The notes beneath the pieces are model-generated. The model ran no database searches. It had not been told where the DNA came from and saw only the letters and a list, made by a program, of their open reading frames with translations. A stretch of 64,000 nucleotides of DNA, taken from Nannocystis sp. SCPEA4 (GTDB taxonomy: Bacteria; Myxococcota_A; Polyangia; Nannocystales; Nannocystaceae). Numbering within the stretch: the stretch's first letter is position 1; each line of letters starts with the position of its first letter. This document shows, one piece after another, positions 1 to 64,000 of the stretch. Location of the stretch: assembly GCF_026626685.1 (NCBI RefSeq), contig NZ_JAPNJX010000001.1:76752-140751 (forward strand), written 5' to 3'. The position numbers were made by a program, and so were the translations under genes.

Positions 1-386
1 TGCAGGAGGCCCAGGGCCGGCTCGCCGCCGCCGCCGAGGCGGGCCTGAACGGCCCCGCCGAGGCCATCGGCAAGGCCGTGCAGCTGCTCGCCGCCAGCGC
101 CATGCACCTCGCCGGCCTCGGCAAGGCGCGCAAGGTCGAGGCGGCGATGATCCAGGCCGTCCCCTTCACCCGCATGTTCGGCCTGGTGCTGCTCGCCATC
201 GAGTGCGTCGAGCAGGCCCTCGTCGCCGCCCGTCTCCGCGAGACCCGCGGCGACGACCCGCTGCTGGTCGGCAAACAGCGCAACCTCGAGTTCTTCGTCG
301 CCGCGCTCCTCCCCCAGGCGATCGCCCTCGGCAAGAGCATCCAGTCGAACGACGAGAGCGCGCTCGACCCGGCCCTGTTCGCCTGA
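1..386 (+). CDS. Acyl-CoA dehydrogenase family protein, C-terminal part (5' end outside window)
   Basis: Frame 3 is open from the window edge to the stop at 386. The C-terminal alpha-helical region resembles the FadE/AidB-type C-terminal domain, and GC3 is strongly biased. Confidence 0.5.
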   Translation, partial: QEAQGRLAAAAEAGLNGPAEAIGKAVQLLAASAMHLAGLGKARKVEAAMIQAVPFTRMFGLVLLAIECVEQALVAARLRETRGDDPLLVGKQRNLEFFVAALLPQAIALGKSIQSNDESALDPALFA

Positions 387-409
387 GCATTCAGGCAGGT
401 GCAAAAAGA

Positions 410-441
410 CAGGGCCGTGAGGACATGTCCTCACGGCCCTG
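410..441 (+). terminator. Perfect 32-bp palindrome cagggccgtgaggaCATGtcctcacggccctg immediately 3' of the acyl-CoA DH gene; probable bidirectional hairpin terminator / REP-like element
   Basis: Reverse complement is identical. Stem 14 bp around a CATG core, followed by ttcattc. Lies between convergent gene ends. Confidence 0.45.
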
Positions 442-577
442 TTCATTCGGGCATACAAGACCCCCCCTGCCGATCGAGCGACGCCCTCGTTCGAAGCGAC
501 CACTCCGCCTCACGACAAGCGGGGCCCGCCACACTCTTCTGGGGCGGCCTCGCGGCGGCGGAGTGGGACGCAGCGAG

Positions 578-1887
578 CAACCGTCAGGCGTGTCAAGGCA
601 TCTTCGTCCACGGCGTGTTGGACCGGACCATGGCGTTGAGGATGACAAGGAGCTTGCGCATGCAGGCCACGATAGCGACCTTGTCGGGTTTCCCGGAGGC
701 CCTCAGGTGCGCGTAGTACTCGGCGAGCTGCGAGTTGTAGGCGTGCCCGACGGCGGCGCGCGTCGTGGCGTACAGAGCCCGACGGATGTCATGCCGGCCG
801 CCTCGGATATGGCGTTCTCCGCGGTGCTTGCCCGAGTCACAGTTGAACGGTGCGACGCCGACAAGGGCGGCGATCGCCGTGCGGCTGAGCTTCCCGAGCT
901 CGGGAAGGCCAGCGAGAAGGGTCATCGAGAGCACACGACCTACGCCTGGAACGCTCTGGAGCAGCTTGTCGGCCTCGCGCCAGATCGGGCTGGCTTTGAT
1001 CGCTTTGCGGAGCTCCTTCTCGATGTCCTTGAGCTCCTGGTCGATCCACGCGACGTGGCGCTCGAGGCTCTGGCGCTCGCGCTTGTACAGTGCCGTTCGC
1101 AGCCGGTTGTTCTCGCTGATCTGGTTCTCTTGCAGCTGCTTGCGCCGACGAACGAGCGAGTCGATCTCCATCGTCTGCTCATCCTTGAGTGGCCGGGGCT
1201 CGGGCTTGAAGACCTCGGCGTACTCGGCGATCACGGCTGCGTCGATCTTGTCCGTCTTGGCGAGTCGGCCCTTGGCCTTGGCGAAGTCGCGGATCTGTCT
1301 CGCGTTCACCACCGCGACGGGGAGCCCAGCCGCGGCCAGCGCCGCTGCCACCGGGATCTCGTAGCCGCCTGTCGGTTCCATCACGATCAGCACCGGATCG
1401 AGCTGCTTCAGCCTGTCGATCAGGGCCGCGATAGCCGCCGGGTCATTGGCAATCTCAAACACCGGGCCTCGCGGTCCGAGGGCCACACAGAGGGTCTCCT
1501 TCGCAAGATCAATGCCGATGTACTGGTTCTTCGGGTCTTCTGGGGTCATGGCGATCCTTGCCGACGAATGTCCCGCGCCTCTCCCGCCGCCCTGCCTTGC
1601 AGGATTCGAGCTCGGTCTGACCGGCTCAGGCAACCGTTCGGGCTCTTGGAGAAGTCAACGCTTGGCGATCCTCGCTCTCTGGCGGGCTTGAGGCTCAGGG
1701 GCCCTACGATCTACCGAGCGCCCGGGAGCGAAGTCGTACCGCTTCTCAAGCCCACAAGCGGTTCGACAGCACACCAGAATTTCACTGGGAGAAAATCAAG
1801 GAGAGCGTCCGGCGATCCCTGCTCCCTGGCGGGCTCATGGCACCGGGGCCCCATCGATCTGCCGGACGCTCGGGGAGTTGATACAAG
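578..1887 (-). mobile_element. IS110-family insertion sequence (~1.31 kb), no obvious terminal IRs or target duplication
   Basis: Boundaries inferred from the uninterrupted repeat copy at 37100-37260. There is a single DEDD-type transposase ORF. The 335-bp non-coding arm is upstream of the transposase and the other arm is 15 bp, which is the typical IS110 asymmetry. Confidence 0.75.
593..1549 (-). CDS. IS110-family transposase (DEDD recombinase)
   Basis: N-terminal YIGIDLAKETLCVAL motif and C-terminal IS116/IS110/IS902 transposase-domain motifs (GVGRVLSMTLLAGLPELG, FNCDSGKHRGERHIRGGR). ATG at 1549. Confidence 0.85.
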   Translation of the reverse strand: MTPEDPKNQYIGIDLAKETLCVALGPRGPVFEIANDPAAIAALIDRLKQLDPVLIVMEPTGGYEIPVAAALAAAGLPVAVVNARQIRDFAKAKGRLAKTDKIDAAVIAEYAEVFKPEPRPLKDEQTMEIDSLVRRRKQLQENQISENNRLRTALYKRERQSLERHVAWIDQELKDIEKELRKAIKASPIWREADKLLQSVPGVGRVLSMTLLAGLPELGKLSRTAIAALVGVAPFNCDSGKHRGERHIRGGRHDIRRALYATTRAAVGHAYNSQLAEYYAHLRASGKPDKVAIVACMRKLLVILNAMVRSNTPWTKMP

Positions 1888-2158
1888 GGGCCCCATGCCT
1901 CACGCGCAGACGCGGGATCAATCTTCGGACATGCCCCATCGCCCTTCCGCGTCGAGCATGTGGCATGGCAGGTCTCGCGTCGCGAGGGACCCGCGCCGCC
2001 GCCGCGAGGCCGCCCCTCCCCGCTCCCCACGGCCCCGCGTCCTCGCGCACGCGATCCTCGACTCTCGCCTTCCCTCGCCGGCCTGGGCGACTCACCCGCA
2101 GAAAGCGACATGACCGCCAGGACATGTCCCGGCGGTCATGCTGTTGCGCCGCTGAACC

Positions 2159-3724
2159 TCAGGGCACCGCGGCCCACTCGCCGGTGGTGTCGGGGCACGC
2201 CGGCGTGAACACGGCCGTCTTCACCCACGCCTCGCCGGATTCGTCGAGCGTGTGGGCCGCGAGCGGGCTGCACACCTCGCCCTTGGCGTCGAAGTCGAGC
2301 GGCCCGGTGATGCCCGTGAGGTCGACGGACTTGCCGGTGGCGAACGCCGACAGCGCGGCGGGCACGAACATCTTCGGGCCCGTGCCGAAGTCGACCGGCA
2401 CGCCGGACTTGTCGGACAGCTTCTCCATCGCGTCGGCGACGCGCAGGCCGACGACGATGTCGCCGGACTTCACCGCGGCCATGCCGATCAGCGACGCCAT
2501 CGTCGCGTCGTAGGCGAGGCCGGCCTCGGGCGCCAGCGACGACTCGCCGAGGCGGGTGCGCAGCTTGGCGAGCTGCGGGGTGTCGAGGTCCGGGGTGATG
2601 GCGACGACGACGCCGGCGAGGTCCTTGTCCTTGAGCGCGGCGACCGCGGCCATCGCCCGCTGCGGCACGTAGATCTTCTGCGGCAGAGGGGCGCCGGTGG
2701 TCTTGTAGTACTTGATGATGTCGGCGACCTCGGCGCGGCCGAGCAGGACCAACATCTGCGGCATGTCGAAGCTCGTGAGCGCCGCGTCGAGCTTGGCCTT
2801 CGCGCCCTTGGTGGCGTCGTCGAGCCCGCGGTACGAGGCGATGAACTGGTTGCCGGGGACCTGGGGGATCTGGCTCGGACCGCCCGTCTCCTCGGTCGCC
2901 ACCGCGTTGTAGAGGCTGAGCCCGTACGCGTCCTCCGCCAGCAGCAGCACCGCGTTCGCGTCGGGGACGCCCATGAAGTCGGCGCCGATCCGGGCGCCGA
3001 GCGCCGGGCCCTGGTACTTGGCGCCGGCCATCGCCTGGAAGACCAGGTTGGCCGAGGTGTCGAGCTCGCTCATGTCGGCCGTGACCATCGGCCCCATCGT
3101 GAACGCGTTGACGCCGGGGGCGAACGTCACCTGGTCGACCACCGCCGTGAACTCGACGTCGTCGACCGGGCCGATGAGCACCGGGATCGCCAGCGTGTCG
3201 CCGAGGTGGCGGCCGGCCGACGTCGCCGACGCCACCTCGCTCTTGGTGTCGCAGACCACCAGCGCGATCTTGTCGCCGTTCGGCAGCTCGCCGGAGCCGT
3301 TGAACTCCTCGACCGCCGCCAGCACGCCCTTCTCCATCGCCTCGCCGAGCGCCGCGTCAGCGCCGGTCTTCGGCAGCATCACGCCGATGAAGGCGACGTC
3401 GTCGCTGACCTCGCCACCGGGGTAGATCGGCGCGCCGCACTCGTCGGTCTCGGTCGACGCACACTCGCGCGGCGCGCTCGAGGTGGCGCAGATGAACGCC
3501 TCGCCGAGGCCCGCGCACTGCGAGTTGGCGTCGCAGCCTTTCTCGCGGACCTGGCAGGTGTTGGCCGCGCAGTACATCGGCTTGTTGTCGTCGAAGAAGG
3601 CCGCGCAGTCGGCGTCCTCGTAGCACTCGGTGAAGTCGAGCGTCGCCGAGCACGCGCCCGCGATCACCCCGAGGACGCCGCAGACAGAGATCCGGGTCAG
3701 CATATGCGAGAAGACAGACGACAT
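2159..3724 (-). CDS. Periplasmic ligand-binding lipoprotein (type-1 PBP, Leu/Ile/Val-binding/ANF-receptor-like) with N-terminal Cys-rich module
   Basis: Lipobox VIAGAC, then a Cys-rich ~90 aa region, then a PBP1-like fold. ATG start with RBS. Confidence 0.65.
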   Translation of the reverse strand: MSSVFSHMLTRISVCGVLGVIAGACSATLDFTECYEDADCAAFFDDNKPMYCAANTCQVREKGCDANSQCAGLGEAFICATSSAPRECASTETDECGAPIYPGGEVSDDVAFIGVMLPKTGADAALGEAMEKGVLAAVEEFNGSGELPNGDKIALVVCDTKSEVASATSAGRHLGDTLAIPVLIGPVDDVEFTAVVDQVTFAPGVNAFTMGPMVTADMSELDTSANLVFQAMAGAKYQGPALGARIGADFMGVPDANAVLLLAEDAYGLSLYNAVATEETGGPSQIPQVPGNQFIASYRGLDDATKGAKAKLDAALTSFDMPQMLVLLGRAEVADIIKYYKTTGAPLPQKIYVPQRAMAAVAALKDKDLAGVVVAITPDLDTPQLAKLRTRLGESSLAPEAGLAYDATMASLIGMAAVKSGDIVVGLRVADAMEKLSDKSGVPVDFGTGPKMFVPAALSAFATGKSVDLTGITGPLDFDAKGEVCSPLAAHTLDESGEAWVKTAVFTPACPDTTGEWAAVP

Positions 3725-3750
3725 GGTCGCAAAGCTCCAGCGTTCGCGGC

Positions 3751-4617
3751 TCAGAAGCGATAGACGTAACCGAGGCCGAGCTGGCTCGGCGAGACCTTGG
3801 GCTGCATCGCCTGCACGGCCTTCGACTTGCGCGCCTTCGGCACCAGCAAGAGCACCATGCCGACCACCGCCATCACGCCGCCGGCGATGAACAGGCCGTC
3901 GGCCGCGGCCGCCAGCGACTTGCCCTTTTGACCGGCCTCGCGCTGGTCGTCGAGCGTCTCCGCGGCCTCGAACTTGTTCTCTTGCCCCTTCGCCAGGCCG
4001 CCCGCGATCCCGCCGCCGATCAGCAGCGCCGCGCCGACGCCGAACATCGTGTAGCCGATCGGCCGCAGGATCTTGGCCTTGTTCTGCGGCGACTTGTCGT
4101 CGCCCGGCGGCGGCTGCGGGCCGAGCTGCGGGCCGACCGGCTGCGTCGCCTCCGGCTGCTTGGCCGGCTCGGGCTGCTTCGGCTTCTGCTTGGCCTCTTC
4201 CTTCTCGCGGATCTCGACGATCTTCTCGAGCGTCGCCAGCCGCTGCAGCGCCGTGTCACGCAGACCGATGTCGACCGACTCGTCGGCGATGAACCTCTGG
4301 TAGTAGGAGATCGCCGCGTCGACGTTGTTGGCCTGCTCCTGGATCCGGCCGATGTTGAACAGGATGTTCGGGTCGGGCTGCACCTTGTAGGCGCGCTCGA
4401 ACAACACCACCGCGGCGGCGTAGTCCTTCTCGCGGTACTTCGCCCGCGCCTGCTCGGCCAGGCTCTCGAACGTCTCGCCGTTGGCGTCGGTCGGGGGCGG
4501 CTCGGCCAGCGCCGCACGCACGGCGATCGGGACGTACACCGCGGCGGCCGCCGAGCGGGCGGGCATGCTCGAGGCGAGAAACGCTGCGGCCACGAGAGTG
4601 ACGATCGGCTTCTTCAT
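3751..4617 (-). CDS. TPR-repeat membrane protein (signal peptide, TPR, Pro/Gln-rich linker, C-terminal TM helix)
   Basis: Signal peptide MKKPIVTLVAAAFLASS, TPR-like helices, and a TM segment GVGAALLIGGGIAGGL. Confidence 0.55.
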   Translation of the reverse strand: MKKPIVTLVAAAFLASSMPARSAAAAVYVPIAVRAALAEPPPTDANGETFESLAEQARAKYREKDYAAAVVLFERAYKVQPDPNILFNIGRIQEQANNVDAAISYYQRFIADESVDIGLRDTALQRLATLEKIVEIREKEEAKQKPKQPEPAKQPEATQPVGPQLGPQPPPGDDKSPQNKAKILRPIGYTMFGVGAALLIGGGIAGGLAKGQENKFEAAETLDDQREAGQKGKSLAAAADGLFIAGGVMAVVGMVLLLVPKARKSKAVQAMQPKVSPSQLGLGYVYRF

Positions 4618-4675
4618 GGGGGGCCTGTGGGGCGGGGTCGACGGCGGCGACCCTCATGAACCCGAGAGCTAGAGA

Positions 4676-6751
4676 CTAACGCTTTTTGCTCGGACCGACC
4701 GGCAACAAATCGTCATCCGGCGCGGGGTTCGGCTTCTGCTTGACCTGCCCGTCGGGCGGCCGCTTGGTCCCGCCGCCCCCCGGTTTTTTGGTCCCGCCGC
4801 CCGCCGGCGGCTTCGGCTGCTCCACCGGCGGCTGCGGGATCGGCGTCGTCCCGGCCTTGGCCGTCAGCATGTAGTCGTAGGGCTGGTCCTTGGCCGCGCT
4901 GACGCTCAGCGCGGTCTGCATCGGCCCGTAGCCGGGCGCGGCCAGCGTGAGGTTGTATTTGCCGGCGTGCAGCGGCACCTCGACCGTGGTCGAGCCGAGC
5001 GGCCGCCCGTCGAGCGTGACCTCCGCAGTCACCGGGGCCGACCGGATCGTGATGATCGCGAACCCCATGTCCGGGTTCAGCTCCGGGAACAGCCCCTTGA
5101 TGCGCTGCTTCGCCTCCTCGTTGGCGGCGTCGAGCGCCAGCACGTCGCGGTAACCCTTGACCGCGCTGATGCGATCGCCGTCGCGCTCGTACTTGCGGGC
5201 GCTGGCCAGCGCCTTCTGCACCTCGAGCTTCGACCGCAGCTCGTCGGCGCGGTCGGACAGCTCCGGGTCGCGGGCGAACTCCTCCTCGGCGATCTCGAGC
5301 TTGCGCTCGGCCTGCGGCAGCTTGCCCTCGTCGATGAGCTGCGCGATCTTGTCGAGGTTGCTCTCGAGCTGCTCGCGCCCGCCCTCCTCGCGGGTCGCGA
5401 CCTCGGGGCGGTCGGCCTCGGCCTCGTTGCTGCCGCCGCCGAACGCGTACAGCAGCAACGCCAGCACCGAGAAGGCCGCCGCGCCGACCAGGATCAGGTT
5501 GAAGGTCCGCTGGCGGGCCGCGGCCTCTTGCGCCTGCGGACCGACCACCAGCAGCGTGCGCCCGTCCTGGCTCTGCACCAGGCTCCCGCCCTCGAGCGGG
5601 ATGCCCTGGGCCTTGAGCTGGTCGAGCGTCGCCTGCGGAAACTGAGCCGTGATCGGCATCACCGGCGACGGCATCGACTGTGCCAGTGCACCGGCGCCCG
5701 ACATCGGCTGCGCAAGGGGCGCGGCGGCAGCGGCCGGTGCCGACCGCGGCCGGCCGAACGTGCCGACCACGATATTCTCCGGCGACGGGATCGGCTTGCT
5801 GTGTTCGGTGCTGCTCTGCGGCTCCTCCGGCTCGAGCGGCTCCGTCCGCGGCTGGGCGCGCGGCAGGCGGAACATCGAGAACGGCACCTGGTCGATGAGC
5901 CCCTCGACGACCTCGTTGGCGTCGCGCGGGCGGCGTTCCCGGCTCTTCTCGAGGCACCGGCTGATGAGCTCCAGGACCCCTTCGGGGACGCCGTTGTCGG
6001 GCGGCAGGAGGTCCTGGATCGGCTGCGCCTTCTCGTGGACGTGCTTGTACAGGACCGACGCGTCGTTGTCGGCCTGGAACGGCATCACGCCCGTCAGCAT
6101 GAAGTAGAACAGGATGCCGACCGCGTAAACATCGACGCGCTGGTCGATCTTCTCGCCCAGGATCTGCTCCGGAGACAGGCAGGTGGGCGTGCCGAGGACG
6201 TTCTGCTTGGTGATGTCGGACGAGCCGGAGACCAGCTTTGCGAGCCCGAAATCGAGGATTTTGACGTAGTTGGCCCGGCCCTGCCGCTCGCACAGCATGA
6301 TGTTGGCGGGCTTGATGTCGCGGTGGATGATCCCGCGCGAATGGGCCTCGCCGAGGCCTTTGAGCACCTGCGCGGCGATCGGCACGAAGTCGGCCAGCGT
6401 GAGGTGGCCGCGGCGGCGGACGAACCGGTCGAGCGTCTCGCCCTGGACGTACTCCATGACGATGAAGGCCCGTCCGTCGATCCGGCCGAAGTCGTGGATG
6501 GTCACGATGTTCGGGTGCTGCAGGCTGGAAAGCCCGCGGGCCTCGCGTTCAAAGCGGGCCAGGGCCTCGGAATCGCCGACCCAGTCGGGCGCCAGCACCT
6601 TGAGGACCACCGGGCGATTCAGGTCGATCTGCGTCGCCTGGTACACGACGCCCATCCCACCGCGGCCGAGCCGGCGCTCGATCAGGTAGCGCCGAGCGAA
6701 AGTCGTCCCCAGCAGGGGGTCTGCTTGTGCTTGGTCTTCCGGTTTGCTCAT
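4676..6751 (-). CDS. Hanks-type Ser/Thr protein kinase with TM segment and extracellular TPR/PEGA domains
   Basis: Kinase motifs GRGGMGVVY, VLK, HRDIKPANIML, DFGLAK. One TM segment after a Pro-rich linker. C-terminal PEGA-like beta domain. Confidence 0.9.
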   Translation of the reverse strand: MSKPEDQAQADPLLGTTFARRYLIERRLGRGGMGVVYQATQIDLNRPVVLKVLAPDWVGDSEALARFEREARGLSSLQHPNIVTIHDFGRIDGRAFIVMEYVQGETLDRFVRRRGHLTLADFVPIAAQVLKGLGEAHSRGIIHRDIKPANIMLCERQGRANYVKILDFGLAKLVSGSSDITKQNVLGTPTCLSPEQILGEKIDQRVDVYAVGILFYFMLTGVMPFQADNDASVLYKHVHEKAQPIQDLLPPDNGVPEGVLELISRCLEKSRERRPRDANEVVEGLIDQVPFSMFRLPRAQPRTEPLEPEEPQSSTEHSKPIPSPENIVVGTFGRPRSAPAAAAAPLAQPMSGAGALAQSMPSPVMPITAQFPQATLDQLKAQGIPLEGGSLVQSQDGRTLLVVGPQAQEAAARQRTFNLILVGAAAFSVLALLLYAFGGGSNEAEADRPEVATREEGGREQLESNLDKIAQLIDEGKLPQAERKLEIAEEEFARDPELSDRADELRSKLEVQKALASARKYERDGDRISAVKGYRDVLALDAANEEAKQRIKGLFPELNPDMGFAIITIRSAPVTAEVTLDGRPLGSTTVEVPLHAGKYNLTLAAPGYGPMQTALSVSAAKDQPYDYMLTAKAGTTPIPQPPVEQPKPPAGGGTKKPGGGGTKRPPDGQVKQKPNPAPDDDLLPVGPSKKR

Positions 6752-6875
6752 GGCTTCTCGGGGGACCCTGTGACGTTAACACACCTTCCCCCGGTGTTGC
6801 GCGTCTTCGGCAAAACCCGGCGGCAGTTGCCGCAATGGCGCGCTCGTAGAAGCGCGGGACGACGCAGTCGACAGC

Positions 6876-8354
6876 TTGTGGCATGCTGCGGCCGTGCCCA
6901 CGACCCTGAGCTTCGCCCCGACCATTCCCGCTCTGCTCCACGGCAGCCGCGCCGTCCTCGTCGTCGCGGCGGCCGGCGTCCTCACCGGTGAGTTGCCGGC
7001 GTTCCTGCCGGCGCCGGCGCAGGCGCTGCTCGCCGAACTCGCGCGGGACACCAAACCGGGCGAGCTCGGAGCGGTATCCGGAACGCTGACCGGCCTGTCG
7101 GAGCCGCGCCGGTTGCTCCTCGGCGTGCTGCCCGACCACGGGTCTCGCTACAATTCGCCGAGCCGCGCCGAGAGCGTCCGCCGCGTGGTCGCCGGAGCGG
7201 ACCTCGGCAGCACCAAGGCCGGCATCATCCTGATCCTGCCGGATCCGGCGCACCTGCTGGCCACGGTCAACGCGGTCGGCCGCGCTCTCCCGCTCTATTC
7301 GAGCAAGAGCGGCGCGAGCAGCGGCGCCGAGGTCCAGATCCTCGCGCTCGACCTCGCCGGTCAACCGATCCCGATCCCGCCCGAGGTCGAGTCGACGATG
7401 CACGCCACGCGGATCGCCGCGCTGCACGTGGATACCCCGCCGACCGAGCTCAATCCCGAGGAGTTCGCCGCCCGCGCGCGCGACTTGTTGACCGCGATTC
7501 CGCGGGTCGAACTGCGCGAGATCGTCGGCGACGCCCTGCTCCAGGAGGGCCTCGCCGGCATCCACGCCGTCGGCCGCTGCGCGGTCAAGCCGCCGCGCAT
7601 GCTCATCGCCCAGTACACCCCGGCGACCGGCGGTGGCCGCTCGATCGCGCTGGTCGGCAAGGGCATCACGTACGACACCGGCGGTCTCAGTCTCAAGATC
7701 AGCGGCGCGATGAACACGATGAAGGGCGACTGCGGCGGCGCGGCCGCCGTGCTCGGGGCCTTCTGCGTGCTGGCCGCCAATCATTGCAAGCACAAGCTCT
7801 CGCTGATCCTCTGCATCGCCGAGAACGCCGTCGGCCCCGGCGCCTACAAGCCCGACGACATCCTCCGCATGCACTCCGGCAAGACCGTCGAGATCAACAA
7901 CACCGACGCGGAGGGCCGCCTGCTGCTCGCCGACGGCGTCAGCTACGCCACGCGAGCGCTCGGCGCCGAGGTCGTGTTCGACGCCGCCACCCTCACCGGC
8001 GCCCAGTTGATCTCGACCGGCCTGCTCCACGCCGCCATCGTCAGCAACGACGAGTTCCTCGAGCAGACCATCATCGCCGCCGGCAAGCACTGCGGCGACC
8101 TCGTCCACCCGCTGCCGTTCGCGCCCGAATTCTACAAGCAAGAATTCGAGAGTAATATCGCAGATATGGTCAATTCTGTAAAGAATCGCATGAACGCCCA
8201 GTCGGCCTGCGCGGCGCAGTTCGTCTACTGGCACATGGACGACACCAAGGCGTTGTGGTGCCACATCGACCTGGCGGGGCCGAGCTTCCCGAAGAACCGC
8301 GGCACTGGCTTCGGCGTGGCGCTGCTGTCGGAGACGATCCGCCGGATCCCCTGA
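6876..8354 (+). CDS. pepA: Leucyl aminopeptidase (peptidase M17)
   Basis: NTDAEGRL signature, the VGKGITYDTGG motif, and N-terminal M17 domain features. TTG start at 6876; a downstream ATG is possible. Confidence 0.9.
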   Translation: MWHAAAVPTTLSFAPTIPALLHGSRAVLVVAAAGVLTGELPAFLPAPAQALLAELARDTKPGELGAVSGTLTGLSEPRRLLLGVLPDHGSRYNSPSRAESVRRVVAGADLGSTKAGIILILPDPAHLLATVNAVGRALPLYSSKSGASSGAEVQILALDLAGQPIPIPPEVESTMHATRIAALHVDTPPTELNPEEFAARARDLLTAIPRVELREIVGDALLQEGLAGIHAVGRCAVKPPRMLIAQYTPATGGGRSIALVGKGITYDTGGLSLKISGAMNTMKGDCGGAAAVLGAFCVLAANHCKHKLSLILCIAENAVGPGAYKPDDILRMHSGKTVEINNTDAEGRLLLADGVSYATRALGAEVVFDAATLTGAQLISTGLLHAAIVSNDEFLEQTIIAAGKHCGDLVHPLPFAPEFYKQEFESNIADMVNSVKNRMNAQSACAAQFVYWHMDDTKALWCHIDLAGPSFPKNRGTGFGVALLSETIRRIP

Positions 8355-8365
8355 GGAGGTGCGGC

Positions 8366-9052
8366 ATGTACGGCTACGGCAACTGGACCCTGCCCGGCAG
8401 CTGGCACGCGGTGCTGGCCGACGAGATGGCCAAGCCATACTTCAAGGACCTCGTCGACTTCGTCAACTATGAGCGCGAAAACAATACGGTTTATCCTCCC
8501 GAGGAAGACGTCTTTCGCGCCTTCGAACTGACCCCCTTCGAGCAGGTCAAGGTCGTGCTGCTCGGGCAGGACCCGTACCACGACGAGGGTCAGGCCCACG
8601 GCCTGTGCTTCTCGGTCCTGCCGGGGGTCAAGCCGCCGGCCTCGCTGGCCAACATCTTCAAGGAGCTGGCCGCCGACCGCGGGTGCAGCGTCCCCCCGCA
8701 CGGCAACCTGCAATCGTGGGCCGAGCAAGGCGTCCTGCTGCTCAACACCGTCCTCACCGTCCGCGCCCACACCCCCGGCTCGCACAAGAACAAGGGCTGG
8801 GAGAAGTTCACCGACGCCGTCATCCGCGCCCTCGGCGAGCGCAACGAGCCGGTGGTGTTCGCCCTGTGGGGTGACTTCGCCAAGAAGAAGGCCACCCTGG
8901 TCGACCAGCGCCGCCACCGCGTCGTGGTCGCCCCCCACCCCTCGCCGATCCTCGGCAAGGGTCCGAAGTTCCTCGGCAGCCGGCCGTTCTCGGCCATCAA
9001 CACCGCGCTCGAGGACCTCGGCTACCCGGCGATCGACTGGCAAATCTTCTGA
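8366..9052 (+). CDS. ung: Uracil-DNA glycosylase (family 1)
   Basis: GQDPYH motif and the C-terminal HPSP loop; length ~228 aa. Confidence 0.9.
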   Translation: MYGYGNWTLPGSWHAVLADEMAKPYFKDLVDFVNYERENNTVYPPEEDVFRAFELTPFEQVKVVLLGQDPYHDEGQAHGLCFSVLPGVKPPASLANIFKELAADRGCSVPPHGNLQSWAEQGVLLLNTVLTVRAHTPGSHKNKGWEKFTDAVIRALGERNEPVVFALWGDFAKKKATLVDQRRHRVVVAPHPSPILGKGPKFLGSRPFSAINTALEDLGYPAIDWQIF

Positions 9053-9361
9053 CAGTCGCACGAGCCAGAGCCCGGGCCGTTGCCGGTGGTGGCAAAGCGC
9101 GATGACCTCCAGCCGCCGCCGCCGGCGATAGACGAGGAAATACGGCAGCCCGACGAGAAAACAGCGTCGAGTGCCGTACAGGTACGGCGGCCAGGCCTGG
9201 GGGAATTCGCGAATGCTGCTCAGGCTGCGCTGGAGTTCCGTCTCGAGTCGTTCTGCGTGCACACGGCCGAGTCGGCTTGCGAAGGCGCGCGCTTCTCGCA
9301 TTTCCCTGCGCACCTCTGGATGGAACGCGAACGTTTTCCGCTGCTCATTGTCGCCCTTCAT
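9053..9361 (-). CDS. ParE/RelE-family toxin-like ORF; 3' end unresolved because the frame stays open antisense through ung to 8225
   Basis: Toxin-like motifs FHPEVRREMREARAF...PYFLVYRRRRRLEVIALCHHRQRPGLW. Codon GC3 is lower than neighbours. No stop at the expected ~100 aa position, so it may be degenerate. Confidence 0.35.
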
Positions 9362-9375
9362 GCTACGGAATCGGA

Positions 9376-9570
9376 ATGACGACCGACTCTTTTGCAGGAG
9401 GCCCGCCGCGGATCCTCACGGACGCCGATGAGGTGACGCTTCGGAAGGCGCTGAAGCGTCGGCTGGCCGAGATCGACAGCGGCGAGGTCGAGCCCCTCTC
9501 CATCGAAGAGGTGTGGAAGGACGTGTTTGGGACCGAGGCGCCGCCGGAGTTGGTGGGCCCGTCGCGTTGA
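9376..9570 (+). CDS. Addiction-module antitoxin-like small protein (TIGR02574-like)
   Basis: RRLAEIDSGEVEPLSIEEV motif. 64 aa, ATG start 14 bp from the divergent toxin-like ORF. Confidence 0.5.
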   Translation: MTTDSFAGGPPRILTDADEVTLRKALKRRLAEIDSGEVEPLSIEEVWKDVFGTEAPPELVGPSR

Positions 9571-9648
9571 GCCGGCCCGATCCGCAGAAATTTTGTCCCC
9601 GCCGAAGTCGGCAGTTATCCTACATCACCCACACCGGAGTTTTGTCGG

Positions 9649-10032
9649 ATGACGCACGAACGACGCCAAGATCGCAGCGAAAACCCCTGCCTCGCCGGGG
9701 ATCTCTACCTTCGGGCGGTCGCCCAGCGGACCGGCCTGGAGCACCTCACGCTCGCCACGCATGAGGGCCTGCTCCTGGCGGGCGCGGGTGACAAGGACCT
9801 CGGCAACCGCGTCGCCGCGGTCGCCCCCATGTACGTCGAGGAGCCCGCGTCCCTGCGCGCCGGTCTGATCGACGAGTTGACCGACGGCCAGCCGATGCAG
9901 GTGTGGCGCGTCACCGTCCGCGACCGGCCCTTCTACCTCATCGGCTTCGGCACGCTCACCGACATGTCCGAAGAGGTCCAGGACGCCTTCGACCGGATCT
10001 TCGCCCGCCCCGCGCAGCGGACCGCGAACTGA
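9649..10032 (+). CDS. Hypothetical protein (127 aa)
   Basis: GC3-biased ORF with ATG start; no confident family assignment. Confidence 0.4.
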   Translation: MTHERRQDRSENPCLAGDLYLRAVAQRTGLEHLTLATHEGLLLAGAGDKDLGNRVAAVAPMYVEEPASLRAGLIDELTDGQPMQVWRVTVRDRPFYLIGFGTLTDMSEEVQDAFDRIFARPAQRTAN

Positions 10033-10062
10033 GATCCTCCTCGCGTCACGACGCGCGCTCCG

Positions 10063-10100
10063 AGAGCCGCGACGTTGTAGCGTCGCGGCTCTTTGCGTTG
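10063..10100 (+). terminator. Hairpin agagccgcgacg-ttgtag-cgtcgcggctct followed by ttgcgttg; probable intrinsic terminator of the 9649-10032 gene
   Basis: 12-bp perfect stem with a 6-nt loop and a T-rich tail. An identical stem recurs at 10373-10402. Confidence 0.45.
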
Positions 10101-10372
10101 TCCGAGTCGCAGAGCTGCGACGCACCTCGTCGTCGCGACCTGTCCCCGTCTCGCCTCGCCGTGCGTCTCCTTGAGTCGGCGGCGTTCTCGTCACGCGGCT
10201 TGCGTCTCGCGCACCTCGCCTCGTCATCCCTGCGCTCCGCGTCTCTCGTGACAAGCGCCCTGACGCGCCGCGTCATGTGGCCCGGCCGCCGTCACCGCCC
10301 TGCGAGAGTCAGCGCGACAGAGCCGCTGCGCACCAACCGCTCGCGCTCGTCGTCACCTCGCTTCTCGCGACC

Positions 10373-10402
10373 AGAGCCGCGACGATCCCTCGTCGCGGCT
10401 CT
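10373..10402 (-). repeat. Second copy of the same hairpin stem (agagccgcgacg-atccct-cgtcgcggctct), 24 bp beyond the stop of the 10426-11358 gene
   Basis: Stem sequence identical to 10063-10092 with a different loop; no U-tract on the minus strand. Confidence 0.4.
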
Positions 10403-10425
10403 TCGTCGCGGCAGCCTCTCGCGTC

Positions 10426-11358
10426 TCAGCTCGGGATCACGCAGACACCGACGTCATCGGTGCCCGGCGGTGGGTCGGCGAAGAACGGCACGCAGTCTTC
10501 GCTCGGGGCGCAGTCGGCGTCGCCGCCGGACACCGAGCAGAAGGGCGTGCAGCAGCCGGTCGAGCCCTCGTCGCAGCCTTCGACCGTCTCGGCGGCCTGG
10601 CAGCTGAAGCCCGCGAGGCAGGCGTTCGTGTACTCGCAGGGGGAGTTGTCGTCGCCGGTGTTGGCGCCCGTGTCGGGAGAGAAGCAGATGAAGCCGCCGA
10701 ACGACGCGTCGCCGTAGCAGCCCTGCATGCCTTCGCAGTCCTGCAACAGCGGGTCGCACGACTTCAGGCAGATCGGCAGCACGCCCTCGTTGGCCGTCTC
10801 GAGGCAGAGCTCACCGTCGCCGCAGCTGTTGCCCTCGCCGCAGTACGCCGTGCACGTGCCGCCCTGACCGGTCTCGAAGTCGAAGTTGAGGCAGATCGTG
10901 CCCTTCGAGCAGTTGTCGAGCCCACTGAAGACCGACTCGCCCGCGTTGATGTTGCACGGGTCGCCGACCACGCCGCCGTTCACCGGCTCCTCGACGCACT
11001 TGTTGGCGTCCCAGTAGTTCATCGCCATCGAGTCGTAGGCCACGCACTTCTGGCCTTCGGGACAGTCTTGGATCTTCGGGCTGCACATGCTCGTGCCGCC
11101 CTCGGTCGTCGGGTCGGTGGTCGTCGGCGAGTCGGTGCCGGCCTCCGTGCTCGTGCCCGTCGGTTCCGTCGACTCGGTCATCGACCCGGTCGTCGGCCCC
11201 GTGTTCGACTCCGTCCCCGGATCCGTCGTCGGATCGGTCGTCGGAGTGCTCGTGTCGGTCTCGGTGTCCTGCCCCTTCTCGCCGCACCCCGCGGTCAGCA
11301 GCGCGCCGACGAGCGCTGCAATGCCCAAGCCCTTCACGCTTCCCAGCTTCTCCATCAT
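10426..11358 (-). CDS. Cys-rich secreted lipoprotein with Thr/Pro-rich linker
   Basis: Lipobox LLTAGC, a TDPTT low-complexity linker, and >30 Cys in the C-terminal domain. Confidence 0.6.
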   Translation of the reverse strand: MMEKLGSVKGLGIAALVGALLTAGCGEKGQDTETDTSTPTTDPTTDPGTESNTGPTTGSMTESTEPTGTSTEAGTDSPTTTDPTTEGGTSMCSPKIQDCPEGQKCVAYDSMAMNYWDANKCVEEPVNGGVVGDPCNINAGESVFSGLDNCSKGTICLNFDFETGQGGTCTAYCGEGNSCGDGELCLETANEGVLPICLKSCDPLLQDCEGMQGCYGDASFGGFICFSPDTGANTGDDNSPCEYTNACLAGFSCQAAETVEGCDEGSTGCCTPFCSVSGGDADCAPSEDCVPFFADPPPGTDDVGVCVIPS

Positions 11359-11516
11359 GACGATTTTTATCGCGTGCCGGCTGCGCGGCAGTCAACGCCT
11401 GCATCCGTGCGCGCTGCTCCATGCCCCTAGTCTCGCGGCTCCAGCGCCGATGCAGCGGCGCGCGAACGCCCGGCCTCGGATTGAGCCACCGTCTCATTCT
11501 GATACACTCGGCGCGG

Positions 11517-13070
11517 ATGGAGCCAGCAGCCCGCAAGAAGCCCGCGCGAACGACCACTCCTGATGCGCCGGCGAAGCGGACGCGCGTCGATCGCGACAGC
11601 GTGCTGTTCGCGCTCGGCGAGCTGGTGCGTCGCGAGGTCGACCTCGACGCCTTGCTGGCGCAGGTCATCGACACCGTCACGAAGGCGATGGACGCCGACC
11701 GCGGGACCTTCTATCTGGTCGACCGCGCCCGCGGGGAGCTGTTCAGCAAGGCCGCGCATCTGCCGGAGCTGCGCGAGATCCGGCTCAAGGTCGGCCAGGG
11801 CATCGCCGGTCACGTCGCGCGCACCGGCGAGGCGATCAACCTCTCGCACACCGAGGGCGACCCGCGCTTCTACGGCGCCATCGACCGGGCCACCAACTAC
11901 GCCACGCGCTCCATGCTGTGCGTCCCGGTCCTCGATCGCGCCGGCGAGATCCTCGGCGTGCTCCAGCTGCTCAACAAGAAGGGCGCCGCCTTCGACGACG
12001 ACGACGAGGCCCTGCTGCGCGCGCTCGCCAGCCAGGTCGCCATGCTCGTCGAGAGCACCAGCCTCTACGCGCAGCTGCGGGCACCCACCGGCGGACCGCT
12101 GCGTTACCGCTTCAACGGCGTGGTCGGCGGCGGCGCGCGGATGAGACGCGTCTACGATCTCGTGACACGCGCGGCCGGCACCGACGCGACCGTCCTCATC
12201 ACCGGCGAGACCGGCACCGGCAAGGGTTTGATCGCGCGGGCGATCCACTACAACAGCCCGCGCGCCGGGCGACCATTCGTCGCCGTCGACTGCGCCTCGC
12301 TGCCGGCCACCTTGATCGAAAACGAGCTCTTCGGCCACGAGCGCGGCGCGTACACCGGCGCCGACCAGCGCAGCGTCGGCAAGTTCGAGGCCGCCGACGG
12401 CGGCACCGTCTTCCTCGACGAGCTCGGCGAGGTCCCGCTGACGCTGCAGAGCAAGCTGCTGCGCGTCCTGCAGGACCGCGAGTTCGAGCGGGTCGGCGGG
12501 CGCAAGACCCTCAAGGTCGACGTCCGGATCCTCGCCGCCACCAACCGCAACCTCGAGGACATGGTCGCGCGCCAGCGCTTCCGCGAGGACCTCTACTACC
12601 GCCTGCGCGTGCTCTCGCTGGCCATGCCGCCGCTGCGCGAGCGCGGGCCCGAGGACCTCGAGCAGCTCGCGTATCACTTCCTCGCCGGGTTCGCCCAGCG
12701 CCACAACAAGCAGGTCGTGCGCTTCTCGCCGCCCGCGCTCGCGCGGCTGCACGCGCACAGCTGGCCCGGCAACATCCGCGAGCTCGAGAACTGCATCGAG
12801 GGCGCGGTCGTCCTCAGCGTCGGCGACGCCATCGAGGTCGCCGACCTGCCCTTGCCCGCCGACCCGCGCGAGCTCCCGGCCGCGGGCCGCAAGGCGGGTC
12901 GCGGCGGCGCCGCCGACCTCGCGCGTCTGTCGTGGACCGAGATGGAGAAGCTCTACATCGAGGCGGTCCTCGCCGCCCACGACGGCAACCGCAGCGGCGC
13001 CGCGCGGGCCATGGGGATCGGCCGCGCCACCCTCCTGCGCAAGATCAAGACGCTCAAGATCCGCGCCTGA
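11517..13070 (+). CDS. Sigma-54-dependent transcriptional activator (GAF - AAA+ sigma-54 activation - HTH)
   Basis: GAF domain, Walker [15 protein letters not shown]-type loop (ERGAYTGA), ELENCIE motif and a C-terminal Fis-type HTH. Confidence 0.9.
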
Positions 13071-13209
13071 GCCCCGGCTCCAGCGCCGTTCGCTGCACCT
13101 GTTTCATTTCGATCCACGTGTATTGTTCCGATGCGCCCCGTCCGTGGCCTTGGCGCGCGGCCGCGGGCGCGGCGCCCGACAACCTCGCGTCCGGCCCCGC
13201 CGCGGTCGC

Positions 13210-13225
13210 TGGCACGGCGCCTGCT
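13210..13225 (+). promoter_or_regulatory. Sigma-54 (-24/-12) promoter TGGCAC-ggcgc-CTGCT upstream of the flotillin gene
   Basis: Matches TGGCAC-N5-TTGCW at GG and GC with correct spacing. Lies ~27 bp upstream of the ATG, with GGAG RBS between. Confidence 0.5.
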
Positions 13226-13251
13226 AAGTGGTCTCGCGCAGGAGTCGAACG

Positions 13252-14823
13252 ATGACCACCAAGCCCGCTACCACCACGCCCGCCACCCCCGACAGCCAAT
13301 GGCGCCAGGGCAAGCCCGTGGAGGACCCCGAGAAGATGAAGCGCTGGGGCTTCATCACCGCCAAGCCGTCCGAGTACCTCATCCACGTGCGTCGGGGACG
13401 GATCCGTCGCGCCAGCACCGGCCAGGGCGCGAGCTGCTTCAAGTGGCCGTGGGACAGCGTGGCCGTCATCCCGACCACCATCAACCGCCTGCAGTTCACC
13501 GCCGACCAGGTCACGCTCGAGAAGGTCGGCGTGCAGATCACCGGGCTCGCCGTCTACCGGATCGCCGAGCCGGAGCTGACCTTCCGCATGCTCAACTTCT
13601 CCTACAGCGAGCGCGCGCAGGAGAAGCTCGGCGAGATCCTCACCGAGATGTTCGTCGGCGCCACCCGGCGCCTCGTCGCCAACCTGCGCGTCGAGGACGC
13701 CATGACCCGGCGCAAGGAGTCGATCGCGCGCGAGCTGATGGCGGAGCTCGTGCCGATCGTCGAGGGCCGCGGCCGCACCGACGACAGCACCGCCACCGGT
13801 TGGGGCGTGATCATCGACACCGTCGAGATCCAGAACGTGCAGATCCTGTCGGACACCGTGTTCCAGGACATGCAGGCCCGGTTCCGCGCCGAGCTGGCCC
13901 TGCGCGCGCGCATGGCCGAGATGGAGAGCGCCCGCGAGATCGCCACCCTCGAGGCGACCTCGTCGCGCCAGATCGAGGAGGCCAAGATCGCCAGCGAGAC
14001 CGCCACGCGCGAGCTCAAGGCCCAGGCCGAGAGCCGCACCATGCAGATCGAGCTGGCCGAGGCCGCCAAGCGCGACGAGCTCGAGGCGCGCGCCGCCGAG
14101 GAGCAGCGCGTGCGCGACCAGATGCGCCTGTTCGCCGAGCTCAAGGCCTCCACCGAGCTCGCCGAGGAGCGAGCCGCCCGCGAGCAGGCGCGGGCCCTCG
14201 CCGAGCTCAAGGCCGCCACCGAGCTCGCCGAGGAGCGAGGTGCGCGCGAGCAGGCGCGCCTGCTCGGCGAGCTGCGGGCCAAGACCCAGATCGAGCAGGA
14301 GAAGGCCGCCCAGGCCGAGGCCGTGCGGCTGGCCCAGCTCGCGCGCGAGCGCAAGTACGCCGAGGCCGAGCGTCAGCTGCTCGAGGTCAAGCACACCACG
14401 CAGCAGCGCGAGGCCGAGCTCGCCGCCCAGCTGGCGATGAACCGCAGCAAGGCCAGCACCGAGCTCAAGGACCTCGAGAGCGCCGCGGCCGCGCGGCTCA
14501 AGGAGCGCGAGCTGCAGCTCGAGCGGCTCGCCGGCGAGGTCCGGGCCGCCGTGGCCCGGGCCGCTCGCGAGGTCGACAACCTCGTCTCCGACGACCGGAT
14601 CCGCATGGCCCTGGTCGAGACCGGCCTGCCCGCGATCGCCGGCGCGTTCGCGCAGAAGTTCGGCGAGGTCAAGATCACCTCGTTCGGCGAGGGCGCCGAC
14701 CCCTCGGCCATGGTCGCCCGCGGGATCGGCGAGGTCCTCGCGCTCGCCCGCAAGGTCGGCACCGACCTGCTCGCCACGCCGGCCGCGCCTGTCCCGTCGG
14801 ACAGCAGCCAGCCGGGCCAGTGA
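13252..14823 (+). CDS. Flotillin-like SPFH/Band-7 protein with long EA-rich coiled coil
   Basis: SPFH domain motifs, then ~200 aa of AEL/REQ repeats typical of FloT/YqiK. Confidence 0.85.
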   Translation: MTTKPATTTPATPDSQWRQGKPVEDPEKMKRWGFITAKPSEYLIHVRRGRIRRASTGQGASCFKWPWDSVAVIPTTINRLQFTADQVTLEKVGVQITGLAVYRIAEPELTFRMLNFSYSERAQEKLGEILTEMFVGATRRLVANLRVEDAMTRRKESIARELMAELVPIVEGRGRTDDSTATGWGVIIDTVEIQNVQILSDTVFQDMQARFRAELALRARMAEMESAREIATLEATSSRQIEEAKIASETATRELKAQAESRTMQIELAEAAKRDELEARAAEEQRVRDQMRLFAELKASTELAEERAAREQARALAELKAATELAEERGAREQARLLGELRAKTQIEQEKAAQAEAVRLAQLARERKYAEAERQLLEVKHTTQQREAELAAQLAMNRSKASTELKDLESAAAARLKERELQLERLAGEVRAAVARAAREVDNLVSDDRIRMALVETGLPAIAGAFAQKFGEVKITSFGEGADPSAMVARGIGEVLALARKVGTDLLATPAAPVPSDSSQPGQ

Positions 14824-15106
14824 ACGCGCCCCTCACATGTCCCAGGGGACAGCCAGCGCCGCAGGGCGGCGGCGCTCCACGCCCTGTCTCTTCGGACATA
14901 CCGGCGCCGGACCCATCGTTACGCGCATCGCCTGTCCTCCCGGACATGTCCTTGCGCACCCGTACGGGCGGCCCCTGCGCGGCTCCTCGCGGCTCGCCCG
15001 GCTCCTTCGTCGCCGCGCTGGCGACCACCCCCCTGTCCTCGGCCCCCCCGCGGCGCGACCGGTTGACCGGCACCGTGAGCAGTCCACGTTTTGCAGCACC
15101 ACGACG

Positions 15107-15727
15107 ATGCTGCCTGCCTCGACCTTGCCCGCCACGCCCCGCTCGACCTGTCTCTTGCGACAGGCTGTCGTCGTGCTGTCGATGGCCGCCTGCGACCCCT
15201 CGTCGGGCGACGGCGACGCCGACAGCGGCGACGACACCGGCGGGGCCGTCGCCTGTCCGCTCAACGACGCGTGGGAGCCGAACGACGACCCCGACGATCC
15301 GACCGACATGGCCTGGGACGCCGCCGACACGTGGTCGGCCTGGCACGAGGTCGACGACGCCTACCTGTGCCCTGGCGAGGACGACTGGTACCGCATCGAC
15401 CTCGCCGGCCTCGGCTACAGCGTGCACTACCTTTACGTCCGCGCGCTGGTGAAGGACGCCGGACTGTGCGGCGCCGCCTGCGGGGAGCCGGTGCTTGCGG
15501 CCGGCCCCGAGAACGCGATGACGATCGAGGTCTACCGGGCCGACACCCACGAGGCGCTGATCGCCCAGACCGCCGACGACGGCGTGCTCGCGCTCGCCGG
15601 CTCCGGCGACGACTACGCCGACGGCCTGCTGCTGCGCGTCCACAGCGACACACCGACGGCCGAGTATCCGTACCGGCTGAGCGTCTCCGTGCGCAACTAC
15701 GAAGGCGAGGACGAGTGTGAGTGCTGA
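15107..15727 (+). CDS. Secreted lipoprotein with PPC (pre-peptidase C-terminal)-like domain
   Basis: Signal plus lipobox VVLSMAAC, an acidic linker, and a DDWYRIDL motif. Confidence 0.5.
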   Translation: MLPASTLPATPRSTCLLRQAVVVLSMAACDPSSGDGDADSGDDTGGAVACPLNDAWEPNDDPDDPTDMAWDAADTWSAWHEVDDAYLCPGEDDWYRIDLAGLGYSVHYLYVRALVKDAGLCGAACGEPVLAAGPENAMTIEVYRADTHEALIAQTADDGVLALAGSGDDYADGLLLRVHSDTPTAEYPYRLSVSVRNYEGEDECEC

Positions 15728-16742
15728 GCCCGCACCATGGCGCGCCGCGATCGCGGCCCTCGCCGGCCTCGCGCTGACCTGTAGCGCGCCGACACCGACC
15801 GAGCCGACGAGCACCGACGACGAGGTCGTCCGCGATCGCGTCGACGTCCACGTCCACCTCGTCGGCGGCGCCGTCGACGAGTTGCTGGCCGCGCTCGACC
15901 GTCAGGCGATCGCGGCCGCCGTCGTCATCGCCTCGCCGCACCTCGATCCCGCCCTCGGCCGCGAGCCGGGCCGCGACGCCCGCCTGCGCGGCTGGCGGGA
16001 GGCCAACGAGGCCCTGCTCGCCGCCACCGCCGACCACCGCGATCGCCTGTTCCCCTTCATCACCGTCGAGCCGGCCGAGGTCGGCATCGCCGAGCTCGAG
16101 CGCTGGTTTCAGCGCGGCGCTCGCGGGGTCAAGCTCTACGCCGGCCACCAGGAGCTGCACGCGCGCCCGCTCGACGACCCGGCCCACGCCTCGCTGTTCG
16201 AGTGGCTCGAGCATCACTCCGTCCCTGTGCTCGCCCACGTCAACACCGTCCGCTACCGCGACGAGCTGGCCCGGCTCCTGCGCGCCCACCCGCGGCTCGA
16301 GCTGGTGTGCGCCCACCTGTGCGGCAGCCGGACCGACCTCGATCGCCTCGCCGGTCTCCTGCGCGAGTTCCCGCGGCTGCGCGTCGACACCAGCCACGGC
16401 GCCGGCCTGCCCGGCGTCGACGGCTTCACCGCGATCGAGACCGACCGCGATCGCCTGCGCGCCCTGATCGAGGTCCAGCCCGAGCGCTTCCTGTTCGGCT
16501 CTGACCTCGTCACCACCCGCGCGCCGGGCCACGAGGCCGACGCCGCGCGCGAGTGGGACCTGCAGCTGTCCGCCAACCTCGGGTTGCTCGAGCGCGAGCG
16601 CTTCGAGTTCTGGCGCCACACCGCCCGGATCGGCGCGTTCACCCCCGGCGTCTACCACGGCCTCGCGCTCGCCGACCCCGCGGTCTCGCGCGTGCTCGGC
16701 GGCAACGCCCGCGCCTGGCTCGGCGCCTACGGCCGCGAGTGA
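15717..16742 (+). CDS. Amidohydrolase-family (TIM-barrel metal-dependent hydrolase) lipoprotein
   Basis: VDVHVHL metal-binding motif and a conserved His/Asp pattern. GTG start overlapping the upstream stop. Lipobox-like LALTC. Confidence 0.7.
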   Translation: MSAEPAPWRAAIAALAGLALTCSAPTPTEPTSTDDEVVRDRVDVHVHLVGGAVDELLAALDRQAIAAAVVIASPHLDPALGREPGRDARLRGWREANEALLAATADHRDRLFPFITVEPAEVGIAELERWFQRGARGVKLYAGHQELHARPLDDPAHASLFEWLEHHSVPVLAHVNTVRYRDELARLLRAHPRLELVCAHLCGSRTDLDRLAGLLREFPRLRVDTSHGAGLPGVDGFTAIETDRDRLRALIEVQPERFLFGSDLVTTRAPGHEADAAREWDLQLSANLGLLERERFEFWRHTARIGAFTPGVYHGLALADPAVSRVLGGNARAWLGAYGRE

Positions 16743-16745
16743 CGC

Positions 16746-18116
16746 TCACTCATCGGACTCTTCGGACATGTCCGATTCGCCATCCGGTCCGAGCTCGAGG
16801 TCGACCAGGATCGGGTTGTGATCCGACACCAGCTTGCCCTCGGCGACCGGCCGCTCGATGACCTGCGGCGCGCGCGGGCGCAGCCCCTTGCCGGCGAACC
16901 AGTCGACGCGCAGCGGCACCCGCCCGCCCCACGGCGCCAGCCGGCGCTCGAGGTACGTCCACATCACCCGGCGCATCGCCTTCGGCATGTAGTCGAGCGC
17001 CTTGCGGAAGATCTCGGGGTCGTAGATGTCGTAGTAGATGGTCCCGCGGGTGAAGTCGTTGAAGCCGTCGATCTCGAACCCGCCCTCGCGCATCGCCGCG
17101 AACACCGCCCGCTCGAAGTGCTCCTCCGGCTTCATGTACTGGGCCGCCATGCCCTCGATGCCGAAGCGCGTCAGCTTGTAGAAGAAGTTGTAGGCCAGGC
17201 CGCGGCCGCTGCTCAGGTCGTACGTGTTGGTGTTGAGGTCGCCGCCGAGGAGCATGCGTTCGCCGCCGAACTCGCGCAGGCGGGCCACGATCTCGCGGAT
17301 GTGGCGGGCCCGGTCGCGCGGGCCGGCGAACGGGTCGAGGTGGACCAGCGCGACCGTCAGCGGCCCGTCGGGCAGCAGCAGCTCGCACAGCAGCGCGCGC
17401 TTGTTGCCGATCCGCTTCTCCGTCGCGTGGAACTTGTCGCGCCGCTCGTGCAGCTCGACCGCCTCGAAGCGCAGCACCGGGAAGCGGGTCAGCAGGGCGC
17501 AGCCGTGCATCGCCTTGGTGTTCGGCACCCCGTGGCCACGTTCGCCGCGGTCGCCCTCGACCAGCACGATGTGATAGTTGGCGAACACGTAGCCCATGCC
17601 GAGCGCGTGGGCCAGCTCCTTGGGCACGTTGCGGTTGCCCGAGCGACCCATGCCGATGTCGACCTCGGTCAGCAGCAGCAGGTCGGCCGCGGTCAGCTCG
17701 GGGTCGGAGGTCAGGAGCGTGTGCAGGCCCTCGAAGCGCTTCCCGCGCTCCACGTTCCAGGCGACCGCGCGGACGATCCCCGGCCGCCGTGGCGCCAGCG
17801 AGTGGCCGAGCGTCGGCTCCAGATCCCACTCGAAGCCGCGGAGGACCCGCTCGAGCTGCGGGCGGATCGTGCGGAACACCGGGTCTCGCTCCAGGCGCCG
17901 GCGCGTGCGGATCCGGGCGATGTGGGCCAGCGCGTCGGTGAAGTCGTGGTCGAGCTGCGAGCGGAGCGGGAGGGGACCTGGCTCGGAGACCAGGTTAGGA
18001 TAGGCGAAGAGATTCGTCGGCACGCGTCTCCCCGGGTCGGACAGATCGGTACCAGATCGCCGGGGCGCTGTCCTCGTCTGCTCCCGCGCGCCCCGGGCAA
18101 TTTCGATCTCGCTCAC
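16746..18116 (-). CDS. Endonuclease/exonuclease/phosphatase (EEP) family protein
   Basis: EEP motifs including the C-terminal SDHNPILVDL. GTG start. Confidence 0.75.
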   Translation of the reverse strand: MSEIEIARGAREQTRTAPRRSGTDLSDPGRRVPTNLFAYPNLVSEPGPLPLRSQLDHDFTDALAHIARIRTRRRLERDPVFRTIRPQLERVLRGFEWDLEPTLGHSLAPRRPGIVRAVAWNVERGKRFEGLHTLLTSDPELTAADLLLLTEVDIGMGRSGNRNVPKELAHALGMGYVFANYHIVLVEGDRGERGHGVPNTKAMHGCALLTRFPVLRFEAVELHERRDKFHATEKRIGNKRALLCELLLPDGPLTVALVHLDPFAGPRDRARHIREIVARLREFGGERMLLGGDLNTNTYDLSSGRGLAYNFFYKLTRFGIEGMAAQYMKPEEHFERAVFAAMREGGFEIDGFNDFTRGTIYYDIYDPEIFRKALDYMPKAMRRVMWTYLERRLAPWGGRVPLRVDWFAGKGLRPRAPQVIERPVAEGKLVSDHNPILVDLELGPDGESDMSEESDE

Positions 18117-18178
18117 GGCTGCGCGGTACGCGGGGCAGAGCGCCGTGGATCGCCCGCGACCCGGGTTATTCTTGTCGC

Positions 18179-19093
18179 ATGTTGCAGTTCGGCCTCGTCG
18201 CCATCCTCGCCTCGCCGCTCCCGTGGACCGCGCCTGCGCCCGCGCCCAGTCCGATCTACGGCGGCGACCTCGTCGAGCCGGGCTCGTGGCCGAGCGCCGT
18301 GGCGATCCTCATGGGCGACGTGCTGTGCACCGGCACCCTCGTCAGCGACACCGTCGTCCTCACCGCCGCGCACTGCCTCGACAGCAACCCGTCGCCGTCG
18401 CTCATGCACGTCGTCATCGGCGACGACGTGTTCTCTCAGTTCGACGAGTTCGTCGGTGTCGTCGAGCACGGCTCGCACCCCGACTTCTGCGGCACCGACA
18501 CCGAGAAGTGCAAGGTCGACATCTGGGACTACGGCTACGTCGTGCTCGAGCGGCCGATCACCAGCGTCGAGCCGACGCGGCCGATCGCCAGCCAGGCCGA
18601 GTGGGACGAGTCGATGTACATCGGAGCCCCGCTCACCTTGGTCGGCTTCGGCGACGACGAGAAGATGCTCAAGGGCTTCAAGCGCCAGGTCGACGTCGAG
18701 ATCGTCCGCTTCAGCACCACCGGCCTCGAGTTCCAGGCCGGCGGCATGGGCTTCGATTCGTGCCAGGGCGACTCCGGCGGCCCCGCGTTCGCCACGCTCG
18801 CCTCCGGCGAGGTCGTGCTCGCGGGCGTCGTCTCGCGCGGCTACACCTGCGGCAAGGGCGGCTTCTACGCCATCCCTTACGCCGCGCTGTGCTGGCTGAA
18901 CCAAGAGACAGGCGTCGACCTGCGCACCGACGCGTGCGAGGCCTGCGACTGCCTCGACATCTCGCCCAAGTCCGACGAGGGCTGCAACTGCCGCAGCGGC
19001 GAAGCCGGCGGCCCGCTCGGGCTCGCCGTGTTGCTCGCGCTGGCCGGTCTCAGAAGACCTGGGGCCCGACGACGACGTACGTCTCGGCCTTGA
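18179..19093 (+). CDS. Trypsin-like serine protease (S1) with MYXO-CTERM sorting tail
   Basis: TAAHC and GDSGGP catalytic motifs. C-terminus CNCRSGEAGGPLGLAVLLALAGLRRP...RRRR. Confidence 0.85.
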   Translation: MLQFGLVAILASPLPWTAPAPAPSPIYGGDLVEPGSWPSAVAILMGDVLCTGTLVSDTVVLTAAHCLDSNPSPSLMHVVIGDDVFSQFDEFVGVVEHGSHPDFCGTDTEKCKVDIWDYGYVVLERPITSVEPTRPIASQAEWDESMYIGAPLTLVGFGDDEKMLKGFKRQVDVEIVRFSTTGLEFQAGGMGFDSCQGDSGGPAFATLASGEVVLAGVVSRGYTCGKGGFYAIPYAALCWLNQETGVDLRTDACEACDCLDISPKSDEGCNCRSGEAGGPLGLAVLLALAGLRRPGARRRRTSRP

Positions 19094-19844
19094 GCACCTC
19101 GAGCAGCCCGGCCTCGAGCGCCGCCTTGTCGTAGTTGGCGAAGTCGAGGCCGCGGAAGAACGCGTCGTAGGTCTTGGCGACCGTCAGCGCCTTGCCGCCC
19201 GGCTCCTTGCCGGTGATCACGAGCGGGCGGCCTTCCACGGCGGTGCTCAGGTCGAGCTCGACGATCGCCGTCTGATTGGTCTCGAAGCCGAAGTTGGCGC
19301 CCTCGCTCTCGTTCGCCAGGTCTTTCGCCGTGCCGGCGAGGTAGACCGTGAGCCCCTCGATCGGCGCGTGGCCCTGGACCGCGTACGGCGTGTCGAACGC
19401 CTGCTCGGCCAGCGACGACTGGTAGCGGCCGTACTCGACGCGCAGCTTGCAATATGACCCTTCGGGCAGGTCGACCATGGCGAAGTCGACGAGGTCCTGG
19501 TCCTGCGCCAGCTGGTACTCGGGGAACGGACCGTAGGGCAGCTCGAAGTCGAAGCTCTCGCCGGCGCACGACTCGATCTGCGCCGCGGTCATCACGATCA
19601 CGCCCTCGGCCAGCGTGACCTCCCAGCCCTTGTCGTTGACGAACACGCGGGCGGCCTCGGGCTCGCCGAGATCCGGCAGAACTCCGTTCGCGTCGCGCGT
19701 ACCGTGGTGCGAGATGGCCAGCGAAACCTTCGTCGTCGGGTTCAACAGCGACTCGCAAGATGCCAGGCTCATCGTCGCCAGGGTCGCCAACACAACGCGT
19801 CGCGTGCTCCGCATCATCGTCATAAGTTGGGGCATCTTAGCCAT
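19050..19844 (-). CDS. Hypothetical lipoprotein
   Basis: Lipobox MSLASC and an ATG start; no family recognised. Confidence 0.5.
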   Translation of the reverse strand: MAKMPQLMTMMRSTRRVVLATLATMSLASCESLLNPTTKVSLAISHHGTRDANGVLPDLGEPEAARVFVNDKGWEVTLAEGVIVMTAAQIESCAGESFDFELPYGPFPEYQLAQDQDLVDFAMVDLPEGSYCKLRVEYGRYQSSLAEQAFDTPYAVQGHAPIEGLTVYLAGTAKDLANESEGANFGFETNQTAIVELDLSTAVEGRPLVITGKEPGGKALTVAKTYDAFFRGLDFANYDKAALEAGLLEVLKAETYVVVGPQVF

Positions 19845-19964
19845 GAACCCCTGTGACCCGGAACTACTCTTTCGCCAAAGCGTGTGCGCTAGCGGGTCAC
19901 GCGGGCGAACCTGCTCCGGCGACGCCGGCGCAGGACCCGACGGCGGACCGGCGCGGCCCCCGAG

Positions 19965-21905
19965 TCACGGTCCCGCGGGCCTGAGCCCGCGCCGCGGCCG
20001 CCTGCCGCCCGCGACATGCGACACGCTCGATGTACGCGACGCTCCTCCCTCCGGCGGCACCAGACACGAAGGTCCGTGGCCGATGAGAGCACCGCGACCG
20101 GCTCGCCGCAGCGCCTCGCGGGCGAGGTGATGCTGCGACTCGTCCCAATAAAGAAGGAGCGACTTCTGCAACTTCTTCTCGCGCAGCTCTTTCGCCGTGT
20201 AGACCGGCGCGCGCGTGAAGGGATCGCGACCCGTGTAGTACATGCAGGTCGCCATGCTCATCGGCGTGGGAATGAAGTCCTGCACCTGTCGCGGCCGGAC
20301 GCCCCGCGCCTTGAGCCATAGCGCAAGGTCGACCATGTCGTCGAGCGTGCTGCCCGGGTGCCCCGAAATGAAGTACGGCACCAAATGCTGATCCTTGCCG
20401 GCGGCCTCGCTCGCGCACGCGAACTGCTCGGCGAAGCGCTCGTAGCTGGCGACGCCCGGCTTCTTCATCCGCGCGAGCACCTCGTCCTTCACGTGCTCCG
20501 GAGCCACGGACAATTGTCCGCCGGTATGGTGTGTGGCGAGCTCGCGGATGAACGCCGGAGATCGTTCAGCCAGGTCGTAGCGAACACCCGACGCGATGAA
20601 CACGCGGCGCACACCCTCGGCCTGGCGCACCTTCTTCAGCAGGTCGACCAGCGGCGCGTGGTCGGTGTCGAGGTTCTCGCATACACCGGGGTGCACGCAC
20701 GACAGCTTCCGGCACGCGCGCTCGATCTCCTCGCTCTTGCAGCGCATGCGATACATGTTGGCCGTCGGCCCGCCGACGTCGGAGATCACCCCGCGGAAGT
20801 CGTCCATGCGGCGCAGCGCCCGGATCTCGCGCAGCACGCTCTCGGCCGAGCGCGACTGGATGATGCGGCCTTCATGCTCGGTGATCGAGCAGAACGTGCA
20901 GCCGCCGAAGCAGCCGCGCATCGTCACGATCGAGTGCTTGACCGTCTCGAACGCCGGGATCTTGCTGCCCTCGTACGTCCAGTGCGGCCGGCGCACGAAC
21001 GGCAGGTCGTACAGCTGATCCATGTCGCGCATGTCGAGCGGCAGCGCCGGCGGGTTGCAGTAGAGCGCCCGATCGCCGTGCGGCTGGATCAGCGGGCGTC
21101 CGTTGCCCGGGTTGGTCTCGTGCTGGAACGCCCGCGACATCTCGAGGAACGCGTCCTTGTCGGCGCTCACCTCCTCGAAGCTCGGCAGGTGCAGCGGCAG
21201 CCCGTCGCGCACGTAGCGGCTCTTCGGCAGGTGCTCCCACTGCCCCTTGGGCAGCATCACCGCGGTGCCGCGGATGTCGCGGATCGTGCTGATGTCTTCG
21301 CCGGCCTTGAGGCGCCGCGCGACCTCCCACACCGGCCGCTCGCCCATGCCGAAGATCAGCAGGTCGGCCTTGCTGTCGACCAGCACCGAGCGGCGCACCT
21401 GGTCGCTCCAGTAGTCGTAGTGGGCGATCCGCCGCAGGCTCGCCTCGATGCCGCCGAGCACCACCGGCAGCCCCGGGAACGCCTGCCGGGCCAGGTTCGC
21501 GTAGACGATGCTGGCGCGGTTCGGCCGCTGCTCGAGCGCGCCGTCGGGCGAGTACTGGTCCTCGCCGCGGACCTTCTTCTGCGCCGTCAGCTTGTTGAGC
21601 ATCGAGTCGAGGTTGCCCGCGGTGATGCCGACGAACAGCCGCGGCCGGCCCAGGCGTGAGATGTCCTTCGGGTCATCCCAGCGCGGCTGCGCGATCATCC
21701 CGACCCGCAGCCCGCGGCCCTCGAGGAACCGGCCGATCAGCGCCCCGCCGAACGCCGGGTGGTCGACGTACGCGTCGCCGTTGATGATGAGGACGTCGAG
21801 CTCGTCCCACCCGCGCGCGTCCATCTCCTCGCGGGTCATCGGCAGGAACCCCCGCAGGTCGCGCGGCGGCGCCGTCTTGCTGGCCCTGAGCTGGACGAGC
21901 GACAT
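19965..21905 (-). CDS. YgiQ-family radical SAM protein (UPF0313)
   Basis: CxxxCxxC-like radical SAM cluster ([12 protein letters not shown]) and YgiQ N- and C-terminal domains. Confidence 0.85.
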
Positions 21906-22004
21906 GCGGCGAACACTAGTCGATCCGGCGCCGGCGCGCCCGCGCCAGCGCGTGCGCCACCTCTTGCCGCGGGCTTGCCCGGCCCCCCCGGCTTCCTCCT
22001 ATTA

Positions 22005-22781
22005 ATGCCTCGCATGACCGACGCGCCCGCCCTCGCCGCTCGCGGCCTGTCGCACCGGCTCGCCGATCGGGTCCTCTACGACGGCCTCGACCTCGACCTC
22101 CGCCGCGGCCGGATCTGCGTGGTCGCCGGCCCCAACGGCGCCGGCAAGTCGACCCTCCTGCGCACCCTCGCCGGCCTCGACCGTCCCCAGGCCGGCCGCA
22201 TCGAGCTGCTCGGCGACTCGCTCGCCGCCCTCTCGCCCGCTGCGCGCGCCCGCCGGCTGGCCTATTTGCCGCAGCACTGCCCGGCCGAGCCCGACCTGCT
22301 GGTCCGCGAGGTCGTCCTCCTCGGCCGCCTGCCCAACCTCCCGCGCTTCGGCCCGCCGCGCGACGTCGACGCCGCCGCCGCCGCCGCCGCCCTCGACCGG
22401 CTCGGCCTCGGCGCGTTCGCCGACAGGCCGGTCGGCCAGCTCAGCGGGGGCGAGCGCCAGCGCGTCATGCTCGCGCGCATGCTCGCTGCCGACGCCGCCG
22501 TCGTCATCCTCGACGAGCCGGCAGCCGGCCTCGACATCGGCCACGCGCTCGGCCTCTACCGTCACCTGCGGGCGCTCGCGGGCGAGGGCGTCGCCGTCCT
22601 CGTCGCCGAGCACGACCTCGACCTCGCCCGTCGCCACGCCGACGACGCCGTGCTCCTGGCCGCCGGCCGCGCCCGCGTCGGCCCCTGCAGCGCCGTCTTC
22701 AGCCCCGAGCACCTCGGCGCCGCGTTCGGCGTGATCGCCCGCGAGCGAGACGGCCGCCTGTGGTTCGAGGCGTCCACGTAG
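22005..22781 (+). CDS. ABC transporter ATP-binding protein (FecE/FhuC-like), orphan
   Basis: Walker A GPNGAGKST, signature LSGGERQRV, Walker B ILDEP. No cognate permease adjacent. Confidence 0.8.
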   Translation: MPRMTDAPALAARGLSHRLADRVLYDGLDLDLRRGRICVVAGPNGAGKSTLLRTLAGLDRPQAGRIELLGDSLAALSPAARARRLAYLPQHCPAEPDLLVREVVLLGRLPNLPRFGPPRDVDAAAAAAALDRLGLGAFADRPVGQLSGGERQRVMLARMLAADAAVVILDEPAAGLDIGHALGLYRHLRALAGEGVAVLVAEHDLDLARRHADDAVLLAAGRARVGPCSAVFSPEHLGAAFGVIARERDGRLWFEAST

Positions 22782-23049
22782 CGACACGCCGGCGAGCCGC
22801 GAAGACGAAGCCGCGCATGCCGAACATGGTTCGCAACCCTGACACCGTCGAACGTCGATCCATTCGCAGGCGCTGACAGGCCGGCGAGCCGCGAAGAAGC
22901 GGCGGCCGTCCAACATCGTTCGCCGCGACACACGAGGCCTCGCGACCCGCTCATGGGCTCGCGCGACGACAGTCGCGCGAACGAAGTCAACCACGCAATT
23001 GTTCTTCGTACAGCTGTCACTTTCTCCTGTCGCCCTCAAGGAGCCGCCG

Positions 23050-24936
23050 ATGTCCGCGCGAACCGAGCCGAATTATGCCCGCTCACTGCTCGTCAACTGC
23101 ATGACCGTCTCGCTCGCCGCGCTGGTCCTCGCGTGCGAGCCCGCCGACGCTGCCGGCGATCCGGGAGCTCTCATCGACGTCGTCATGACCGGCCGCGTCG
23201 GCGTCGTCCTCGACGAGTTCCCCGCGGGCTCGCGCGACCGCGCCGCCGAGCTGTTCCTCGCCAAGCCGCTCGCGTTCTGGGAGGCGCGTGCGCGCCGGCA
23301 GACGCGCATGACCAACTACCGCCTCGCCTTCCGTCAGTTCTTCCACGACGACAAGTTGCAGCTGCCGCTCCCGCCCGACGCCGGCCTTCACTACGAGTTC
23401 GCCGGCGACGGCGCGCGCCGTGACAGCGTCGACGGCCACGACGTCGTCGTCATCGACTACACCCTCACCGGCACTCTCCTCGGCGACGTCGCCTCGATCC
23501 CCGCCTCCGAGCCCGCGCTCGTCGACGTCGGCGGCACCTGGGAGGAGCCCTTCGTCCTCCCGCTCGACCCCGAGTACCTGCGCCAGCGCACCGGCTACGC
23601 CTGCGTCGACGAGGAGGACTTCCCGCCCGACTCCTCGGACGAGGAGAACATCGCCGACTTCTTCGATCACGAGTGCGACGTCGAGGTCGCGCCCGACTAC
23701 GCCTGTCACCTCAGCGAGCCGCGGCCGACCGAGTCGTGCGTCGACGCGCTGCACGACCACGTCGGCGCCGTCGACACCGTCGTCCGCTTCGAGCGGCGCG
23801 CCTGGGATCCGCAGCGCGCCGACGAGGTGCGCCTCGGCGAGGTCACCACCCCCGACGCGCCCGACCTCGCCGTCGTCGGCGACGTCATCGGCAGCTCCGC
23901 CCGCCTCGTCTACCGCTACATCGCCCCCGACAGCTGCACCATGCGCGAGGGCTGCGTCGGCGGGTCCGGCTGGCGCCGCCTGCTGCAGTTCGACGCCAGC
24001 GTGCAGAACGTCGGCGGCGCCGACCTCCACCTCGGTGAGGTCGACTACTACGGCGAGGGCGTCGACGGCGAGCTCGCCGCCCACAACATCTACGAGTACA
24101 GCGACTGCCACCAGCACTATCACTTCCGTTTCTACGGCGACTTCGCCTACGCCACCGACGAGCACGCCGAGGGCTTCAAGCAGTCGTTCTGCCTGCAGAC
24201 CACCTCGCGCGCCGGCAACCACGAGAAGAGCCCGCTCAACACCCCCTACGGCAGCTGCGACTACCAGGGCATCGCCGCCGGCTGGGGCGACGACTACATC
24301 GCCGGCCTCGACTGTCAGTGGGTCGACGTCACCGACGTCGCCGTCCCGGGCGCCTCCGTCACCGCCCCGCTGGTCTTCACCTCCAACCCCGATCGCTTCC
24401 TCTGCGAGGGCGCCCCCGTGCTCGACGACGCCGGCGCCCGCCGCTACGAGCCCACCGACCTCAGGACCGAGACCGGCGCCGCCATCGAGCGGCCCATGTG
24501 CGAGTTCAGCAGCGGCTGGGACGGCAACAACGTCGGCGAGCGTCCGGTCGAGATCCCCGCCGTCGGCAGCTACGTCACCGCCGCCTGCGACCGCGAGCAG
24601 GAGGGCCCGCTGCGCAACTGCGGCTTCGCCGAGCAGACCGCCGCCATCGCCTGCAACGCCGGCGAGACCGTCGAGCTCGGGTGCACGATCCCCGCCGGCG
24701 CCGCGCCTATGGCCGTGCGCGTGTGCCCCGTCAGCGCCGTCCTCGGCGTCCCGCTCGCGTGCACGTACGTCCACGCGCTCGGAACCGGCGTCGTCGACGA
24801 CGGCGCCATGACCACCGTCCGCTTCACCTGCCCCGCCCCGCTCGCCGCCGACGAGCCCGGCGGCGAGGTCTCCCTGTTCACCGCCCCGCTCCTGCGCAGC
24901 GACCCGGGCGTCGAGGTCGCGTGCATGCCGCTGTGA
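23050..24936 (+). CDS. Lysyl oxidase-like copper amine oxidase lipoprotein
   Basis: Lipobox LVLAC. LOX catalytic-domain motifs CHQHYH, GFKQSFCLQTTS (cf. GHKASFCLEDTS) and DCQWVDVTDV (cf. DCQWIDITDV). RBS ggag before the ATG. Confidence 0.75.
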   Translation: MSARTEPNYARSLLVNCMTVSLAALVLACEPADAAGDPGALIDVVMTGRVGVVLDEFPAGSRDRAAELFLAKPLAFWEARARRQTRMTNYRLAFRQFFHDDKLQLPLPPDAGLHYEFAGDGARRDSVDGHDVVVIDYTLTGTLLGDVASIPASEPALVDVGGTWEEPFVLPLDPEYLRQRTGYACVDEEDFPPDSSDEENIADFFDHECDVEVAPDYACHLSEPRPTESCVDALHDHVGAVDTVVRFERRAWDPQRADEVRLGEVTTPDAPDLAVVGDVIGSSARLVYRYIAPDSCTMREGCVGGSGWRRLLQFDASVQNVGGADLHLGEVDYYGEGVDGELAAHNIYEYSDCHQHYHFRFYGDFAYATDEHAEGFKQSFCLQTTSRAGNHEKSPLNTPYGSCDYQGIAAGWGDDYIAGLDCQWVDVTDVAVPGASVTAPLVFTSNPDRFLCEGAPVLDDAGARRYEPTDLRTETGAAIERPMCEFSSGWDGNNVGERPVEIPAVGSYVTAACDREQEGPLRNCGFAEQTAAIACNAGETVELGCTIPAGAAPMAVRVCPVSAVLGVPLACTYVHALGTGVVDDGAMTTVRFTCPAPLAADEPGGEVSLFTAPLLRSDPGVEVACMPL

Positions 24937-24938
24937 CA

Positions 24939-24984
24939 CGTGTTCTTCAAGACATGTTCAAAAGAGCATGTCTTGAAGAACACG
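24939..24984 (+). terminator. Perfect 18-bp inverted repeat cgtgttcttcaagacatg/catgtcttgaagaacacg with 10-nt loop between the LOX gene and the next gene; hairpin terminator/attenuator or operator
   Basis: Arms are exact reverse complements. The element is AT-richer than its context and contains the recurring AAGACATG motif. Confidence 0.5.
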
Positions 24985-24992
24985 CCCATACC

Positions 24993-26117
24993 ATGCCCCA
25001 CCGCGAGCGAGCCGCCTCCCCGCCGCTCGCGCTCCTCGTCCTCCTGTTCACGGCCCTGCCCGCCGTCCCCGCCCGCGCCGGCAACCCCGTCCGCCCGCGC
25101 ACCCCCGTCGTCCACCTCGACGAGGCCTGCCTCGTCACCCTCGATCGCGCCGTCACGCCCACCGCCGCGCTCGCGTACACGATCCCGTACGAGGACACCT
25201 GCGACCTCCCCCACGCCGCGCCGACCCACCAGTTCTTCGCCCTCTGCCGCGCGCTCGCCCCCGGCGAGTCACTCCCGCAGTGGCTGTCCGACCTCGACCT
25301 GCACGCCGCCCTCACGACCGGCGTCCTCCTCCCGCCCGTCGTGCCCGTCGACATCGTCGCCTTCAACCCCGAGTGGTCGGGCTGCATCACCCGGATCGCC
25401 GCCCCCCGCGCGATCGACTGCGAAGCCGCCCGCGAGCCCGTCCTCTGGGATCTTCACGACATGTCCCCCGGGACATACGCCGTCGCGGCCTACACCTTCC
25501 ACCCGCCCGCCAACCTGTGGACCCCGCGCCGCGGCCTGTTCCGGATCGTCGACAGCGCCGCCGGCGAGCTGCCTCCTGCCGCCGCGTTCGCCAACCGCGA
25601 GACCTTCGTGTACGAAGGCGAGGCGCTCGACCTCGAGGTCTGCGTCGGCGCCGAGCCGGGCGCCACCGCCGACCTCGCCTACGCCCTGCACGCCGCCCCC
25701 GACACCTGGTTCCCGATCGCCGCCGACCTGCCGATCGCCGGCGATCGCCTGCACGTCCCGTGGGACCCGCCCCCCGAGCTCGCCGCCACCGAGCTCCACC
25801 TGCGCGTCTACATCCGCGACCTGTCCGGGCGCACCGCCACCGCCGTCGCCCCGGAGCTTGTCCACATCCTCGCGGTCCCCGGCGAGAGCGTCGAGCCGTC
25901 CATCCCCGACCCCGCGCCCGACATCTGCCGCCCCCCCGGCCAGGAGCTGCCCGCCGTCGACTGCGAGGATCGTTCCGGCACCGACGGACAGGTCCACGAG
26001 GACATGTCCATCAAGACATCCTGCAACCTCGCCGTCGCCAGTCCGCCCCCGCTGCTGGCCTTGCTCCTGCTCGTCCGCCGCCGCCGAGCGCCGGCGCGCC
26101 GGCACCTGGCAAAATAG
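24993..26117 (+). CDS. Secreted hypothetical protein with MYXO-CTERM tail
   Basis: Signal peptide LALLVLLFTALPAVPARAG. C-terminus CNLAVASPPPLLALLLLVRRRR. Confidence 0.6.
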   Translation: MPHRERAASPPLALLVLLFTALPAVPARAGNPVRPRTPVVHLDEACLVTLDRAVTPTAALAYTIPYEDTCDLPHAAPTHQFFALCRALAPGESLPQWLSDLDLHAALTTGVLLPPVVPVDIVAFNPEWSGCITRIAAPRAIDCEAAREPVLWDLHDMSPGTYAVAAYTFHPPANLWTPRRGLFRIVDSAAGELPPAAAFANRETFVYEGEALDLEVCVGAEPGATADLAYALHAAPDTWFPIAADLPIAGDRLHVPWDPPPELAATELHLRVYIRDLSGRTATAVAPELVHILAVPGESVEPSIPDPAPDICRPPGQELPAVDCEDRSGTDGQVHEDMSIKTSCNLAVASPPPLLALLLLVRRRRAPARRHLAK

Positions 26118-26155
26118 TTCGACGACACCCGCCGGTGCCGGGGACTTCACAGGTC

Positions 26156-26806
26156 ATGACCGCCTCGCGCCACCCATCTCTCGCCCTATTCCTCGTCCTC
26201 GTCACCGTGGCCCCCGCCTGCGTGCTCACCCCCGAGCTAGTCGGCGAGACGCTCACCGAGGGCGGGGACTCCGCCACGACCACCTCCGCCGGCACTGCGG
26301 CGAGCGTCACGATCACCACCGCCACGGACTCCGCCGGTCAACCGAATCCGCTGCTCTACGGCCAGCCGTGCGAGCTCGTCGCCGAGGTGTGGGAAGAGAC
26401 CGCCGACCCGCCCGACGAGGACGACGTGGCTCAGCCGATGGCCTCCGCGCTGTCGGTGAGCGAGCAGTGCGTGTCCGGCATGTGCCTCCTGATTTACGAC
26501 GACTACCAGCTGATCGACTGCGAGACCGACGCCGACTGCGGCAAGCCCGAGCTCATCTGCGCCGGCTCCGGCCACTGCGCGCTGGCGCCCGAGTACGTCG
26601 CCGAGCACACCCGCTGCACCCAGGCCTGCGAGACCGCCGCCGACTGCCCGGACATCCCGGGCTGCCAGACGGGTGTCTCCTGTGTGATCGTCAGCCGCCT
26701 CGGCGCCAATTGCTGCCGACCCGTGTGCGCGTGCAACGACCAGCTCAGCGTCGGTCGCAGCGAGGAGCTCGCCGCCATCTGCGCCTACGACCCCGAGTGC
26801 CCCTGA
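26156..26806 (+). CDS. Cys-rich secreted lipoprotein
   Basis: Lipobox TVAPAC, a Thr-rich linker, and 16 Cys in the C-terminal domain. Confidence 0.55.
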   Translation: MTASRHPSLALFLVLVTVAPACVLTPELVGETLTEGGDSATTTSAGTAASVTITTATDSAGQPNPLLYGQPCELVAEVWEETADPPDEDDVAQPMASALSVSEQCVSGMCLLIYDDYQLIDCETDADCGKPELICAGSGHCALAPEYVAEHTRCTQACETAADCPDIPGCQTGVSCVIVSRLGANCCRPVCACNDQLSVGRSEELAAICAYDPECP

Positions 26807-26861
26807 CGCCTGCGACCCGGGAGGCGGCCGAGGACCTCGTGCCGCCGTCGCTCGGCCTGCA

Positions 26862-26978
26862 CTCTCGGACATGTCCTCGACAACATGCCATGCCCTGGCC
26901 TCGCGCCCGCGCCCGCGCCCGCACGACACGAGCCCGCGACTCGCCTGCACTCCCGGACATGTCCTCGACAGCATGTCC
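26862..26978. repeat. Two direct copies of ctc(t/c)cggacatgtcctcgaca(a/g)catg in the 226-bp spacer before mqnD
   Basis: The copies start at ~26866 and ~26949 and each contains the GGACATGTCC palindrome. Confidence 0.45.
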
Positions 26979-27032
26979 CGCCGCGCCTCTCGCCCTCGGG
27001 TCTGCGCGGCAGCCCCGGCGCCCGGCATCGCC

Positions 27033-27857
27033 TCAGCGCGGCAAGAGCCCCGCCGCCTGCCCGCGCGCGCGCAGCTCGGCCAGCGCCGCCGCGCCCTCGG
27101 CCCCCATGTCGCGCGAGAACTGATTGACGTAGAGGGCGATGTGCTGCCGGCACACCTCGTCGCTCAGCTCCTGCGAATGCGCCTTGACGAACGGCCACGC
27201 CGCGGCCGGGTCGGCCTCCGCCGCCGCGATCGAGCGGGCGATCCCCTCCTCGACCGCGCGCACCTGCCAGGCCGGCAGCGAGCGGTGGGCCGCGATCACC
27301 CCGAGCGGCAGCGGCAGCCCCGTGGCCGCCTCCCACACCTCGCCAAGGTCCGCCACCTGCACCAGCCCGTGGTCGCGGAACACGAACCGCGCCTCGTGGA
27401 TCACCAGCCCCGCGTCGACCTCGCCGGCCGCGACCGCCGGCATGATGCGATCGAAGCGCATCGGCACCACCTTCGCCGACGCCGGGGCGAAGCAGCGCAG
27501 CAGCAGGTGCGCCGTCGTGTACGCGCCCGGGATGGCGATCGTCCGTCCCTCGAGCGCCTCGAGCTCGCCCGCCGCGCGCGCGACCACCAGCGGCCCGCAG
27601 CCGCGGCCCAGCGCCGCACCTGTCCGCAAGACCATGTAGTTGTGCTCGACCCAGAACAACCCGTGCGCGCTCAGCTTCGTCACCGGCAGCGGCTCCTCGC
27701 CGGCCAGCGCGCGCTCGTTGAGCGCCTCGATGTCGGCCAGCCACGGCAGCGGCCGCAGCCCCGGCACGAACTCCGGCACGCGCACCAGCGCGTCGAACAT
27801 CCACGTGTCGTTCGGACACGGCGAGAACCCGATCGGCAGCGGTTCGCTCGCGCTCAT
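27033..27857 (-). CDS. mqnD: 1,4-dihydroxy-6-naphthoate synthase (futalosine pathway)
   Basis: MqnA/MqnD periplasmic-binding-like fold family, ~274 aa with conserved N-terminal IGFSPCPNDT. Confidence 0.75.
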   Translation of the reverse strand: MSASEPLPIGFSPCPNDTWMFDALVRVPEFVPGLRPLPWLADIEALNERALAGEEPLPVTKLSAHGLFWVEHNYMVLRTGAALGRGCGPLVVARAAGELEALEGRTIAIPGAYTTAHLLLRCFAPASAKVVPMRFDRIMPAVAAGEVDAGLVIHEARFVFRDHGLVQVADLGEVWEAATGLPLPLGVIAAHRSLPAWQVRAVEEGIARSIAAAEADPAAAWPFVKAHSQELSDEVCRQHIALYVNQFSRDMGAEGAAALAELRARGQAAGLLPR

Positions 27858-28501
27858 CTCATCCCCCAGTTCGCGGCCTCCAGCCGCCTCAACGCCTCTT
27901 GCACCCCGGTCACCGCGCGCGGCAGATCCCAGCCGCCCGCGGCCCGTCGTCCGGTCCGGTTGCTGACGCAGCGCAGCTGGACCCACGGCACGCCCGCGCG
28001 CCCGCACGCCCACGCCACCGCCGCGCCCTCCATCGTCTCGACCGTCGCCCCCGTCAGGGTCGCCAGCTCGCGCGAGCGCGGGTCGGTCCCGCTGCACGCG
28101 CTGACCGTCGCCCCGCGCACGATCGGCGCCCCGAGCACCCGGGCCGCCGCCGCCGAGCGCTCCGCGTCGGCGTGAAACGGCCCGTTCGACCCCAGCCCCA
28201 GCTGCGACAGCGGCAGGAACCCGTCGTCGGTCGCCACCCCCTCGTCGGCGAGCCACTCGTCGCCGACCAGGCACACGTCGCCGACGTCCAGCCTGCCCCC
28301 CGGGCCATGTCCCTCGGGATAGGCGCCGCAGACCCCGAACAGCAGCACCCACGCCGGCCGGCGCTCGTGCAGCGCCGCGGTCATGGCCACCGCCGCGGCC
28401 ACCTTGCCGACGCCGAGGCGCAGCGCCGAGGGCAGCCCGCGGCCCTCGACCTCGGCGGCGCAGACGAGCAGCGGCGGGGTCACGACCACACGATAGCGCA
28501 C
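27854..28501 (-). CDS. mqnB: Futalosine hydrolase (MTA/SAH-nucleosidase family)
   Basis: PNP/MTAN fold motifs (ETMEGAAVAWAC). Probable GTG start. The 4-bp overlap with mqnD points to an operon. Confidence 0.65.
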   Translation of the reverse strand: MRYRVVVTPPLLVCAAEVEGRGLPSALRLGVGKVAAAVAMTAALHERRPAWVLLFGVCGAYPEGHGPGGRLDVGDVCLVGDEWLADEGVATDDGFLPLSQLGLGSNGPFHADAERSAAAARVLGAPIVRGATVSACSGTDPRSRELATLTGATVETMEGAAVAWACGRAGVPWVQLRCVSNRTGRRAAGGWDLPRAVTGVQEALRRLEAANWGMR

Positions 28502-28590
28502 CTCGACGCGCGACCCACCGGTGACGCCCCGACCACCGCGATTCGGGGAGCAATTTCTTAAACGCACGGTCAAACGTCCGCGGCAACTAC

Positions 28591-28606
28591 TTACTCGCGC
28601 GAGTAA
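28591..28606. promoter_or_regulatory. Perfect 16-bp palindrome TTACTCGCGCGAGTAA in the divergent mqnB / lipid-operon promoter region; candidate operator
   Basis: Exact palindrome ~200 bp upstream of the HAD gene start. Confidence 0.3.
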
Positions 28607-28799
28607 ACATCTCGGGCCTTCGCTAGCCTCGCCGCCAAAGCCCGCCGAACGGCCACCAAGGCCTCGTCGCCGCCGATCCTGCGCACCCCGGTGCACGCGT
28701 AAAACGGCGTGCGCAGCGGCCTTCGCAGGCATCTCCGTCAGCTTGGGAATGCTTGTAACGCTGGCCTCGGGTGCGCTAACTAGGCCGCGAGTCTGGTCG

Positions 28800-29477
28800 A
28801 TGACACAAACCAACACGGCAGCATTCGTCCGCGTCGAAGGCATCCTGCTCGCCCGCGGCGTGCTCAGCGCGGCGGCCTACCTGGCCGCCAACGCCAAGAA
28901 GTTCGGCGAGCGGGCGCTGCGCCTCGGCCTCGTCGGTCTGGCCGCTCCGGTCCACCGCTTGCTCGGCCAGACCGACCGCGCGCTGGCCCACCGTCTGGCC
29001 CACCTCGCCATCCGCGGCATGAGCCGCGACCGCGTCGAGGTCCTGTGCGAGGAGTACGCCGAGGATGTCCTGAAGGACACCATCCTCGATCAGGGCCTCG
29101 AGCTGCTCAAGCGGCTGCAGGCCGAGGGACGGCGGGTCGTGCTGCTGTCCGACAGCATCGAGCCGATCATGAAGCCGCTCGCGCGTCACCTCAAGCACTA
29201 CGACGAGCTCGTCTTCAACCACATCGAGTTCGAGGACGACGAGGCGACCGGCAGGCTGCTCGATCCGGTCATCGGCTCCAACGTCGGCGGCCGCTGGCTC
29301 GACGACTACGCGGCCGTGCACAAGCTCGAGCTCGCCCGCTGCTCGGCCTACGGCGCCCACGGCCCCGACATGCTGCTGCTCTCGCGCGTCGGCAAGCCGT
29401 GCGCCGTCAACCCCGACTTCGTCCTGCGCCGCAGCGCCAAGGACGCCGACTGGCCGATCATCGACTATCGCGACTGA
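28800..29477 (+). CDS. HAD-superfamily hydrolase, subfamily IB (phosphatase)
   Basis: HAD-IB architecture; the ORF track shows LLSDSIEPIMKP and a D-rich C-terminal motif. Confidence 0.65.
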   Translation: MTQTNTAAFVRVEGILLARGVLSAAAYLAANAKKFGERALRLGLVGLAAPVHRLLGQTDRALAHRLAHLAIRGMSRDRVEVLCEEYAEDVLKDTILDQGLELLKRLQAEGRRVVLLSDSIEPIMKPLARHLKHYDELVFNHIEFEDDEATGRLLDPVIGSNVGGRWLDDYAAVHKLELARCSAYGAHGPDMLLLSRVGKPCAVNPDFVLRRSAKDADWPIIDYRD

Positions 29478-29505
29478 CCTTACGGACAGGAACCGGAGGA
29501 CACCC

Positions 29506-31191
29506 GTGAACACGCCGCTCTCGATCAAGCACTGCTACGCCGGCCGCCACGTCCTGCTCACCGGCGTCACCGGCTTCCTCGGCAAGGTGTGGCTGGCGAT
29601 GGTGCTGCAGCACGTGCCCGAGATCGGCAAGATCTACGTGCTCACCCGCAAGAAGGCGCTGCGCCCGGCGGCCGACCGGTTCGAGCGCCAGGTCCAGACC
29701 TCGCCGTGCTTCCGCCCGCTGCACGAGAAGTACGGCGCCGACATGAGCCGCTTCATCAGCGAGCGGGTCGAGGTCGTCTCCGGCGACGTCTCGCTGCCCG
29801 ACATGGGCGTCGAGGACCCCGAGGTGCTCGCCCGCCTGCGCCGCGACATCGACCTCGTGGTCAACTGCGCCGGCCTCGTCGACTTCGACCCCGACCTGCG
29901 CGACGCCATGACGACCAACGTCGAGGGCGCCCGCAACGCCGCCAACTTCGTCGCCGCCTGCGACAAGGCCGTCCTCCTCCACATCTCGACCTGCTACGTC
30001 ACCGGCAAGAAGAACGGCAAGATCGGGGAGGACATCCGCCCCGACCTCGCGCCCAGCGGCGACGCCTTCGACGTCGAGGCCGAGAGCGCCGACATCCAGA
30101 CCAGCATCGACGCCATCCTCGCCGAGCACGAGTCGCCCGAGATGGACCGGCGCGCCCAGGACGACGCGATCAAGCAGATCCGCGAGAAGGGCGGCGACGA
30201 GAACAACGCGATGCTGGTGCGCAACACCGCCCGCCGGATCAAGCGCAACCTGCTCAAGGACGCGATGGTCGCCGAGGGCCAGCGCCGCGCCGGCCGCTGG
30301 GGCTTCACCAACATCTACACCTTCACCAAGAACATGGCCGAGGCGTGGATCGCCCGCCGCCTCGATCCTGGCCGCTGGGCCATGTTCCGCCCGGCCATCG
30401 TCGAGAGCTCGATGAGCTACCCGTTCCCCGGGTGGAACCAGGGCTTCAACACCTGCGGCCCGCTGAGCTACGCGCTCGGCAGCTGGTTCCGCCACCTGCC
30501 GTGCAAGAAGGGCAACCCCTTCGACATCATCCCGGTCGACTACGTCTGCCGCGGCATGACCGTCGCCGGCGCCGCGCTCATGCGGGGCGAGCACGCGCCC
30601 GTCTACCAGTGCGGCAGCTCCGACCTCAACCTGCTGACCATCGACCGCGCCGTCGAGCTGGTCGCGCTGGCCCACCGCAAGCACCTGCGCACCCGCGGCG
30701 ACACCACCCTCGACCGCGTCGTCAAGTCGCGCTGGGACGCCATCGCCGTCACGCCCGACCACCCGATGCGGATCGAGAACGTGCGCAAGATGACCGAGTC
30801 GGTCGACGAGTGGCTGCGCGACCCGCCGAAGGAGTGGCCGGAGTTCATCCGCCGCCGGCTCACCGACTTCGCCGAGCACACCGAGGACGCGCTCGAGGCG
30901 ATCGACAAGATCGAGCGCATGTGCGAGCTCTACCTGCCGTTCATCCACGACAACCACTTCGCGTTCTACACGCGCAACCTGCTGCGCCACCCCGTGGTCG
31001 AGCCCGAGTGGGACTGCGACCCGCGCAGCATCGACTGGCGCCACTACTGGATCGACGTGCACATCCCCGGGCTGCGCAAGTGGTGCTTCCCGCTGTTCGA
31101 GAACAAGACCCCCGAGAGCTACTCCCCGCGCCACCCCTTCCGCCTGCGCTCGCCCGAGGCCGCGCCCGCGCCCCACGCCGAGGTCGTCTGA
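29506..31191 (+). CDS. Fatty acyl-CoA reductase (alcohol-forming FAR; NAD_binding_4 + FAR_C)
   Basis: [11 protein letters not shown] Rossmann motif, YTFTK catalytic motif, and a C-terminal sterile/FAR_C domain. GTG start with GGAGGA RBS. Confidence 0.85.
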
Positions 31192-31195
31192 CACC

Positions 31196-32341
31196 ATGGC
31201 CATCTTCCTCACCGGAGCCACCGGATACATCGGCTCGTACGTCGCCGCCGGCCTGCTCGACGAGCACCCGAACGAGCGGCTCGCCCTGCTCGTGCGCGCC
31301 AAGGATCCCGCCGAGGCCGAGCAGCGGCTGTGGAAGTCCATGCAGCTGCACATGGACTTCCCGCGCTTCCTCGACCTCGTCCGCACCCGCTGCGACCTCT
31401 ACCTCGGCGACCTGACCTTCCCCGGCCTCGGCCTCGAGGCCGGCGCGCGCGAGAAGCTGGTCCGCACCATGGACTCGGTCATCCACTGCGCCGCGTCGCT
31501 CAACCGCAAGTCGTCGAAGGCCTGCTTCAACGTCAACCTGCGCGGCACCCTGAGCGTCCTCAAGCTCGCGCGCGACGCCCAGGACCAGCACGGCCTGCGC
31601 CGCTTCACCGACATCAGCACGGTCGCGGTCTCCGGCGAGCGCAAGAGCGAGGTCGTCACCGAGGACAACACCGTCGACTGGGACAAGTCCGACTACGACC
31701 CGTACGCGCGGACCAAGAAGTTCTGCGAGCACATGCTGCACGAGCTCCTGCCCGACGTCCCGGGCCTCGTGCTGCGGCCCTCGATCGTCCTCGGCGACAG
31801 CCGCTTCCCCGAGACCACCCAGTTCGACATGGTGCGGGCGTTCGTCATGCTCGCCAAGCTGCCGATCTTGCCGTTCCACCCCGACTGGCGGCTCGACATC
31901 GTCCCGGTCGACTACGTCGCCAAGGCGATCGTCACCCTGCACCAGCGCGACAAGCTGCCGCACGACGCCTACAGCCTCAGCTCCGGCACCGCCTCGCTCA
32001 CCTACCGCCAGGTCGTCGACGCCATGCGGCGCGCCGGCCACCCGGTCAAGCACCGCTTCGTCCCCGGCCTCAACGGCGCGTTCAACCGCGTCGTCGAGAC
32101 CGCCTCCAACACCCCGCGCAACTGGGGCGTCTCGCTCCCGGCCTCGCTGCTCAAGGTGTTCCTGCCCTACCTCACCTTCGACACCGTGTTCGACAACCGC
32201 CGGGTCGTCGACGCCCTCGGCGAGGCGCCCGCCTCGTTCGATCGCTACGCCTACGGGCTCTACCGCTTCGCGGTCGACCACAACTTCAGCTACCCGTACA
32301 AGCCCTGGCCCGGCGGCGCGCAGGTGCGGCAGGTGGCCTAG
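31196..32341 (+). CDS. NAD(P)-binding reductase of the NAD_binding_4 / thioester-reductase type
   Basis: LTGATGYIG and YARTK motifs; 381 aa; lacks the FAR_C domain. Confidence 0.7.
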
Positions 32342-32351
32342 CCCTTCGAAC

Positions 32352-33833
32352 ATGTCCAAGAGCGCACCCGTCAAGAAGACCACCAGCAAGATCTGGGACA
32401 AGGTCAAGGAGGTCGTCGACCCCGACCGCGCCCTCCAGGCCACCGTCGCCGCCGCGATCGAGGGCGTCGCCGTGCGCCACGTGCTCGGCATGTCGCCGGA
32501 GACGTGGAAGCCGGGCAAGCCGCTCAAGCTGCTGCTGGCCGGCTACGTCGGCACGCGCAACACCGGCGCCGACGTCCGCGTCGAGGAGATGATCCGCCAG
32601 CTGCGCCACGTCGTCGGCGACGACGACCTCGAGCTGACGATCATGACCGTCGATCCCAAGCTGACGCGCGGCTACTTCCGCGCCGTCCACCAGATCGAGC
32701 TGCCGGCGGTGTTCCCCAAGTTCATCGCCCAGGAGTGCCCCAAGCACCACGGCGTCATCGCTTGCGAGGGCTCGATGTTCAAGTCGAAGTTCTCGAGCGC
32801 GCTGACCTGCTTCATGGCCGGCTCGCTCGGCCTCGCCAACGCCGAGAACAAGATCAGCGTCGGCTACGGCGCCGAGGCCGGCAGCATGACCCCGGGGCTG
32901 CGTGACTTCGTGCGCGACGCCTGCAAGAAGTCGCTGGTCATCTGCCGCAACGAGCCCTCGCGCCAGGTCCTGGGCGAGCTCGGGATCCGCACCACCTCCG
33001 GGGCCGACACCGCCTGGACCTTCGATCCCGCGCCGCTGTCGCGCGGCGCTCAGCTGCTGCGCGAGGCCGGCTGGGACGGCCGCCAGAAGGTCCTGGTCGT
33101 CTGCCCGATCAACCCGTTCTGGTGGCCGGTCAAGCCCGACCTGCTCAAGTACGCCGCCTACAAGCTCGGCGGTCAGTACAAGCACGAGCACTACAGCGCC
33201 TTCTACTTCCACCACCACAGCGAGGCGGCGGAGAAGAAGTACAACAACTACATCCAGGCCCTGGCCGACGGCGTCAACGCCTTCGCGCAGGAGCGCGAGT
33301 TCTTCACCATCCTCGTCGGCATGGAGCAGCTCGACCGCCACGCCTGCGAGGACCTGCAGCCGCGACTCGACCGCGGCGGCGTGCTGTTCGTCAGCGACGA
33401 GCACGACATGTTCGACCTCGTCAGCGTGCTGCGCAATTGCAGCATGATGGTGAGCTCTCGCTTCCACGCGATCGTCACCTCGATGCCGGGCCTCGTGCCC
33501 TCGGCCGGCGTCACCATGGACGAGCGGATCCGTAACCTCATGAACGATCGCGGCCATCCGGACATGTTCTTCGAGGTCGACGAGGACGACCTCGGCGAGA
33601 AGCTGCTGCACACCCTGCGCCGGCTGTGGCGCGACGCCGACGGCATCAGCGCCGACATCGCCCGCGCCGTCCCGGCCCAGCTCAAGCTCATGGGCCAGAT
33701 GGGCATCGACTTCATGGACGAGGTCGTGCGCGTCTATCCCCAGTTCCCGCGGCGCGACCTCCCGCGCACCTGGGACGCTCACCTGCCGCCGCTGCCGGCC
33801 AACGTGCAGCGCCTGCTGGAGCGCCACGCATGA
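32352..33833 (+). CDS. Polysaccharide pyruvyl transferase-family protein (CsaB/WcaK-like fold)
   Basis: N-terminal LKLLLAGYVGTRNTGADVRVEEMIRQLR and C-terminal SSRFHAIVTSMPGLVPS motifs. The ATG sits inside a GAACATGTCC motif. Confidence 0.6.
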   Translation: MSKSAPVKKTTSKIWDKVKEVVDPDRALQATVAAAIEGVAVRHVLGMSPETWKPGKPLKLLLAGYVGTRNTGADVRVEEMIRQLRHVVGDDDLELTIMTVDPKLTRGYFRAVHQIELPAVFPKFIAQECPKHHGVIACEGSMFKSKFSSALTCFMAGSLGLANAENKISVGYGAEAGSMTPGLRDFVRDACKKSLVICRNEPSRQVLGELGIRTTSGADTAWTFDPAPLSRGAQLLREAGWDGRQKVLVVCPINPFWWPVKPDLLKYAAYKLGGQYKHEHYSAFYFHHHSEAAEKKYNNYIQALADGVNAFAQEREFFTILVGMEQLDRHACEDLQPRLDRGGVLFVSDEHDMFDLVSVLRNCSMMVSSRFHAIVTSMPGLVPSAGVTMDERIRNLMNDRGHPDMFFEVDEDDLGEKLLHTLRRLWRDADGISADIARAVPAQLKLMGQMGIDFMDEVVRVYPQFPRRDLPRTWDAHLPPLPANVQRLLERHA

Positions 33834-35464
33834 GCGACAACTTCCTCGACGTCATCCACGCCGCGGTCCAGAAGACCCGCGAGGATCACCTGCTCATCGA
33901 GCTCCACGGCAAGGAGCGGCGCCCGACCTCGGCCGCGCAGCTGCTGCACCTCGTCGCCCACGCGCGCGGCTTCCTCCGCCGCGCCGGCGTCAAGCCCGGC
34001 GACCGCGTCGCCCTGCTCGCCCCCAACTCCGCGCGGTGGGTCGCGGCTGACCTTTCGATCCTGTTCGAAGGTGCGATCGTCGTCCCCCTCTACAGCCGCC
34101 AGGACCCGCGCGAGCTGGCCGTCATGGTCAAGGACTGCAGCCCGGTGCTCGTCATCGCCGACGGCCCCGAGCTCGCCGCCGGCCTGCGCGGCGCCTGGCC
34201 CGAGCACTGCCCAATCGAGGACCTGCGCGACGTCCTCCGCGGCGATCCGGTGCACGAGCCGCCGCGCCCGGTCGCGCCCGCCGATCCGGTCACGATCATC
34301 TACACCTCCGGCACCAGCGGCGAGCCCAAGGGCGTCGTCCTCACCCGCGCCAACGTCGACTACATGCTGCCGCAGACCCGCAGCAGCGTCGACAAGATCA
34401 CCGGCGGGCAGCGGGCCGACAAGGTGTTCCACTTCCTGCCGTTCTGCTTCGCCGGCTCGCGCATCATGCTGTGGACGCAGCTGTACCGCGGCAACCCGCT
34501 GCTGCTGTCGACCGACCTGCAGAACCTCGTCGCCGAGATGGGCGCCGCCGATCCGCACTACTACCTCAACGTCCCCGCCGTGCTCGAGCGGATCAAGAAC
34601 GGCGTCGGCAAGAAGATCGCGGAGCGCGGCGGCGTCGCCCTCGCCCTCTACCAGCGCGGCCAGGCCGCCTTCCGCCGCCAGCGCGAAGGCAAAGCTGGCC
34701 TTGCGGACAGGCTCACCCTCGCCCTCGCCAAGAGGCTCGTCTTCAGCAAGATCAAGCAGCAGGTCGGGCCCAGCCTCGAGTTCCTGATCTGCGGCTCGGC
34801 CGCGCTCGCCGAAGAGACCCAGTGGTGGTTCGAGCTGATCGGCGTGCAGGTCTACCAGGTCTACGGCCTGACCGAGACCACCGCGATCGTCACCATGGAC
34901 ACCCCCGGCGGCGTGCGCCCCGGCTACGTCGGCCACGCCATCGGCGGCTGCGAGCTCAAGCTCAGCGACGAGGGCGAGCTGCTGGTGCGCGGCCCGGGCA
35001 TCTTCGCCGGCTACTGGAAGCGCGAGCAGGCCACCGCCGAGGCCATCCGCGACGGCTGGTTCCACACCGGCGACCAGTGCGAGCTCGACCACACCGGCAA
35101 CCTGCGGATCATCGGTCGCGTCAAGAACATCCTCGTCCCCGAGTCGGGCCACAACATCGCCCCCGAGCCGATCGAGGAGAAGTTCATGACCGCCTGTCCG
35201 CGCGCCGAGCAGTGCATGCTCGTCGGCCACGCGCGCCCCTTCCTCGGCATCATCGTCCCTGGCGACGTCCCGAAGGAGGACATCGACGCCGCGCTCGAGG
35301 TCGTCAACGCCAGCGTCCCGCACTACAAGAAGATCCGCGCCTTCATCCGCGTCGCCGACCCGTTCACCATCGAGAACGGCCTCCTCACCGCCAACCAGAA
35401 GCTGCGGCGCCGCGCCGTCGAGCAGCGCTACCGCGCCGAGATCGACAGGGCCTACGCGTCATGA
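33830..35464 (+). CDS. Long-chain acyl-CoA synthetase (AMP-dependent ligase)
   Basis: YTSGTSGEPKG, YGLTET and GWFHTGD motifs. Start overlaps the upstream stop (ATGA). Confidence 0.85.
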   Translation: MSDNFLDVIHAAVQKTREDHLLIELHGKERRPTSAAQLLHLVAHARGFLRRAGVKPGDRVALLAPNSARWVAADLSILFEGAIVVPLYSRQDPRELAVMVKDCSPVLVIADGPELAAGLRGAWPEHCPIEDLRDVLRGDPVHEPPRPVAPADPVTIIYTSGTSGEPKGVVLTRANVDYMLPQTRSSVDKITGGQRADKVFHFLPFCFAGSRIMLWTQLYRGNPLLLSTDLQNLVAEMGAADPHYYLNVPAVLERIKNGVGKKIAERGGVALALYQRGQAAFRRQREGKAGLADRLTLALAKRLVFSKIKQQVGPSLEFLICGSAALAEETQWWFELIGVQVYQVYGLTETTAIVTMDTPGGVRPGYVGHAIGGCELKLSDEGELLVRGPGIFAGYWKREQATAEAIRDGWFHTGDQCELDHTGNLRIIGRVKNILVPESGHNIAPEPIEEKFMTACPRAEQCMLVGHARPFLGIIVPGDVPKEDIDAALEVVNASVPHYKKIRAFIRVADPFTIENGLLTANQKLRRRAVEQRYRAEIDRAYAS

Positions 35465-36234
35465 TCGACTGGACCTACGACAGCGGCGTCTACGAGCTCA
35501 CCCTCGCCACGCCGCCCTGCAACGAGATCGGCACGGCGATGCTCGCCGATCTGCGCCGCTTCATCGACCAGATCGATCGCGACGCCCACACCCTCATCCT
35601 CCGCAGCGGCCTGCGCCAGGGCTTCTGCGCCGGCGCCGACCTGCGCGAGCTCTACCGCGGCCTGTGCGACGCCCCCGCCGAGCAGCACGGCCCGCAGATC
35701 CGCAAGTTCATCGACGAGATCCACGGCGTCATGGACGACCTCGACATGCTGCCGCTGACCACCGTCGGCGTCGTCCACGGCGTCTGCTTCGGCGGCGGCT
35801 TCGAGCTCGCGCTCACCTGCGACGTCCTGATCGCCGAGAAGTCGGCCCGCTTCTGCTTCCCCGAGCTGCGCCTCGGCATCATCCCCGGCTTCGGCGGGAT
35901 CCCGCGCCTGCGCCGCGACGTCGGCAACGGCCTCATCCGCGACCTCCTGCTCAGCGGCCGCAGCATCAACGCCAAGAAGGCCCAGGCCGCCGGCCTCGTC
36001 AGCCAGGTCGTCGCCGGCGGCGAGGGCATCACCGCCGCGCGCGCCCTCGCGGCCCAGACCGCCAAGTTCGATCCGACGGCGCGCAAGGCCGCCAAGGCCT
36101 TCATCAAGAAGCTCCCGACCGACGAGCTCGTCGCCGAGCGCGAGCTGTTCGTCCGCCTGGCCCAGGGACCCGCGCTGCTGGCCGCCCTCAAGCGCTTCGT
36201 CGAATCCACCGACCTGCGGCCCTACCTGCCATGA
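35461..36234 (+). CDS. Enoyl-CoA hydratase/isomerase (crotonase fold)
   Basis: Crotonase motifs GFCAGADL and GGGFELALTCD. ATGA overlap with the upstream gene. Confidence 0.85.
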   Translation: MIDWTYDSGVYELTLATPPCNEIGTAMLADLRRFIDQIDRDAHTLILRSGLRQGFCAGADLRELYRGLCDAPAEQHGPQIRKFIDEIHGVMDDLDMLPLTTVGVVHGVCFGGGFELALTCDVLIAEKSARFCFPELRLGIIPGFGGIPRLRRDVGNGLIRDLLLSGRSINAKKAQAAGLVSQVVAGGEGITAARALAAQTAKFDPTARKAAKAFIKKLPTDELVAERELFVRLAQGPALLAALKRFVESTDLRPYLP

Positions 36235-36261
36235 GCCTCCTCGTTCCACACCAGCGCGGAG

Positions 36262-36597
36262 CCTCGAGCTGCGACGCATCTCTTGTTCCGCATTGGCGCG
36301 GGACCTCGAGCTGCGACTCGTCTCTTGTTTCGCGCGGGCGCGGGGCCTCGAGCTGCGACACATCTCTTGGTCCGCATTGGCGCGGGGCCTCGAGCTGCGA
36401 CGCATCTCTTGGTCCGCATTGGCGCGGGGCCTCGAGCTGCGACGCATCTCTTGGTCCGCATTGGCGCGGGGCCTCGAGCTGCGACGCATCTCTTGGTCCG
36501 CATTGGCGCGGAACCTCGAGCTGCGGCTCGTCTCTTGTTCCGCGCCGGTGCGGGGCCTCGAGCTGCGCCTCGTCTCTTGTTCCGCGCTGGCGCGGGG
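36262..36597. repeat. 42-bp minisatellite x8 (cctcgagctgcgacgcatctcttggtccgcattggcgcgggg), non-coding
   Basis: Eight head-to-tail units, the central four identical. The periodic ORFs on both strands are repeat artefacts. Confidence 0.8.
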
Positions 36598-36879
36598 CCA
36601 CGGAGACCCGGGGGGGTCGGCCCGGGCGCGGCGGAGCGGGTCCCTCGCTACGCGAGACCTGCCATGCCAGGTGCTCGCCGGCGATGTTTTGCTCTCCGCT
36701 TTCCGAAGGTTCTCTCGCCGTCTGCGCGCCAGGCATGGGGCCCCTCGCTGCGTCCCACTCCGCCGCGCCCGGGCCGACCCAGAAGATCCTCGAGCGGCCC
36801 CGCTCATCCCCGCGCGGCTGTCCCTTCGGTCCTGCTTCCAGGAACCTGTCTGAACGAGCAGGAGTGACGCTCTCCGTCT

Positions 36880-37560
36880 CTCGACAAGCGGTACCCCTCA
36901 CGCCCTCCGTTCTCTCGTTCGAAGCGACCATCTCCGCCTCACGACAAGCAGGGCCCGCCACGACCTCCTCGCGCGAAGCGACCATCTCCGCCTCACGACA
37001 AGCGGGGCCCGCCACTGCCTCCGCTCTCTCGCTCGAAGCGACCATCTCCGCCTCACGGCAAGCGGGGCCCGCCACGGCCTCCGCTCTCTCGCGCGAAGCG
37101 GTCATCTCCGCCTCACGACAAGCGGGGCCCACCACAATCTTCTGGGGCGGCCTCGCGGCGGCGGAGTGGGACGCAGCGAGGGGCCCCATGCCTCACGCGC
37201 AGACGCGGGATCAATCCTCGGACATGCCCCATCGCCCTTCCGCGTCGAGCATGTGGCATGGCAGGTCTCGCGTCGCGAGGGACCCGCTCCGCCGCCGCGA
37301 GGCCGCCCCTCCCCGCTCCCCACGGCCCCGCGTCTCCGCACACGCGATTCCCGATGCCTCTCGCCTGAGCCGCTCCCCACGGCCCCGCGTCCCCGCGCAC
37401 GCGATCCGAGACGACTCTCGCCTGAGCCGCTCCTCACGGCCCCGCGTCCCCGCGCACGTGCTCTTCGACGCGTCTCGCCCGAGCCGCCCGAGCAGCCCCG
37501 CGTCCGAGCACGCCTGATTCCCGTCCCGACAGCAGAAGCCCGCAGAACATTGAGAGCAAA
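36880..37560. repeat. Dispersed composite repeat, copy B: ~60-bp unit x4.5 (36885-37140), shared core (37100-37330), second ~58-bp unit x3 (37330-37500)
   Basis: ~95% identity to 505-577 plus 1888-2050. Both tandem blocks are collapsed to one unit in copy A. Contains the GGACATGCCCCAT motif. Confidence 0.75.
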
Positions 37561-37564
37561 TCCG

Positions 37565-37798
37565 ATGAGCGACACTCTCGACACACTCATCCGTCTCGCC
37601 GCCAAGCGCTTCGGCGCCGATCCGGCCAAGCTCCGCGCCGAGGACGACCTGTTCGAGCGCCTGGGCATCGACAGTTTTCAGGCCGTCGAGCTCATCTCGG
37701 ACGTCGAGGACGAGTTCGACGTCGAGCTGCCCGACTACGAGCTTCAGGGGATCAAGACCTTCGCTGCTCTGGCGCAGAAGATCGACGCGAGGCGCTAG
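37565..37798 (+). CDS. Acyl carrier protein
   Basis: 77 aa; LGIDSFQAVEL phosphopantetheine-attachment motif. Confidence 0.85.
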   Translation: MSDTLDTLIRLAAKRFGADPAKLRAEDDLFERLGIDSFQAVELISDVEDEFDVELPDYELQGIKTFAALAQKIDARR

Positions 37799-39514
37799 AT
37801 GCTCGACCTGGGAAAGCTGTCCTGCCTGGGCGAGGCGCTGCGTGACGCCACCATCACGTACAAGAGCCGCGTCGCGCTGATCGAGGCCGATCGGCACCGC
37901 GAGAATTCGCGCCACACCTTCGCCGAGCTGCGGGCGCAGGCCGAGCGGTTCGGGGCTGGCCTGCAGGTTCACGGGTTCGGACCTGGCGATCGCTGTGCGA
38001 TCGTCATGCAGAATCAGTCGAAGTGGCTCATCGGCGCCACCGGGGCCTTGTGGGCCGGCGCCGTCCTCGTCCCCATCGACTACAAGTTGACCGCGCCCGA
38101 GCAGCACGCCTTGCTCGCGCACTGTCGGCCGCGGGTCGTGCTCGCGGAGTGGCCGGCGTGGGACAAGCTGCAGCGCGAGGATCCCTCGATCTTCGAGCGC
38201 ACCCTCGTCATCGTCACCGAGGCGCCCGACGGGGCCAACATCGGCCGGGCGCTGCGCTGGGAGGACCTGCCCCAGGGGTCAGGTTTCACCTTTCACGCGC
38301 GAGCGCGCGAGGACGTCGCCTGCATCGTCTACTCCTCGGGCACCGGCGGAGCGGCCAAGGGTTGCCAGCTCTCGCACGCCAACTACATGGCGCAGGCCGA
38401 GACGCTCGGCAACCTCTACCCGCTGAGCGAGGGTGATCGATACTTCTCGATCCTCCCGACCAACCACGCCATCGACTTCATGTGCGGCTTCTTGCTCGCG
38501 CTGATGATGGGCGGCGCCGTCGTCCACCAGCGGACCTTGAGGCCGGCCTATCTGGCCAGCACCATGAAGCGATACGGCATCACGCACATGGCGCTGGTGC
38601 CGACGATCCTCAAGACCCTCGAGAAGAAGATCAAGGACAAGATCGCCGAGCTGCCGAAGTGGCAGCGGCTCGTGCTCGACGGGCTCATGGACATCAACGA
38701 GTACGCCACCCGGCAGGCGCCGAACCACGGGCTGAGCAAGACCTTGCTGGCCCCGATCCACGAGTATTTCGGCGGCAAGCTGCGGCTCATGTTCTGCGGC
38801 GGCGCCTTCGTCGACCGCCAGAGCGCCGAGTACTTCAACCGGCTCGGGCTGCCGGTCGTCATCGGCTACGGCCTCACCGAGGCCGGCACCGTCCTCACCG
38901 TCAACGACCTCAAGCCGTTCCGCGGCGACAGCGTCGGCAAGGCGGTCGAGGGCACCGAGATCGAGCTGCGCGACGTCAACGAGAGCGGCGTCGGCGAGGT
39001 GTGGGTGCGGGGCCCCACCGTCATGTTGGGTTATCTCGACGCGCCCGAGCTGACGCGCGAGGCGATCGTCGATGGTTGGCTGCGGACCGGCGACCTCGGC
39101 ACCATGGACGCTGCCGGGCACCTCAAGCTGCTCGGTCGCACCAAGAACATGATCGTCACCGAGGGCGGCAAGAACGTCTATCCGGAGGACATCGAGGCCG
39201 CCTTCGGCGACATCGACGACTGCGAGGAGTTCTGCGTGTTCGCGGCCAACTTCATCTGGCCGACCGGCAAGATGACCGACGAGCAGCTGATCGTCGTCGT
39301 GCGGCCCAAGGCCGGGCTCGACGAGGCCGCGCGGGCCGACGTCATCGACGCCTTCCGCAAGCGCAACCGCCAGCTCGCCGACTACAAGCGGATCTCCGCC
39401 TACGTCCTGTGGGAGCGCGAGTTCCCGCGCACCGCCTCGCAGAAGATCAAGCGCGACCCTCTCGCCCGCGAGCTCAAGCCGCTCGGCCGCGCCCTCGCCC
39501 TGCGCGAGCTGTAA
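37799..39514 (+). CDS. AMP-dependent synthetase/ligase (acyl-ACP/acyl-CoA synthetase)
   Basis: YSSGTGGAAKG, GYGLTE and GWLRTGD motifs. ATG overlaps the ACP stop. Confidence 0.85.
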   Translation: MLDLGKLSCLGEALRDATITYKSRVALIEADRHRENSRHTFAELRAQAERFGAGLQVHGFGPGDRCAIVMQNQSKWLIGATGALWAGAVLVPIDYKLTAPEQHALLAHCRPRVVLAEWPAWDKLQREDPSIFERTLVIVTEAPDGANIGRALRWEDLPQGSGFTFHARAREDVACIVYSSGTGGAAKGCQLSHANYMAQAETLGNLYPLSEGDRYFSILPTNHAIDFMCGFLLALMMGGAVVHQRTLRPAYLASTMKRYGITHMALVPTILKTLEKKIKDKIAELPKWQRLVLDGLMDINEYATRQAPNHGLSKTLLAPIHEYFGGKLRLMFCGGAFVDRQSAEYFNRLGLPVVIGYGLTEAGTVLTVNDLKPFRGDSVGKAVEGTEIELRDVNESGVGEVWVRGPTVMLGYLDAPELTREAIVDGWLRTGDLGTMDAAGHLKLLGRTKNMIVTEGGKNVYPEDIEAAFGDIDDCEEFCVFAANFIWPTGKMTDEQLIVVVRPKAGLDEAARADVIDAFRKRNRQLADYKRISAYVLWEREFPRTASQKIKRDPLARELKPLGRALALREL

Positions 39515-39544
39515 TCGTCCTCCGGGGCCTGATAGGCTGCACCC

Positions 39545-40453
39545 ATGCACGATCCGGCCGCACTCCTCGCAGTCGTCAATCCAGCCGCCGGCGGCGGCGT
39601 GTGCGGCAAGCGGGCTCCCGCGGCCGTCGAGCGGCTGCGGCAGTCGGGCGTCAAGGTCGACGTCGTCGAGACGAGGGCGCCCGGTCAGGCCACCGACGTC
39701 GCGCGCGAGGCCGTCGCCGCCGGGCGGCGCCACTTCATCGCCGTCGGCGGCGACGGCACCAGCTACGAGCTCATCAACGGTATCTTCTCCGGCGCCTTGC
39801 CCGCGGGCGAGCGGCCCTCGCTCGGCATGCTGCCTCTCGGGACAGGCAACTCCTTCCTGCGCGACTTCACCGACCAGGGCGCCGAGTACGCGATCGAGGC
39901 CATCATCGCCGGCAAGACGCGCCCGTGCGACCTCATCCGCTGCACCCACACGCGCGGCGCCCTGCACTTCATCAACATCTTCAGCATCGGTTTCGTCGCC
40001 GACGTCGGCGCCACCCGCAACCGCAGCTTCTCCGGCCTGGGCGAGTTCGGCTACACCCTGAGCACCGTGCTGCGGGTCGCCGCGCTGCGGCCGTACACCT
40101 TCCCGATGCAGATCGACGGTCAGCCCGAGGATCGGGAGCCGCTGACCTTCCTCTCGTTCAACAACAGCCGCTTCACCGGCGGCAAGATGATGATGGCGCC
40201 CGACGCCAACACGCGCGACGGTCTGCTCGACATCATCCGTGTCGGCCGCCTGGGCCGCGTCGGGCTGCTGCGCACCTTCCCGAAGATCTTCAGCGGCACC
40301 CACGTGCAGCACCCGGCCGTGCGCTGCTATCAGGCCCCTGGCCTCGACCTCCGCCTCGCCGACGACATCGACGTGATGGTCGACGGCGAGATGATCAAGA
40401 TCAACCCGCGGCGGCTGGAGGTCGTCCCGGCCGCGCTCGATGTCCGGACGTGA
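39545..40453 (+). CDS. Lipid kinase of the diacylglycerol-kinase catalytic-domain family (YegS/BmrU-like)
   Basis: GGDGT motif, DAGK_cat fold, ~300 aa. Confidence 0.8.
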   Translation: MHDPAALLAVVNPAAGGGVCGKRAPAAVERLRQSGVKVDVVETRAPGQATDVAREAVAAGRRHFIAVGGDGTSYELINGIFSGALPAGERPSLGMLPLGTGNSFLRDFTDQGAEYAIEAIIAGKTRPCDLIRCTHTRGALHFINIFSIGFVADVGATRNRSFSGLGEFGYTLSTVLRVAALRPYTFPMQIDGQPEDREPLTFLSFNNSRFTGGKMMMAPDANTRDGLLDIIRVGRLGRVGLLRTFPKIFSGTHVQHPAVRCYQAPGLDLRLADDIDVMVDGEMIKINPRRLEVVPAALDVRT

Positions 40454-40458
40454 TCGTC

Positions 40459-41253
40459 ATGGTGTTCAAGTTCATCAAGAAGGCAGCTCAGGTCGTCTAC
40501 TCCGCCGTCGTCTGGACGGTCTCGTTCACATGGATGGGCGCCGTCGCCGTCACGTGGGCCGCCGTGTCCACCGTCGTGCCCTCGCGCAAGACCCACAACT
40601 ACATCGGCGGGCCCGGCATGGGCGCCGTCCTCAAGATCACGCTGAGCCGCGTCGAGATCATCTACGACCCCGACTTCGACCCCGAGCGGCGCGGCGTGTT
40701 CATGCAGAATCACGTCAACCTGCTCGACGCGCACGCCGCCTGCGCCTCGATCCCGCACGCCTTCTGCGGGCTGATGAACGCCTGGCAGTTCAAGATCCCG
40801 ATGTACGGCTGGATCATGAAGCTCGCCGACGGCATCCCGGTGCCGAACGGCTCCAACCGCTACCGTGCGATCGCCGAGGCCGCGCGCGACCGGGCCAAGA
40901 AGGGCATCTCGATCCTCGCCTTCCCCGAGGCTCATCGCACGCTCGACGGCAAGGTCGCCGAGTTCAAGCGCGGCGTGTTCTGGATGGCCCGGATCGCCGG
41001 CTTGCCGGTCATCCCGCTGGCCACGCACGGCATGTACGATCTGATGCAGAAGGGCTCGTACCTGCTGACGCCGTCCCGGATCACGATCTACGTCGGCGCG
41101 CCGATCGAGACCAAGGGCCTGTCCGACGCCGAGCTCGCGCAGGTCATGGAGCGGGCCCACAAGATCATCGCCGACTTCGCCGAGCGCGGCATCGTGCCCG
41201 GGCGCACTGCTCCGATCCCCTCCGACGTGACGCCGATCGCCTCCGGGGCGTGA
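40459..41253 (+). CDS. 1-acyl-sn-glycerol-3-phosphate acyltransferase family (LPLAT/PlsC) membrane protein
   Basis: NHVNLLD (HX4D) and FPEAHRT (FPEGTR) motifs; N-terminal TM helix. Confidence 0.85.
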   Translation: MVFKFIKKAAQVVYSAVVWTVSFTWMGAVAVTWAAVSTVVPSRKTHNYIGGPGMGAVLKITLSRVEIIYDPDFDPERRGVFMQNHVNLLDAHAACASIPHAFCGLMNAWQFKIPMYGWIMKLADGIPVPNGSNRYRAIAEAARDRAKKGISILAFPEAHRTLDGKVAEFKRGVFWMARIAGLPVIPLATHGMYDLMQKGSYLLTPSRITIYVGAPIETKGLSDAELAQVMERAHKIIADFAERGIVPGRTAPIPSDVTPIASGA

Positions 41254-41568
41254 TCGTCAGCGGACCGCCCCGGTCGTCGATCGGGGTCGGTCGATCCTCC
41301 GTCTGCATCTCGCGGCGGTGAGCATGTGGGCCCGGGTGTCATCGCTGCCGCGGCGCCCATCACTCGCCGGCAACCGCAGTGAGATCGTTGCGAGTTTCTT
41401 TGCAGGTGCACGCCGCGTCGATCCTGGTGTGTGTCACGGACGCACGAATGCGAGCGCGTACGTGACCGGACAATCGTAACGCCGGACGCTTGCATCCGGA
41501 TCGCAACCTCCTCGCTTGCGCTCCACAATGACCTCGATCATGCAGTTCGGTCAGGAGATGATGAGCTC

Positions 41569-42585
41569 ATGACTCGTGGGATCTGCCTTCTGCTCATCGG
41601 TTCGGTGGTGGCCTGTGATGTCGTCGAGAACGACGACGGAACAGCGATTACGGTACGCAACGACGAAGACAACGGCATCGCGTTGAATACCGCGCAGCTC
41701 AACGGCTGGAACCTCAACGGTATGCGCATGAACGGCACCGCCCTCAACGGCATGCGCATGAACGGCTGGAACCTCAACGGGTGGAACCTCAACGGCATCA
41801 GCCTGGTCGGCAGCAGTTTCTCTGCCACCCACGACGTCGACGGCACGCCCGTGCCCGTCAGCGGCGACGACCTGATCGGTTCGGTGCTCACGCTCGAGGG
41901 CGGCGGCACCACCTTCGTCCTGCGCTTCGACGACATCTATCTCGACCCGGCCGACCCGAACGGCGACGTGTGGTTCTACGACATCGCCGTCCAGGACAAC
42001 GAGACCAGCCTGTGGTCGAGCCTCTGCAACGACCACAACGGGCAGCCGACCCAGGCGATCGCCATCGCCAACTGGTGGAACCCCACCACCGGCGCGCGGG
42101 TCGACGATCCCACGGCGGTGACGTTCGCCTGCCGCGACGCCGTGCTGGCCAAGTGTGTCGAGTGGGGCTACCGCCCGTGGGCCACCGTCGGCGGCGTCGG
42201 GCTCGCCGATCACCACCAGACGTGCACGCGGCTGGCCCGTGCCGACTACTGCGGCGACGGCACCCCGCACACCTTCACCGGCACGCCGATCGACGTGTTC
42301 GACGCGCTCAGCCCGGCGATCCAGAGCCCGGCCACGCTCGAGCGGCAGAACTGGGGCATCGAGGCCGAGTGGGGCCCGAACGGCGCTGTGTGCATCGGCG
42401 ACCAGCTGCGCCTCAAGATGTACGACGACAACGGCGTGCCCTACGACTTCCCGGGCTGCTTCGACGCCCTCGACGACATCAGCGGCTGCGGCGACTTCGA
42501 CAGCAGCCGCGGTGCCCTCCTCGCCGACCGCTACTGCGACGTGTGGGAGAGCGACCCGGGCGCCTGCGCGGCCGCCACGTACTAG
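41569..42585 (+). CDS. Lipoprotein with pentapeptide repeats (NLNGW/RMNGT x7) and Cys-containing C-terminal domain
   Basis: Lipobox IGSVVAC, five-residue tandem repeats, and an AGGAG RBS. Confidence 0.6.
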   Translation: MTRGICLLLIGSVVACDVVENDDGTAITVRNDEDNGIALNTAQLNGWNLNGMRMNGTALNGMRMNGWNLNGWNLNGISLVGSSFSATHDVDGTPVPVSGDDLIGSVLTLEGGGTTFVLRFDDIYLDPADPNGDVWFYDIAVQDNETSLWSSLCNDHNGQPTQAIAIANWWNPTTGARVDDPTAVTFACRDAVLAKCVEWGYRPWATVGGVGLADHHQTCTRLARADYCGDGTPHTFTGTPIDVFDALSPAIQSPATLERQNWGIEAEWGPNGAVCIGDQLRLKMYDDNGVPYDFPGCFDALDDISGCGDFDSSRGALLADRYCDVWESDPGACAAATY

Positions 42586-42596
42586 TGCCGAGACCG

Positions 42597-43804
42597 GGTG
42601 TTACTGATCAGGTTGAGGCGCGAATTTGCGCCTCGCGCAAAAACCTGATCTACAGGCTTCATGAGGCAGAAGAAGCCGACCCGGCCGTGGTTCCCCGGGC
42701 TCAAGCTCAAGCAGGAAGATCGAGAGCTCCTGCGTCGTAAGGCGCGGGAGCGGCTCACCGAGAGGACCTGGAAGCGGATCCGTGCGCTTCAGATGCTGGA
42801 CGAGGGGTACTCGCTTGCAGCCACGGCGGCGGCGATCGGTTCGGCCGTTCCGTCGGTGCGTCGTGTCGGGGAGCGATATCTCGCCTCTGGCGTCGAGGTA
42901 GCGCTGAAGGATGCGAAGCGACCACTTCGGCCACGAAGGCTCGACACGCGACAGGAGGCGGCGATCATCGCCATGGTCTGCGGGCCTGCCCCCGAAGGCC
43001 GCGCTCGATGGACGATCATGCTCATCGTCGAAGAGAGCATCAAACGCGGGATCGTCGACGAGGTCGGTCGGGAGACGATCCGCGTGCTGCTCAAGAACCA
43101 CGAACTGAAACCGTGGCGGGAAAAAAATGTGGTGCGTCCCACGACTGGACGAGCACTACGTGGCGCGCATGGACGACGTACTCGACACGCTCGCGCAACC
43201 GCAGGACGCGGCCGAGCCAGTCGTCGCACTCGATGAGCGGCCAGTCGTCCTCCGTGACTCTGCGCGGCAAGGCCGCTGCGCGTCACCCGGCCGGTTGGCG
43301 CGCATGGACTACGAATACGTACGTCGCGGGACCGCGAACATCTTCTGCATCGTCGAACCGAAGGCCGGCCGTCACATGACCTTCGCCACGCCGAACCGCA
43401 AAGGCTGCGAGTTCGCGCGTGCGCTCCGGAAGATCGCCCGCCGATACTCCTCTGCGAGGACGATCCACCTGGTCATGGATAACCTCAGCACGCACAGCCA
43501 GAACTCCTTGTGCACAGCCTTCGGAGATCAAGCGGGACGTGCGCTGTGGAATCGCTTCACGGTGCACTACACACCGAAGCACGGCAGCTGGCTCAACCCC
43601 GCCGAGATCGAAGCGAGCCTGTGGTCACGCGAGTGCCTCGGGCGCCTGCGCATCGGCTCGCTCGCAGAGCTTCGCCGTCGAACGTCTCGATGGAACGCCG
43701 ACGCTCACCGGCGACGCCGGAAGATCACCTGGCGGTTCACGAAAGAACGTGCCCGCTCCGTGTTCAAGATCGACCAGATCGATACGGCCCGGTCGCGGCA
43801 CTAG
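42597..43804 (+). mobile_element. Degenerate IS630-family (Tc1/mariner-like) element; inverted repeat gatcaggtt...aacctgatc at the 5' side, no recognisable right end
   Basis: The transposase reading frame is split. Its 3' end overlaps the stop of the convergent hydrolase gene by 4 bp, leaving no room for a right IR. Confidence 0.6.
42661..43804 (+). pseudogene. IS630-family transposase interrupted by a +1 frameshift at an A7 homopolymer (~43118-43124); orfA 42661-43236, orfB frame from 43127
   Basis: Frame A ends ...LKPWREKNVV. Frame +1 reads KKMWCVPRLDEHY, the conserved IS630 KPWREKMWCVP junction, which would be restored by A6. Confidence 0.75.
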
Positions 43805-44622
43805 CCCCTGGCGAACGCCAGCAGGTCGGCGTTCAGTTGCTGCTGGTGCGTCTGCGCCAGCCCGTGCGGCCCGCCGGCGTACACCTTCAGCGTCGCGCCC
43901 TTCACCAGCTTGCTCGACAGCGCGGCCGAGTTGGCGAAGGGCACGATCTGGTCGTCGTCGCCGTGGATGACCAGCGTCGGCACCGTGAAGCGTTTGAGGT
44001 CCTCGGTGAAATCCGTCTCCGAGAACGCCTTGATACAGTCGTACTGGCCCTTCAGCCCGCCCATCATGCCCTGCAGCCAGAAGCTGTCGCGCATGCCCTG
44101 CGACACCTGTGAGTCGGGGCGGTTGGCGCCGAAGAACGGCCCCGACAGGTCGCGGTAGAACTGCGAGCGGTCGGCCGCCACCCCGCGGCGAATGTCGGCG
44201 AAGAACGTCAGCGGCAGGCCGTTCGGGTGCGACGGCGACTGCACCATCACCGGCGGCACCGCGCCGACCAGCACCGCCTTCGCCACGCGCTCCTGCCCGT
44301 GACGGCCGATGAAGCGCGCCACCTCGCCGCCGCCGGTCGAGTGCCCGACCATGATCGCCTGCTTCAGGTCGAGCGCCGCGAACAGCTCGGCGAGATCGTC
44401 GGCGTACTGGTCCATGTCGTTGCCCTGCCACGGCTGACTCGATCGCCCGTGGCCGCGACGGTCGTGGCCGATCGCGCGGAAGCCATGGTCGGCCAGGTAC
44501 ATCATCTGGGCGTCCCACGCGTCGGCCGTGAGCGGCCAGCCGTGACTGAAGACCACCGGCTGCCCCGTGCCCCAGTCCTTGAAGTAGATCGTCGTCCCGT
44601 CCTTGGTCGTGATGTGCGGCAT
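43801..44622 (-). CDS. Alpha/beta hydrolase (non-haem haloperoxidase/arylesterase family)
   Basis: HGWPL and GHSTGG motifs; 273 aa from the ATG at 44622. Confidence 0.85.
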
Positions 44623-44857
44623 CGGCGTCGTCCCCCGGGCGCACACTGTGGTCCGGGGCTGCCCCGCGCGAGCCAGGACCTCGCCCGCGTCACCGCGGAC
44701 CTGCATCACGACGGGGGTCGTCGACCCACACGCAGATCTGCGCGTGCCCCGCGACCCGCGTGACAGCCGAACACCGCCTGTCTCTTCGGACATCTGCGAA
44801 GCGTGCAGCTGCACCTATGCTCGCTCCAGCTCGCGCTCTGCGAGCGCCGAGCACCGC

Positions 44858-45448
44858 TCACCAGCGGTCGTCGCGATAGGAGCTCTTCCCCAGATCCTCG
44901 ATCCGACGAATCGGCGGCGCCGGCTCCTCGGGCGGAGGCGGAGCATCGAGCCGCGACAGACGCAGCCCCCTGTAGGTCCACTCGATTCGCCACCCGCGCG
45001 CGGCAAACACCGCGGCCTCGTCGGCGCTCCGGGCACCGTCGACGAACCTGCCCGCCACATACCACGACGGCGTGGGAACGCCCTGCTCCGGAACGACCGC
45101 GAACGCGTCCTCCTTGAGCCACCGGCACGCCAGCGCTGCGGGGAGCCAGCGCGCCCGCCAGCTCTCTGCGGCGAGGATCTCCAGCGCCGCGGCGCAGACG
45201 ATCGGCGTCTCGGCGTCGGGTCCGTCGGCCGGGACCGGCACGATGAACGCCGCCAGTCGTGGATCGCCGCGGACGTGCTCGAGCGCCGATCGGCTCGTCT
45301 TGCACACGTCGGAGGAGAACATCGCGATCTTGTCGGGCCCGATCGCGCGCCACGGCGACAGGAACCCGCGCAACGCCGGCGCCAGGGCCACGGCGACCAT
45401 GCAGCCGAGCAGCCAGGCGCCGAGGTGAATCCACCACGCGCGACTCAT
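44858..45448 (-). CDS. Hypothetical protein with N-terminal TM helix
   Basis: GC3-biased ORF whose ATG overlaps the upstream gene (ATGA). No family assigned. Confidence 0.4.
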   Translation of the reverse strand: MSRAWWIHLGAWLLGCMVAVALAPALRGFLSPWRAIGPDKIAMFSSDVCKTSRSALEHVRGDPRLAAFIVPVPADGPDAETPIVCAAALEILAAESWRARWLPAALACRWLKEDAFAVVPEQGVPTPSWYVAGRFVDGARSADEAAVFAARGWRIEWTYRGLRLSRLDAPPPPEEPAPPIRRIEDLGKSSYRDDRW

Positions 45449-46152
45449 CGTCGCTGCCCTCGCTGCTGCAACACCGCCAGCAGCTGCGCCTTCCGCTCGC
45501 GGAAGAACCTGTGCAGGCGCTGCGCCTCGGGGGGCATCGTGAGGAGGTCGGGAGGATCCGGGGCCGCGAGGAGCGCGGTCAGCTCCGCACGCTCGCGCTC
45601 CTCGTCTTCCACGCTGGGCCGCCGCGTCGCGTGCGTCACCTTGTCGGTGATGCGCAGGCCGGACGGGTGCGCGAGAAAGACGTCCTCGGGCACCTCGAGC
45701 TGCGCGCTCGCCAGCCCCGGCAGGCGGCACTCGACGTACGCCCGACACGGCGATGCCTCGCCCGCGGTCACGAGCGCCTCGATCCCGAGCACCCGCCCGC
45801 GTCGATCGGGGTCGAGCCACAACGAGTACTCGACCCGGCAATTCGCGTCCTCCGGCATCTCGTGCAAGCGCGAGATGCACGCCCGCTTGTCGCCGGCGAG
45901 GAACTCCGGATCCTCGAGCTGCAGCAGCAGGGGCAACCATTGGGTCTCGCCGTGGAGCACGTAACGCTCGAGCGGGAAGACCACGTCGGCGGCGCGGAAC
46001 CCTTGTCCCTCGGTGCCCAGGCTCACCGTCGTCGCCTCGGGGGGCGCGGGTGGAATCGGCGGCTGCGAGTTTGCCACGGCGAGCCCCAGCATCAGCCCCA
46101 AGGTCAGCGCGACCCCGGCCAGACCCGTGAGAACCGGCTGCCACCAGCGCAT
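45445..46152 (-). CDS. Hypothetical membrane-anchored protein
   Basis: N-terminal TM/signal anchor LTGLAGVALTLGLMLGLAV. Start uncertain. Confidence 0.4.
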   Translation of the reverse strand: MRWWQPVLTGLAGVALTLGLMLGLAVANSQPPIPPAPPEATTVSLGTEGQGFRAADVVFPLERYVLHGETQWLPLLLQLEDPEFLAGDKRACISRLHEMPEDANCRVEYSLWLDPDRRGRVLGIEALVTAGEASPCRAYVECRLPGLASAQLEVPEDVFLAHPSGLRITDKVTHATRRPSVEDEERERAELTALLAAPDPPDLLTMPPEAQRLHRFFRERKAQLLAVLQQRGQRR

Positions 46153-46434
46153 CAGCGCGCTTCCCTGGTGGCCCGGCGTCGTCGTCGGGGGCGGGAGTGC
46201 GATTGGCGGCACCATCGGCGCGGGCTGTCCCAGGGACGGTGGCCCGGCGAGCGGCCGATTGCAAGGCGAAACTCCGGGCGACCGGTCGAGTGTGGCGAAT
46301 CGGTGGACCCTCGCGTCGCGCCTGCTCAGGCACGCCACGATGTCGTCGCTGGCCGGCAGCCGCGGCTGGGCGACGCACGCGTCGGGCCTCCGTACCATCT
46401 GTCTCTTCGGACACCTCTGTGCCATCCTGCCGCC

Positions 46435-46875
46435 ATGAGCCGGATCCGGATCGGTCACGACACGTGGACATTGGACCGCGCCTCGCTCGCGGCCTATCAC
46501 TGCCACGCTCCCGAGGCCGACTGGAACCTCGCCCTCGATCACGCCGGGCAGATGCTGTGGCTGGCCGGCACCGTGACGCCGGGTCCACGCGCGCCCGCCG
46601 AGCTCGTGGGCGCCGAGGTCACCGTCGACCTGCGCTCCCTCGACGAGGTCGTCGGCGCCCTGCTCGGCCGCGCCGTCACCCTCTACCCCGGCGGCCAGGA
46701 CATCTGCGCCCTCGGCTTCACGCTCGCCTCCTCGCCCGCGGGCGTGCGCCTCGCCGTCACCGTCACCTGCGACTGGGACCGCGCGCTCGCGACCTTCCCC
46801 CACGACGAGCCCGTCGTCCTCGAGCTCGACATCGACGCCGGAGTCGAGGCGCTCCATCCCGGTAATCTGCCTTGA
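46435..46875 (+). CDS. Hypothetical protein (146 aa)
   Basis: GC3-biased ORF with ATG start. A CTGTCTCTTCGGACA motif lies 25 bp upstream. Confidence 0.4.
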   Translation: MSRIRIGHDTWTLDRASLAAYHCHAPEADWNLALDHAGQMLWLAGTVTPGPRAPAELVGAEVTVDLRSLDEVVGALLGRAVTLYPGGQDICALGFTLASSPAGVRLAVTVTCDWDRALATFPHDEPVVLELDIDAGVEALHPGNLP

Positions 46876-47042
46876 AGAACATGTCTTGATGGACATACCG
46901 ATCCGCCGGGCCGGCGACACTGTCCCTGAGGTTTGCCGGACCCCCCCGGGGTCTCGCGTCGTCGCGTGCGCGTGCGCGCCGCGTTCTGCCGGATTGACGC
47001 AGCCGCTCCGTGCCCCGAAGATCCCGCGCGGAGGGGCGGACG

Positions 47043-48059
47043 ATGCGGAGCTTCATGGGGTGCGCGAGCGTGGCGCTGATGCTGGCATGCGGCGGTGCGC
47101 CGGCGCCAGGGGACGGCGACGACGAGACGGCAGGCACCAGCGGCGGCGCCACGGCGGACACGACAGGCAGCGCCAGCGCCGGGACCACCGACCCCACAGG
47201 CGGCGCGACCGACGGCGCCGGCAGCACGACGACGACCACCACCACTGCGCCCACCACCGACGCGCCCACCACCGGCGGGACCACCGCCGACGAGACCGGC
47301 ACCACCACCGACCCCACCACCGGCGAGCCGCTCGGCCCGTGTGACGGCCCGCGGCCCGGGCCCGACAACACGGGCGTGCAGCAGGGCGTCCCCCTCGTGC
47401 CGAGCGGCTCGATCACCGTCGAGGAGGACGGCGCCGTGATCGAGGGCCTCGACATCGACGGCACGATCACGATCCTGGCCGACGACGTCACGATCCGGAA
47501 CGTCCGGATCCGCACCGACGATTACTACCCGATCCGCTACTTCGACGAGGACAACGTCGGCCTCGTGGTCGAGGACAGCGAGATCGAGGGCCTGAGCGGC
47601 AACGCCACCGCCGCGATCTCGTTCGCCAACTACACCGCGCGCCGGCTGAACATCCACGGCACTGCCGACGGCTTCAAGGCCGACAGCAACGTGCTGATCG
47701 AGGACTGCTGGGTGCACGACCTGTCCAACGGGGAAGGTGAGCACAACGACGGCGTGCAGTCGACCGGCGGCGCCGGCGTCACCTTGCGCCACAACGACAT
47801 CTCCGGGGCCAGCAACGCCGCCGTGCAGACCGGCGACCTCGGCGGCGCCACCATCGACCTCATTCTCGAGTGCAACTGGTTCGACGGCGGCGGCTGGACC
47901 CTCAACATCCGCGGCGAGGGCGACACCGTGCCGATGGGCACCCAGGTGATCGACAACCGCTTCGGCCGCGGCCACGGTTACGGCCCGTGGGTCATCGACG
48001 ACCCGAACCCGGTCATCTCGGGCAACGTCTACGACGACGACGACACGCCGATCCCGTGA
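47043..48059 (+). CDS. Lipoprotein with Thr-rich linker and right-handed parallel beta-helix domain
   Basis: Lipobox LMLACGG, ~80 aa of T/G/D linker, and beta-helix-like repeats (NVRIR, HND). Confidence 0.6.
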   Translation: MRSFMGCASVALMLACGGAPAPGDGDDETAGTSGGATADTTGSASAGTTDPTGGATDGAGSTTTTTTTAPTTDAPTTGGTTADETGTTTDPTTGEPLGPCDGPRPGPDNTGVQQGVPLVPSGSITVEEDGAVIEGLDIDGTITILADDVTIRNVRIRTDDYYPIRYFDEDNVGLVVEDSEIEGLSGNATAAISFANYTARRLNIHGTADGFKADSNVLIEDCWVHDLSNGEGEHNDGVQSTGGAGVTLRHNDISGASNAAVQTGDLGGATIDLILECNWFDGGGWTLNIRGEGDTVPMGTQVIDNRFGRGHGYGPWVIDDPNPVISGNVYDDDDTPIP

Positions 48060-48340
48060 GCACGACGCCTGGTGTCCGGAAATGGGACGGCCGGTGCCGG
48101 AACCGGACACGCCGCCGCCCACGCCGCGGCCAAGGCTGCGAGATCATTGACGGCACGGCGATTGCGAACGACGTCCGCGGACGCGGCTCGCGGTGTCTGA
48201 CCTGATTCAAGAGACACACCGGTGCCGGCGCGAACAGCGAGAGGACCGCGGAATGTCAATCAATATCGAGAGCGCACCGAGCCGCGGCTTCGACGGCGGC
48301 ATGCATTCGTTCGCGGGTCGCGTGACCACGGAGGACCGCC

Positions 48341-50785
48341 ATGTCCGCGCTGCTTAGGGACCTGCGCTTCGCGCTGCGCACGCTGGGCAAGAGCCGGACC
48401 TACGCGTGCGTGGCGATCATCACCCTGGCGGTAGCGATCGGCGCCAACACGGCGATCTTCAGCGCGGTCAATCGCGTGCTCCTCAAGCCGCTGCCGTTCG
48501 CCGACCCCGAGCGTCTCCTGTACATCTACGAGAGCCGCCCGGAGCTCGGCATGGTGACGCCGTCGTACCCCAACTACATCGATTACCGGGACGGCAACGC
48601 CTCGTTCGACGACGTCGGGGCGGTCACCCTGTCGAACATGACGGCGACCGGACGCGGCGAGCCCGAGCGGTTGAACGTGGAGTGGTACTCGCAGAACTTG
48701 CTGCCGATGCTGGGCGTCGCACCCGCGCTCGGCCGCAACTTCCTGCCCGAGGAGGACGTGCCGAACGGCAAGAAGGCGGTCCTGCTGTCGCACGGCTTCT
48801 GGACGCGGCGCTTCGCCGCCGATCCCGAGGTCATCGGCAGTCCGATCACCCTCGACGGCCGCGACTGGACGATCGTCGGCGTGATGCCGCCCGACTTCCA
48901 GTTTGCCTTCCATGTCGACAAGCACATCATCGCCCCGCTCGGCACGCGGGCCGAGGAGGAGGGCTTCCGCCATCGCGCCGCGGTCCTGGCCCTGTTCACG
49001 GTCGCGCGCCTGAAGGACGGCGTGACCCTCGCCCAGGCCACGGAGGACATGAACGCGCTGGGCGACGGCCTGGCGCGCAGCTTCCCCGCCGAATACGGGC
49101 AGGCGAGGCCGGTTCTCGCGGACCTGCACGCGGAGGTCACCCAGGAGCACCGCGGCTGGCTGATGATGATGATGTGCGCGGTGGTCTTCGTGCTGCTGAT
49201 CGCGATCGCCAACGTCGCCAACCTCATGCTCGAGCGGGCGATGCGGCGCCAGAAGGAGATGAGCGTGCGCGCGGCCCTGGGCGCCGGGCGCTGGCGGCTG
49301 ATCCGCCAATTGCTGGTCGAGAGCTCGCTCGTCGCGCTGCTCAGCGGCGGCCTCGGGCTCCTGCTGGCGCTGTGGGGCGTCGACCTGCTGACCGCGGCGC
49401 TGCCGCAGCGGCTCGGGCTGGCGATCTTCGGGCCGATCACGATCGACCGGACAGTGTTGATATTCACGCTGCTGGTGGCGAGCGGCACCGGGCTGTTGTT
49501 CGGGCTGGTGCCGGCGGTCTACGCCTCGCGCCAGGACCTCGCGCAGGCGATGAAGGAGGGCGACCAGCGCGCGACCTCCGGGTCCCGGCACCTGCGCGCG
49601 CGCAGCCTGCTGGTCGTCGGCGAGGTGGCGCTGGCGCTGATGCTGCTGGTCGCCGCCGGGCTGACGATGCGCGGCCTGGCCCGCCTGCAGGCGGTCGACC
49701 TCGGCTTCGATTCGACCCATGTGCTGACCGCCGCCGTCCCGGTGAAACCCGAGCGCAACGCGACGGCGGCGCAGCTGCGCATGTTCGTCAGCGAGCTCCA
49801 GCGCAGCGTCGCCGCACTCCCCGGGGTCACCGCGGTGAGCGTGCAGATGGGCGCGCCGTTCATCGGCGCCCACCACGACAACTTCCTGCCGCTCGACGAT
49901 CCGCGCCCGATCGTCAGCGGCCCGGTGTCGGTGGTGTACTTCGTCGACCTCGGCGGCATCGAGATGCTGCGGAACCGGCTGCTGGCGGGCCGCACGTTCG
50001 GCGCCGAGGACACGCCCGAGGCGCCGCCGAAGGTCATCATCGACAAGGTGCTCGCCGACAAGTTCTTCCCCGGCCAGGACCCGGTCGGGCAGCGGCTGCG
50101 CGACCGACTCAGCGAGCAGCCGAGCGTCGAGATCATCGGCGTCGTCGACCACGTGAAGCACTACTCGCTCGACGACTGGGAGGTCGCGCCGTACCAGATG
50201 TACTACCTCCATTCGCAGGTGCCCGACAAGCTCCGGCAGGGGATCTCGGGGTTGACCCTGCTGGTGCGCACGCAGGGCGAGCCGGGCGAGCTCGCCCCGC
50301 AGGTCCGCTCGGCCGTCGCCGAGCTCGACCCGAAGCTGGCGGTCCACAGCATCGACACCTACGAGAAGATCATCGGCACGACGCTCGAGTCGCCGCGGTT
50401 CGTCCTCCGCCTGCTGACGATCTTCGCCGGCCTCGCGCTGCTGCTGGCCGCGGTCGGGCTCTACGCGGTGATGTCGAACGCCGTGGCCCAGCGGACGCAC
50501 GAGCTCGGCCTGCGCCTGGCTCTGGGGGCGCAGCCGCAGGCGGTGGTCGCCCTCGTCGTCCGCCAGGGCGCGCGGCTGATCGCCATCGGCCTCGTCGTCG
50601 GCATCGCCGGCGCGCTGGCGCTGACGCGGGTGCTGGCCTCGATGCTGCCCGACCTCGGCGACCCCGACCCGCTGACCTTCATCGCGGTGACGCTGATCCT
50701 CGTGGTCGTCGGGCTGACGGCGACCTACGTGCCCGCGCGCCGCGCCACCCGCATCGATCCGATGGTGGTGCTGCGCCACGAATGA
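48341..50785 (+). CDS. ABC transporter permease, duplicated FtsX/MacB-type (ADOP family)
   Basis: N-terminal DLRFALRTLGKSRTYACVAIITLAVAIGANTAIFS signature, two FtsX domains, 814 aa, GGAGGA RBS. Confidence 0.85.
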   Translation: MSALLRDLRFALRTLGKSRTYACVAIITLAVAIGANTAIFSAVNRVLLKPLPFADPERLLYIYESRPELGMVTPSYPNYIDYRDGNASFDDVGAVTLSNMTATGRGEPERLNVEWYSQNLLPMLGVAPALGRNFLPEEDVPNGKKAVLLSHGFWTRRFAADPEVIGSPITLDGRDWTIVGVMPPDFQFAFHVDKHIIAPLGTRAEEEGFRHRAAVLALFTVARLKDGVTLAQATEDMNALGDGLARSFPAEYGQARPVLADLHAEVTQEHRGWLMMMMCAVVFVLLIAIANVANLMLERAMRRQKEMSVRAALGAGRWRLIRQLLVESSLVALLSGGLGLLLALWGVDLLTAALPQRLGLAIFGPITIDRTVLIFTLLVASGTGLLFGLVPAVYASRQDLAQAMKEGDQRATSGSRHLRARSLLVVGEVALALMLLVAAGLTMRGLARLQAVDLGFDSTHVLTAAVPVKPERNATAAQLRMFVSELQRSVAALPGVTAVSVQMGAPFIGAHHDNFLPLDDPRPIVSGPVSVVYFVDLGGIEMLRNRLLAGRTFGAEDTPEAPPKVIIDKVLADKFFPGQDPVGQRLRDRLSEQPSVEIIGVVDHVKHYSLDDWEVAPYQMYYLHSQVPDKLRQGISGLTLLVRTQGEPGELAPQVRSAVAELDPKLAVHSIDTYEKIIGTTLESPRFVLRLLTIFAGLALLLAAVGLYAVMSNAVAQRTHELGLRLALGAQPQAVVALVVRQGARLIAIGLVVGIAGALALTRVLASMLPDLGDPDPLTFIAVTLILVVVGLTATYVPARRATRIDPMVVLRHE

Positions 50786-50806
50786 GCGCGAGGGCAACGG
50801 CCCCGC

Positions 50807-52213
50807 TCACCCCGGCGGGTTGCAGGCGACGGTCTTGAGCGACCCCCCGGTCATGTCGGAGTACGTGTACGCCCCGACCAGCCCGCCGATCATCTGATAG
50901 CTGAGGTCGTCGGGATCGACGCGATAGGCCCGGTTCTGCGCGTCGGGCACCGCCCAGATGAAGCCGTCGACGTCGACGCTGATGCCCTTGCACTGCACGT
51001 TCTCGCCGGCGAACATCACCGTGTCGGTGAGCGCCATCGTCTCGACGTCGATCGCCTGGATCCCGCCGACGATCCCGACCCACATGCGGTGCTGGTGATC
51101 CTCGGCGAGGCCGACCCCCGCGTTGTTGATGTTGCCCTGGATCGTCGTCCACACCTGGGCCATCGGGTCCCACTGGCCCGGCACGCCGGTGCCGCCCCAG
51201 ATCCGGCCCTTGTGGTCGACGGTGATGCCGTAGCCGTAGAACGGCCCGATCGTGTCGTACGTCAGCGTCTCGAAGTCGACGTGGATCGCCCCGGCGCCGC
51301 CCTCGAACAGCCGCGTCAGCCACAGGTCGTTGCTCGCGTCCACCACCCCGCCGTACAGCCCGAATGTCGTGCACGGGAACGGCATCTCGATGGTGTCCTC
51401 GACCACCCCCGTCATGCCGTCGAGGCGGTGGACGAAGATCTTGCTGTCGTTGCAGAAGCTGCCGCCCTGCCCGCCCGGGTCGCGGCCCTCGCCGGTCCAG
51501 ATCTTCTGATTCTCCCACTCGCACGTCTGCGGATTGCGCACCCCCGTGGTCCACGCGACCGGACGCTGGCTCGCCGCCTCCGGGAAATCGGTGTACCACG
51601 CCACGCAATCGTCGGTGCCCCACGGCTTCACGTCCCCCGCGCCGCTCGACGTGTTGGGGCCCTTGCAGTCCTCCGGTCGGGCCCAGATCTTGATGACCCC
51701 GCCCTCGCGGTTGGCGACCGCGACCGCGCGCCCGTCGACGCTCACCGACGTGCGCGACGGATTGCCCCACGTCTCGCGCGTCAGGTAGCGCCCCTCCTCC
51801 ACCAGAGTGCGCGTATTGATCTTCGACACCGTGCTCTCGGTGCTGTTGGCGATCCAGATGTAACTGAAGTCGGCCTGGCCGCACATCTTGGCGCAATCGG
51901 CCGCCCCGGCGTCGGGCAGCACGCCGGCGTCGAACTTGAACCCGCCCGAGGTCTCGCTCGGGTCCAGGGTCACGCCCGCGCTGGTCTCGCTGGTGGTCGG
52001 CACCGTGCTCGTGCTCGTCGTCGTCGTGCCGCCGTCGCTGTCGCTGCCGCTCCCCGTGGTCGTCGTCGGCCCCGTCGGGCCCCCGGTGCCTGTCGGCGTC
52101 GTGCTCGTGCCGGCCGTCTCCGTCGCCCCCTTCGAGTCCCCGACCGAATCGCCGCAAGCGCCGGCGACCATCGCCCCGAACCCGACCACGAACGCACACG
52201 TGGATCTCCGCAT
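50807..52213 (-). CDS. Lipoprotein with Thr-rich linker and beta-propeller-like domain
   Basis: Lipobox MVAGAC and a long TTTT linker. Confidence 0.55.
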   Translation of the reverse strand: MRRSTCAFVVGFGAMVAGACGDSVGDSKGATETAGTSTTPTGTGGPTGPTTTTGSGSDSDGGTTTTSTSTVPTTSETSAGVTLDPSETSGGFKFDAGVLPDAGAADCAKMCGQADFSYIWIANSTESTVSKINTRTLVEEGRYLTRETWGNPSRTSVSVDGRAVAVANREGGVIKIWARPEDCKGPNTSSGAGDVKPWGTDDCVAWYTDFPEAASQRPVAWTTGVRNPQTCEWENQKIWTGEGRDPGGQGGSFCNDSKIFVHRLDGMTGVVEDTIEMPFPCTTFGLYGGVVDASNDLWLTRLFEGGAGAIHVDFETLTYDTIGPFYGYGITVDHKGRIWGGTGVPGQWDPMAQVWTTIQGNINNAGVGLAEDHQHRMWVGIVGGIQAIDVETMALTDTVMFAGENVQCKGISVDVDGFIWAVPDAQNRAYRVDPDDLSYQMIGGLVGAYTYSDMTGGSLKTVACNPPG

Positions 52214-52709
52214 CCGACCAGGCTATCCCGCCGCCAGAGACGAGGTCAAGCCCTCACCTGCGGCCATGGGGAATCACCCGGCCGGCCGGCGGGCCCGGCA
52301 GCTCGCCGGCCGACAGGGCGACCCGAGAGGCGTCGCGGCGTCCGTCGCATCGCTCGCCTCGCAATTGCGGGTCGCATCATTCGCCGATCTCGAGCGACGC
52401 GCCGCCGTGAATCATGCGTACCATTCTCATGACATGATTCGAATCACCGCCGCCGGAATCCACACACGAATCCGGCTTCGGCCGTCGTGCGAGTACCCGA
52501 CATTTTCTGCGCTCTCCGGCCCGCGGTGGTGAGACGTCCGCCGACCTGTCCGACCCGGCCTCGCTGCGGGCGCGCGGATGACCCGGGCCGGCGACGAATC
52601 GTGACACAACACACCCATCTCACGCCGAATCGCGGTCGGGGCGGTGCGACAATCGAGCGGCGGAGCGACGGCCTTCTGCGCCGCAGCACTCGCGCCGCAC
52701 GTTCGACGT

Positions 52710-53657
52710 ATGAAGCAGACAGCGTTGTTTTTCGGGGTGGCGCTCGCTCTCGGCGGGTGTCGTATGTTCGCAGGCTCGAGCGAGCCCAGCCGGGTCGACG
52801 CCCTCGTCGACGAGTCGGAGCGGGGCGCCAAGGAGGCGATGGCCCGCTGGGAGCAGGCCGAGATCGAGGCCAAGAAGGCCGAGGAGGCCGCGCAGGCGGC
52901 GATCGACGCCGCCAAGCAATACGAGGTGCGCGCCAAGGCCGCCGACGCCGAGCTCGAGCAGTACACCGCCGTCCTCGCGGAGGCGCGCGACGTGGCCGAC
53001 GGGTGCAAGGCCACGCGCGAGCGTCTGGTCGAGATCCACGATTTTCTGCTCGAGTACGTGTCCGAGCCGCGACGCGACGCCGCGATCGCCGGGCTGGAGC
53101 CGTGCCGCAAGGCCGCCGCGAAGCCCAAGAAGGCGGACGTCGAGCGCGAGAACGCCGCCATGCGCAAGGATGTCGCGGCGACGCTCGAGCAGCAGTTCGA
53201 CGCCGCGTTCCCGGACGAGCGCGGCCATCTGGTCGCCACCGTGAAGGGCGAGGTCCTCGACGTCGACATGCCGACCTTCTCCGGCTGGGACGCGGAGCGC
53301 TCGCAAAACGAGGTCGACGGGTGGTGCGACAAGGTCCCGAACTTCACCTCGATCGCGCTGCGCAATCGCAGCGGCAGCTTCAAATGCAAGGTCAAGGAGC
53401 CGCCGAAAGAGTACGCGGCGCGAATGTTGCGAGCCGCGAAGCTCGACGAGCCGTGGACCTCACCGCCGGGCGGTCCGAAGCCCATTCCAGCCCCGCAGGG
53501 CGAGGCCGAGCGCGCCGAGATGGAGCGCCTCATCGGCGAAATGAAGACGACCGGCGACGCGATGGAGGAGGCCCATATCCGTCTCGACGGCGCCAAGGAG
53601 CGAGCCGAGAACGCCATCGCGCATTTCGAGGAGATGGTGAAGGAGGCCTCGCGCTGA
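52710..53657 (+). CDS. Coiled-coil lipoprotein
   Basis: Lipobox LALGGC followed by EA/K-rich helical heptads. Confidence 0.5.
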   Translation: MKQTALFFGVALALGGCRMFAGSSEPSRVDALVDESERGAKEAMARWEQAEIEAKKAEEAAQAAIDAAKQYEVRAKAADAELEQYTAVLAEARDVADGCKATRERLVEIHDFLLEYVSEPRRDAAIAGLEPCRKAAAKPKKADVERENAAMRKDVAATLEQQFDAAFPDERGHLVATVKGEVLDVDMPTFSGWDAERSQNEVDGWCDKVPNFTSIALRNRSGSFKCKVKEPPKEYAARMLRAAKLDEPWTSPPGGPKPIPAPQGEAERAEMERLIGEMKTTGDAMEEAHIRLDGAKERAENAIAHFEEMVKEASR

Positions 53658-53688
53658 ACGCCGCCCCGCCCTCCGGGCAGCCGCAGCC

Positions 53689-54981
53689 TCACGTCGGCGT
53701 GAGGCGGAACATGCCCGACTGGCTGGCCGGGCGCAGCTTGGCCAGCAGCGGCTCGACCTCGCGGCTCAGCGCCTGCTCGTCGGCCTTGCCGATCGAGGCG
53801 CCGCACGACAGCAGCGCGAACGCGACGTAGTCGTACATCATCTCGCGCACCAGCACCTCGGGCTCGCCGCCGAGGGCCTTGCAGGTGTTGCTCGCGTTGC
53901 GGTCGATCATCTGCCCGTTGAACCCGCCGTGCTCGAACGGACCTGCCCCACGGAACAGGTCGTCGTAGGACCCGCGGGCGAACCCCGCCATGGCGTTGCG
54001 GAACACGGTGCCGCGGCCGGCCATGTCCGCGCGCTGGTGAATCGCCCGCAGCGCCGTGTTGGCCAGCTCGACCGCCTCGGCCGCCCCGCCGCGCAGCCGC
54101 GGCGGCAGGATGATCACGTGCTGCGACTGCGTCAGCTGGAACAGCATCTCGGTGACCTGGAACTCGCCGAGGCCGGTCGAGCGGCCCAGCTGCTCGACGC
54201 TCTGCACGCCGTCGAGCGCGTTCCACAGCGGCAGCAGCTCGGTCCCCGGGGCTACCGCGCCGGGCCGCTTCTTCGGGATGTACTGCGACGACGGGATCCA
54301 TGGGCGGAAGTAGCGGATCCCGTCGAGCCGCACGATCAGGTGCATCAGCAACGACGTCGCGCTGTGGACCTGGCGGAACGGCAGGCGCGACTCCTCGTAG
54401 CCGTCGAGGAACGCGTACAGCCCGTCGTCGGCCATCAGCACCGCGAACACGACCTCCTCGACCTGGCGCCCGAGCAGGCTCAGCACCTGCTCCTCGGTCA
54501 GCGCGCCCATCGCCACCGCCGCCACGCCGAAGCGCTCGCCGGTCTTGCGCGCGCGCACCAGCACGTCGCCCAGCACGTCCTCGTGGACCGCGCCGAAGCG
54601 GTAGGCGATGTTGCCGAGCAGCTCGTCGCCGGCGTCCGACTGCACGCCGACGATCGACCCGTGCTCGAAGAACAGGCTGCGCGAGTGCTCCGAGTCCTGC
54701 ACCACCAGCTCGCCGCGCCAGCCGACCTGCGCGAGCAGGGCGATCACGTCGGCCATCGCACCGGGCCCCGTGATCTCGCCGGCGATCCGGACCACCGCGC
54801 CGTCCTCGCGATCGCGGCGGCCGTCGGCGCCGACGTAGCGCATGAACACGAGATGGCGCGGGGACGGCATGATGCGGAACGCGCCCTCACGGGTACGCAT
54901 CCGCTGCGTCGCCACCTCGCCCAAAGGATGCGCCGCGCCCGTCCCGTCGATCCAGACCAGCTCGTCCTGCGCGTGCTTCAT
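53689..54981 (-). CDS. DUF4388-domain protein
   Basis: N-terminal DUF4388-like segment GEITGPGAMADVIALLAQVGWRGELVV...GSIVGVQSD. Confidence 0.6.
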   Translation of the reverse strand: MKHAQDELVWIDGTGAAHPLGEVATQRMRTREGAFRIMPSPRHLVFMRYVGADGRRDREDGAVVRIAGEITGPGAMADVIALLAQVGWRGELVVQDSEHSRSLFFEHGSIVGVQSDAGDELLGNIAYRFGAVHEDVLGDVLVRARKTGERFGVAAVAMGALTEEQVLSLLGRQVEEVVFAVLMADDGLYAFLDGYEESRLPFRQVHSATSLLMHLIVRLDGIRYFRPWIPSSQYIPKKRPGAVAPGTELLPLWNALDGVQSVEQLGRSTGLGEFQVTEMLFQLTQSQHVIILPPRLRGGAAEAVELANTALRAIHQRADMAGRGTVFRNAMAGFARGSYDDLFRGAGPFEHGGFNGQMIDRNASNTCKALGGEPEVLVREMMYDYVAFALLSCGASIGKADEQALSREVEPLLAKLRPASQSGMFRLTPT

Positions 54982-55285
54982 GCTCGGGGCCGCACTGTAA
55001 CACCTGTCCGTTCGGTTCTCACCCCGCCGTACGCGGCCCGCGGTCCGGTGACCCCGCCCGGTGATGCCCGCGAAGCCTGCTCTTTCGGTCAGCCAGTCCC
55101 GGGCCTGCACTAGGCATTCGCTCCGTCCTCGCGCAGGGACGAAAGTGCAAGCAAACACGGCGGAAACAGGCGCGGGAGCTCGAATGCCCGCCGCGACACG
55201 GGTGCCGCGACCGCGACATTCGGCATCCTGTCGCGACAGCAAGAGCGCCCGAAGGCCCTGCGCGGGCGTTCGGGCGGGATCGCGC

Positions 55286-56737
55286 TCAGCCCTCGGGCAG
55301 CACCACGAACGCGAACTCGCCGGGCGTCGCGGTCCCGAGCGTGTCGACGGACAGGAAGTAGGTGCCCGGCTGCAGCGGCCCCTCGAGCTCGCGGTCGCCC
55401 CGTTTCACGCACGTGCCGGCGTCGGTCAGCGTCATCAAGTGGAGGTCGACGTCGACGTTGCCCTGGTCGAACACCAGCGCCCGGATCGTCGTCGGCGCGT
55501 CGATCGTCAGCTCGTACACGAATTCGGGCCCGTCCTCGCCCATCGCCATGCACGCGCCCTGGTAGGCGTCGATCGCGTCGCTGGGGCTGTCGGCGGTGCT
55601 GCGCATGTCGGCGAACGGCAGGCCCGGGATCACGATCGGCTCCTCGAGCGTGCCGGCGCCCAGCAGCGTCGGCGCGGTCGCGTCGGGCGGCGGACCGCCG
55701 TCCACGATCACCGTCTTGCCGCGGGCGAGCGCCTCGAGCGTGACCAGGTTGCGGCGGTTGTAGCCGCTGGTGATGCCGCTGAAGCCGAACGCGCACGGAG
55801 CCGGCGTCACCATGTCGGCCGCGAGGGCGACGCTGAGGTCGATGCCGTCGGCCGCGAGCCCGGCGTTGGGCAGGCCCGCGAGCGCGAGGTTGAGGTCGAT
55901 CAGCGGGATCTTGCGGCCCTGCGCGAGGGCGCGGATGAACGCGTTGTAGCGCGGCACGTAGACATCGATCCCGGCCGGCATCGTGCGCGCAGGGATGGTC
56001 GACAGGATCGGCACCGTGCCGCCGGCGATCAGCGCGTCGACCACGGCGACGAGGTTGTCGGCGAACGTGAACACGCCGTCGGGCGGCGGCGCCTCGAGCT
56101 CGGTGGTGCCGAGCAGCACGACCGCGAAGCGCGGGTTGATCTCGGTCACCTCGCTTACCAGCGGCGACGGGGCGCCGGCCAGGATCTCGGCCCCGGTCCA
56201 GCCCGGCATCGCCGCCAGGCTGACGCGACTGAACGACGTCGCCCCCATGCCGGCCGCGGTGGCGTTGAAGAAGTCGACCGTGGGCTGCAGCGCCGGCGGC
56301 AGCTCGGCGATCTGCATGGCGTCGGCCAGGCAGTTCATGAAATTGCTGCTGGCGGTGTGCGTCCCGCCGACCTTGGCGAACACGCCGTCGGTCTTGACCC
56401 CCTTGGCCGCGATCGCGGTCATCGCCGCCGCCACGTCGGCCGTGATCGGCGAGTGCACCTCGGTGAACGGGTAGTACTCGCCGAGCACCGTCGGCTCGCC
56501 GGTCGTCGTCGTCTCGGTCTCACCTGTCTCCGAGGTCAGGGTGTCGCCCGTCGTCGTCGTCGTCGTCGTCTCGGTCGTGTCGGTCGCCGGCTCCGGCCCG
56601 GTGGTCGGGTCGGTCGACGTCGGCATCGCCGTCGCCGAGGTCGTGGCGAGCGTCCCGCTGGTCTCGCCGTCGAGCGGCGCTCCCGCTGCGCACCCGACCG
56701 CCAGCGCGGCCATCGGTCCGATAATCCATCGCGTCAT
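55286..56737 (-). CDS. Lipoprotein with Thr-rich linker (possible SGNH/hydrolase-like and PPC-like C-terminal domains)
   Basis: Lipobox LAVGCAAG and a TTETTTTT linker. Confidence 0.55.
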   Translation of the reverse strand: MTRWIIGPMAALAVGCAAGAPLDGETSGTLATTSATAMPTSTDPTTGPEPATDTTETTTTTTTGDTLTSETGETETTTTGEPTVLGEYYPFTEVHSPITADVAAAMTAIAAKGVKTDGVFAKVGGTHTASSNFMNCLADAMQIAELPPALQPTVDFFNATAAGMGATSFSRVSLAAMPGWTGAEILAGAPSPLVSEVTEINPRFAVVLLGTTELEAPPPDGVFTFADNLVAVVDALIAGGTVPILSTIPARTMPAGIDVYVPRYNAFIRALAQGRKIPLIDLNLALAGLPNAGLAADGIDLSVALAADMVTPAPCAFGFSGITSGYNRRNLVTLEALARGKTVIVDGGPPPDATAPTLLGAGTLEEPIVIPGLPFADMRSTADSPSDAIDAYQGACMAMGEDGPEFVYELTIDAPTTIRALVFDQGNVDVDLHLMTLTDAGTCVKRGDRELEGPLQPGTYFLSVDTLGTATPGEFAFVVLPEG

Positions 56738-56914
56738 GGCCCGGCAGGGTACACCATGTCGGCCGCCCCACCGCAGGGCCCGAGAGCGCGCCGGTCACGG
56801 CCCGGGGCGCCCGGCGAACGCGGGCCCGGCCCGTCGCACGCCGATCCGCGCGCGCCGGCCTTCGCGCGGCGCAGCCCGCTTCCGGGGCGTCCGCGCGCGT
56901 CTTCGCAACCGCGG

Positions 56915-57145
56915 CACAACATGTCCTCGCGGACATCTGCTCCCCGGATCGGGGCCGCACGGACGCCGCGCATGCAGGCGGACGTGCACCCGCTATCTCA
57001 GCGCCCGAGACGCGACAATTGTCGCGCCTGCCTGGCCCGAGAGACATGTCCGGATCGACCGCCGATCGTCCATGTCCCATCAGACATGTCCATGGCAGAC
57101 CCCGCGACCGCGCCACGGACATGACCATGAAGACATGTCCATGAA
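56915..57145. promoter_or_regulatory. Array of at least seven GACATGTCC-type sites in the promoter region of the 55286-56737 lipoprotein gene
   Basis: Sites in order: caacatgtcctcg, cggacatctgc, agacatgtccgga, tccatgtccca, agacatgtccatgg, cggacatgaccatg, agacatgtccatg. Confidence 0.45.
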
Positions 57146-57168
57146 GCCATCCGTGCGCAGCCTGGCGC

Positions 57169-58569
57169 TCAATCGCCGCGGCCGGCGCGGCCGAGGAAGA
57201 AGCCGGCGAGCCCGCCGGTCACGCCCCACGACGTCCCGCGCGGGATCTCCGGGACCGCCGTCTCGAGCCGCTGCCAGTTGACGGCCGCGAACACCCGCAG
57301 GTGCTGCAGGAGCACCCAGTTGACGCCCGCGGACGCGGCCGTGATGCCGTTGCCGGCCAGGTCGCGGGCGCCGACGCGGAAGCGCTCGAAGCGGGCCGAC
57401 AGCTCGACCGCGCTGTCGCGGACGCGCCGGCTCGCCAGCCGCGGCAGCAGCGTCGCCGGGTCCTTCTCCTGCCCCGTCACCACCGCCCCGAGCTGCGCGT
57501 AGCCGCCGGCGCCGATGAACTGCGGCAGCGGGTCGCCGGGCGTGAACGGGTCGCCGTCGGTGTCGCGCTCGCGCGAGTCGTACGTGTAGAAGAACTCGCC
57601 GCGGGCCGACAGGAAGCGCCAGAACAGCCCGCCGCCGGCCGTGAAGCGCCGCGACGCCCCGCTGCTCGGCAGCCCGTGGAAGAAGTCGAAGCCGAACGCG
57701 GTCGTCACCGTCGGCGTGAAGCCGTTGGTCTTGTGGTACGCGAACACCGACGCCACCAGGATCAGCTTCGGCCCGCGCTGCAGCCCCGCCAGCGGGTTGA
57801 GCTGGACCTTGCCGGCGAACGCGATCTTCGTGTTGTTGGCCTCGCGGTTCTGGCCGATGCCGGAGAACACCGCCGCCGTCACCTCGGCCCAGCGCCAGAA
57901 GTCGTACGCCACCTCGAGCCCGACCTGCCGGCCCGGCGTGGCCGCCAGCAGCGACAGCGGCGCCCGCGGCAGCTCGTCGACCAAATCGGGCGCGTTGAAG
58001 CGGAGCCCGAACGGCGCCTTGAACTGGCCCGCGCGCAGCCGCAGCCGCGGCGCCGCCGCCCACGCCACGAACGCGTCGAACAGCTGCGGCCCCTTGGCCT
58101 GCGCCGCCTCGATCGTCACGAACGCCGTCACCGGCCCGACGCTCACCCCGCCGCCGATCCGCGCCCCGGCCAGGCTGATGTTGCTGTAGCCCTCGCGCGG
58201 CGCCGAGTACCAGGTCGCGTCGGTGCGGATCCACCCGTACGGGAAGAACTCGAACCGCTCGCGCAGCGGCTTCTTCGCGGCTGGAAGTTCGGGCATGCTC
58301 TTCGGGACAGGCGTCTCACCGCCGGCCGCAGCGGCCCCTGCAGGCCCTGAAGTGGATGTGTCCGTTCGGACATGCTCCTTCGGACCTCCGCCCTGGGCGT
58401 CGCCCGGCGCCGGCACAGAGATGTCCGTTTGGACAGGTTCGCCTGTACCTGCCTCACCGGGTGTGTGGCCAGCGCTCTGCCCCGGGCGCTCGGGCACCGG
58501 CACGCTGGTCACCTCCTCGGCCGGCGCCGTCGCCAGCGCTGCCCCCATGATGATCGTCGTCGACAGCAC
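57169..58569 (-). CDS. Outer-membrane beta-barrel porin-like protein
   Basis: Signal peptide, low-complexity N-terminal region, and alternating beta-strand pattern ending in an aromatic residue. GTG start; alternative ATG at 58548. Confidence 0.45.
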   Translation of the reverse strand: MLSTTIIMGAALATAPAEEVTSVPVPERPGQSAGHTPGEAGTGEPVQTDISVPAPGDAQGGGPKEHVRTDTSTSGPAGAAAAGGETPVPKSMPELPAAKKPLRERFEFFPYGWIRTDATWYSAPREGYSNISLAGARIGGGVSVGPVTAFVTIEAAQAKGPQLFDAFVAWAAAPRLRLRAGQFKAPFGLRFNAPDLVDELPRAPLSLLAATPGRQVGLEVAYDFWRWAEVTAAVFSGIGQNREANNTKIAFAGKVQLNPLAGLQRGPKLILVASVFAYHKTNGFTPTVTTAFGFDFFHGLPSSGASRRFTAGGGLFWRFLSARGEFFYTYDSRERDTDGDPFTPGDPLPQFIGAGGYAQLGAVVTGQEKDPATLLPRLASRRVRDSAVELSARFERFRVGARDLAGNGITAASAGVNWVLLQHLRVFAAVNWQRLETAVPEIPRGTSWGVTGGLAGFFLGRAGRGD

Positions 58570-58575
58570 GGGCGC

Positions 58576-59577
58576 TCAACAGGCCGGCATGACCACGATC
58601 TGCTGGGTGTCGCGGGCCGACACGAAGATCCGGCTGACGCCGTCGAACGCGATCCCGCGCGGCTCCCAGTCGCCCTGCGCGACCGTCGTGATCGCGCAGT
58701 CGGCGGTCACGCGGTAGACGTAGCCGGTGCTGTTGGCCGTGTCGTACGACAGCACCAGCAGCGCCCCGTCGGGGGTCGTCTCCATCAGGTCGAGCGACTC
58801 GAACTCGTCGGACACCAGCGTCAGGGCCGGCGTGGCGGCCGTGAGGTCGACCTTGAACAGCTGCCGCTGCGCCTGGTCGCCGACGAACAGCGTGTCGCCG
58901 AGCACCGCGATGCCCACCGGCTTGCTGAGCCCCCCGAGCAGCATGGTCTCGACACCGGCGACCGGGTCGACGCTGGCGATCCAGCCGGTGTACACGTCGT
59001 CGGCGTCGCGCGAGTACGTGGACACCCACAACAGCCCGCGCGCGTCGTCGTGGTCGAGCCCGACCCGCCGCCACTCGGCGTTCACGCCCGCGATCGCCTC
59101 CGGCGCGCCGCCGGGCGCGACCTGGAAGATCGCCCCTAGCCCCGGCATGCCGAACCCGAAGCGCGGCACGAACAGCGTGCCGTCGGCCGCGAAGTCGAGG
59201 TCGCCGAGGCCGTCCGAGCCGGGATCGTTCGAGGGGTTGGGGATCTCCGCGAACACCTCGATCGCGCCGTCCTCGTCGCGCACCAGCACGCGGTTGTTGT
59301 CGTCGTCGGCGATGTACAGCCGCTGCTCCTCGACGCGGTAGTAGAGCCCGTTGGGCTCGGCCTGCACGTCGATGCGGTACTGGGCGAACGTCTCGCACTG
59401 CGCCGGCTCCCCGATCGTCCCGGTGGTCGTCGGCGCATCGTCGCTCGTGGTCGTGCCCGGGTCCGTCGCGGCCGCGGTCGTCGCCGTCCCGGTCTCGCTC
59501 TCGTCGGTCGTCGTCGCCAGCTCCGGCACACAGCCGGCGGCCAGGGCCAGCAGGACAAACTTCACGCGTGTCGTCAT
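58576..59577 (-). CDS. Lipoprotein with SMP-30/gluconolactonase/LRE-like beta-propeller
   Basis: Lipobox LAAGC, a Thr-rich linker, and propeller repeats. Confidence 0.55.
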   Translation of the reverse strand: MTTRVKFVLLALAAGCVPELATTTDESETGTATTAAATDPGTTTSDDAPTTTGTIGEPAQCETFAQYRIDVQAEPNGLYYRVEEQRLYIADDDNNRVLVRDEDGAIEVFAEIPNPSNDPGSDGLGDLDFAADGTLFVPRFGFGMPGLGAIFQVAPGGAPEAIAGVNAEWRRVGLDHDDARGLLWVSTYSRDADDVYTGWIASVDPVAGVETMLLGGLSKPVGIAVLGDTLFVGDQAQRQLFKVDLTAATPALTLVSDEFESLDLMETTPDGALLVLSYDTANSTGYVYRVTADCAITTVAQGDWEPRGIAFDGVSRIFVSARDTQQIVVMPAC

Positions 59578-59628
59578 GACTGCTCCAAAGGTCAGGTTGT
59601 CGTCGTCGGTTGTTGCCTGTCCCGCAGG

Positions 59629-60738
59629 TCAGGCGGCCGCGAGCTCGGCGACGCGGTCGCCGCAGCCGCGCACGTCGTAGCCGAGCGACGACAGCTCGCG
59701 GCGGAACGCCGCCGAGGTCATCGCGTCGAGGAAGCGCAGCACCCGGGGGTCGGCCAGCAGCGCCCGCGGGATCGCCAGGTCGTAGCGCTCCTCGGCCAGC
59801 GGCACGAACTCGAGCCCGAACGCGAGCGCCGCGTCGCGCGTGGCCACCCCGACCTCGCCGGCCCCGCTGGCGATCGCCTGCGCGACCTCGAGGTGCCCGC
59901 TCGCCCGCACCGGCGCCGCGTCGGCCAGCGTCGCCGGCAGACCGGCGCGCTGCAGCTCGCGCTCGAGCAGCCGCCGCGCGCCCGAGCCGGCCTCGCGCGC
60001 GACCAGCCGCAGCCCGCGGCGCCCGAGGTCGCCGGCGCCGCGGATCTTCCGCGGATTGCCCGGCGCGAGCAAAAGCCCCGCCTCCCATCGCGCCAGCGTG
60101 ATCAGCACCAGCGCCGCGCCGGTGTGCTTGCGGACGTCGGGCACGTTGGCCTCGCCGGTGCGCCCGTCGACCAGGTGCACTCCGGCCACGTGCGTGTGCT
60201 CGGCCGCCAGCGCCGCCAGAGCCTGCGTGCTCGAGCGCGGCAGCCACACGCAGCGACCGGCCCCGGCGCGCGTGCTCAGCCGATCGGCGAGCACCCCGAG
60301 GGCCGCAGCGCAGCCCATCACCACCAGGTTGCCCTGCGCCTCGGCCCGCGGCCGCACCAGCTCGACCTCGACCCGACCGCGCCGCCCGGGCGCCCGCGCC
60401 ACGATCGCGTCGGCCGCCAGCCGCATCGCCTCGCCGCTCAGCGGATACGCCACCCAGCGCCCGCCGACGTGGGCCAGAGCCACCCGCCCCGCCGACACCG
60501 CCGACGCCGGCTCGGCCTCGATCCGCAGCTCGCCGGTCGGGACCGCGAACAGATCCTCGACGCGACAGTCGAGCGCCCGCGCCAGCCGCAGCGCCACGTC
60601 GACCGCCGGCGTCGCCCGCCCGGCCTCGATCGCCCCCACGCTCTGGCGCGACAGGTTCGCCGCCTCCGCCAGCTCGACCTGGGACATCCCGCAGGCCTCT
60701 CGCGCCGCTCGCACCCGGTTGGGCTCGTTTTCGGTCAT
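59629..60738 (-). CDS. XRE-family HTH transcriptional regulator fused to a periplasmic-binding-protein-like (molybdate/ModE-type) domain
   Basis: HTH_XRE motif CGMSQVELAEAANLSRQSVGAIEAG, then a PBP-like fold. ATG at 60738; a TTG at 60777 is possible. Confidence 0.65.
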   Translation of the reverse strand: MTENEPNRVRAAREACGMSQVELAEAANLSRQSVGAIEAGRATPAVDVALRLARALDCRVEDLFAVPTGELRIEAEPASAVSAGRVALAHVGGRWVAYPLSGEAMRLAADAIVARAPGRRGRVEVELVRPRAEAQGNLVVMGCAAALGVLADRLSTRAGAGRCVWLPRSSTQALAALAAEHTHVAGVHLVDGRTGEANVPDVRKHTGAALVLITLARWEAGLLLAPGNPRKIRGAGDLGRRGLRLVAREAGSGARRLLERELQRAGLPATLADAAPVRASGHLEVAQAIASGAGEVGVATRDAALAFGLEFVPLAEERYDLAIPRALLADPRVLRFLDAMTSAAFRRELSSLGYDVRGCGDRVAELAAA

Positions 60739-60857
60739 GACGCGTACTCTTTCCTCGATGGAAAGCACACTTGTCAAGTGACTTCGCCGATCCCCTCCCC
60801 TCGCCCGTTCAGCGGCGCGGGCTGCCCCGACCCGGCGATGCGCGTAGGCTCGCGCGC

Positions 60858-61604
60858 ATGTCCGACGCCGAGTTCCTCACCGCCGAGTGGCGCGACCTCG
60901 TCCTGCTGAACTTCGCCGTCGACCCGGTCGTGCTCGCCCCGCACGTCCCGCCCGGCACCGAGCTCGATCTGTTCGACGGCGTCGCCTGCGTCAGCCTGGT
61001 CGGCTTCATGTTCCTGCGCACGCGGCTGCTCGGCTGCCCGGTCCCGTGGCACCGCGACTTCGAGGAGCTCAACCTGCGCTTCTACGTCCGCCGGCCCGGG
61101 CGCCCCGACGAGCCGCACGTCGGCGCCGACGGCTACAAGCGCGGGGTCGCCTTCTTCAAGGAGATCGTCCCGCGCGCCGCGGTCGCCATGGTCGCGCGCC
61201 GGCTCTACGGCGAGCGCTACGAGGCATGGCCGATGAAACATGTCCGAACAGTCACCTCCGAGGGCGCCGGCGAGGTCGCCTACGGGGCCCGCGTCGGCGG
61301 GCGCTGGCACGAGCTCGGCCTCGCCTTCCGCGGCGAGCCGGCCGCGCCTGCCCCCGGCAGCGAGGCCGAATTCATCGCCGAGCACTACTGGGGCTACGTC
61401 GCCGGCCCCGGCGGTCCGACCACCGAGTACCGCGTCGAGCACCCGCCCTGGCGGGTCTGGACCGGCGTCGATCCGCTGCTGCGCCTCGACGCCGCGGCCC
61501 TCTACGGCCCGGCCCTGGCCCCCGCGCTCGCCGGCCCGCCGCGCTCGGCGTTCCTCGCCGAGGGCTCCGCGGTCACCGTCTACCGCGGTCGCCGCCTGAC
61601 CTGA
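60858..61604 (+). CDS. DUF2071 (YqjF-like) protein
   Basis: WRDLVLLNFAVDPVVLAPHVPPGTELDLFDGVACVSLVGFMF...FEELNLRFYV matches the DUF2071 N-terminal consensus. Confidence 0.55.
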   Translation: MSDAEFLTAEWRDLVLLNFAVDPVVLAPHVPPGTELDLFDGVACVSLVGFMFLRTRLLGCPVPWHRDFEELNLRFYVRRPGRPDEPHVGADGYKRGVAFFKEIVPRAAVAMVARRLYGERYEAWPMKHVRTVTSEGAGEVAYGARVGGRWHELGLAFRGEPAAPAPGSEAEFIAEHYWGYVAGPGGPTTEYRVEHPPWRVWTGVDPLLRLDAAALYGPALAPALAGPPRSAFLAEGSAVTVYRGRRLT

Positions 61605-61626
61605 AGGCCAGGTCGCATCGAGCGGC

Positions 61627-61914
61627 TCAGCCCTCGAAGTCGGCGCCGATCACCACCGTCCACTTCCGCACGGTCCAGCGCCGCACCAGCCCCTCGCGGA
61701 CGTACGGGTCGGCGCGCGCGAACGCCTCCGCCGCGGCGCCGTCGGGGCCGCGGAACACCAGCATCGCCTCGTCGGCCGGCTCGGCCAGCGCCCCGCCGAG
61801 GCGCAGTTCGCCGCGCTCCACGGCGGCGCGGGCCAGTGCCAGGTGTTCCGGCCGCAGCGGCGTGCGGCGTTCGAGGTAGTCGTCGACGAGTTCGTAGCGG
61901 AGCACGAAGTACAT
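61627..61914 (-). CDS. YciI-like protein
   Basis: MYFVLRYELVDDYLERRTPLRPEHLA...DPYVREGLV matches the YciI family; 95 aa. Confidence 0.75.
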   Translation of the reverse strand: MYFVLRYELVDDYLERRTPLRPEHLALARAAVERGELRLGGALAEPADEAMLVFRGPDGAAAEAFARADPYVREGLVRRWTVRKWTVVIGADFEG

Positions 61915-62457
61915 CGCGCGCGAGCATACGCCGGACGCGGGCGTCCGTGATCGTCAGGCCGCGTCCCCTGGAACACCGTGCTGCGAACGCGCCGTCTCTT
62001 CCCGCCCCCGGACAGGTGACCGCAGCACCGGGGCCGTCTGCCACCGAACACTGTCACGACCCGCGCGGCCCCGGTCCCCAAATGACATTTGCGGCGCCCC
62101 GGATCCGCCGGCGAGCATCGACCACTATATACAATGTCAGAGCGCAGCCGCCCCCGATATTCACGTCACCGCGTCCGCGCCCGCGGGCTCACGGGCGCGC
62201 CCGCGGACAGGCGGGGCCCGAGAGCGTCGCGCGCGACCGACATCGCCGCACCCGGCCGAGCAATCATCATGGGTTCAATCACCGGAATCGCCGGAGCTTG
62301 CGCCATGAGATCAATGCGCCGACGACAACCACCTGTCAGCGGCCGTGGGTGAAGTGAAGCAAGGTACGCGGCGCTGCGCCAAAGTTGATGCATCGGCATC
62401 GATAATCGTTGACCCCGGTTCGCCGCCCCCGTAACGTGGTGGGGTTGGAGGTGTGGG

Positions 62458-63021
62458 ATGCAGCGGCCTGTTTTCATTTCGACGATTCTCCTCGCGCTCT
62501 CGATGTCGATCGCGGTACCCCAAGTCGTATCGGGTAACGGCTGGGGCCAAGGTAATGGCCACGGTTGGGGTAACGGCAACGGTAACGGTAACGGCAACGG
62601 TAACGGCCATTTCAAGAAGATCGCGGTGCCCAACCCGGAGGCGCCCGACTTCGGCGCGATCTTCAATTGGGGCCTGAAACTGCGCAACATCGACGAGCTG
62701 TTCTTGATCGCCGGCCACGGCGCCCACGATTCGACCGGGCAGATCCAGTTCCCCGGCGACGCGATCGGCCAGACGCAGTACATCCTCGACCACTTCGACG
62801 AATATCTCGACGACGCCGGCTACGATCGCAAGGACATCGTCCGCATCGAATTCACGATGACCACCGATGTCACCGACGGCGAGTTCAACGCGATCCTCGG
62901 CCTGTTCGCCGACTACTTCGCCCCGGTGAACATCAAGCCGGCCGCCGGCACCCTGCGGATCGTCGACGCCCTGGCGATCCCGGGCATGATGGTCGAGTAC
63001 GAGATCTGGTGCGCCAAGTAG
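62458..63021 (+). CDS. Secreted RidA/YjgF-like protein with N-terminal (GN)n repeat
   Basis: Signal peptide, GNGWGQGNGHGWGNGNGNGNGNGNGH repeat, and a RidA-like C-terminus (...MVEYEIWCAK). Local GC and codon usage are lower than neighbours. Confidence 0.6.
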   Translation: MQRPVFISTILLALSMSIAVPQVVSGNGWGQGNGHGWGNGNGNGNGNGNGHFKKIAVPNPEAPDFGAIFNWGLKLRNIDELFLIAGHGAHDSTGQIQFPGDAIGQTQYILDHFDEYLDDAGYDRKDIVRIEFTMTTDVTDGEFNAILGLFADYFAPVNIKPAAGTLRIVDALAIPGMMVEYEIWCAK

Positions 63022-63320
63022 TCCGCTCGCCCCGCCGCGGCCGTGTTCGCGCCCGCGCGGGGCAGCGGTGATTGTCGAGAGCGAGGCCGCCGGGTCCCGT
63101 GAACCCGGCGCCCGCGTCCGCGCCGTGGGACGGATCGACGCCGGAGCGCCGCTGCGGGGGCTCCGGTCGCGTTTCCGTTCGCCACGGCCCCCACCGCGCC
63201 GGCGCACGCCGTTCGCCACGCGGCTCGATTTCGCGGCATCGGTCCGCCCGCGGTGTGGCGAATCGCCAGGCCACACGATGAGGGCTGTCTGACCCGTCGC
63301 GGTCGGCGTATCCTCGCGCG

Positions 63321-64000
63321 ATGCCTCACGCCCTCGCGCGTCCTCGCCTCGGCCTCGGTCTCGCTGCGGTCCTCGCCCTCGCCTGCGGCCGCGGCGGCGC
63401 CGGCGGCACCGACGACCCCGCCGATCCCGCCCTCAAGGCGATCCACGCCCGCATGCCGCCGCTCGAGCGGCCGACCGTGAGCCAGGCGCCCGGGTTCGTC
63501 GAGGGCGGCTTCGTCTACATGGCCTTGCGGTCAGGTGCGATCCAGAAGTACCTGCAGTCGCTGCCGCTCGACCCCGACACCGCCCGCGACGTCGCCCGCG
63601 CCGGCGTCGATCTCGGCTTCGATCCGCGCGTCGACGACATCAGCGCCCGCCTCGGCCTCGATCCCGAGGCCTTCGTCACTGTCACGATCGCCCGCCCGAT
63701 CGCCGCCACCATGCCGGGCGTGCGCGAGGCCCTGCAGCGGGCCGGGAGCGCGCCCGGCCTGCCGAATCCGTTCCCCGGTGCCGCCACCACGCCGGCCGAC
63801 GTCGCCCCCTGGCCGGGGCCGCGCCCGGTCCGGCCGACCCCGCCGCCGCCGCCCCCGAGCCCGCCGCAGCCGTATCAGGACTCGGTGCCCGTCCAGCCGG
63901 TGCCGCCGATCCCACCGAGCGAGCCGTGGAAGCCGCCGCCGCCGCCCGGTCCGTCACCTGACCAGGAGGCCATGGCCCGAGGGGCAGGTAGCTTGGCGAT
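63321..64000 (+). CDS. Pro-rich lipoprotein (3' end outside window)
   Basis: The frame is open from the ATG at 63321 to the window edge with strong GC3 bias. Lipobox LALACG. It is absent from the ORF track because no stop falls within the window. Confidence 0.5.
   Translation, partial: MPHALARPRLGLGLAAVLALACGRGGAGGTDDPADPALKAIHARMPPLERPTVSQAPGFVEGGFVYMALRSGAIQKYLQSLPLDPDTARDVARAGVDLGFDPRVDDISARLGLDPEAFVTVTIARPIAATMPGVREALQRAGSAPGLPNPFPGAATTPADVAPWPGPRPVRPTPPPPPPSPPQPYQDSVPVQPVPPIPPSEPWKPPPPPGPSPDQEAMARGAGSLA

Follow-up and report, generated by a model that had tools for sequence, protein, structure and literature searches.

A likely one-component sigma-54 regulatory module linking a GAF-type activator to an adjacent flotillin-like gene in Nannocystis

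The stretch of DNA analyzed in this work, hereafter the window, is a 64-kb segment from the myxobacterium Nannocystis, and all evidence presented is computational. On the + strand of the window, an activator ORF (11517-13070), a promoter motif, and a target ORF (13252-14823) follow each other in this order, with an intergenic stretch of 181 nt between the two ORFs. The features of the locus are as follows:

11474-11507, + strand: candidate autoregulatory operator, two tandem 16-nt copies, 10-43 nt before the activator ATG
11474-11489, + strand: operator copy 1, CCTCGGATTGAGCCAC
11492-11507, + strand: operator copy 2, TCTCATTCTGATACAC
11481-11508, + strand: putative weak sigma-70-like promoter, TTGAGC-N16-TACACT with a preceding TG, read from the sequence
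11517-13070, + strand: sigma-54 enhancer-binding protein, 517 aa, group III (GAF-AAA+-HTH; Pfam)
11640-12053, + strand: GAF domain, aa 42-179 (E 6e-25)
12126-12620, + strand: AAA+ domain (Sigma54_activat, PF00158), aa 204-368 (E 2e-69)
12939-13049, + strand: HTH_8 domain, aa 475-511 (E 2e-9)
13102-13136, + strand: candidate upstream activator sequence, two tandem units in a conserved AT-rich block
13102-13117, + strand: unit 1, TTTCATTTCGATCCAC, centered at about -126 from the predicted start
13121-13136, + strand: unit 2, TATTGTTCCGATGCGC, centered at about -107 from the predicted start
13210-13225, + strand: predicted sigma-54 (-24/-12) promoter TGGCACG-GCGC-CTGCT (TGGCACGGCGCCTGCT), from motif, statistics, and conservation
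13211-13212 and 13223-13224, + strand: GG and GC dinucleotides of this promoter, 10 nt apart
13240-13244, + strand: Shine-Dalgarno AGGAG, 7 nt before the ATG at 13252 and within the predicted 16-nt leader
13252-14823, + strand: flotillin-like SPFH protein, 523 aa, from homologues, profile, and fold
14094-14273, + strand: 66-nt (22-aa) tandem repeat, 2.7 copies, inside the coiled coil (TRF score 246)

Judged by its sequence, the activator is intact, with a GAF domain, an AAA+ domain carrying a GAYTGA loop (aa 277), and an HTH. A Walker A motif (GETGTGKG, aa 230) and an AAA_lid_14 domain (Pfam, E 4e-22) are also present. Phe-to-Tyr variants of GAFTGA are found in activators regarded as functional (PMC4641369). 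The protein falls below every NCBIfam equivalog cutoff. Its identity as NifA was rejected, with 389.8 bits against the TIGR01817 cutoff of 528.85, and the label "Nif-specific regulatory protein" given to homologues at JGI is an over-annotation.

The GAF domain most resembles those that bind cyclic nucleotides. Over the whole domain, its best matches among solved structures were CyaB2 (1ykd; 6e-35), PDE5 (6e-27), PDE2A (1e-23), and PDE10A (3e-22), with NifA (5e-6) far behind. The NKxnFx3DE signature is found at aa 153-164. In its strict form, this signature occurs in only 46 of 120 homologues; in P0142, the L043 activator that is linked to a Band_7 gene, it ends in ...DA. We propose, tentatively and as a minority reading, that the activator may be a cyclic-nucleotide receptor that would, on binding cAMP or cGMP, turn on sigma-54-dependent synthesis of a flotillin-like cage protein lacking a transmembrane segment. 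If the sensor does bind a cyclic nucleotide, this would be a direct cAMP/cGMP-to-sigma-54 route, and none is described in the literature searched; on the same reading, the sigma-54 dependence of the SPFH scaffold appears ancestral to Myxococcota.

For the promoter, the positions given by an earlier, sequence-only reading of this DNA are borne out: the motif lies at 13210-13225, 140 nt past the activator stop and 26 nt ahead of the target ATG. It agrees with the consensus at 11 of 12 positions (TGGCACG-N4-TTGCW; quoted as TGGCACG-4N-TTGC(T/A) in PMC7910581) and is the sole site in the window with at most one mismatch. By chance, 0.43 such sites would be expected per 64 kb (both strands), 0.87 window-wide for an 11-base version of the motif, and about 6e-4 within a single strand of the 181-nt intergenic stretch. 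The PWM scan that the earlier reading had suggested also ranked this site first in the window (15.4 bits, compared with 12.4 for the runner-up), with a rough, uncalibrated matrix rebuilt from published frequencies, so more weight was given to pattern counts and conservation. Other sigma-54-like sequences are depleted: at up to two mismatches, two were observed vs. 9.0 expected. The motif by itself is near chance for 64 kb, and the case rests on conservation and comparative data.

Across nine Nannocystis loci (alignment A1), CTGGCACG-N4-TGCT is invariant, while the surrounding intergenic DNA has diverged and mean column identity is only 65%. At the level of the phylum, 33 of 40 Myxococcota loci have TGGC-N8-TGCW in the 250 nt that precede the orthologous gene; the background frequency is 1.2e-4 per nt. 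The Myxococcaceae orthologues have an invariant TGGC.G-N6-TGCA upstream (alignment A4), and the motif is also found upstream of orthologues in Haliangium and in the MAG L043. Transcription is predicted to start near 13236, and the Shine-Dalgarno region GCGCAGGAG is kept in six Nannocystis loci. At L007-L010, L014, L016, L036, and L039, only 11-13 nt separate the end of the motif from the predicted ATG, so that a leaderless mRNA or another start codon would be needed. Scanning of 11300-15200 found no sigma-70 consensus site (simple promoter scan) and no terminator between the two genes, which leaves room for read-through from the activator gene. The sole terminator-like site of this region falls inside the activator ORF. 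Deletion of rpoN is reportedly lethal in M. xanthus (PMC12316311).

A search for an upstream activator site between the two genes, also proposed by the earlier reading, yielded the two tandem units at 13102-13117 and 13121-13136. These units are 19 nt apart, start to start, and in the Nannocystis alignment they form a conserved AT-rich block amid diverged, GC-rich intergenic DNA; no other conserved candidate enhancer was found in 13071-13209. The overall consensus of the 16-nt units is TATCATTTTGATACAC. In L011 and L012, the units remain beside the promoter although a small ORF splits the two genes, and L043 likewise keeps them next to the promoter. Where the activators are distant (52% identity; L036 and L039), a different inverted repeat replaces the units. 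We regard the units as candidate, putative binding sites of the activator.

Autoregulation is suggested by further copies of the 16-nt motif directly in front of the activator gene. With a PWM trained solely on the units that precede the flotillin-like gene, we scanned 13.5 kb (5517-19000), and the best non-training matches were the two operator copies, at 21.3 and 15.0 bits. All Nannocystis loci gave an equal outcome, with the best independent match upstream of the activator gene, and L011 and L012 have a unit match there too. The sequence TCATTYYGATNCAC is present exactly twice in the window (11494 and 13104; 0.00 expected), and TGATACA is invariant in a nine-locus alignment (A2). A third match, at 20358-20371, lies inside a radical-SAM gene and was therefore treated as coding conservation or chance. 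The operator copies overlap the putative sigma-70-like promoter, which has 8 of 12 positions and is under the threshold of the scan tool. This overlap suggests that the activator probably represses its own synthesis, and the end of this promoter 8 nt before the activator ATG would imply a leaderless or near-leaderless mRNA.

Linkage of the activator gene to the target gene was seen in at least 14 loci. In 11 genome loci, and in L043 with the arrangement of the window, both genes share a strand and the activator gene comes first; in L036 and L039, the two are divergent. At least 11 further metagenomic activator/flotillin-like pairs, from contigs of equal length, extend down to 58% activator identity. 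Adjacency is not obligatory, as orthologues in Myxococcaceae and some Polyangia keep the promoter with no activator within 6 kb. A tie between the Myxococcus orthologue and P0209, the Myxococcus homologue most similar to the activator (57% identity), was rejected, as P0209 is unlinked and in an unrelated context; comparison with the L033 upstream region gave scattered 10-mers only, none of them in the P0209 intergenic DNA, and no common motif.

The target protein has a conserved N-terminal SPFH region, an Ala/Glu/Arg-rich helix of ~240 residues (aa 201-444; 23% Ala and 18% Glu), and a flotillin-type C-terminal tail. Since Pfam and NCBIfam gave no match to it, even at E = 10, its assignment needed homologues, profile, and fold search. 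Band_7 (PF01145) was found in 22 of 38 family members (49-92% identity; best E 8e-22), and QmcA matched the target at E 4.6e-4. The family profile matched human flotillin-1 marginally (E 0.009), in an alignment that spans the C-terminal LP...A tail. The AF2 model has a moderate pLDDT of 67.6, with aa 18-74 below 50. In fold searches with this model, the flotillin complex (9bq2_B) came first and was the best full-length match (E 6e-7, 18% identity), followed by HflK/C, stomatin, prohibitin, and the vault protein; all 20 Foldseek matches with E up to 1e-3 were SPFH-fold proteins. On sequence and model grounds, the target thus belongs to the SPFH family as a divergent member nearest to flotillin. 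The flotillin identity claimed earlier needs correction in that the target itself has no Pfam Band_7 match; homologues, profile, and fold place the protein in the SPFH family.

The claim that its coiled coil is unusually long was not supported, as ~240 residues are not exceptional for a flotillin. The length varies by 22-residue repeats: alignment shows gains and losses of whole units between the window, P0002/P0010, and P0007, and orthologues have 500, 523, or 549 aa because the copy number of this repeat differs. The family has few members, nearly all of them in Myxococcota. The target shows neither a transmembrane nor a hairpin segment (top 19-residue Kyte-Doolittle mean of 1.05). The adjacent genes, namely, the activator and ORFs without Pfam matches, include no NfeD-type Pfam match, and PADLOC found no defense-system match for the target or the downstream ORFs.

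Taken together, the intact domains, the conserved promoter and sites, and the gene linkage support the earlier proposal that the adjacent GAF-type activator drives the flotillin-like gene through a -24/-12 promoter, and we consider it likely that the two genes form a one-component sigma-54 regulatory module. By analogy with the characterized GAF-type activators NorR, NifA, and PexR, the C-terminal HTH would bind the two tandem 16-nt sites at 13102-13136, and the N-terminal GAF would keep the AAA+ ATPase inactive until its ligand, most likely a cyclic nucleotide on sequence grounds, arrives. The activated oligomer would then touch the sigma-54 RNA polymerase at TGGCACG-N4-CTGCT (13210-13225), and ATP hydrolysis would open the promoter. 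Transcription from near 13236 would give a 16-nt leader with AGGAG and then the flotillin-like protein. The product, without a membrane-spanning segment, is probably a large oligomer with coiled-coil walls at the cytoplasmic face of the inner membrane, like other SPFH proteins. Through the two site copies over the weak sigma-70-like promoter, the activator probably represses itself.

Several other explanations may be weighed against this module. It is very unlikely that the -24/-12 match is non-working and that the target is transcribed by read-through or from an unrecognized sigma-70-type promoter. The missing intrinsic terminator between the genes and a window-wide chance expectation of 0.43-0.87 are compatible with such a view, but the 16-nt element is invariant amid diverged DNA and recurs phylum-wide at the same position while its flanks vary, such motifs are otherwise avoided by the genome, and 11300-15200 holds no sigma-70 consensus site. 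A real promoter could also be fired by an unlinked activator, with the adjacent one regulating something else or only itself. The element persists with no activator within 6 kb in Myxococcaceae, L009, L026, L028, and L029, and sigma-54 activators are reportedly numerous in myxobacteria (PMC12316311). Nevertheless, the linkage in at least 14 loci and two orientations, the change of the motif common to both upstream regions along with activator divergence, and the persistence of promoter-proximal sites despite an inserted gene make an unlinked activator quite unlikely here.

The AT-rich units could instead be sites for an IHF/HU-like bending protein or another factor, with the copy before the activator gene being an extended -10 only. 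The reverse complement of the unit, TATCAAAACGA, is close to the IHF consensus, WATCAANNNNTTR, which the units would thus resemble on the opposite strand, and TGATACACT, 8 nt before the activator ATG, fits TGnTATAAT. We consider this unlikely, given that two units with helical-repeat-like spacing occur in both regions, that their centers at about -107 and -126 fit an enhancer, whereas bending proteins usually act between enhancer and promoter, that a different repeat takes over where the activator is only 52% identical, and that 13071-13209 offers no other conserved candidate enhancer. As for the product, it is possible, if less than probable, that it is not a membrane-microdomain flotillin but an SPFH cage protein, soluble or peripheral, that serves another purpose, for example, as a scaffold induced by stress or as a compartment. 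The target is without a transmembrane or hairpin segment, has no adjacent NfeD-type match, misses the Pfam Band_7 threshold, has the vault protein among its fold matches, and belongs to a small, essentially Myxococcota-confined family. On the other hand, its best full-length structural and profile matches are to the eukaryotic flotillin complex, which is likewise without a transmembrane helix.

Flotillin/SPFH scaffolds are widely studied, but how bacteria control the timing of their synthesis is poorly understood. In the likely module, a flotillin-like gene would be coupled to a dedicated activator that senses a signal and to a type of promoter that stays silent unless activated, in a link conserved across the whole phylum. 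In the literature searched, we found no published link of flotillin/SPFH genes with sigma-54, RpoN, or Myxococcus. With one sensor, two defined DNA sites, and one promoter, the locus may provide a genetic handle on the inducing condition and on the function of this protein family. The mechanism itself is canonical, and the novelty lies in the target gene only; being of a textbook kind, the module is useful more than surprising for the specialist.

Among known systems, PexR (MXAN_1565) of M. xanthus is a GAF-type activator that turns on ahpC and katB through sigma-54, has an adjacent target and repeated upstream sites, and represses an overlapped sigmaA promoter; for pexR, a paralogue of the activator gene, synthesis of a leaderless mRNA from a sigmaA promoter has been proposed (PMC12754779). 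The two regulators have in common the GAF-AAA+-HTH architecture, the phylum, the one-component logic, the adjacent target, repeated sites at enhancer distance, copies overlapping a sigma-70/sigmaA-type promoter, and a proposed leaderless mRNA for the regulator. They differ in targets (ahpC/katB/ccp vs. a flotillin-like gene), in gene order (divergent vs. tandem), and in the sensor, as the GAF of PexR binds metal whereas that of the present activator looks like the cNMP type. The PexR metal ligands are H102/H120/C122/D140; the present activator has H99, H111, C135, and D140, for which the spacing is not matched, and no H-x-C pair in its GAF. No PexR-type CACCG-n6-CGGTG repeats were found in 11359-11516 or 13071-13251, and no peroxidase or catalase domains among the neighboring ORFs scanned. 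With neither the repeats, the ligands, nor ahpC/ccp/katB neighbors, membership in the PexR subfamily was rejected, with PexR compared by its description. The GAFs of CyaB2 (Anabaena), PDE2, PDE5, and PDE10, the best solved-structure matches, have the NKxnFx3DE signature in common with the activator; in contrast, the GAF here is fused to a sigma-54 AAA+ module, its ligand is putative, and some orthologues have only part of the signature.

In the PspF-pspA system of E. coli, the neighbor of a sigma-54 activator gene codes for a membrane-associated protein, helical and oligomeric, that the cell produces when needed. PspF lacks a sensor domain, and its control is exerted by PspA, an ESCRT-III-like protein that binds it. 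The likeness lies in a sigma-54 activator adjoining a gene for an oligomeric helical protein, whereas the present activator has a GAF and its target is an SPFH protein. This phage-shock system is summarized in PMC10948618. No psp genes were found among the neighbors scanned.

Flotillins of bacteria are anchored in the membrane by their N terminus, and their genes usually have an NfeD partner; in B. subtilis, floT and floA belong to the sigmaW regulon. The target has neither such an anchor nor an adjacent NfeD-family gene and was not assigned to the FloT/FloA/YqiK type. Although its identity to flotillins is only about 18% and it stays under the Pfam Band_7 threshold, the target resembles flotillin-1/2, FloT/YuaG, FloA, and YqiK in having an SPFH domain followed by a long Ala/Glu-rich helix. 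Its C-terminal tail aligns with that of flotillin-1 in the marginal profile match, and it is like the eukaryotic flotillins in being without a transmembrane helix.

On the forward strand, the gene for a GAF-AAA+-HTH sigma-54 activator is followed by a flotillin-like gene of the SPFH family, and the following features were read from the sequence.

11517-13070, + strand, activator ORF of 517 aa
181 nt, + strand, intergenic spacer from the activator gene to the flotillin-like gene
13210-13225, + strand, -24/-12 element TGGCACGGCGCCTGCT
13240-13244, + strand, AGGAG
13252-14823, + strand, flotillin-like ORF of 523 aa

The distances from the element to its flanking genes in the sequence-only reading (140 nt and ~27 nt) were correct when checked against the coordinates. 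In N. radixulma (L001), the flotillin-like protein and the activator are 99% and 100% identical to those of the window, respectively. A same-strand activator gene was found 5' of the target gene in 11 genome loci and a divergent one in two; the order in the MAG locus L043 is that of the window, and many metagenomic homologues of the two proteins come from contigs of equal size. No activator gene was found within 6 kb of the orthologue in Myxococcaceae and some Polyangia loci (e.g., L009), and the nearest Myxococcus activator homologue is unlinked to the orthologue and has no motif in common.

Taken alone, the promoter motif is barely above chance. One sigma-54 site with at most one mismatch was found in the window, compared with 0.43-0.87 expected, and the chance expectation for the 181-nt intergenic strand is ~6e-4. 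The site at 13210-13225 ranks first in a scan with a rough PWM (15.4 bits vs. 12.4 for the next). It is the comparative evidence that is decisive for regarding this putative promoter as more than a chance match. The sequence CTGGCACG-N4-TGCT does not vary among nine Nannocystis loci, although the region has a mean column identity of 65% and indels in the flanks. Similarly, TGGC.G-N6-TGCA is invariant in nine Myxococcaceae and Archangium loci, where it lies ~27-36 nt 5' of the orthologue start codon and directly 5' of a GGAGG-type ribosome-binding site. The corresponding elements are TGGCACGCGGCGTGCT in Haliangium ochraceum, TGGCACGGCTCCTGCT in L043, and TGGCACC-N4-TTGCA in the two loci with divergently placed activators (L036 and L039). 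Overall, TGGC-N8-TGCW occurs within 250 nt upstream in 33 of the 40 loci; the background rate is 1.2e-4 per nt. Because the element is conserved across Myxococcota loci, sigma-54 control looks ancestral to this gene family in the phylum. Sites with at most two mismatches to TGGCACG-N4-TTGCW are depleted in the whole window (two vs. 9.0 +/- 2.9 expected from shuffles), as could be expected if spurious sites for sigma-54 binding were selected against.

In several loci (L007:5923-5952, L008:5962-5991, L009, L010, L014, L016, L036:5937-5967, and L039), the distance from the end of the element to the predicted start codon is just 11-13 nt. With this gap, a Shine-Dalgarno-like run would fall 5' of the transcription start, which points to leaderless mRNAs or mis-called start codons.

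A search for an upstream activator site, as proposed in the sequence-only reading, was successful in that the single further conserved block of the spacer is AT-rich and consists of two tandem 16-nt units (overall consensus TATCATTTTGATACAC), which are candidate activator sites. A PWM trained only on the units upstream of the flotillin-like gene was run over both strands of ~13 kb in each locus. Its best independent matches, in all Nannocystis loci, were two tandem units immediately 5' of the activator start codon.

11474-11489 and 11492-11507, units before the activator gene, from the unit PWM scan
13102-13117, unit 1 before the flotillin-like gene, centred ~126 nt upstream of the predicted transcription start
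13121-13136, unit 2 before the flotillin-like gene, centred ~107 nt upstream of the predicted transcription start

The window contains TCATTYYGATNCAC at 11494 and 13104 and nowhere else (0.00 expected). In the Polyangia MAG loci L011 and L012, matches 15-50 nt 5' of the activator start rank second or third. These two loci have a small ORF inserted between the genes (L011:5224-5588 and L012:5365-5702; not in the window), which encodes a Cys-containing lipoprotein-like product; the units have stayed on the promoter side of the insertion rather than on the side of the activator gene, and the arrangement in L043 is the same. The loci with only 52%-identical activators, such as L036, carry a different motif, an inverted repeat. 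In the Myxococcaceae orthologues (L022 and L018), a conserved inverted repeat GCGCCGTCCTGGAGC...GCTCCGGAATGGCGC is present 5' of the sigma-54 element and is a candidate site for some unlinked activator. A single motif resembling the activator site, CTTCATTTCGGGGCAC, was found ~7 kb downstream (20358-20371, - strand) inside a radical-SAM gene (19965-21905), with copies conserved at L002:13234, L003:13305, L004:13376, and L013:13538; this probably reflects conservation of the coding sequence.

The units at 11474-11507 overlap a putative weak sigma-70-like promoter of the activator gene (TTGAGC-N16-TACACT, with TG in front) that ends 8 nt before the ATG. This overlap suggests that the activator represses its own gene and that its mRNA is leaderless; the two features were described for the paralogous PexR system of M. 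xanthus (PMC12754779).

The activator has Pfam matches to GAF (aa 42-176), Sigma54_activat (aa 204-368; E 2e-69), AAA_lid_14, and HTH_8 (aa 475-511). Its Walker A motif is GETGTGKG, and its sigma-54 contact loop is a GAYTGA variant; such Phe-to-Tyr variants are found in sigma-54 activators regarded as functional (PMC4641369). No NCBIfam equivalog cutoff was reached. Identity as NifA was rejected (390 bits vs. a cutoff of 529), so the "Nif-specific" label on activator homologues is an over-annotation. Among solved GAF domains, those of the cyclic-nucleotide-binding kind were matched by the activator's GAF domain alone far better than other kinds (E values: Anabaena CyaB2, 6e-35; PDE5, 6e-27; PDE2A, 1e-23; PDE10A, 3e-22; DevS, 2e-7; NifA, 5e-6; Aquifex Nlh1, 9e-5), and the NKxnFx3DE signature is present. 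Because just 46 of 120 activator homologues have this signature in its strict form, a cyclic-nucleotide ligand is a lead rather than a result.

The designation of the target as a flotillin stands as far as placement in the SPFH superfamily is concerned, with flotillin as the nearest member according to homologues, profile, and predicted fold, although the 523-aa protein on its own gave no match in Pfam or NCBIfam. It matches QmcA with E 4.6e-4, and 22 of 38 family members match Band_7. The family profile matches human flotillin-1 with E 0.009, including an aligned C-terminal LP...A tail. The AF2 model, of moderate confidence (pLDDT 67.6), has the flotillin complex as its first fold match (E 6e-7), followed by HflK/C, stomatin, prohibitin, and vault protein. 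The coiled coil, described as unusually long in the sequence-only reading, is not so, since its ~240-residue helix is similar in length to the aligned stretch of flotillin-1 (residues 167-380). Within this helix is a 66-nt repeat of 2.7 copies (14094-14273), and the number of 22-residue coiled-coil repeats differs between closely related Nannocystis species; gain or loss of the 66-nt repeat explains orthologues of 500, 523, and 549 aa. Each 22-residue unit would add ~3 nm if this helix were the wall of an SPFH cage. The family is small, as a set of 1.84 billion proteins contains 513 representatives at E up to 1e-3, and the best matches with named sources are almost all from Myxococcota.

The genes flanking the module (10426-11358, - strand, and 15107-15727, + strand) encode Cys-rich or acidic secreted lipoprotein-like products with no Pfam family. 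In Myxococcaceae (L022:5881-9273 and L018, from Myxococcus and Corallococcus), the orthologue is longer (630 aa), divergent from an isc cluster (IscS, IscU, and HscA), and followed 58 nt downstream by a DsbD-like thiol:disulfide interchange gene; in M. xanthus, the 630-aa orthologue has the isc cluster on one side and the DsbD-like gene on the other. In L043 (8627-11530), the activator/Band_7 pair is followed by genes for an H-NOX (HNOB) protein, a hybrid histidine kinase, and a GAF-guanylate/adenylate cyclase, an arrangement seen in this one locus that may point to signalling by gas and cyclic nucleotides near the module.

The palindrome TGTCC-N4-GGACA occurs in 23 copies in the window (1.8 expected), including a four-copy array with a period of ~48 nt (14790-14946) that begins within the final codons of the flotillin-like ORF and runs beyond its stop codon. 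Other copies are at 2111/2125, 25991/26005, 58359/58422, and elsewhere, and in other Nannocystis loci copies are present 3' of the orthologues. The palindrome is apparently a dispersed, REP-like hairpin element with a possible role in terminating or stabilising the transcript. The ORF opening at 14837 probably has its true start at an internal Met near 15107, which would leave a hairpin-rich spacer of ~280 nt 3' of the flotillin-like gene.

The module would work as group III sigma-54 activators with an adjacent target do, and cyclic-nucleotide sensing by the GAF domain is a possibility. No link between flotillin or SPFH genes and sigma-54 was found in the papers searched. The closest characterised relative is PexR, but membership of the activator in the PexR group was rejected by tests that included a residue check. 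Unlike FloT, FloA, and YqiK, the target has no transmembrane segment and no NfeD-type gene among its neighbours. Functionally, the module recalls PspF-pspA and the Bacillus SPFH genes under stress-sigma control.

What the first reader, a model, noticed from the sequence alone, without database searches (positions are those of the whole stretch)
23050..26806. Bacterial lysyl-oxidase homologue followed by MYXO-CTERM and Cys-rich secreted proteins
The lipoprotein at 23050-24936 carries the animal LOX copper/LTQ-site motifs (CHQHYH, K-x-SFCL, DCQWVDVTDV). It is followed by a perfect 18-bp-arm hairpin, then by a MYXO-CTERM-anchored protein and a 16-Cys lipoprotein. Together these look like an extracellular cross-linking or oxidation unit, with candidate matrix or surface-protein substrates. 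Bacterial LOX homologues are rare and mostly confined to a few lineages.
Basis: partly seen in the sequence, partly recalled or inferred. Interest (0 to 1): 0.55.

Follow-up and report, generated by a model that had tools for sequence, protein, structure and literature searches.

The report
Bacterial lysyl-oxidase lipoprotein with coupled surface protein
A Nannocystis (myxobacterium) gene encodes a secreted, membrane-tethered relative of animal lysyl oxidase with every catalytic residue intact; it belongs to a widespread, already named but untested bacterial family, and only one of its two neighbours is tied to it.

Summary

The 18-bp perfect hairpin is real. So are the Cys + hydrophobic + Arg tail of g2 and the Cys-rich lipoprotein g3, which has 19 Cys, not 16.

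- This three-domain LOX is not rare. It occurs in more than 80 species genomes across several phyla, NCBI already names it, and the literature noted a Sorangium LOX with a Cys-rich C-terminal domain.
- g2 always sits next to a LOX gene, and in some relatives its start overlaps the LOX stop. But g2 exists only in Nannocystaceae.
- g3 is more restricted still.
- g2 and g3 each have one non-conserved exposed Lys, so they are poor lysine substrates.
- The hairpin lies in a 60-nt stretch, present only in close relatives, at a junction that overlaps in other relatives.

Verdict: a new member of a known kind, of modest interest.

The parts
22783..22906 (.). Upstream intergenic region (22782-23049) holding two copies of a 32-nt direct repeat (22783-22814 and 22875-22906). 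The likely promoter or regulatory region of g1.
   Evidence: family D15, 84% identical, 92 nt apart; sequence. No sigma-70-like promoter was found. Function not tested.
23050..24936 (+). g1: 628-aa LOX-family predicted lipoprotein. Signal peptide with lipobox VLAC and Cys29 at 23134-23136. AAGGAG at 23038-23043.
   Evidence: GC3 0.96; PF01186, 61 bits against a cutoff of 20.4; a lipobox Cys column in most relatives; 20 invariant Cys; AF2 pLDDT 77.9, pTM 0.81.
23152..23859 (+). g1 N-terminal domain (about residues 35-270). Conserved alpha/beta domain with no Pfam family and no solved homologue.
   Evidence: pLDDT 88-98 over residues 41-180; many invariant columns; no Pfam or PDB sequence hit outside the LOX domain.
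23818..24351 (+). g1 LOX catalytic domain (residues 257-434). Cu site H354/H356/H358 at 24109-24123. LTQ precursor K377 at 24178-24180 and Y416 at 24295-24297.
24355..24933 (+). g1 C-terminal Cys-rich all-beta domain (residues 436-628).
24939..24984 (+). A+T-rich hairpin (21-bp stem, 4-nt loop) inside the 60-nt stretch 24933-24992 between the g1 stop and the g2 ATG.
   Evidence: Present in N. radixulma with a G.U-compatible change, degraded in N. pusilla, absent from L081. L205, L208 and L209 have an overlapping GTGA junction and no hairpin. No Rfam match.
24993..26117 (+). g2: 374-aa secreted protein. Sec signal peptide (...PARA|GNP), confident Ig/Fn3-like beta-sandwich (pLDDT about 90, residues 195-295) after a less confident N-terminal region, disordered linker, and a C-terminal Cys344 + hydrophobic + RRRR tail (26022-26114).
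26156..26806 (+). g3: 216-aa predicted lipoprotein (lipobox PAC, Cys22 at 26219-26221). Thr/Ser-rich linker, then an acidic domain with 18 invariant Cys.
   Evidence: 7 homologues only; alignment. No Pfam or meaningful NCBIfam hit.
26855..26982 (.). Two copies of a 40-nt direct repeat (26855-26894 and 26943-26982), each containing GGACATGTCC, in the intergenic region between g3 and the convergent menaquinone gene.
   Evidence: family D2, 88% identical, 88 nt apart. This stretch is 217 nt here against 97 nt in N. radixulma.

Best explanation
g1 encodes an extracytoplasmic, lipid-anchored copper amine oxidase of the lysyl-oxidase family.

**Inferred chemistry.** His354, His356 and His358 bind Cu(II). 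Tyr416 is oxidised and cross-links to Lys377, forming the lysyl-tyrosylquinone cofactor. The enzyme then converts primary amines (peptidyl-lysine or other R-CH2-NH2 groups) to aldehydes, releasing NH3 and H2O2.

**Flanking domains.** The catalytic domain sits between a conserved N-terminal domain of unknown role and a disulfide-rich beta C-terminal domain. The C-terminal domain probably binds a polymeric target.

**Gene pair.** In Nannocystaceae the gene forms a two-gene operon with g2, a surface protein with an Ig/Fn3-like fold and a Cys/TM/Arg sorting tail. The most likely role of g2 is as a co-expressed cell-surface partner (scaffold or targeting subunit), not a lysine substrate. g3 is a later, genus-level addition with no demonstrated link.

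**Hairpin.** It lies in a 60-nt stretch, seen only in close relatives, at a g1/g2 junction that overlaps in other relatives. It probably uncouples or tunes g2 (and g3) expression relative to g1.

**Shown:** family membership, catalytic residues, fold, distribution, synteny. **Inferred:** activity, localisation, substrate, the role of g2, the role of the hairpin.
For: **LOX membership.**
- PF01186 at 61 bits against a cutoff of 20.4.
- LOXL2 (5ZE3) is the only PDB sequence hit. The CHxHYH, K-x-SFCL and D-x-Y...DCQW motifs are in register.
- His354/356/358, Lys377 and Tyr416 are kept in 169-174 of 178 full-length relatives.

**Extracytoplasmic location.**
- Signal peptide plus lipobox, with a lipobox-like Cys in most aligned relatives and in 83 of 177 by pattern.
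- 20 invariant Cys.

**Precedent for activity.** A prokaryotic LOX (from Haloterrigena) is an active, BAPN-sensitive amine oxidase once refolded with Cu (PMC6452851).

**Link to g2.**
- A g2 homologue is adjacent to LOX in the window and in L001, L083, L204, L081, L205, L208, L209 and L020, and by matching contig length for P0002/P0123.
- GTGA stop/start overlap in L205, L208 and L209.

**Hairpin.**
Against: - No activity data exist for any member of this three-domain family.
- The Pfam match covers only model positions 50-163 of 204, so the C-terminal third of the animal LOX domain is replaced or diverged.
- The catalytic segment is the least confident part of the model (pLDDT 47-76 over residues 331-420). 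I could not measure the K377-Y416 distance.
- LOX occurs without g2 in 78 of 80 species loci, so g2 is dispensable for the enzyme in general.
- The adjacency within one family could be inherited synteny. In L020 the g2 homologue lies on the opposite strand.
- Lipoprotein status rests on pattern inspection only.
- The stretch holding the hairpin is in frame and stop-free with g2, so a longer g2 starting at GTG 24933 cannot be excluded, although GC3 there is 35% against 95% in the gene.
Confidence: 0.7

Rival explanations
1. LOX oxidises lysines of the neighbouring secreted proteins g2 and g3 and cross-links them into a matrix or surface layer, so the three genes form one cross-linking unit.
For: The genes are on the same strand with short gaps of 56 and 38 nt. 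All three products carry export signals. g2 is always next to LOX. The g1-g2-g3 order is kept in N. radixulma, N. pusilla and L204.
Against: - g2 has one extracytoplasmic Lys (K341) and g3 has one (K130). Neither is conserved among homologues. Lys is 0.5% in each, against 3.0% in other proteins of the window.
- g3 is absent after g2 in L081, L205 and L209, and no g3 gene is called in L208.
- Its most distant homologue (L082) follows a cut ORF that has no detectable LOX or g2 similarity.
- No g2 or g3 relatives flank LOX in the 78 other species loci.
Confidence: 0.1
2. g1 is a broad-specificity amine oxidase acting on soluble or foreign amines: polyamines, free amino compounds, cationic antibiotics or prey surface amines. 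Its purpose would be nitrogen scavenging, detoxification or H2O2-based antagonism. The neighbours would then be functionally unrelated surface proteins.
For: The only characterised prokaryotic LOX has relaxed specificity, including taurine, glycine, aminoglycosides and polymyxin (PMC6452851). The family has no conserved gene neighbour across lineages, which fits a stand-alone enzyme. Several MAGs carry two copies (JAYTOL01, SXOX01, SHYY01).
Confidence: 0.2
3. The hairpin is a factor-independent transcription terminator or attenuator that ends the g1 transcript, so that g2 and g3 form a separate unit.
For: A very stable stem (-36.7 kcal/mol, z -8.9) lies directly after the g1 stop. One difference in N. 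radixulma keeps pairing as G.U on the + strand only.
Against: There is no U-tract, and the terminator scan does not call it. The outer stem is not kept in N. pusilla (-15.8 kcal/mol). It is absent where the genes overlap. Both arms carry half-copies of the GACATGTC-type palindrome that is over-represented in intergenic DNA of this window, so a DNA-level protein-binding site or an inserted palindromic element is equally possible.
Confidence: 0.3
4. g1 is a catalytically inert LOX-like structural or binding protein.
For: Only partial coverage of the Pfam model. Low model confidence around residues 331-420.
Against: All five catalytic residues and the flanking Cys are under strong purifying selection in the family.
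Confidence: 0.05

Closest known systems
Human LOXL2 catalytic domain (PDB 5ZE3) and the animal LOX/LOXL family (Pfam PF01186)
   Different: 28% identity over 205 residues. Only Pfam model positions 50-163 of 204 match. There are no SRCR domains or animal-type propeptide. Instead there is a lipoprotein signal, a roughly 235-aa conserved N-terminal domain and a roughly 190-aa Cys-rich beta C-terminal domain. No collagen or elastin context.
'Lysyl oxidase family protein' of Polyangiaceae, Minicystis, Byssovorax and other MAGs (NCBI naming). A Sorangium cellulosum LOX (WP_012233967.1) was noted for a Cys-rich C-terminal domain in PMC6452851.
   Same: Same full-length architecture at 47-55% identity over 92-99% of the length. 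[quoted passage not shown] I did not compare that Sorangium sequence directly.
   Different: None of these has been characterised. Outside Nannocystaceae they lack the g2 partner.
Haloterrigena turkmenica LOX (HTU-LOX), the only biochemically characterised prokaryotic LOX found in the held literature
   Same: A prokaryotic LOX domain with Cu and LTQ residues. It shows that such proteins can be active, BAPN-sensitive amine oxidases (PMC6452851).
   Different: HTU-LOX is an archaeal protein described with an N-terminal hydrophobic signal and an autoinhibitory stretch (PMC6452851). I did not compare it with g1. Its native function is also unknown.
MYXO-CTERM sorting signal (TIGR03901) processed by myxosortase MrtX
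   Same: The g2 tail has the three-part layout defined in PMC11980579: a Cys-containing motif, a hydrophobic helix and an Arg cluster. One homologue (P0125) even has GCGC.
   Different: The curated HMM gives no hit. The motif is SCN rather than GCGC, and the hydrophobic stretch is short. Processing by a myxosortase is untested.

Membership tests
Lysyl oxidase family (PF01186; Cu/LTQ amine oxidases) | Match to the family HMM above the curated threshold | tested here: met
   61 bits against a gathering score of 20.4, E 1.7e-16, but only model positions 50-163 of 204. All 20 aligned relatives match too.
Lysyl oxidase family (PF01186; Cu/LTQ amine oxidases) | Three copper-binding histidines (H-x-H-x-H) | tested here: met
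   H354/H356/H358 align with chain positions 309/311/313 of 5ZE3, which are LOXL2 H626/628/630 by my knowledge of the construct numbering. Conserved in 169-171 of 178 relatives.
Lysyl oxidase family (PF01186; Cu/LTQ amine oxidases) | LTQ-forming Lys and Tyr | tested here: met
   K377 and Y416 align with 5ZE3 chain positions 336 and 372 (LOXL2 K653 and Y689). Conserved in 171 and 174 of 178 relatives.
Lysyl oxidase family (PF01186; Cu/LTQ amine oxidases) | LOX catalytic fold | tested here: met
Lysyl oxidase family (PF01186; Cu/LTQ amine oxidases) | Cu-dependent, BAPN-sensitive amine oxidase activity and a mature LTQ cofactor | not testable with these tools
   Needs biochemistry. The only precedent is HTU-LOX (PMC6452851).
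MYXO-CTERM sorting domain (TIGR03901), for g2 | Match to the curated HMM | tested here: not met
   No hit at E<=10, either for the 66-aa tail or for the whole protein. The only hit was sub-threshold, to JDVT-CTERM (9.8 bits against 27).
MYXO-CTERM sorting domain (TIGR03901), for g2 | Three-part C-terminus: Cys signature, TM helix, Arg-rich end; plus an N-terminal signal peptide | tested here: met
   C344, then LLALLLLV, then RRRR. Cys is in the same column in 7 of 8 homologues and 2 residues away in the eighth. The Arg cluster is in 5 of 8. AF2 helix 353-363. Signal peptide judged by inspection. Definition taken from PMC11980579.
MYXO-CTERM sorting domain (TIGR03901), for g2 | Myxosortase (MrtX) in the genome and cleavage or lipidation at the Cys | not tested
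   Not looked for in the window. Processing needs experiment.
Bacterial lipoproteins (Lgt/LspA substrates), for g1 and g3 | Signal peptide ending in a lipobox with an invariant Cys | tested here: inconclusive
   g1 has ...AALVLAC29 and g3 has ...VAPAC22. The Cys column is conserved in most g1 relatives and in all 7 g3 homologues. No dedicated predictor was available.
Intrinsic (Rho-independent) terminator, for the hairpin | G+C-rich stem followed by a U-tract | tested here: not met
   The stem is A+T-rich and is followed by CGCCCATACC. The terminator scan does not report it.

The most novel reading that the evidence does not exclude
In Nannocystaceae the LOX lipoprotein and its translationally coupled Ig-like, C-terminally lipid-anchored partner g2 form a dedicated cell-surface oxidase complex. 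The complex would covalently cross-link extracellular matrix, sporangiole-wall or prey-surface polymers through aldehyde chemistry. That would be a bacterial counterpart of animal ECM cross-linking, recruited for myxobacterial multicellularity or predation, with the inserted hairpin setting the subunit ratio.
Probability: 0.1. Interest if true: 0.6.

Novelty: new member of a known kind. Interest (0 to 1): 0.3.

Why it matters
No bacterial LOX has a known physiological role. The origin of the animal matrix cross-linking enzyme is debated (PMC4448552).

This locus adds two things to a family that is already named.
- The roughly 620-aa three-domain form is common across environmental Myxococcota, Chloroflexota and other phyla, and its catalytic residues are under selection.
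- In one family (Nannocystaceae) it has acquired a dedicated, co-translated surface partner.

That partner gives a concrete handle for finding the native target of a bacterial LOX, by interaction and co-expression studies of g1 and g2. In itself the finding is an annotation-level confirmation, not a new kind of system.

Tried and rejected
- **NCBIfam scans** of all three proteins and of the g2 tail gave nothing meaningful.
- **Pfam** on g2, g3 and the N- and C-terminal parts of g1 gave nothing beyond PF01186.
- **Rfam** at E<=1 over 22000-27500 gave only a chance mir-598 hit far below threshold.
- **The promoter/terminator scan** found no promoter and did not call the hairpin.
- **All-against-all clustering** of six-frame ORFs within 5 kb of LOX in 80 loci found no neighbour family shared across lineages. 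The largest cluster was generic ABC ATPases in 9 loci; the rest was local synteny among related Chloroflexota.
- **HMMs of g2 and g3** against those flanks found only L020 and L001.
- **A metagenome scan** with one 17-nt hairpin arm returned 120+ single-arm hits and none with both arms. These are chance matches for a 17-mer in a collection of that size.
- **Foldseek against afdb50** was unavailable.
- **Literature searches** for a myxobacterial or other bacterial LOX function found nothing beyond PMC4448552 and PMC6452851.
- **g2 as a copper chaperone** was considered and dropped. Its fold matches are generic Ig/Fn3 domains with no metallochaperone among the top hits.


Full report
**What is in the sequence**

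The window is about 70% G+C. It is 97-99% identical to Nannocystis radixulma contig NZ_JAQNDN010000024. The g2 and g3 proteins are 100% identical to hypothetical proteins of Nannocystis sp. SCPEA4.

Three same-strand ORFs with coding-type third-position G+C occupy the interval:
- g1: 23050-24936, 628 aa, GC3 0.96.
- g2: 24993-26117, 374 aa, GC3 0.95.
- g3: 26156-26806, 216 aa, GC3 0.92.

In the g2 and g3 frames, GC3 falls to 0.53-0.54 upstream of these starts. g1 has AAGGAG 7 nt before its ATG.

Flanking genes:
- Upstream: a YgiQ-type radical-SAM gene (-) and a lone ABC ATPase (+).
- Downstream: convergent genes with a menaquinone-biosynthesis domain (PF02621) and a phosphorylase-superfamily domain (PF01048).

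No LOX paralogue and no second protein with a g2-like tail is in the window.

**The LOX claim**

g1 matches Pfam Lysyl_oxidase at 61 bits against a gathering score of 20.4, though only over model positions 50-163 of 204. Human LOXL2 (5ZE3) is the only solved protein found by sequence, both with the single protein (E 1.6e-13) and with a 20-sequence profile (E 2e-15).

In those alignments:
- g1 DCHQHYH lies on LOXL2 DCHRHYH.
- EGFKQSFCL lies on EGHKASFCL.
- GWGDDYIAGLDCQWVDVTDV lies on [20 protein letters not shown].

Counting along the 5ZE3 chain, g1 H354/H356/H358, K377 and Y416 fall on chain positions 309/311/313, 336 and 372. With the construct starting at residue 318 (my knowledge of the entry), these are LOXL2 H626/H628/H630, K653 and Y689. 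Those are the copper ligands and the lysyl-tyrosylquinone pair.

Across 178 full-length family members the five catalytic residues are kept in 169-174 sequences, and the neighbouring Cys353, Cys381 and Cys422 in 170-177. Whether the protein is active cannot be tested here.

**Architecture and location**

The N-terminus (MSARTEPNYARSLLVNCMTVSLAALVLAC29-E) looks like a lipoprotein signal. Most aligned relatives have a Cys in a lipobox-like context at the same place, and 83 of 177 do by a simple pattern. No dedicated predictor was available.

Twenty Cys are invariant in the 20-sequence alignment. That fits an oxidising extracytoplasmic location.

The catalytic domain (about residues 257-434) is flanked by two other domains:
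- **A well-predicted N-terminal alpha/beta domain.** pLDDT is 88-98 over residues 41-180. It has no Pfam or PDB sequence match.

**How common it is**

The word-indexed search returned 430 proteins. The best 120 are all 47-97% identical over 92-100% of the length. Several are named by NCBI 'lysyl oxidase family protein' (Minicystis, Polyangiaceae, Byssovorax, Binatia).

The exhaustive search of 1.84 billion 50%-identity representatives gave 1,943 hits at E<=1e-3, 1,103 at 1e-10 and 170 at 1e-30.

In the one-genome-per-species collection, 85 stretches encode a relative, and 80 loci were kept. They come from Myxococcota (many families), Chloroflexota (Ardenticatenaceae, Anaerolineae), Actinomycetota (Solirubrobacterales, Thermoleophilaceae), Acidobacteriota, Binatia, Rokuibacteriota, Bdellovibrionales and Gammaproteobacteria.

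The literature already reports:
- LOX genes 'widely distributed in Bacteria' (PMC4448552).
- 'Frequent in Actinomycetes... some Deltaproteobacteria' while absent from most prokaryotic genomes (PMC6452851).

The only prokaryotic LOX I found characterised is the Haloterrigena enzyme. It is active after refolding with Cu, BAPN-sensitive and of relaxed specificity. Hence g1 is a new member of a known, named, biochemically untested bacterial subfamily.

**The neighbours**

*g2:*
- It has only 8 database homologues, all Nannocystis-like, and g3 has only 7.
- It has a Sec signal peptide (...PARA|GNP).
- A disordered linker follows, then the tail ...TSC344NLAVASPPPLLALLLLVRRRR....
- The Cys column is kept in 7 of 8 homologues and shifted by two residues in the eighth. 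One homologue has the canonical GCGC.
- This fits the three-part definition of MYXO-CTERM in PMC11980579, but the curated NCBIfam model does not hit it. I call it MYXO-CTERM-like.

*g3:*
- It has an invariant PAC lipobox, a Thr/Ser-rich linker and an acidic domain with 18 invariant Cys.

**Is it a unit?**

Among the 80 species loci, tblastn and HMM searches find g2 only in L001 (N. radixulma) and L020 (a Nannocystaceae MAG, where it is on the opposite strand). They find g3 only in L001. Clustering of all flanking ORFs found no neighbour family shared across lineages.

Looking from g2 outwards, however, every context has a LOX gene adjacent to it:

| Context | LOX identity to g1 | g2 identity |
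|---|---|---|
| L083 (N. pusilla) | 96% | 88% |
| L204 | 87% | 72% |
| L209 | 75% | 61% |
| L205 | C-terminal fragment, 81% | 67% |
| L208 | C-terminal fragment, 78% | 60% |
| L081 | 67% | 45% |
| L020 | 48% | 42% |

In L205, L208 and L209 the LOX stop and the g2 GTG start overlap (CTGTGA), which is the signature of translational coupling.

In L081 and L205 g2 is followed directly by a convergent gene, L209 shows no g3 similarity, and L208 has no g3 gene called after g2.

I therefore accept a LOX-g2 pair specific to Nannocystaceae and reject the three-gene unit.

**Are the neighbours substrates?**

Mature g2 has one extracytoplasmic Lys (K341; K374 lies in the cytoplasmic tail). g3 has one (K130). 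Neither column is conserved.

Lys makes up 0.53% of g2 and 0.46% of g3, against 3.0% in 20 other proteins of the window. g1 itself has 0.64%, four Lys including the catalytic one.

Poor lysine content argues against a role as lysine donors in cross-linking. It would be compatible with proteins that must coexist with an amine oxidase, but some unrelated proteins in the window are equally Lys-poor. I give that idea no weight.

**The hairpin**

The arms at 24939-24959 and 24964-24984 form 21 pairs (18 perfect) with a 4-nt loop, at -36.7 kcal/mol and z -8.9. The stem is A+T-rich, in a genome that is 72-73% G+C around this locus. There is no U-tract and no terminator call, and no Rfam match.

Conservation:
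- **N. radixulma:** the hairpin is present. One arm difference stays paired as G.U on the + strand.
- **N. pusilla:** only the inner GACATG...CATGTC core survives (-15.8 kcal/mol).
- **L081:** it is absent.

The LOX stop in the window sits in the same CTGTGA context as in the relatives whose genes overlap. The 60 nt from that GTG (24933) to the g2 ATG (24993) are in frame and stop-free in all three Nannocystis genomes. But GC3 there is 35%, and the encoded peptide is not conserved in N. pusilla (my reading of the sequences).

So the hairpin most likely sits in a stretch inserted into a formerly overlapping junction. I infer that it uncouples or tunes expression of g2 relative to g1. Terminator, processing site and DNA-level operator all remain open.

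**Mechanism and confidence**

- That g1 is an exported Cu/LTQ amine oxidase: about 0.8.
- That it is lipid-anchored and works with g2 at the cell surface: lower. The whole statement is at 0.7.
- The substrate is unknown. I favour a macromolecular or surface amine because of the tether and the beta C-terminal domain. The broad small-amine role shown for HTU-LOX is a serious rival at 0.2.

**Verdict**

The finding is a new member of a known kind, with interest 0.3.

Noticed in passing
window 422, 2121, 9961, 14943, 16765, 25458, 26001, 26868, 26956, 57043, 57083, 57132: The 8-nt palindrome GACATGTC occurs 12 times against 0.87 expected (0 of 100 shuffles reach 12). By my reading of the ORF map, 8 of the 12 sites are intergenic. 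Two are the centres of long palindromes (409-442, perfect 17-nt arms; 2109-2140, 95% complementary). Three cluster at 57043-57139. Both hairpin arms at 24939-24984 carry near-copies (AGACATGT and GCATGTCT). This could be a regulator binding site or a family of palindromic elements.
   Followed up: partly
window 26855-26894 and 26943-26982: Two copies of a 40-nt direct repeat (88% identical, 88 nt apart), each with GGACATGTCC, in the g3 / menaquinone-gene intergenic region. This is the one stretch that does not align with N. radixulma: 217 nt here against 97 nt there.
   Followed up: partly
window 22783-22814 and 22875-22906: A 32-nt direct repeat (84% identical, 92 nt apart) in the 268-nt region upstream of the LOX gene. 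By eye, each copy is followed by a GAACATGGTTC- or CAACATCGTTC-like near-palindrome.
   Followed up: no
window 24933-24992; L205, L208, L209 junctions: The 60 nt between the LOX stop and the g2 ATG are in frame with g2 and stop-free, but have GC3 of 35%. In more distant relatives the two genes overlap as GTGA. The hairpin therefore looks like a recent in-frame insertion, and an alternative g2 start at GTG 24933 cannot be excluded.
   Followed up: partly
window 23050-26806 (g1, g2, g3): All three exported proteins are strongly Lys-depleted: 0.64, 0.53 and 0.46%, against 3.0% on average for 20 other proteins of the window. A few unrelated proteins are equally poor in Lys.
   Followed up: partly
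window 21987-22781: A lone ABC-transporter ATPase gene lies directly upstream of LOX, with a radical-SAM gene rather than a permease before it. This ABC-LOX order is kept in N. radixulma, N. pusilla, L204 and L209.
   Followed up: no
L204 about 3875-3960 (junction of LOX and the g2 homologue P0124): The g2 homologue has a tandem duplication in its signal-peptide region (IRRALLP.ALSL... twice), visible in both DNA and protein. This junction has therefore been remodelled in more than one lineage.
   Followed up: no
L013, L014/L008, L026/L034, L022/L079: Some MAGs carry two full-length LOX-family genes on different contigs (GFS_4088, F1-120-MAGs237, Baikal-deep-G131). A MAG labelled Nannocystis exedens has a copy only 48% identical to g1, which suggests paralogous lineages within the family.
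   Followed up: no

Follow-up and report, generated by a model that had tools for sequence, protein, structure and literature searches.

The window analysed is a stretch of 64,000 nucleotides from Nannocystis sp. SCPEA4, and between positions 28800 and 41253 its + strand carries ten intact co-directional open reading frames with a strong GC3 coding signal and correct start and stop codons. The preliminary description of this DNA spoke of eleven genes but itself listed ten products, and ten are found. The order that it gave is matched exactly, from HAD, FAR, NAD_binding_4, PS_pyruv_trans and AMP-ligase through ECH, ACP and second AMP-ligase to kinase and PlsC, and domain searches confirmed all ten domain assignments, including those of the FAR, the ACP and the acyltransferase. 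The features are the following.

28800..29477, + strand: HAD-IB-like protein, 225 aa (PF12710, E 1.6e-17)
29506..31191, + strand: fatty acyl-CoA/ACP reductase (FAR), 561 aa, resembling the ElbD N-terminus (NAD_binding_4, E 3e-49)
31196..32341, + strand: second SDR reductase, thioester-reductase-like, 381 aa (NAD_binding_4, E 1.3e-44)
32352..33833, + strand: GT-B fold enzyme of the polysaccharide-pyruvyl-transferase family, 493 aa (PS_pyruv_trans)
33830..35464, + strand: acyl-CoA synthetase 1 (ACS1, ligase 1), FadD11-like, 544 aa (AMP-binding, E 2.4e-60, and AMP-binding_C_3)
35461..36234, + strand: enoyl-CoA hydratase/crotonase (ECH), 257 aa (ECH_1, E 3.6e-37)
36237..37564, no strand: non-coding repeat insertion, 1,328 bp (tandem and inverted repeats)
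37565..37798, + strand: acyl carrier protein (ACP), 77 aa (PP-binding, E 1.7e-13)
37799..39514, + strand: AMP-ligase 2 (ACS2), 571 aa (AMP-binding, E 9.2e-71)
39545..40453, + strand: YegS/Rv2252/BmrU-family lipid kinase, 302 aa (DAGK_cat and YegS_C)
40459..41253, + strand: PlsC-type acyltransferase, 264 aa (Acyltransferase PF01553, E 1.4e-14)

Overlapping stop and start codons (ATGA) are present at 33830 and 35461, as previously described; the third overlap claimed, at 37799, is an abutment, with the ACP stop at 37796-37798 directly followed by the ATG at 37799. An identical set of ten genes is annotated in N. exedens. Judged by this arrangement, the region is a real ten-gene set for lipid building, predicted to be an operon and as yet uncharacterised. 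The NCBIfam matches of all products but the lipid kinase lie below the curated cut-offs, and therefore substrate specificities are not fixed by the domain matches.

The repeat block had been overlooked in the preliminary description. It lies between the stop codon of the ECH gene and the start of the ACP gene, so that the genes are not contiguous there, and holds arrays of 42 nt (x8.2), 60 nt (x4.5) and 57 nt (x3.4) together with an inverted pair of a palindromic unit of about 220-240 nt (fold -143 kcal/mol, z -5.8). A duplicated ATGAGC flanks the block, which has no match in Rfam. In N. exedens, N. pusilla and Nannocystis sp. RBIL2 the ECH and ACP genes overlap or abut. The block is absent from the three other Nannocystis genomes compared (loci L001, L006 and L027) and is, against these, specific to the present genome. 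Neither the crotonase gene nor the ACP gene is damaged by these 1.3 kb inserted between them.

Myxococcota, Bdellovibrionota and many Acidobacteriota also carry the ten genes in this order. The GT-B gene served as the marker for finding the cassette and gave 586 confirmed matches in species-representative genomes. Among the 44 related loci with enough flank, at least nine of the ten genes lie on one strand in 31, and the genes are colinear in 25; such an arrangement is far beyond chance. The order is kept in Nannocystis, Paraliomyxa, Polyangiales, Sandaracinaceae, Bradymonadia, Bdellovibrionota, Terriglobia and Blastocatellia. The FAR, SDR and GT-B genes form the constant core, the ACP-ligase-kinase-PlsC block acts as a separable module (L067, L008-L014) and in some genomes unrelated genes split the cassette in two. 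No conserved glycosyltransferase, flippase, polymerase or sugar-nucleotide gene was found with the cassette in the related loci, a GT87 gene occurring in Paraliomyxa only. A literature search found no paper describing the cassette.

Among solved structures the FAR is closest to the fatty acyl-CoA reductase 7eoz (E 1.2e-33), and its C-terminal part is Sterile-like (Sterile E 5.5e-4, below threshold). Across orthologues the YxxxK motif is kept in both reductases (61/61 for the FAR) and a P-loop-like motif in both ligases. The second SDR scores 140 bits against the TIGR01746 thioester reductase, below cut-off, and is 49-76% conserved across phyla; its identity to the ElbE-like epimerase of locus L088 is only 23%, and it has no close counterpart in elb loci. 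ACS1 (FadD11 model, 204 bits, below cut-off) is dispensable in about ten related loci, as no match to it was found in L012, L016, L018, L023-L025, L029, L038, L045 and L078. Where ligase 1 is missing, ECH-ACP-ACS2 still follows the GT-B gene. The ECH has both catalytic glutamates, with GGGFE in 57 and FPE in 56 of 58 orthologues. Moreover, two natural fusions among database proteins, P0249 (ECH with an ACS2-type ligase) and P0251 (ligase with ligase), tie together parts of the cassette. The ACP retains the Ser of its GIDSF motif, is 97-99% identical to its counterparts in other Nannocystis genomes and is likely loaded by ligase 2. The lipid kinase scores 151.5 bits against TIGR00147 (cut-off 118.65), with GGDG in 42/42 orthologues. 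The PlsC-type protein contains FPEAHRT and an HX4D motif (NHVNLLD) that is kept across orthologues; it is the least conserved member and goes undetected in many Terriglobia loci.

The first gene product had been described as a HAD-IB phosphatase. The HAD domain is present, but motif I is changed from DxDGT to RVEG and the DxD nucleophile motif is gone; R-[VAI]-[ED]-G occurs in 55 of 56 orthologues and DxDG[TS] in none, the catalytic aspartates being lost in all 56. The score against TIGR01490 is also below cut-off. This protein is a homologue of the ElbB-type HAD partner and, from its sequence, probably not a phosphatase.

The GT-B gene is one of the two best conserved of the cassette. Pfam and NCBIfam group its product with polysaccharide pyruvyl transferases of the CsaB/WcaK type (PF04230), whose characterised members use phosphoenolpyruvate (PEP) as donor. 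The enzyme differs from CsaB, WcaK and Pvg1p in length (about 490 aa, against about 300 positions in the CsaB model and 329 residues in the Pvg1p chain), in its location within a lipid operon without glycan genes and in being far more conserved (50-70% across phyla). Against CsaB it reaches 72.8 bits, the equivalog cut-off being 213 bits. By structure it comes closest to glycosyltransferases such as PimA, and most of its structural neighbours are nucleotide-sugar enzymes; its donor could be a nucleotide sugar rather than PEP.

M. xanthus needs ElbD (FAR-ACS-ACP-AGPAT) to make its alkyl and vinyl ether lipids; neither fatty alcohol formation nor acyltransfer by ElbD was ever demonstrated in vitro (PMC9131029). 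The canonical elb/VEPE cluster is reported to be absent from Nannocystis, Polyangium and Sorangium (PMC12224551), which leaves room for a different system there. A full-library search with ligase 2 retrieved its orthologues first and then a tier in which 33 of the 150 best representatives were 1,340-1,700 aa in size. All four proteins of this size that were tested have the ElbD architecture (NAD_binding_4-Sterile-AMP-binding-PP-binding-Acyltransferase), and outside its orthologues ligase 2 has no nearer relatives than ElbD-type proteins. To them ligase 2 scores 215-280 bits and ACS1 104-172, ligase 2 being the cassette ligase closest to the ElbD adenylation domain. The FAR aligns over about 540 aa with ElbD-type N-termini (27-34% identity), ACS2 and the ACP show 28-34% and 27-32% identity to ElbD-type proteins, PlsC 25-29% to their acyltransferase domain, and the HAD-like protein 25-31% to HAD genes adjoining ElbD-type genes. 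The five are remote homologues (25-34% identity) of ElbD-type modules and their HAD partner, and the likeness to ElbD goes beyond shared Pfam names to true homology, as library search, architecture and alignments establish.

With M. xanthus elbABCDE (MIBiG BGC0000871) the cassette shares a FAR with a Sterile-like tail, an adenylating ligase, an ACP, a PlsC-type acyltransferase and a HAD-IB-type protein, whereas its modules are separate genes in another order and the HAD nucleophile is lost. At the ElbD-type locus L088, which follows the published elbB-C-D-E order, a Lar_N protein occupies the elbC position and an epimerase the elbE position; neither has a counterpart among the ten genes. Moreover, the cassette adds the GT-B enzyme, the thioester-reductase-like SDR, a second ligase, the crotonase and the lipid kinase. 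Homology holds for five products, but the cassette is not an elb operon, and strict orthology is contradicted by gene content. The earlier statement that separate proteins carry out the chemistry of ElbD here, joined by a kinase, a phosphatase and a crotonase, cannot be kept in that form. The eukaryotic FAR-GNPAT-AGPS plasmalogen pathway and MXAN_1676-1674 also have a eukaryote-like NAD_binding_4 plus Sterile FAR and a PlsC-family acyltransferase, and for the reduction, acylation and phosphate handling late in that pathway, analogues in the cassette are possible; unlike there, FAR and acyltransferase are unfused. No FAD-linked AGPS gene was found among the ten products or the scanned window genes, nor in the cassette any GNPAT-type enzyme, CDP-alcohol transferase or known ether-forming enzyme, and no glycerol-phosphate-specific enzyme could be named.

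The locus is one copy of a cross-phylum cassette, and we tentatively favour, at somewhat less than even confidence, a pathway related to the ElbD machinery but dissociated and with additional steps, making a phosphatidate-like, probably ether-type, glycerolipid. Every substrate, the step order and the product are inferred from the chemistry of the families. Ligase 1 would adenylate free fatty acids and deliver them to CoA, ligase 2 to the dedicated ACP, and one pool would be reduced, to fatty aldehyde or alcohol, by the FAR and/or the second reductase. The GT-B enzyme may couple the lipid alcohol so formed to a small donor that carries phosphate (PEP in its family), with the crotonase and second reductase acting on a thioester intermediate. 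The kinase and PlsC would then phosphorylate and acylate the product, which we would guess to be a glycerolipid derived from a fatty alcohol, possibly of the ether type.

An unlikely explanation is that the cassette remodels or salvages phospholipids and involves no ether chemistry; ligase 2, ACP and PlsC would then act like a split Aas, the kinase would recycle diacylglycerol, and the reductases and GT-B enzyme would modify head groups or serve another branch. E. coli Aas (2-acyl-GPE acyltransferase/acyl-ACP synthetase) indeed combines a ligase, an ACP and a PlsC-type transferase, PlsC aligns with the acyltransferase portion of Aas model PRK08633 (region 439-556, E 8.8e-11), the block is separable and the kinase is the only member above its curated family cut-off. 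However, Aas is one fused protein using the housekeeping ACP, whereas the cassette has its own ACP and another seven genes; the PlsC score is 40 bits against a cut-off of 1221 bits. Moreover, this explanation leaves the fixed order of FAR, second reductase, crotonase and GT-B genes across three phyla unexplained, and its PlsC lies outside the constant core. Two reductases of the FAR/thioester-reductase type, and the ElbD-dependent i15:0 aldehyde of M. xanthus (PMC9131029), would suit free or esterified fatty alcohols or aldehydes as the product, stored as a wax-ester-like lipid or diffusing as a lipid signal, in place of a membrane glycerolipid. This we hold to be improbable: no WS/DGAT-type wax synthase was found in the cassette or window, and the conserved kinase, ACP and PlsC speak for assembly of the phospholipid type. 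That elbD was merely split in a Nannocystis orthologue of the elb operon seems very improbable, even with five homologous products and the reported absence of the canonical cluster (PMC12224551), given the missing and extra genes, the lost HAD motif and a split cassette that forms an old, widely distributed lineage rather than a recent fission.

The remaining alternatives turn on the GT-B enzyme. Its family placement would fit a true polysaccharide pyruvyl transferase, with the other genes building the lipid carrier of a pyruvylated cell-envelope glycan, but the lack of conserved glycan-assembly genes and a cross-phylum conservation unusually rigid for glycan-decorating enzymes leave little probability for this. 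An AGPS-independent ether route, also of low probability, would have the enzyme move the enolpyruvyl group of PEP onto the FAR-made fatty alcohol; ligase 2 would load the resulting 2-alkoxyacrylate on ACP, the crotonase would hydrate the enoyl thioester to 2-O-alkyl-glyceroyl-ACP, the thioester-reductase-like SDR would release 2-O-alkylglycerol, and kinase and PlsC would complete an alkyl-acyl-glycerophosphate. It offers a chemically sensible job for each conserved non-elb gene, and it agrees with the PEP-using family, the intact crotonase glutamates, the ECH-ligase 2 fusion and the persistence of ECH-ACP-ACS2 behind the GT-B gene in loci without ligase 1. However, it is based entirely on inference, the nucleotide-sugar neighbours of the GT-B enzyme speak against it, ligase 2 is closest to fatty-acid-activating domains, and we know of no enolpyruvyl ether lipid or sn-2 alkylglycerol from these taxa.

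Acidobacteriota and Bdellovibrionota are phyla not known for fruiting-body development, and the common occurrence of the cassette in both speaks against a role confined to the development of myxobacteria. The conservation of the same gene set in order across three phyla, together with its partial relatedness to ElbD, indicates that the cassette probably makes a fatty-alcohol-derived, possibly ether, lipid.

Because the window has about 70% G+C, raw lists of open reading frames are crowded with spurious frames. Genes were called by third-position GC profiling (GC3) and Pfam scans, which gave ten genes forming a lipid cassette on the + strand, all of them with proper start and stop codons:

Genes of the lipid cassette (window coordinates, strand, product)
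28800-29477, + strand, HAD-like protein (PF12710)
29506-31191, + strand, fatty acyl reductase, FAR (NAD_binding_4, E 3e-49; weak Sterile match)
31196-32341, + strand, second reductase, SDR (NAD_binding_4)
32352-33833, + strand, GT-B enzyme (PS_pyruv_trans family)
33830-35464, + strand, ligase 1 (AMP-binding)
35461-36234, + strand, crotonase (ECH_1)
37565-37798, + strand, ACP
37799-39514, + strand, ligase 2 (AMP-binding)
39545-40453, + strand, lipid kinase (DAGK_cat/YegS_C)
40459-41253, + strand, PlsC-type acyltransferase (PF01553; HX4D motif NHVNLLD)

The preliminary description had given these products in the correct order, as Pfam scans and GC3 profiling confirmed, and its FAR, ACP and PlsC/AGPAT assignments were upheld by Pfam. 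It had, however, counted eleven genes instead of ten and placed an overlap of stop and start codons at 37799, where the two genes only abut. Among the ten products the kinase alone passed a curated NCBIfam cut-off (YegS/Rv2252/BmrU family), and Rfam gave no match within the window.

Intact motifs are found across the two ligases, the dedicated ACP, the two thioester or acyl reductases, the hydratase, the kinase and PlsC. FAR scored 167.9 bits with NAD_binding_4 (cut-off 20.1) and matched the fatty acyl reductase of PDB entry 7eoz with an E value of 1.2e-33. Its YxxxK motif is kept in all 61 orthologues and its Sterile domain fell below threshold (20.5 vs 35.4 bits). Aldehyde-forming and alcohol-forming reductases of this kind are not separable from sequence. 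The crotonase (128.5 bits with ECH_1 vs 27) has both catalytic glutamates, in GGGFE and FPE. Moreover, the kinase reached 151.5 bits with TIGR00147 (cut-off 118.65) and its GGDG motif is present in 42 of 42 orthologues, while PlsC scored 54.5 bits with PF01553 (vs 23) and its HX4D motif is found in 23 of 24. The GT-B enzyme showed a mean column identity of 71% over 18 sequences.

The HAD-like protein had been taken for a HAD-IB phosphatase, an assignment made doubtful by the loss of the DxD motif I in all 56 orthologues. Both the window protein and 55 of these 56 have RVEG as motif I, the DxDG[TS] nucleophile occurs in none of them, motif IV of the window protein looks degenerate and the scores lie below the TIGR01490 and TIGR01488 cut-offs. 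In contrast, the HAD proteins encoded beside ElbD-type genes (ElbD being the ether-lipid protein of M. xanthus) keep the DxD motif, as FDLDGT, FDVDGT or YFDVDGT. A classical phosphatase role thus appears unlikely for the cassette protein, and to judge by its motifs the family consists of conserved pseudo-phosphatases or has taken on a new role.

The crotonase and ACP genes are parted by a block that the preliminary description had overlooked, namely 1,328 bp without coding signal (36237-37564); the crotonase gene stops at 36234 and the ACP gene starts at 37565. Three tandem arrays, with units of 42 nt (8.2 copies), 60 nt and 57 nt, make up this block together with a palindromic unit of about 220-240 nt that is present twice in inverted orientation (folding energy -143 kcal/mol, z -5.8). 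The N. exedens genes share an ATGA overlap, and it is exactly at this site that the block sits, with the hexamer ATGAGC on either side, so that the stop codon is preserved by one copy and the start codon by the other. The absence of the block from three other Nannocystis (N. exedens, N. pusilla and Nannocystis sp. RBIL2), along with this duplication, points to a recent insertion of repeats into the SCPEA4 cassette. The flanking genes are intact and show 93-99% identity to other Nannocystis genomes. The duplicated ATGAGC suggests that the insertion was mobile or recombination-driven; no terminal inverted repeats of the block were seen. The palindromic unit recurs, 92-95% identical, at 486-577 and 1886-2070. 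In this copy (486-2070; 27-nt arms at 541-567 and 1990-2016) the hairpin loop is split by an element of about 1.3 kb carrying an IS110-family transposase gene (593-1633, minus strand; DEDD_Tnp_IS110 and Transposase_20). The unit resembles a REP-like repeat that serves as an IS110 target.

Upstream of the cassette, and divergent from it as also in N. exedens, lie futalosine-pathway-type genes on the minus strand (27033-28500; VitK2_biosynth, PNP_UDP_1), and the region 24937-26806 has open reading frames with coding-like GC3 and no Pfam match. On the downstream side follow an ADYC-domain gene, a fragment of a DDE_3 transposase and a gene for an alpha/beta hydrolase. The fragment (IS630-type) adjoins the hydrolase gene, the pair occupying 43127-43804 and 43801-44814 (minus strand). 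The hydrolase is 64% identical to a protein encoded 4 kb upstream of the cassette in an acidobacterial locus (L073), a likeness which may be a coincidence.

The cassette is a functional unit and not a chance neighbourhood. FAR shares 94% identity with its counterpart in N. exedens, whose genome is annotated with the same ten genes, and Paraliomyxa has most of the set. A scan with two motifs of the GT-B enzyme, using one genome per species, gave at least 600 stretches, at least 586 of which were confirmed. The best 80 of these loci belong to Myxococcota (Nannocystaceae, Polyangiales, Sandaracinaceae, Bradymonadia), Bdellovibrionota and many Acidobacteriota (Terriglobia, Blastocatellia, Acidiferrales), and a tblastn search with all ten window proteins against these 80 showed matching gene order. 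In 31 of the 44 loci with sufficient flank not more than one of the ten genes was missing, and 25 of the 44 were colinear. Conservation is highest for the GT-B enzyme and the second SDR (about 50-76%) and lowest for FAR and PlsC (about 30-60%); ligase 1 is absent from about ten loci and PlsC was undetected in many Terriglobia loci. In L008-L014 and L067 the cassette is split into HAD-FAR-SDR-GT-B(-ligase 1) and crotonase-ACP-ligase 2-kinase(-PlsC), and the 7-8-kb gaps of L010 and L014, both of which were scanned, hold unrelated genes. In addition, the best matches to ligase 2 include a crotonase fused to a ligase 2-type enzyme (P0249, 846 aa) and a fusion of two AMP-binding ligases (P0251, 1,157 aa).

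Additional genes in the conserved neighbourhood are lineage-specific only. Blastocatellia have a FabH-like gene ahead of the ACP gene, seen by Pfam in L043 as a KAS III gene between crotonase and ACP (15281-16282); an open reading frame of the same size stands at this position in L050, L058 and L068 (Blastocatellia and related Acidobacteriota). The repeat block of SCPEA4 occupies this very junction. Terriglobia add a conserved open reading frame of about 140 aa without Pfam match, a VKOR-family protein and an esterase. These three genes stand after the kinase gene where PlsC was undetected (16912-18673 in L052, and 13 other loci). A TetR gene is added in Myxococcota, Bradymonadia and Bdellovibrionota.

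[quoted passage not shown] A full-library search with ligase 2 placed its orthologues on top, followed by a tier at about 250-290 bits. The best 150 matches included 33 proteins of 1,340-1,700 aa, and the four large proteins tested had the exact ElbD architecture. When window proteins were compared by blastp with seven ElbD-type proteins, M. xanthus ElbD not being among them, FAR matched at 27-34% over about 540 aa with its Sterile-like tail included, ligase 2 at 28-34% (215-280 bits), ligase 1 with 104-172 bits, ACP at 27-32% and PlsC at 25-29%. The HAD-like protein has 25-31% identity to the HAD genes beside ElbD-type genes. The earlier idea of a dissociated ElbD hence reflects a real, remote homology (25-34%), although by gene content the cassette is not the elb operon. 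ElbD unites four modules in one protein (ElbD-type proteins elsewhere have 1,430-1,580 aa), whereas the cassette has them as four separate genes.

Synteny with elb, which the preliminary description had proposed to compare, was assessed through ElbD-type loci such as L088. Its order of HAD, Lar_N (525 aa), ElbD (1,578 aa) and NAD epimerase genes (1217-9620) matches the published elbB-C-D-E. The HAD gene is shared with the cassette, but Lar_N has no similar protein among the window proteins and the epimerase is likewise without counterpart, the second SDR showing only 23% identity to it. Other ElbD-type loci have ElbD with HAD only, or ElbD alone, and none of those compared has a pyruvyl-transferase-like gene. 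ElbC was considered as the counterpart of the GT-B gene and rejected, L088 having the dissimilar Lar_N in the ElbC position. This gene order suggests that ElbC of the published operon may be a Lar_N/DUF2088-type protein. In L085 a second Lar_N gene (16838-18472), 4.4 kb downstream of ElbD, adjoins a DAG-kinase-family gene. The cassette regularly has, beyond elb, the GT-B enzyme, the thioester-reductase-like SDR, ligase 1, the crotonase and the kinase. It also differs from the eukaryote-like AGPS pathway, whose FAD_binding_4/FAD-oxidase_C enzyme was found neither among the ten products nor among the other window genes scanned. As far as sequence can tell, the cassette is related to ElbD in five modules and different in the rest.

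A general reading, which we favour tentatively and with somewhat less than even confidence, is that the predicted enzymes lead from a lipid alcohol to a phosphatidate-like, probably ether-type, lipid. Activation of fatty acids would be followed by reduction of some of them to aldehyde or alcohol, and the GT-B enzyme would couple a lipid alcohol with a small donor. Intermediates bound to ACP would be hydrated and reduced, and the kinase and PlsC would give the final lipid. Remodelling of the Aas type is an unlikely explanation. In Aas the PlsC and AMP-binding parts are fused, whereas here they are separate genes, and PlsC scored 40 bits with the Aas model PRK08633 (cut-off 1221). There is little chance that the cassette makes a lipid anchor for a pyruvylated glycan. 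The GT-B enzyme passes the gathering score of PF04230 and has a GT-B fold, it lies below the CsaB equivalog cut-off, and the conserved neighbourhood contains no glycan genes.

Production of fatty alcohol, aldehyde or wax as such seems improbable as well; outside the cassette, the window genes scanned showed no AGPS, no wax synthase and no other lipid gene that would fit. A plain elb orthologue, in spite of the shared modules, is very improbable. The canonical elb/VEPE cluster is absent from Nannocystis, Polyangium and Sorangium according to a pan-genome study (PMC12224551). A more specific route would convert fatty alcohol and PEP to an enolpyruvyl ether and this to an ACP thioester, followed by hydration and reductive release as alkylglycerol. 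It would employ every non-elb gene and is appealing but purely inferential, and we give it a low probability. Equally speculative is the proposal that the GT-B enzyme represents a novel type of enzyme making ether bonds, which would build, with crotonase, ligase 2, ACP and SDR, an alkyl-glycerol backbone from fatty alcohol and PEP.

To our knowledge few bacterial routes to ether lipids are known, namely ElbD, AGPS and the anaerobic PlsA/Ger type. Our literature search found no paper describing the cassette, and no support for a connection with ceramide-phosphoglycerate genes. A survey describes the ether pathway of Acidobacteria, linked to brGDGT palaeoclimate proxies, as still unclear, given that elb or agps occurs in only some subdivision-4 genomes (PMC11868695). 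In that survey ElbD homologues were called by blastp at E<1e-30 and identity of at least 30% (PMC11868695), a threshold which would take in some FAR and ligase 2 genes of the cassette, so that ElbD would be overcounted. If the product is an ordinary remodelling intermediate, the cassette would be a well-conserved but unremarkable lipid operon. Nevertheless it is widespread, uncharacterised and directly testable, with a highly conserved GT-B enzyme at its centre. Sharing parts with ElbD and being abundant in Terriglobia, Blastocatellia and elb-lacking myxobacteria, it offers a concrete gene set for testing. Should the GT-B proposal be true, the cassette would be an oxygen-tolerant ether route, independent of AGPS, ElbD and Ger, in Acidobacteriota, Polyangiia-type Myxococcota and Bdellovibrionota, and a candidate source of the unexplained ether bonds in acidobacterial membrane lipids.

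Follow-up and report, generated by a model that had tools for sequence, protein, structure and literature searches.

A PF04230-family putative (enol)pyruvyl transferase encoded in a conserved lipid operon of Nannocystis sp. SCPEA4

The ORF at positions 32352 to 33833 (forward strand) of a 64,000-nucleotide stretch of Nannocystis sp. SCPEA4 DNA, referred to here as the window, was confirmed as a genuine gene, in agreement with the earlier observation. Its product, designated PT, was highly conserved and was encoded by a core gene of a ten-gene lipid operon. The acceptor of PT is most likely a lipid and not a polysaccharide, and PT is probably a phosphoenolpyruvate (PEP)-dependent transferase acting on a lipid alcohol made by a reductase of the same operon, with a product that feeds the adjacent adenylating enzyme, ACS1. 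The features of the operon, including the abbreviations used below, were as follows.

28800 to 29477, forward strand: HAD-IB family hydrolase (HAD; PF12710, E = 1.6e-17; matched by the HAD orthologue at locus L001)
29506 to 31191, forward strand: FAR, fatty acyl-CoA/ACP reductase, 561 aa (PF07993, E = 3e-49)
31196 to 32341, forward strand: TR, stand-alone thioester reductase, 381 aa (PF07993 [NAD_binding_4], E = 1.3e-44; TIGR01746, E = 9e-41)
32348 to 32357, forward strand: GAACATGTCC motif holding the PT start codon, a one-mismatch variant of GGACATGTCC
32352 to 33833, forward strand: PT, putative PEP-dependent (enol)pyruvyl transferase, 493 aa (PF04230 family, GT-B fold)
33830 to 35464, forward strand: ACS1, long-chain acyl-CoA-synthetase-like adenylating enzyme, 544 aa (PF00501, E = 2.4e-60; PF23562; FadD11-like)
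35461 to 36234, forward strand: ECH, enoyl-CoA hydratase (crotonase) (PF00378, E = 3.6e-37)
36235 to 37561, no strand: repeat-rich noncoding insertion, interrupting the operon in this strain only
37562 to 37798, forward strand: acyl carrier protein (ACP), 78 aa, with a DSF phosphopantetheine site (PF00550, E = 1.9e-13; tblastn match to the ACP of L001)
37799 to 39514, forward strand: ACS2, second adenylating enzyme, 571 aa (PF00501, E = 9e-71; synteny)
39545 to 40453, forward strand: YegS/DAG-kinase-type lipid kinase (TIGR00147, 151.5 bits against a cutoff of 118.65; PF00781; PF19279)
40440 to 41321, forward strand: PlsC-type acyltransferase homologue (69% identity to a PF01553-bearing gene of L001)

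Family, candidate PEP site, and start codon of PT

The PT ORF began with ATG, and the GC content at third codon positions of its frame was 0.90 to 0.99, which indicates that the ORF is truly coding. The orthologue in three Nannocystis genomes was 95 to 96% identical. In a Pfam profile search, PT matched PF04230 (PS_pyruv_trans; E = 2.7e-11; residues 160 to 378) at 44.3 bits, where the cutoff is 25.3 bits, and most PT homologues bore the same domain in precomputed annotations. A match to the CsaB profile TIGR03609 extended over residues 59 to 405 (E = 2.9e-20) but reached only 72.8 bits against an equivalog cutoff of 213.1 bits, and the WcaK equivalog NF007452 scored 18.3 bits, far under its cutoff of 399. 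PT had a GT-B fold with two Rossmann-like domains. The description of PT as a pyruvyl-transferase-fold protein in the first-pass annotation was borne out by the PF04230 score, the CsaB-profile alignment, and the GT-B fold, and none of the profiles assigned PT another fold. No Pfam glycosyltransferase family matched PT in the profile search, including those of the GT4-type glycosyltransferases PimA and BshA (Glycos_transf_1 or similar). Sequence searches of the PDB returned chance matches only with the PT protein and a PT profile as queries and no matches with WcaK as the query. The PT family comprised 1492 clusters at 50% identity, with matches in at least 590 species. In databases, homologues were labeled, for example, "polysaccharide pyruvyl transferase WcaK-like protein."

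Alignment of PT with Escherichia coli WcaK (hhalign) placed R199 opposite the Arg of LRES, DTAW opposite DTAW, R370 and H372 opposite the Arg and His of GTRLHS, and R392 opposite the Lys that lies 20 residues past the His of GTRLHS. Across 25 PT family members, down to 26% identity, R199, H372, and R392 were invariant and R370 was at least 90% conserved. These positions were compared with the PEP-site residue sets of CsaB (R148, R306, H308, and K328, which are functionally important [PMC10435577]) and Pvg1p (R217, R337, H339, and K361). The spacing from H372 to R392 (+20) equaled that between H308 and K328 of CsaB, with Arg replacing Lys in PT. Through the WcaK alignment, R199, R370, H372, and R392 are therefore candidate equivalents of the CsaB PEP site, and the conservation of the presumed PEP-binding residues, which had been put forward as a check on the family assignment, was found at all four positions, invariant or nearly so. 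PT thus resembles CsaB, WcaK, Pvg1p, and PssM in its PF04230 domain, GT-B fold, and Arg/Arg-x-His/(Lys or Arg) residues; unlike CsaB and WcaK, it scored far under the equivalog cutoffs and lacked a polysaccharide gene context. Relative to WcaK, the PT family also had some 45 extra residues (about 254 to 300, PINPFWWPVKPD...EHY) in the hhalign alignment. The acceptor-site aromatic residues of CsaB are Y14 and F16 (PMC10435577).

The PT start codon lay within the GAACATGTCC motif, as had been noted from the sequence. The window contained just two exact copies of this 10-mer, the other one being at 33560 on the minus strand and also within the PT gene, and the perfect palindrome GGACATGTCC occurred 7 times, compared to 0.07 expected copies. 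The start context was identical across three Nannocystis genomes but was not kept in more distant orthologues, and the overlap of the motif with the start codon is for that reason probably incidental. A role for GAACATGTCC as a regulatory element of PT was considered and rejected, given two exact copies only and conservation just within Nannocystis.

The ten-gene lipid operon and its conservation

The TR stop codon (TAG, 32339 to 32341) was located 10 nt ahead of the PT start codon, and the ATG of ACS1 at 33830 overlapped the TGA of PT (ATGA), in keeping with the first description of PT as a gene coupled to a reductase gene on one side and an acyl-CoA synthetase gene on the other. The HAD-encoding ORF opened at 28521, with homology to orthologues from near 28800, and its TIGR01490 score (65.4 bits) was under the cutoff of 98.3. 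The C terminus of FAR contained a weak, sub-threshold "Sterile" domain (PF03015, E = 5.5e-4). Both catalytic Glu motifs of ECH (GGxxE and PExxhG) were found in 56 of 56 orthologues. In synteny comparisons, ACS2 invariably adjoined ACP, and ACS2 is likely an acyl-ACP synthetase. The acyltransferase homologue of the window had no Pfam match of its own but was 32% identical to the acyltransferase of acidobacterial locus L045 (PF01553, E = 1.8e-21). An aminotransferase upstream of L045 was present in 2 loci only. The noncoding insertion between ECH and ACP was absent from other Nannocystis genomes, in which the gap was 3 nt. Promoter and terminator scans within the operon performed no better than on shuffled sequence, and a terminator-like hairpin was found after the final gene (41375 to 41392).

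A synteny comparison of 80 species loci revealed that the order HAD-FAR-TR-PT-ACS1-ECH-ACP-ACS2-lipid kinase-acyltransferase recurred in Myxococcota, including a Myxococcales MAG with the same ten-gene order, in Bdellovibrionota and Acidobacteriota, and in a Planctomycetes MAG, which contained PT through the acyltransferase. The linkage of PT to the lipid operon was conserved across at least four phyla. Absence of PT from otherwise conserved versions of the operon, named at the outset as a finding that would count against the first reading, was not observed; TR was immediately upstream of PT at 64 of 71 loci and the complete gene set was found at 34 of 46; ACS1 or ECH was immediately downstream of PT at 52 of 64. 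Median identities across the cluster were 53% for PT, 58% for TR, and 56% for ECH. The PT-bearing operon occurred in hundreds of species of soil and marine bacteria. In some loci, such as L010, a permease and unannotated ORFs were inserted between PT and ACS1. Neither these insertions nor the solitary PT copies (L028), which had unrelated neighbors, were informative, and the same held for the neighbors of two more distant homologues, P0254 and P0190, the latter in what looks like an archaeal context.

Genes for glycosyltransferases, flippases, or polymerases were not found near PT among the scanned window ORFs and the related loci, and no glycosyltransferase was present within the cluster at any of the approximately 80 loci. 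Profile searches detected no PKS, NRPS, or PUFA-synthase genes in the cluster of the window, and the PT cluster contained no acyl-CoA dehydrogenase. Several of the operon genes were fused. HAD and FAR were fused in 31 acidobacterial loci; FAR and PT were fused in Pseudobacteriovorax (P0300, 1014 aa, on 5 contigs); and PT and ACS1 were fused in P0172 (locus L087) and were also in frame in L021. Locus L087 contained a KR where other clusters have ECH, and a minimal cluster (L085) consisted of FAR-PT, ECH, ACP, and ACS2, with no head-group enzymes.

Among described systems, the operon resembled in domain repertoire the elbABCDE ether-lipid operon of Myxococcus xanthus, a member of the same phylum (Lorenzen et al. 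2014, reviewed in PMC9131029): both have NAD-dependent reductases together with an adenylating enzyme, an ACP, and a PlsC-type acyltransferase, and the HAD-IB hydrolase may be a counterpart of ElbB. Reductase, adenylation, ACP, and acyltransferase functions are combined in the single polypeptide ElbD, whereas they were encoded by separate genes in the window and in all 80 related loci, and a hydratase, a lipid kinase, and a pyruvyl transferase are all missing from the description of elb, in which ElbC is listed simply as being of "unknown function" (PMC9131029). Homologue searches, including one with a divergent myxobacterial seed, returned no Myxococcia among the best PT matches listed. ElbC of M. 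xanthus is MXAN_1529. The ceramide-phosphoglycerate pathway of Caulobacter, which has a likeness in its lipid kinase, ACP, and acyl-ACP synthetase, was rejected as a counterpart; it uses a cytidylyltransferase, and its papers mention no pyruvyl transferase.

Probable lipid acceptor and proposed route

Judged by sequence, PT appears to be close to a clade of lipid-tail pyruvyl transferases. The link was a MgpK-type protein (P0282) from a megapolipeptin-like PUFA/PKS/NRPS cluster (PfaA/PfaBC/PfaD plus ACP, a MenD-like protein, and KS-AT-T-aminotransferase-C), to which PT was 37% identical with 2 gaps over 436 aa (E = 5e-109), compared to 24% identity over only 63 residues with WcaK. The family-specific insertion PINPFWWPV was common to PT and P0282, and MenD-type TPP enzymes flanked three distant clade members. 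DxpH, MgpK, and CplI were likened to PT by their published descriptions. DxpH (ChtnH) of Chitinimonas koreensis, from the dioxanopeptin/chitinimine pathway, is a PEP-using enzyme of the PF04230 type whose targets are hydroxyls on a long alkyl chain instead of a sugar; like the PT gene, the DxpH gene lies among lipid genes, in this case with PKS genes as well, and a similarity of 72.5% between DxpH and MgpK was reported (PMC12964715, PMC13291983). In vitro, DxpH pyruvylates a lipid-tail diol with PEP (2026), giving the ketal on dioxanopeptin tails (PMC12964715), and a loss of 70.005 Da was seen in CplI mutants (PMC8313283). The omega-1 oxygen of the megapolipeptin lipid is attached to C2 of 2-hydroxy-4-oxoheptanedioate (PMC11411415), which amounts to an ether linkage at C2 of a unit derived from PEP, combined with attack of a carbon nucleophile at the beta-carbon. 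The operon context of PT had been considered unexpected in the first-pass annotation; it is less unprecedented given these lipid-tail enzymes, described from 2020 to 2026. DxpH differs from PT in that it tailors a lipopeptide antibiotic after assembly and belongs to Burkholderiales-type clusters with a PUFA synthase and NRPS, whereas PT lies in a compact FAR/ACS/ECH/ACP/kinase/acyltransferase operon of Myxococcota and Acidobacteriota with other partners and fusions.

The FAR-PT and PT-ACS1 fusions suggest that the acceptor of PT is the long-chain alcohol made by the reductase and that the transferred carboxylate is the substrate of ACS1. Acyl thioesters would be provided by ACS2 with ACP or by the cellular acyl-CoA pool and would be reduced by FAR to a long-chain alcohol. 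In PT, the alcohol hydroxyl would attack PEP, with release of phosphate, so that the oxygen becomes linked to C2 of the three-carbon unit. If the acceptor is a single alcohol, the product would be an O-alkyl enolpyruvate, i.e., a 2-alkoxyacrylate. Addition-elimination on PEP to give the enolpyruvyl ether of an alcohol is the chemistry of MurA and EPSP synthase, which are unrelated to PT in fold and family and are analogous in proposed mechanism only. The new carboxylate would then be converted to a CoA thioester by ACS1, water would be added to the beta-carbon by ECH, and the thioester would be reduced by TR to 2-O-alkylglycerol, which could be phosphorylated by the lipid kinase and subsequently acylated by the PlsC-type acyltransferase, with possible removal of phosphate by the HAD phosphatase. 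We infer the acceptor, the enol-ether outcome, and all steps after PT. The cluster lacked an acyl-CoA dehydrogenase that could form an enoyl substrate for ECH, whereas a PEP-derived enol ether would provide one. Assembly of a glycerol-like backbone is suggested by the lipid kinase, the PlsC-type acyltransferase, and the HAD hydrolase, all of them enzymes of the glycerolipid type. The megapolipeptin pathway is similar to this proposal for ECH in that a lipid oxygen is placed at C2 of a PEP-derived acid and a nucleophile at the beta-carbon; the partner of MgpK (Paraburkholderia megapolitana) is MgpL, a TPP lyase/SEPHCHC-synthase-like enzyme with a carbon nucleophile (PMC11411415), whereas PT is paired with ACS1 and ECH, with water as the nucleophile. 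Transfer from PEP onto the lipid alcohol is the part held as probable, and the full enol-ether-to-alkylglycerol route is offered tentatively, with the odds somewhat against it.

The FAR-PT fusion would fit equally well with closure by PT of a pyruvate ketal (1,3-dioxane-2-carboxylate) from PEP on a long-chain 1,3-diol, the reaction that DxpH of the related clade performs in vitro (PMC12964715) and with which the mass loss of CplI mutants (PMC8313283) is consistent. A 3-hydroxyacyl thioester formed by the hydratase, or by a ketoreductase in variant clusters, would be reduced to the 1,3-diol by FAR or TR, and the resulting anionic pyruvylated lipid might be processed further by ACS1. The presence of two reductases and the replacement of ECH by KR in L087, either of which could yield the beta-hydroxyl, are in line with such a diol. 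This ketal is nevertheless rather unlikely. The cluster provides no acyl-CoA dehydrogenase to form the enoyl substrate, 3-hydroxyacyl-ACP drawn from fatty-acid synthesis would render ECH needless, and the order PT-ACS1-ECH puts the hydratase after PT. Ketal closure would also consume both hydroxyls, after which there would be no evident substrate for the lipid kinase, the PlsC-type acyltransferase, or the HAD phosphatase, all of which are conserved.

Glycerolipid assembly, to which these last three genes point, would also agree with pyruvylation of a polar head group made elsewhere, such as the glycerol of a glycerolipid or a glycolipid sugar, with the remaining operon genes supplying the hydrophobic part only. 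A glycerol or glycolipid head group was the acceptor originally suggested, and in classical PF04230 enzymes the hydroxyls used are vicinal or 1,3 pairs on polar groups (PMC6801904). This acceptor is not favored and appears improbable, as the FAR-PT and PT-ACS1 fusions bind PT to early acyl processing, no locus encodes a glycosyltransferase within the cluster, and the minimal cluster dispenses with head-group enzymes. Comparably small is the chance that the GT-B scaffold of PT uses a nucleotide sugar, CDP-glycerol, or a 2-phospho-acid as the donor instead of PEP. The published proposal for the MgpK reaction has such a different phospho-donor, 1,5-dicarboxy-3-oxopentyl phosphate (PMC11411415). 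The missing Pfam glycosyltransferase match, the near invariance of the Arg...Arg-x-His...Arg residues, which correspond to the PEP site in CsaB and Pvg1p, and the lack of nucleotide-sugar or cytidylyltransferase genes in the cluster argue for PEP. The database names of PT homologues would suit an ordinary exopolysaccharide or cell wall pyruvyl transferase lying by chance in a lipid operon, but that reading is highly improbable and is effectively refuted by synteny; the linkage across at least four phyla, the fusions of PT with both FAR and ACS1, the low CsaB and WcaK scores and short WcaK alignment, and the absence of polysaccharide genes nearby all count against it.

Possible implications for ether lipid metabolism

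The phyla that share the operon, among them Myxococcota, Bdellovibrionota, and Acidobacteriota, are those in which ether lipids of aerobic bacteria and brGDGT-type lipids occur. It is conceivable, although doubtful at present, that the PT family makes the ether bond of glycerol ether lipids in an aerobic route not described so far, in which the glycerol backbone is built on a fatty alcohol from PEP. By this route, sn-2 alkyl ethers would arise in Myxococcota and Acidobacteriota, and the second ether bond of dialkyl glycerol and branched tetraether (brGDGT-type) lipids in bacteria, as yet unexplained, might have its origin in such a route. If PT does act on a lipid alcohol as proposed, a ten-gene operon common to Myxococcota, Bdellovibrionota, Acidobacteriota, and others would be defined, and a large and very conserved family named for polysaccharide pyruvyl transfer would be relabeled as lipid metabolic. 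Lipid-tail pyruvylation, shown in 2026 for antibiotic lipopeptides, would then reach into what appears to be membrane or storage lipid metabolism.

The transferase gene and its operon

The putative (enol)pyruvyl transferase (PT) was encoded by a real gene at positions 32352 to 33833 of the forward strand (ATG start, 493 aa), with a third-position GC content of 0.90 to 0.99 in its own frame. Both the ORF proposed in the first-pass annotation and the location of its start codon within a sequence motif (GAACATGTCC, positions 32348 to 32357) were borne out. The ATG lies 10 nt beyond the end of the upstream gene, and the TGA shares an ATGA (33830 to 33833) with the start codon of the following gene. 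The protein was 96% and 95% identical to proteins from Nannocystis exedens DSM 71 and N. pusilla, respectively. It matched Pfam family PF04230 (PS_pyruv_trans; E = 2.7e-11, 44.3 bits, cutoff 25.3). Among NCBIfam models, CsaB (TIGR03609) aligned with residues 59 to 405 at 72.8 bits, under the cutoff of 213, and WcaK scored 18 bits against a cutoff of 399. Because these scores fall below the cutoffs, PT is classified from its sequence as a superfamily member and not as an orthologue of the sugar-modifying enzymes.

Genes of the surrounding operon were delimited by frame-specific GC3, Pfam and NCBIfam searches, and tblastn using an annotated locus from a MAG.

Operon genes (window coordinates, strand, assignment)
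28800-29477, +, HAD-IB hydrolase
29506-31191, +, fatty acyl-CoA/ACP reductase (FAR)
31196-32341, +, thioester reductase (TR)
32352-33833, +, PT
33830-35464, +, acyl-CoA-synthetase-like adenylating enzyme (ACS1)
35461-36234, +, enoyl-CoA hydratase (ECH)
37562-37798, +, ACP
37799-39514, +, second adenylating enzyme (ACS2)
39545-40453, +, YegS/DAG-kinase-type lipid kinase
40440-41321, +, PlsC-type acyltransferase

Neighboring genes overlap or are separated by 0 to 30 nt, except where a repeat insertion of 1.3 kb separates ECH from ACP. The Nannocystis product of 40440 to 41321, possibly a divergent acyltransferase, had no Pfam match even at E ≤ 1; orthologues from other lineages match PF01553. 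Two genes just upstream of the operon (27033 to 28843, reverse strand), with VitK2_biosynth and PNP_UDP_1 domains, look like menaquinone genes of the futalosine pathway. A lysyl-oxidase-domain protein (22999 to 24936, forward strand) is also encoded upstream, and an ADYC-domain protein (41431 to 42585) follows the operon.

Repeat elements in the window

The insertion between ECH and ACP (36235 to 37561) is noncoding and about 1.3 kb long. N. exedens, N. pusilla, and strain RBIL2 lack it, and their ECH and ACP genes are separated by 3 nt. The insertion contains three tandem repeats and long inverted repeats (36584 to 36800 versus 37124 to 37339, about 80% complementary).

Tandem repeats in the insertion
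36254-36599, 42-nt unit, 8.2 copies
36871-37135, 60-nt unit, 4.5 copies
37313-37505, 57-nt unit, 3.4 copies

Parts of the insertion (37088 to 37366) recur at 486 to 577 and 1886 to 2070 of the window. Since the recurring stretches (188 nt and 93 nt) are 94.7% and 92% identical, the sequence points to a family of dispersed repeats, possibly a nonautonomous mobile element. The other copies adjoin hairpins of the perfect palindrome GGACATGTCC, which occurs seven times in the window (421, 2120, 14942, 16764, 26000, 26867, and 26955), compared to an expectation of 0.07 in shuffled sequence. Most of these sites are intergenic or close to gene ends; those at 421 and 2120 form the centers of perfect or near-perfect hairpins of 32 to 34 nt, and those at 26867 and 26955 lie inside a direct repeat about 35 nt long. 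The palindrome may act as a terminator or bind a protein, or it may belong to a repeat element.

Conservation, candidate active site, and gene fusions

More than 7,400 database proteins belonged to the PT family at E ≤ 1e-3. The family comprised 1,492 clusters at 50% identity (270 at E ≤ 1e-30), and when one genome per species was scanned, at least 590 species had a relative. Conservation was unusually high, with a mean column identity of 71% among 22 members of different lineages. Synteny was counted in the best 80 PT loci. TR lay directly upstream of PT in 64/71 loci with sufficient flanking sequence, and ACS1 or ECH directly downstream in 52/64, so PT is not a gene that goes missing from otherwise conserved versions of the operon. 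The HAD, FAR, TR, ECH, ACS2, and lipid kinase genes were all on the same strand in 34/46. These 80 loci came from Nannocystaceae, Polyangiales, Sandaracinaceae, Bradymonadia, Bdellovibrionota, Terriglobia, and Blastocatellia, and in many of them, Acidobacteria included, an acyltransferase followed the kinase. A Planctomycetes MAG locus outside this set contained PT through the acyltransferase without the upstream HAD, FAR, and TR.

In profile alignments with Escherichia coli WcaK, R199 of PT aligned with Arg in the LRES motif, D219-T-A-W with DTAW, R370 and H372 with Arg and His in GTRLHS, and R392 with a Lys 20 residues after that His. The CsaB counterparts R148, R306, H308, and K328 bind PEP and are required for activity (PMC10435577). 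Among 25 family members with identities down to 26%, R199, H372, R392, D219, N70, and R76 were invariant, and R370, E139, W222, and N254 were at least 90% conserved. Because the CsaB-equivalent residues are conserved, PEP is the most economical assumption for the donor, and another donor is less likely. Unlike WcaK, the family has a conserved stretch of about 45 inserted residues (about 254 to 300, PINPFWWPVKPD...EHY...FHH), plausibly an alkyl-binding element.

Gene fusions were found along the operon. HAD and FAR formed a single ORF in 31 acidobacterial loci; at one of them (L045, 6427 to 8880), as in the other 30, the protein is about 817 aa long (HAD, NAD_binding_4, and Sterile domains). 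FAR (NAD_binding_4 and Sterile) and PT formed one 1,014-aa protein in a Pseudobacteriovorax MAG; this fusion was seen on five contigs, within a minimal cluster that consists of FAR-PT, ECH, ACP, and ACS2. PT and an ACS1-like enzyme formed one 967-aa protein in locus L087 and were in frame in locus L021. This chain of fusions, from HAD through FAR and PT to ACS1, argues that PT acts directly on the reductase product and passes its own product to ACS1. Locus L087 (553 to 9478) is a low-GC variant with the PT-ACS1 fusion, TR, a 240-aa multipass membrane protein, a short-chain ketoreductase, and a carboxylic-acid-reductase-like A-R protein, without a hydratase.

Probable acceptor and proposed lipid route

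Pyruvyl transferases acting on lipid hydroxyls have very recently become a known kind of enzyme through three sets of reports. In vitro, DxpH/ChtnH uses PEP to turn a 1,3-diol in a lipid tail into a pyruvyl ketal (PMC12964715, PMC13291983), a Collimonas CplI mutant showed a loss of 70.005 Da (PMC8313283), and in megapolipeptin the omega-1 oxygen of the lipid is attached to C2 of a 2-hydroxy-4-oxoheptanedioate (PMC11411415). The last linkage is that expected if a succinic-semialdehyde anion adds at the beta-carbon of a lipid-alcohol enolpyruvyl ether or of PEP itself. Distant members of the PT clade (26 to 38% identity, same insertion) adjoin MenD-type TPP enzymes. These enzymes exceeded the TIGR00173 cutoff at three loci, and NRPS or PUFA/PKS clusters contained two of the three. 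These transferase and SEPHCHC-synthase-like pairs (L088, 9001 to 12197; L089, 7232 to 10446; L090, 9001 to 12221) occur in Massilia aurea, an NRPS cluster, and a PUFA/PKS/NRPS cluster resembling that for megapolipeptin. The L090 locus has the same architecture as the published megapolipeptin cluster, and its transferase was 37% identical to PT over 436 aa, with just 2 gaps (E = 5e-109); WcaK was only 24% identical, over 63 residues. The pairing suggests a recurrent two-enzyme module building a C7 keto-diacid on a lipid hydroxyl. No published description of the PT operon type was found in the literature search.

We consider it probable that PT uses PEP, that its acceptor is a long-chain alcohol from the neighboring or fused reductase, and that the introduced carboxylate is the substrate of the neighboring or fused ACS1. 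The first-pass annotation had placed a pyruvyl-transferase-fold protein in a lipid operon and suggested glycerol or a glycolipid head group as the acceptor; family, fold, and lipid context held, the related lipid-acting clade was already known, and head-group pyruvylation is less likely than action on a fatty alcohol or diol. Also less likely is a polysaccharide enzyme located in the operon by coincidence: profiling of the window genes found no relation to polysaccharide synthesis in the operon flanks. In the main rival reading, PT would form a ketal, as DxpH does, and its acceptor would be a 1,3-diol produced by ECH (or the L087 ketoreductase) and FAR. It is the sole reading with biochemical precedent, in DxpH, but leaves the kinase, acyltransferase, and phosphatase unexplained, and we regard it as rather unlikely.

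The domain repertoire of the operon resembles a disaggregated Myxococcus xanthus elbA-E ether-lipid operon, which encodes a HAD-IB hydrolase, NAD-dependent reductases, an adenylating enzyme, an ACP, and an acyltransferase, with ElbC described only as of unknown function (PMC9131029). Unlike the operon here, elb has ElbD as one multidomain protein, and its published description mentions no hydratase, kinase, or pyruvyl transferase, all three of which are present here. Myxococcia were not among the best matches of three homologue searches, and PT is accordingly not equated here with ElbC.

For the detailed chemistry, an enol-ether route is tentatively favored, at somewhat short of even confidence. 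PT would convert PEP and a lone fatty alcohol to an O-alkyl enolpyruvate, because such an alcohol cannot close a ketal. ACS1 would form the CoA ester, and ECH, both catalytic glutamates of which were present in 56/56 orthologues, would add water onto its beta-carbon. Thioester reduction by TR would give 2-O-alkylglycerol, which the lipid kinase, PlsC-type acyltransferase, and HAD phosphatase would handle as a glycerolipid backbone. The route uses every operon gene once, roughly in the order in which the genes lie, and requires no acyl-CoA dehydrogenase, none of which was found in the operon. It also parallels the transferase and MenD logic of the distant clade members. The operon would then make sn-2 alkyl glycerol ethers from PEP, an outcome that we put forward as a doubtful possibility.
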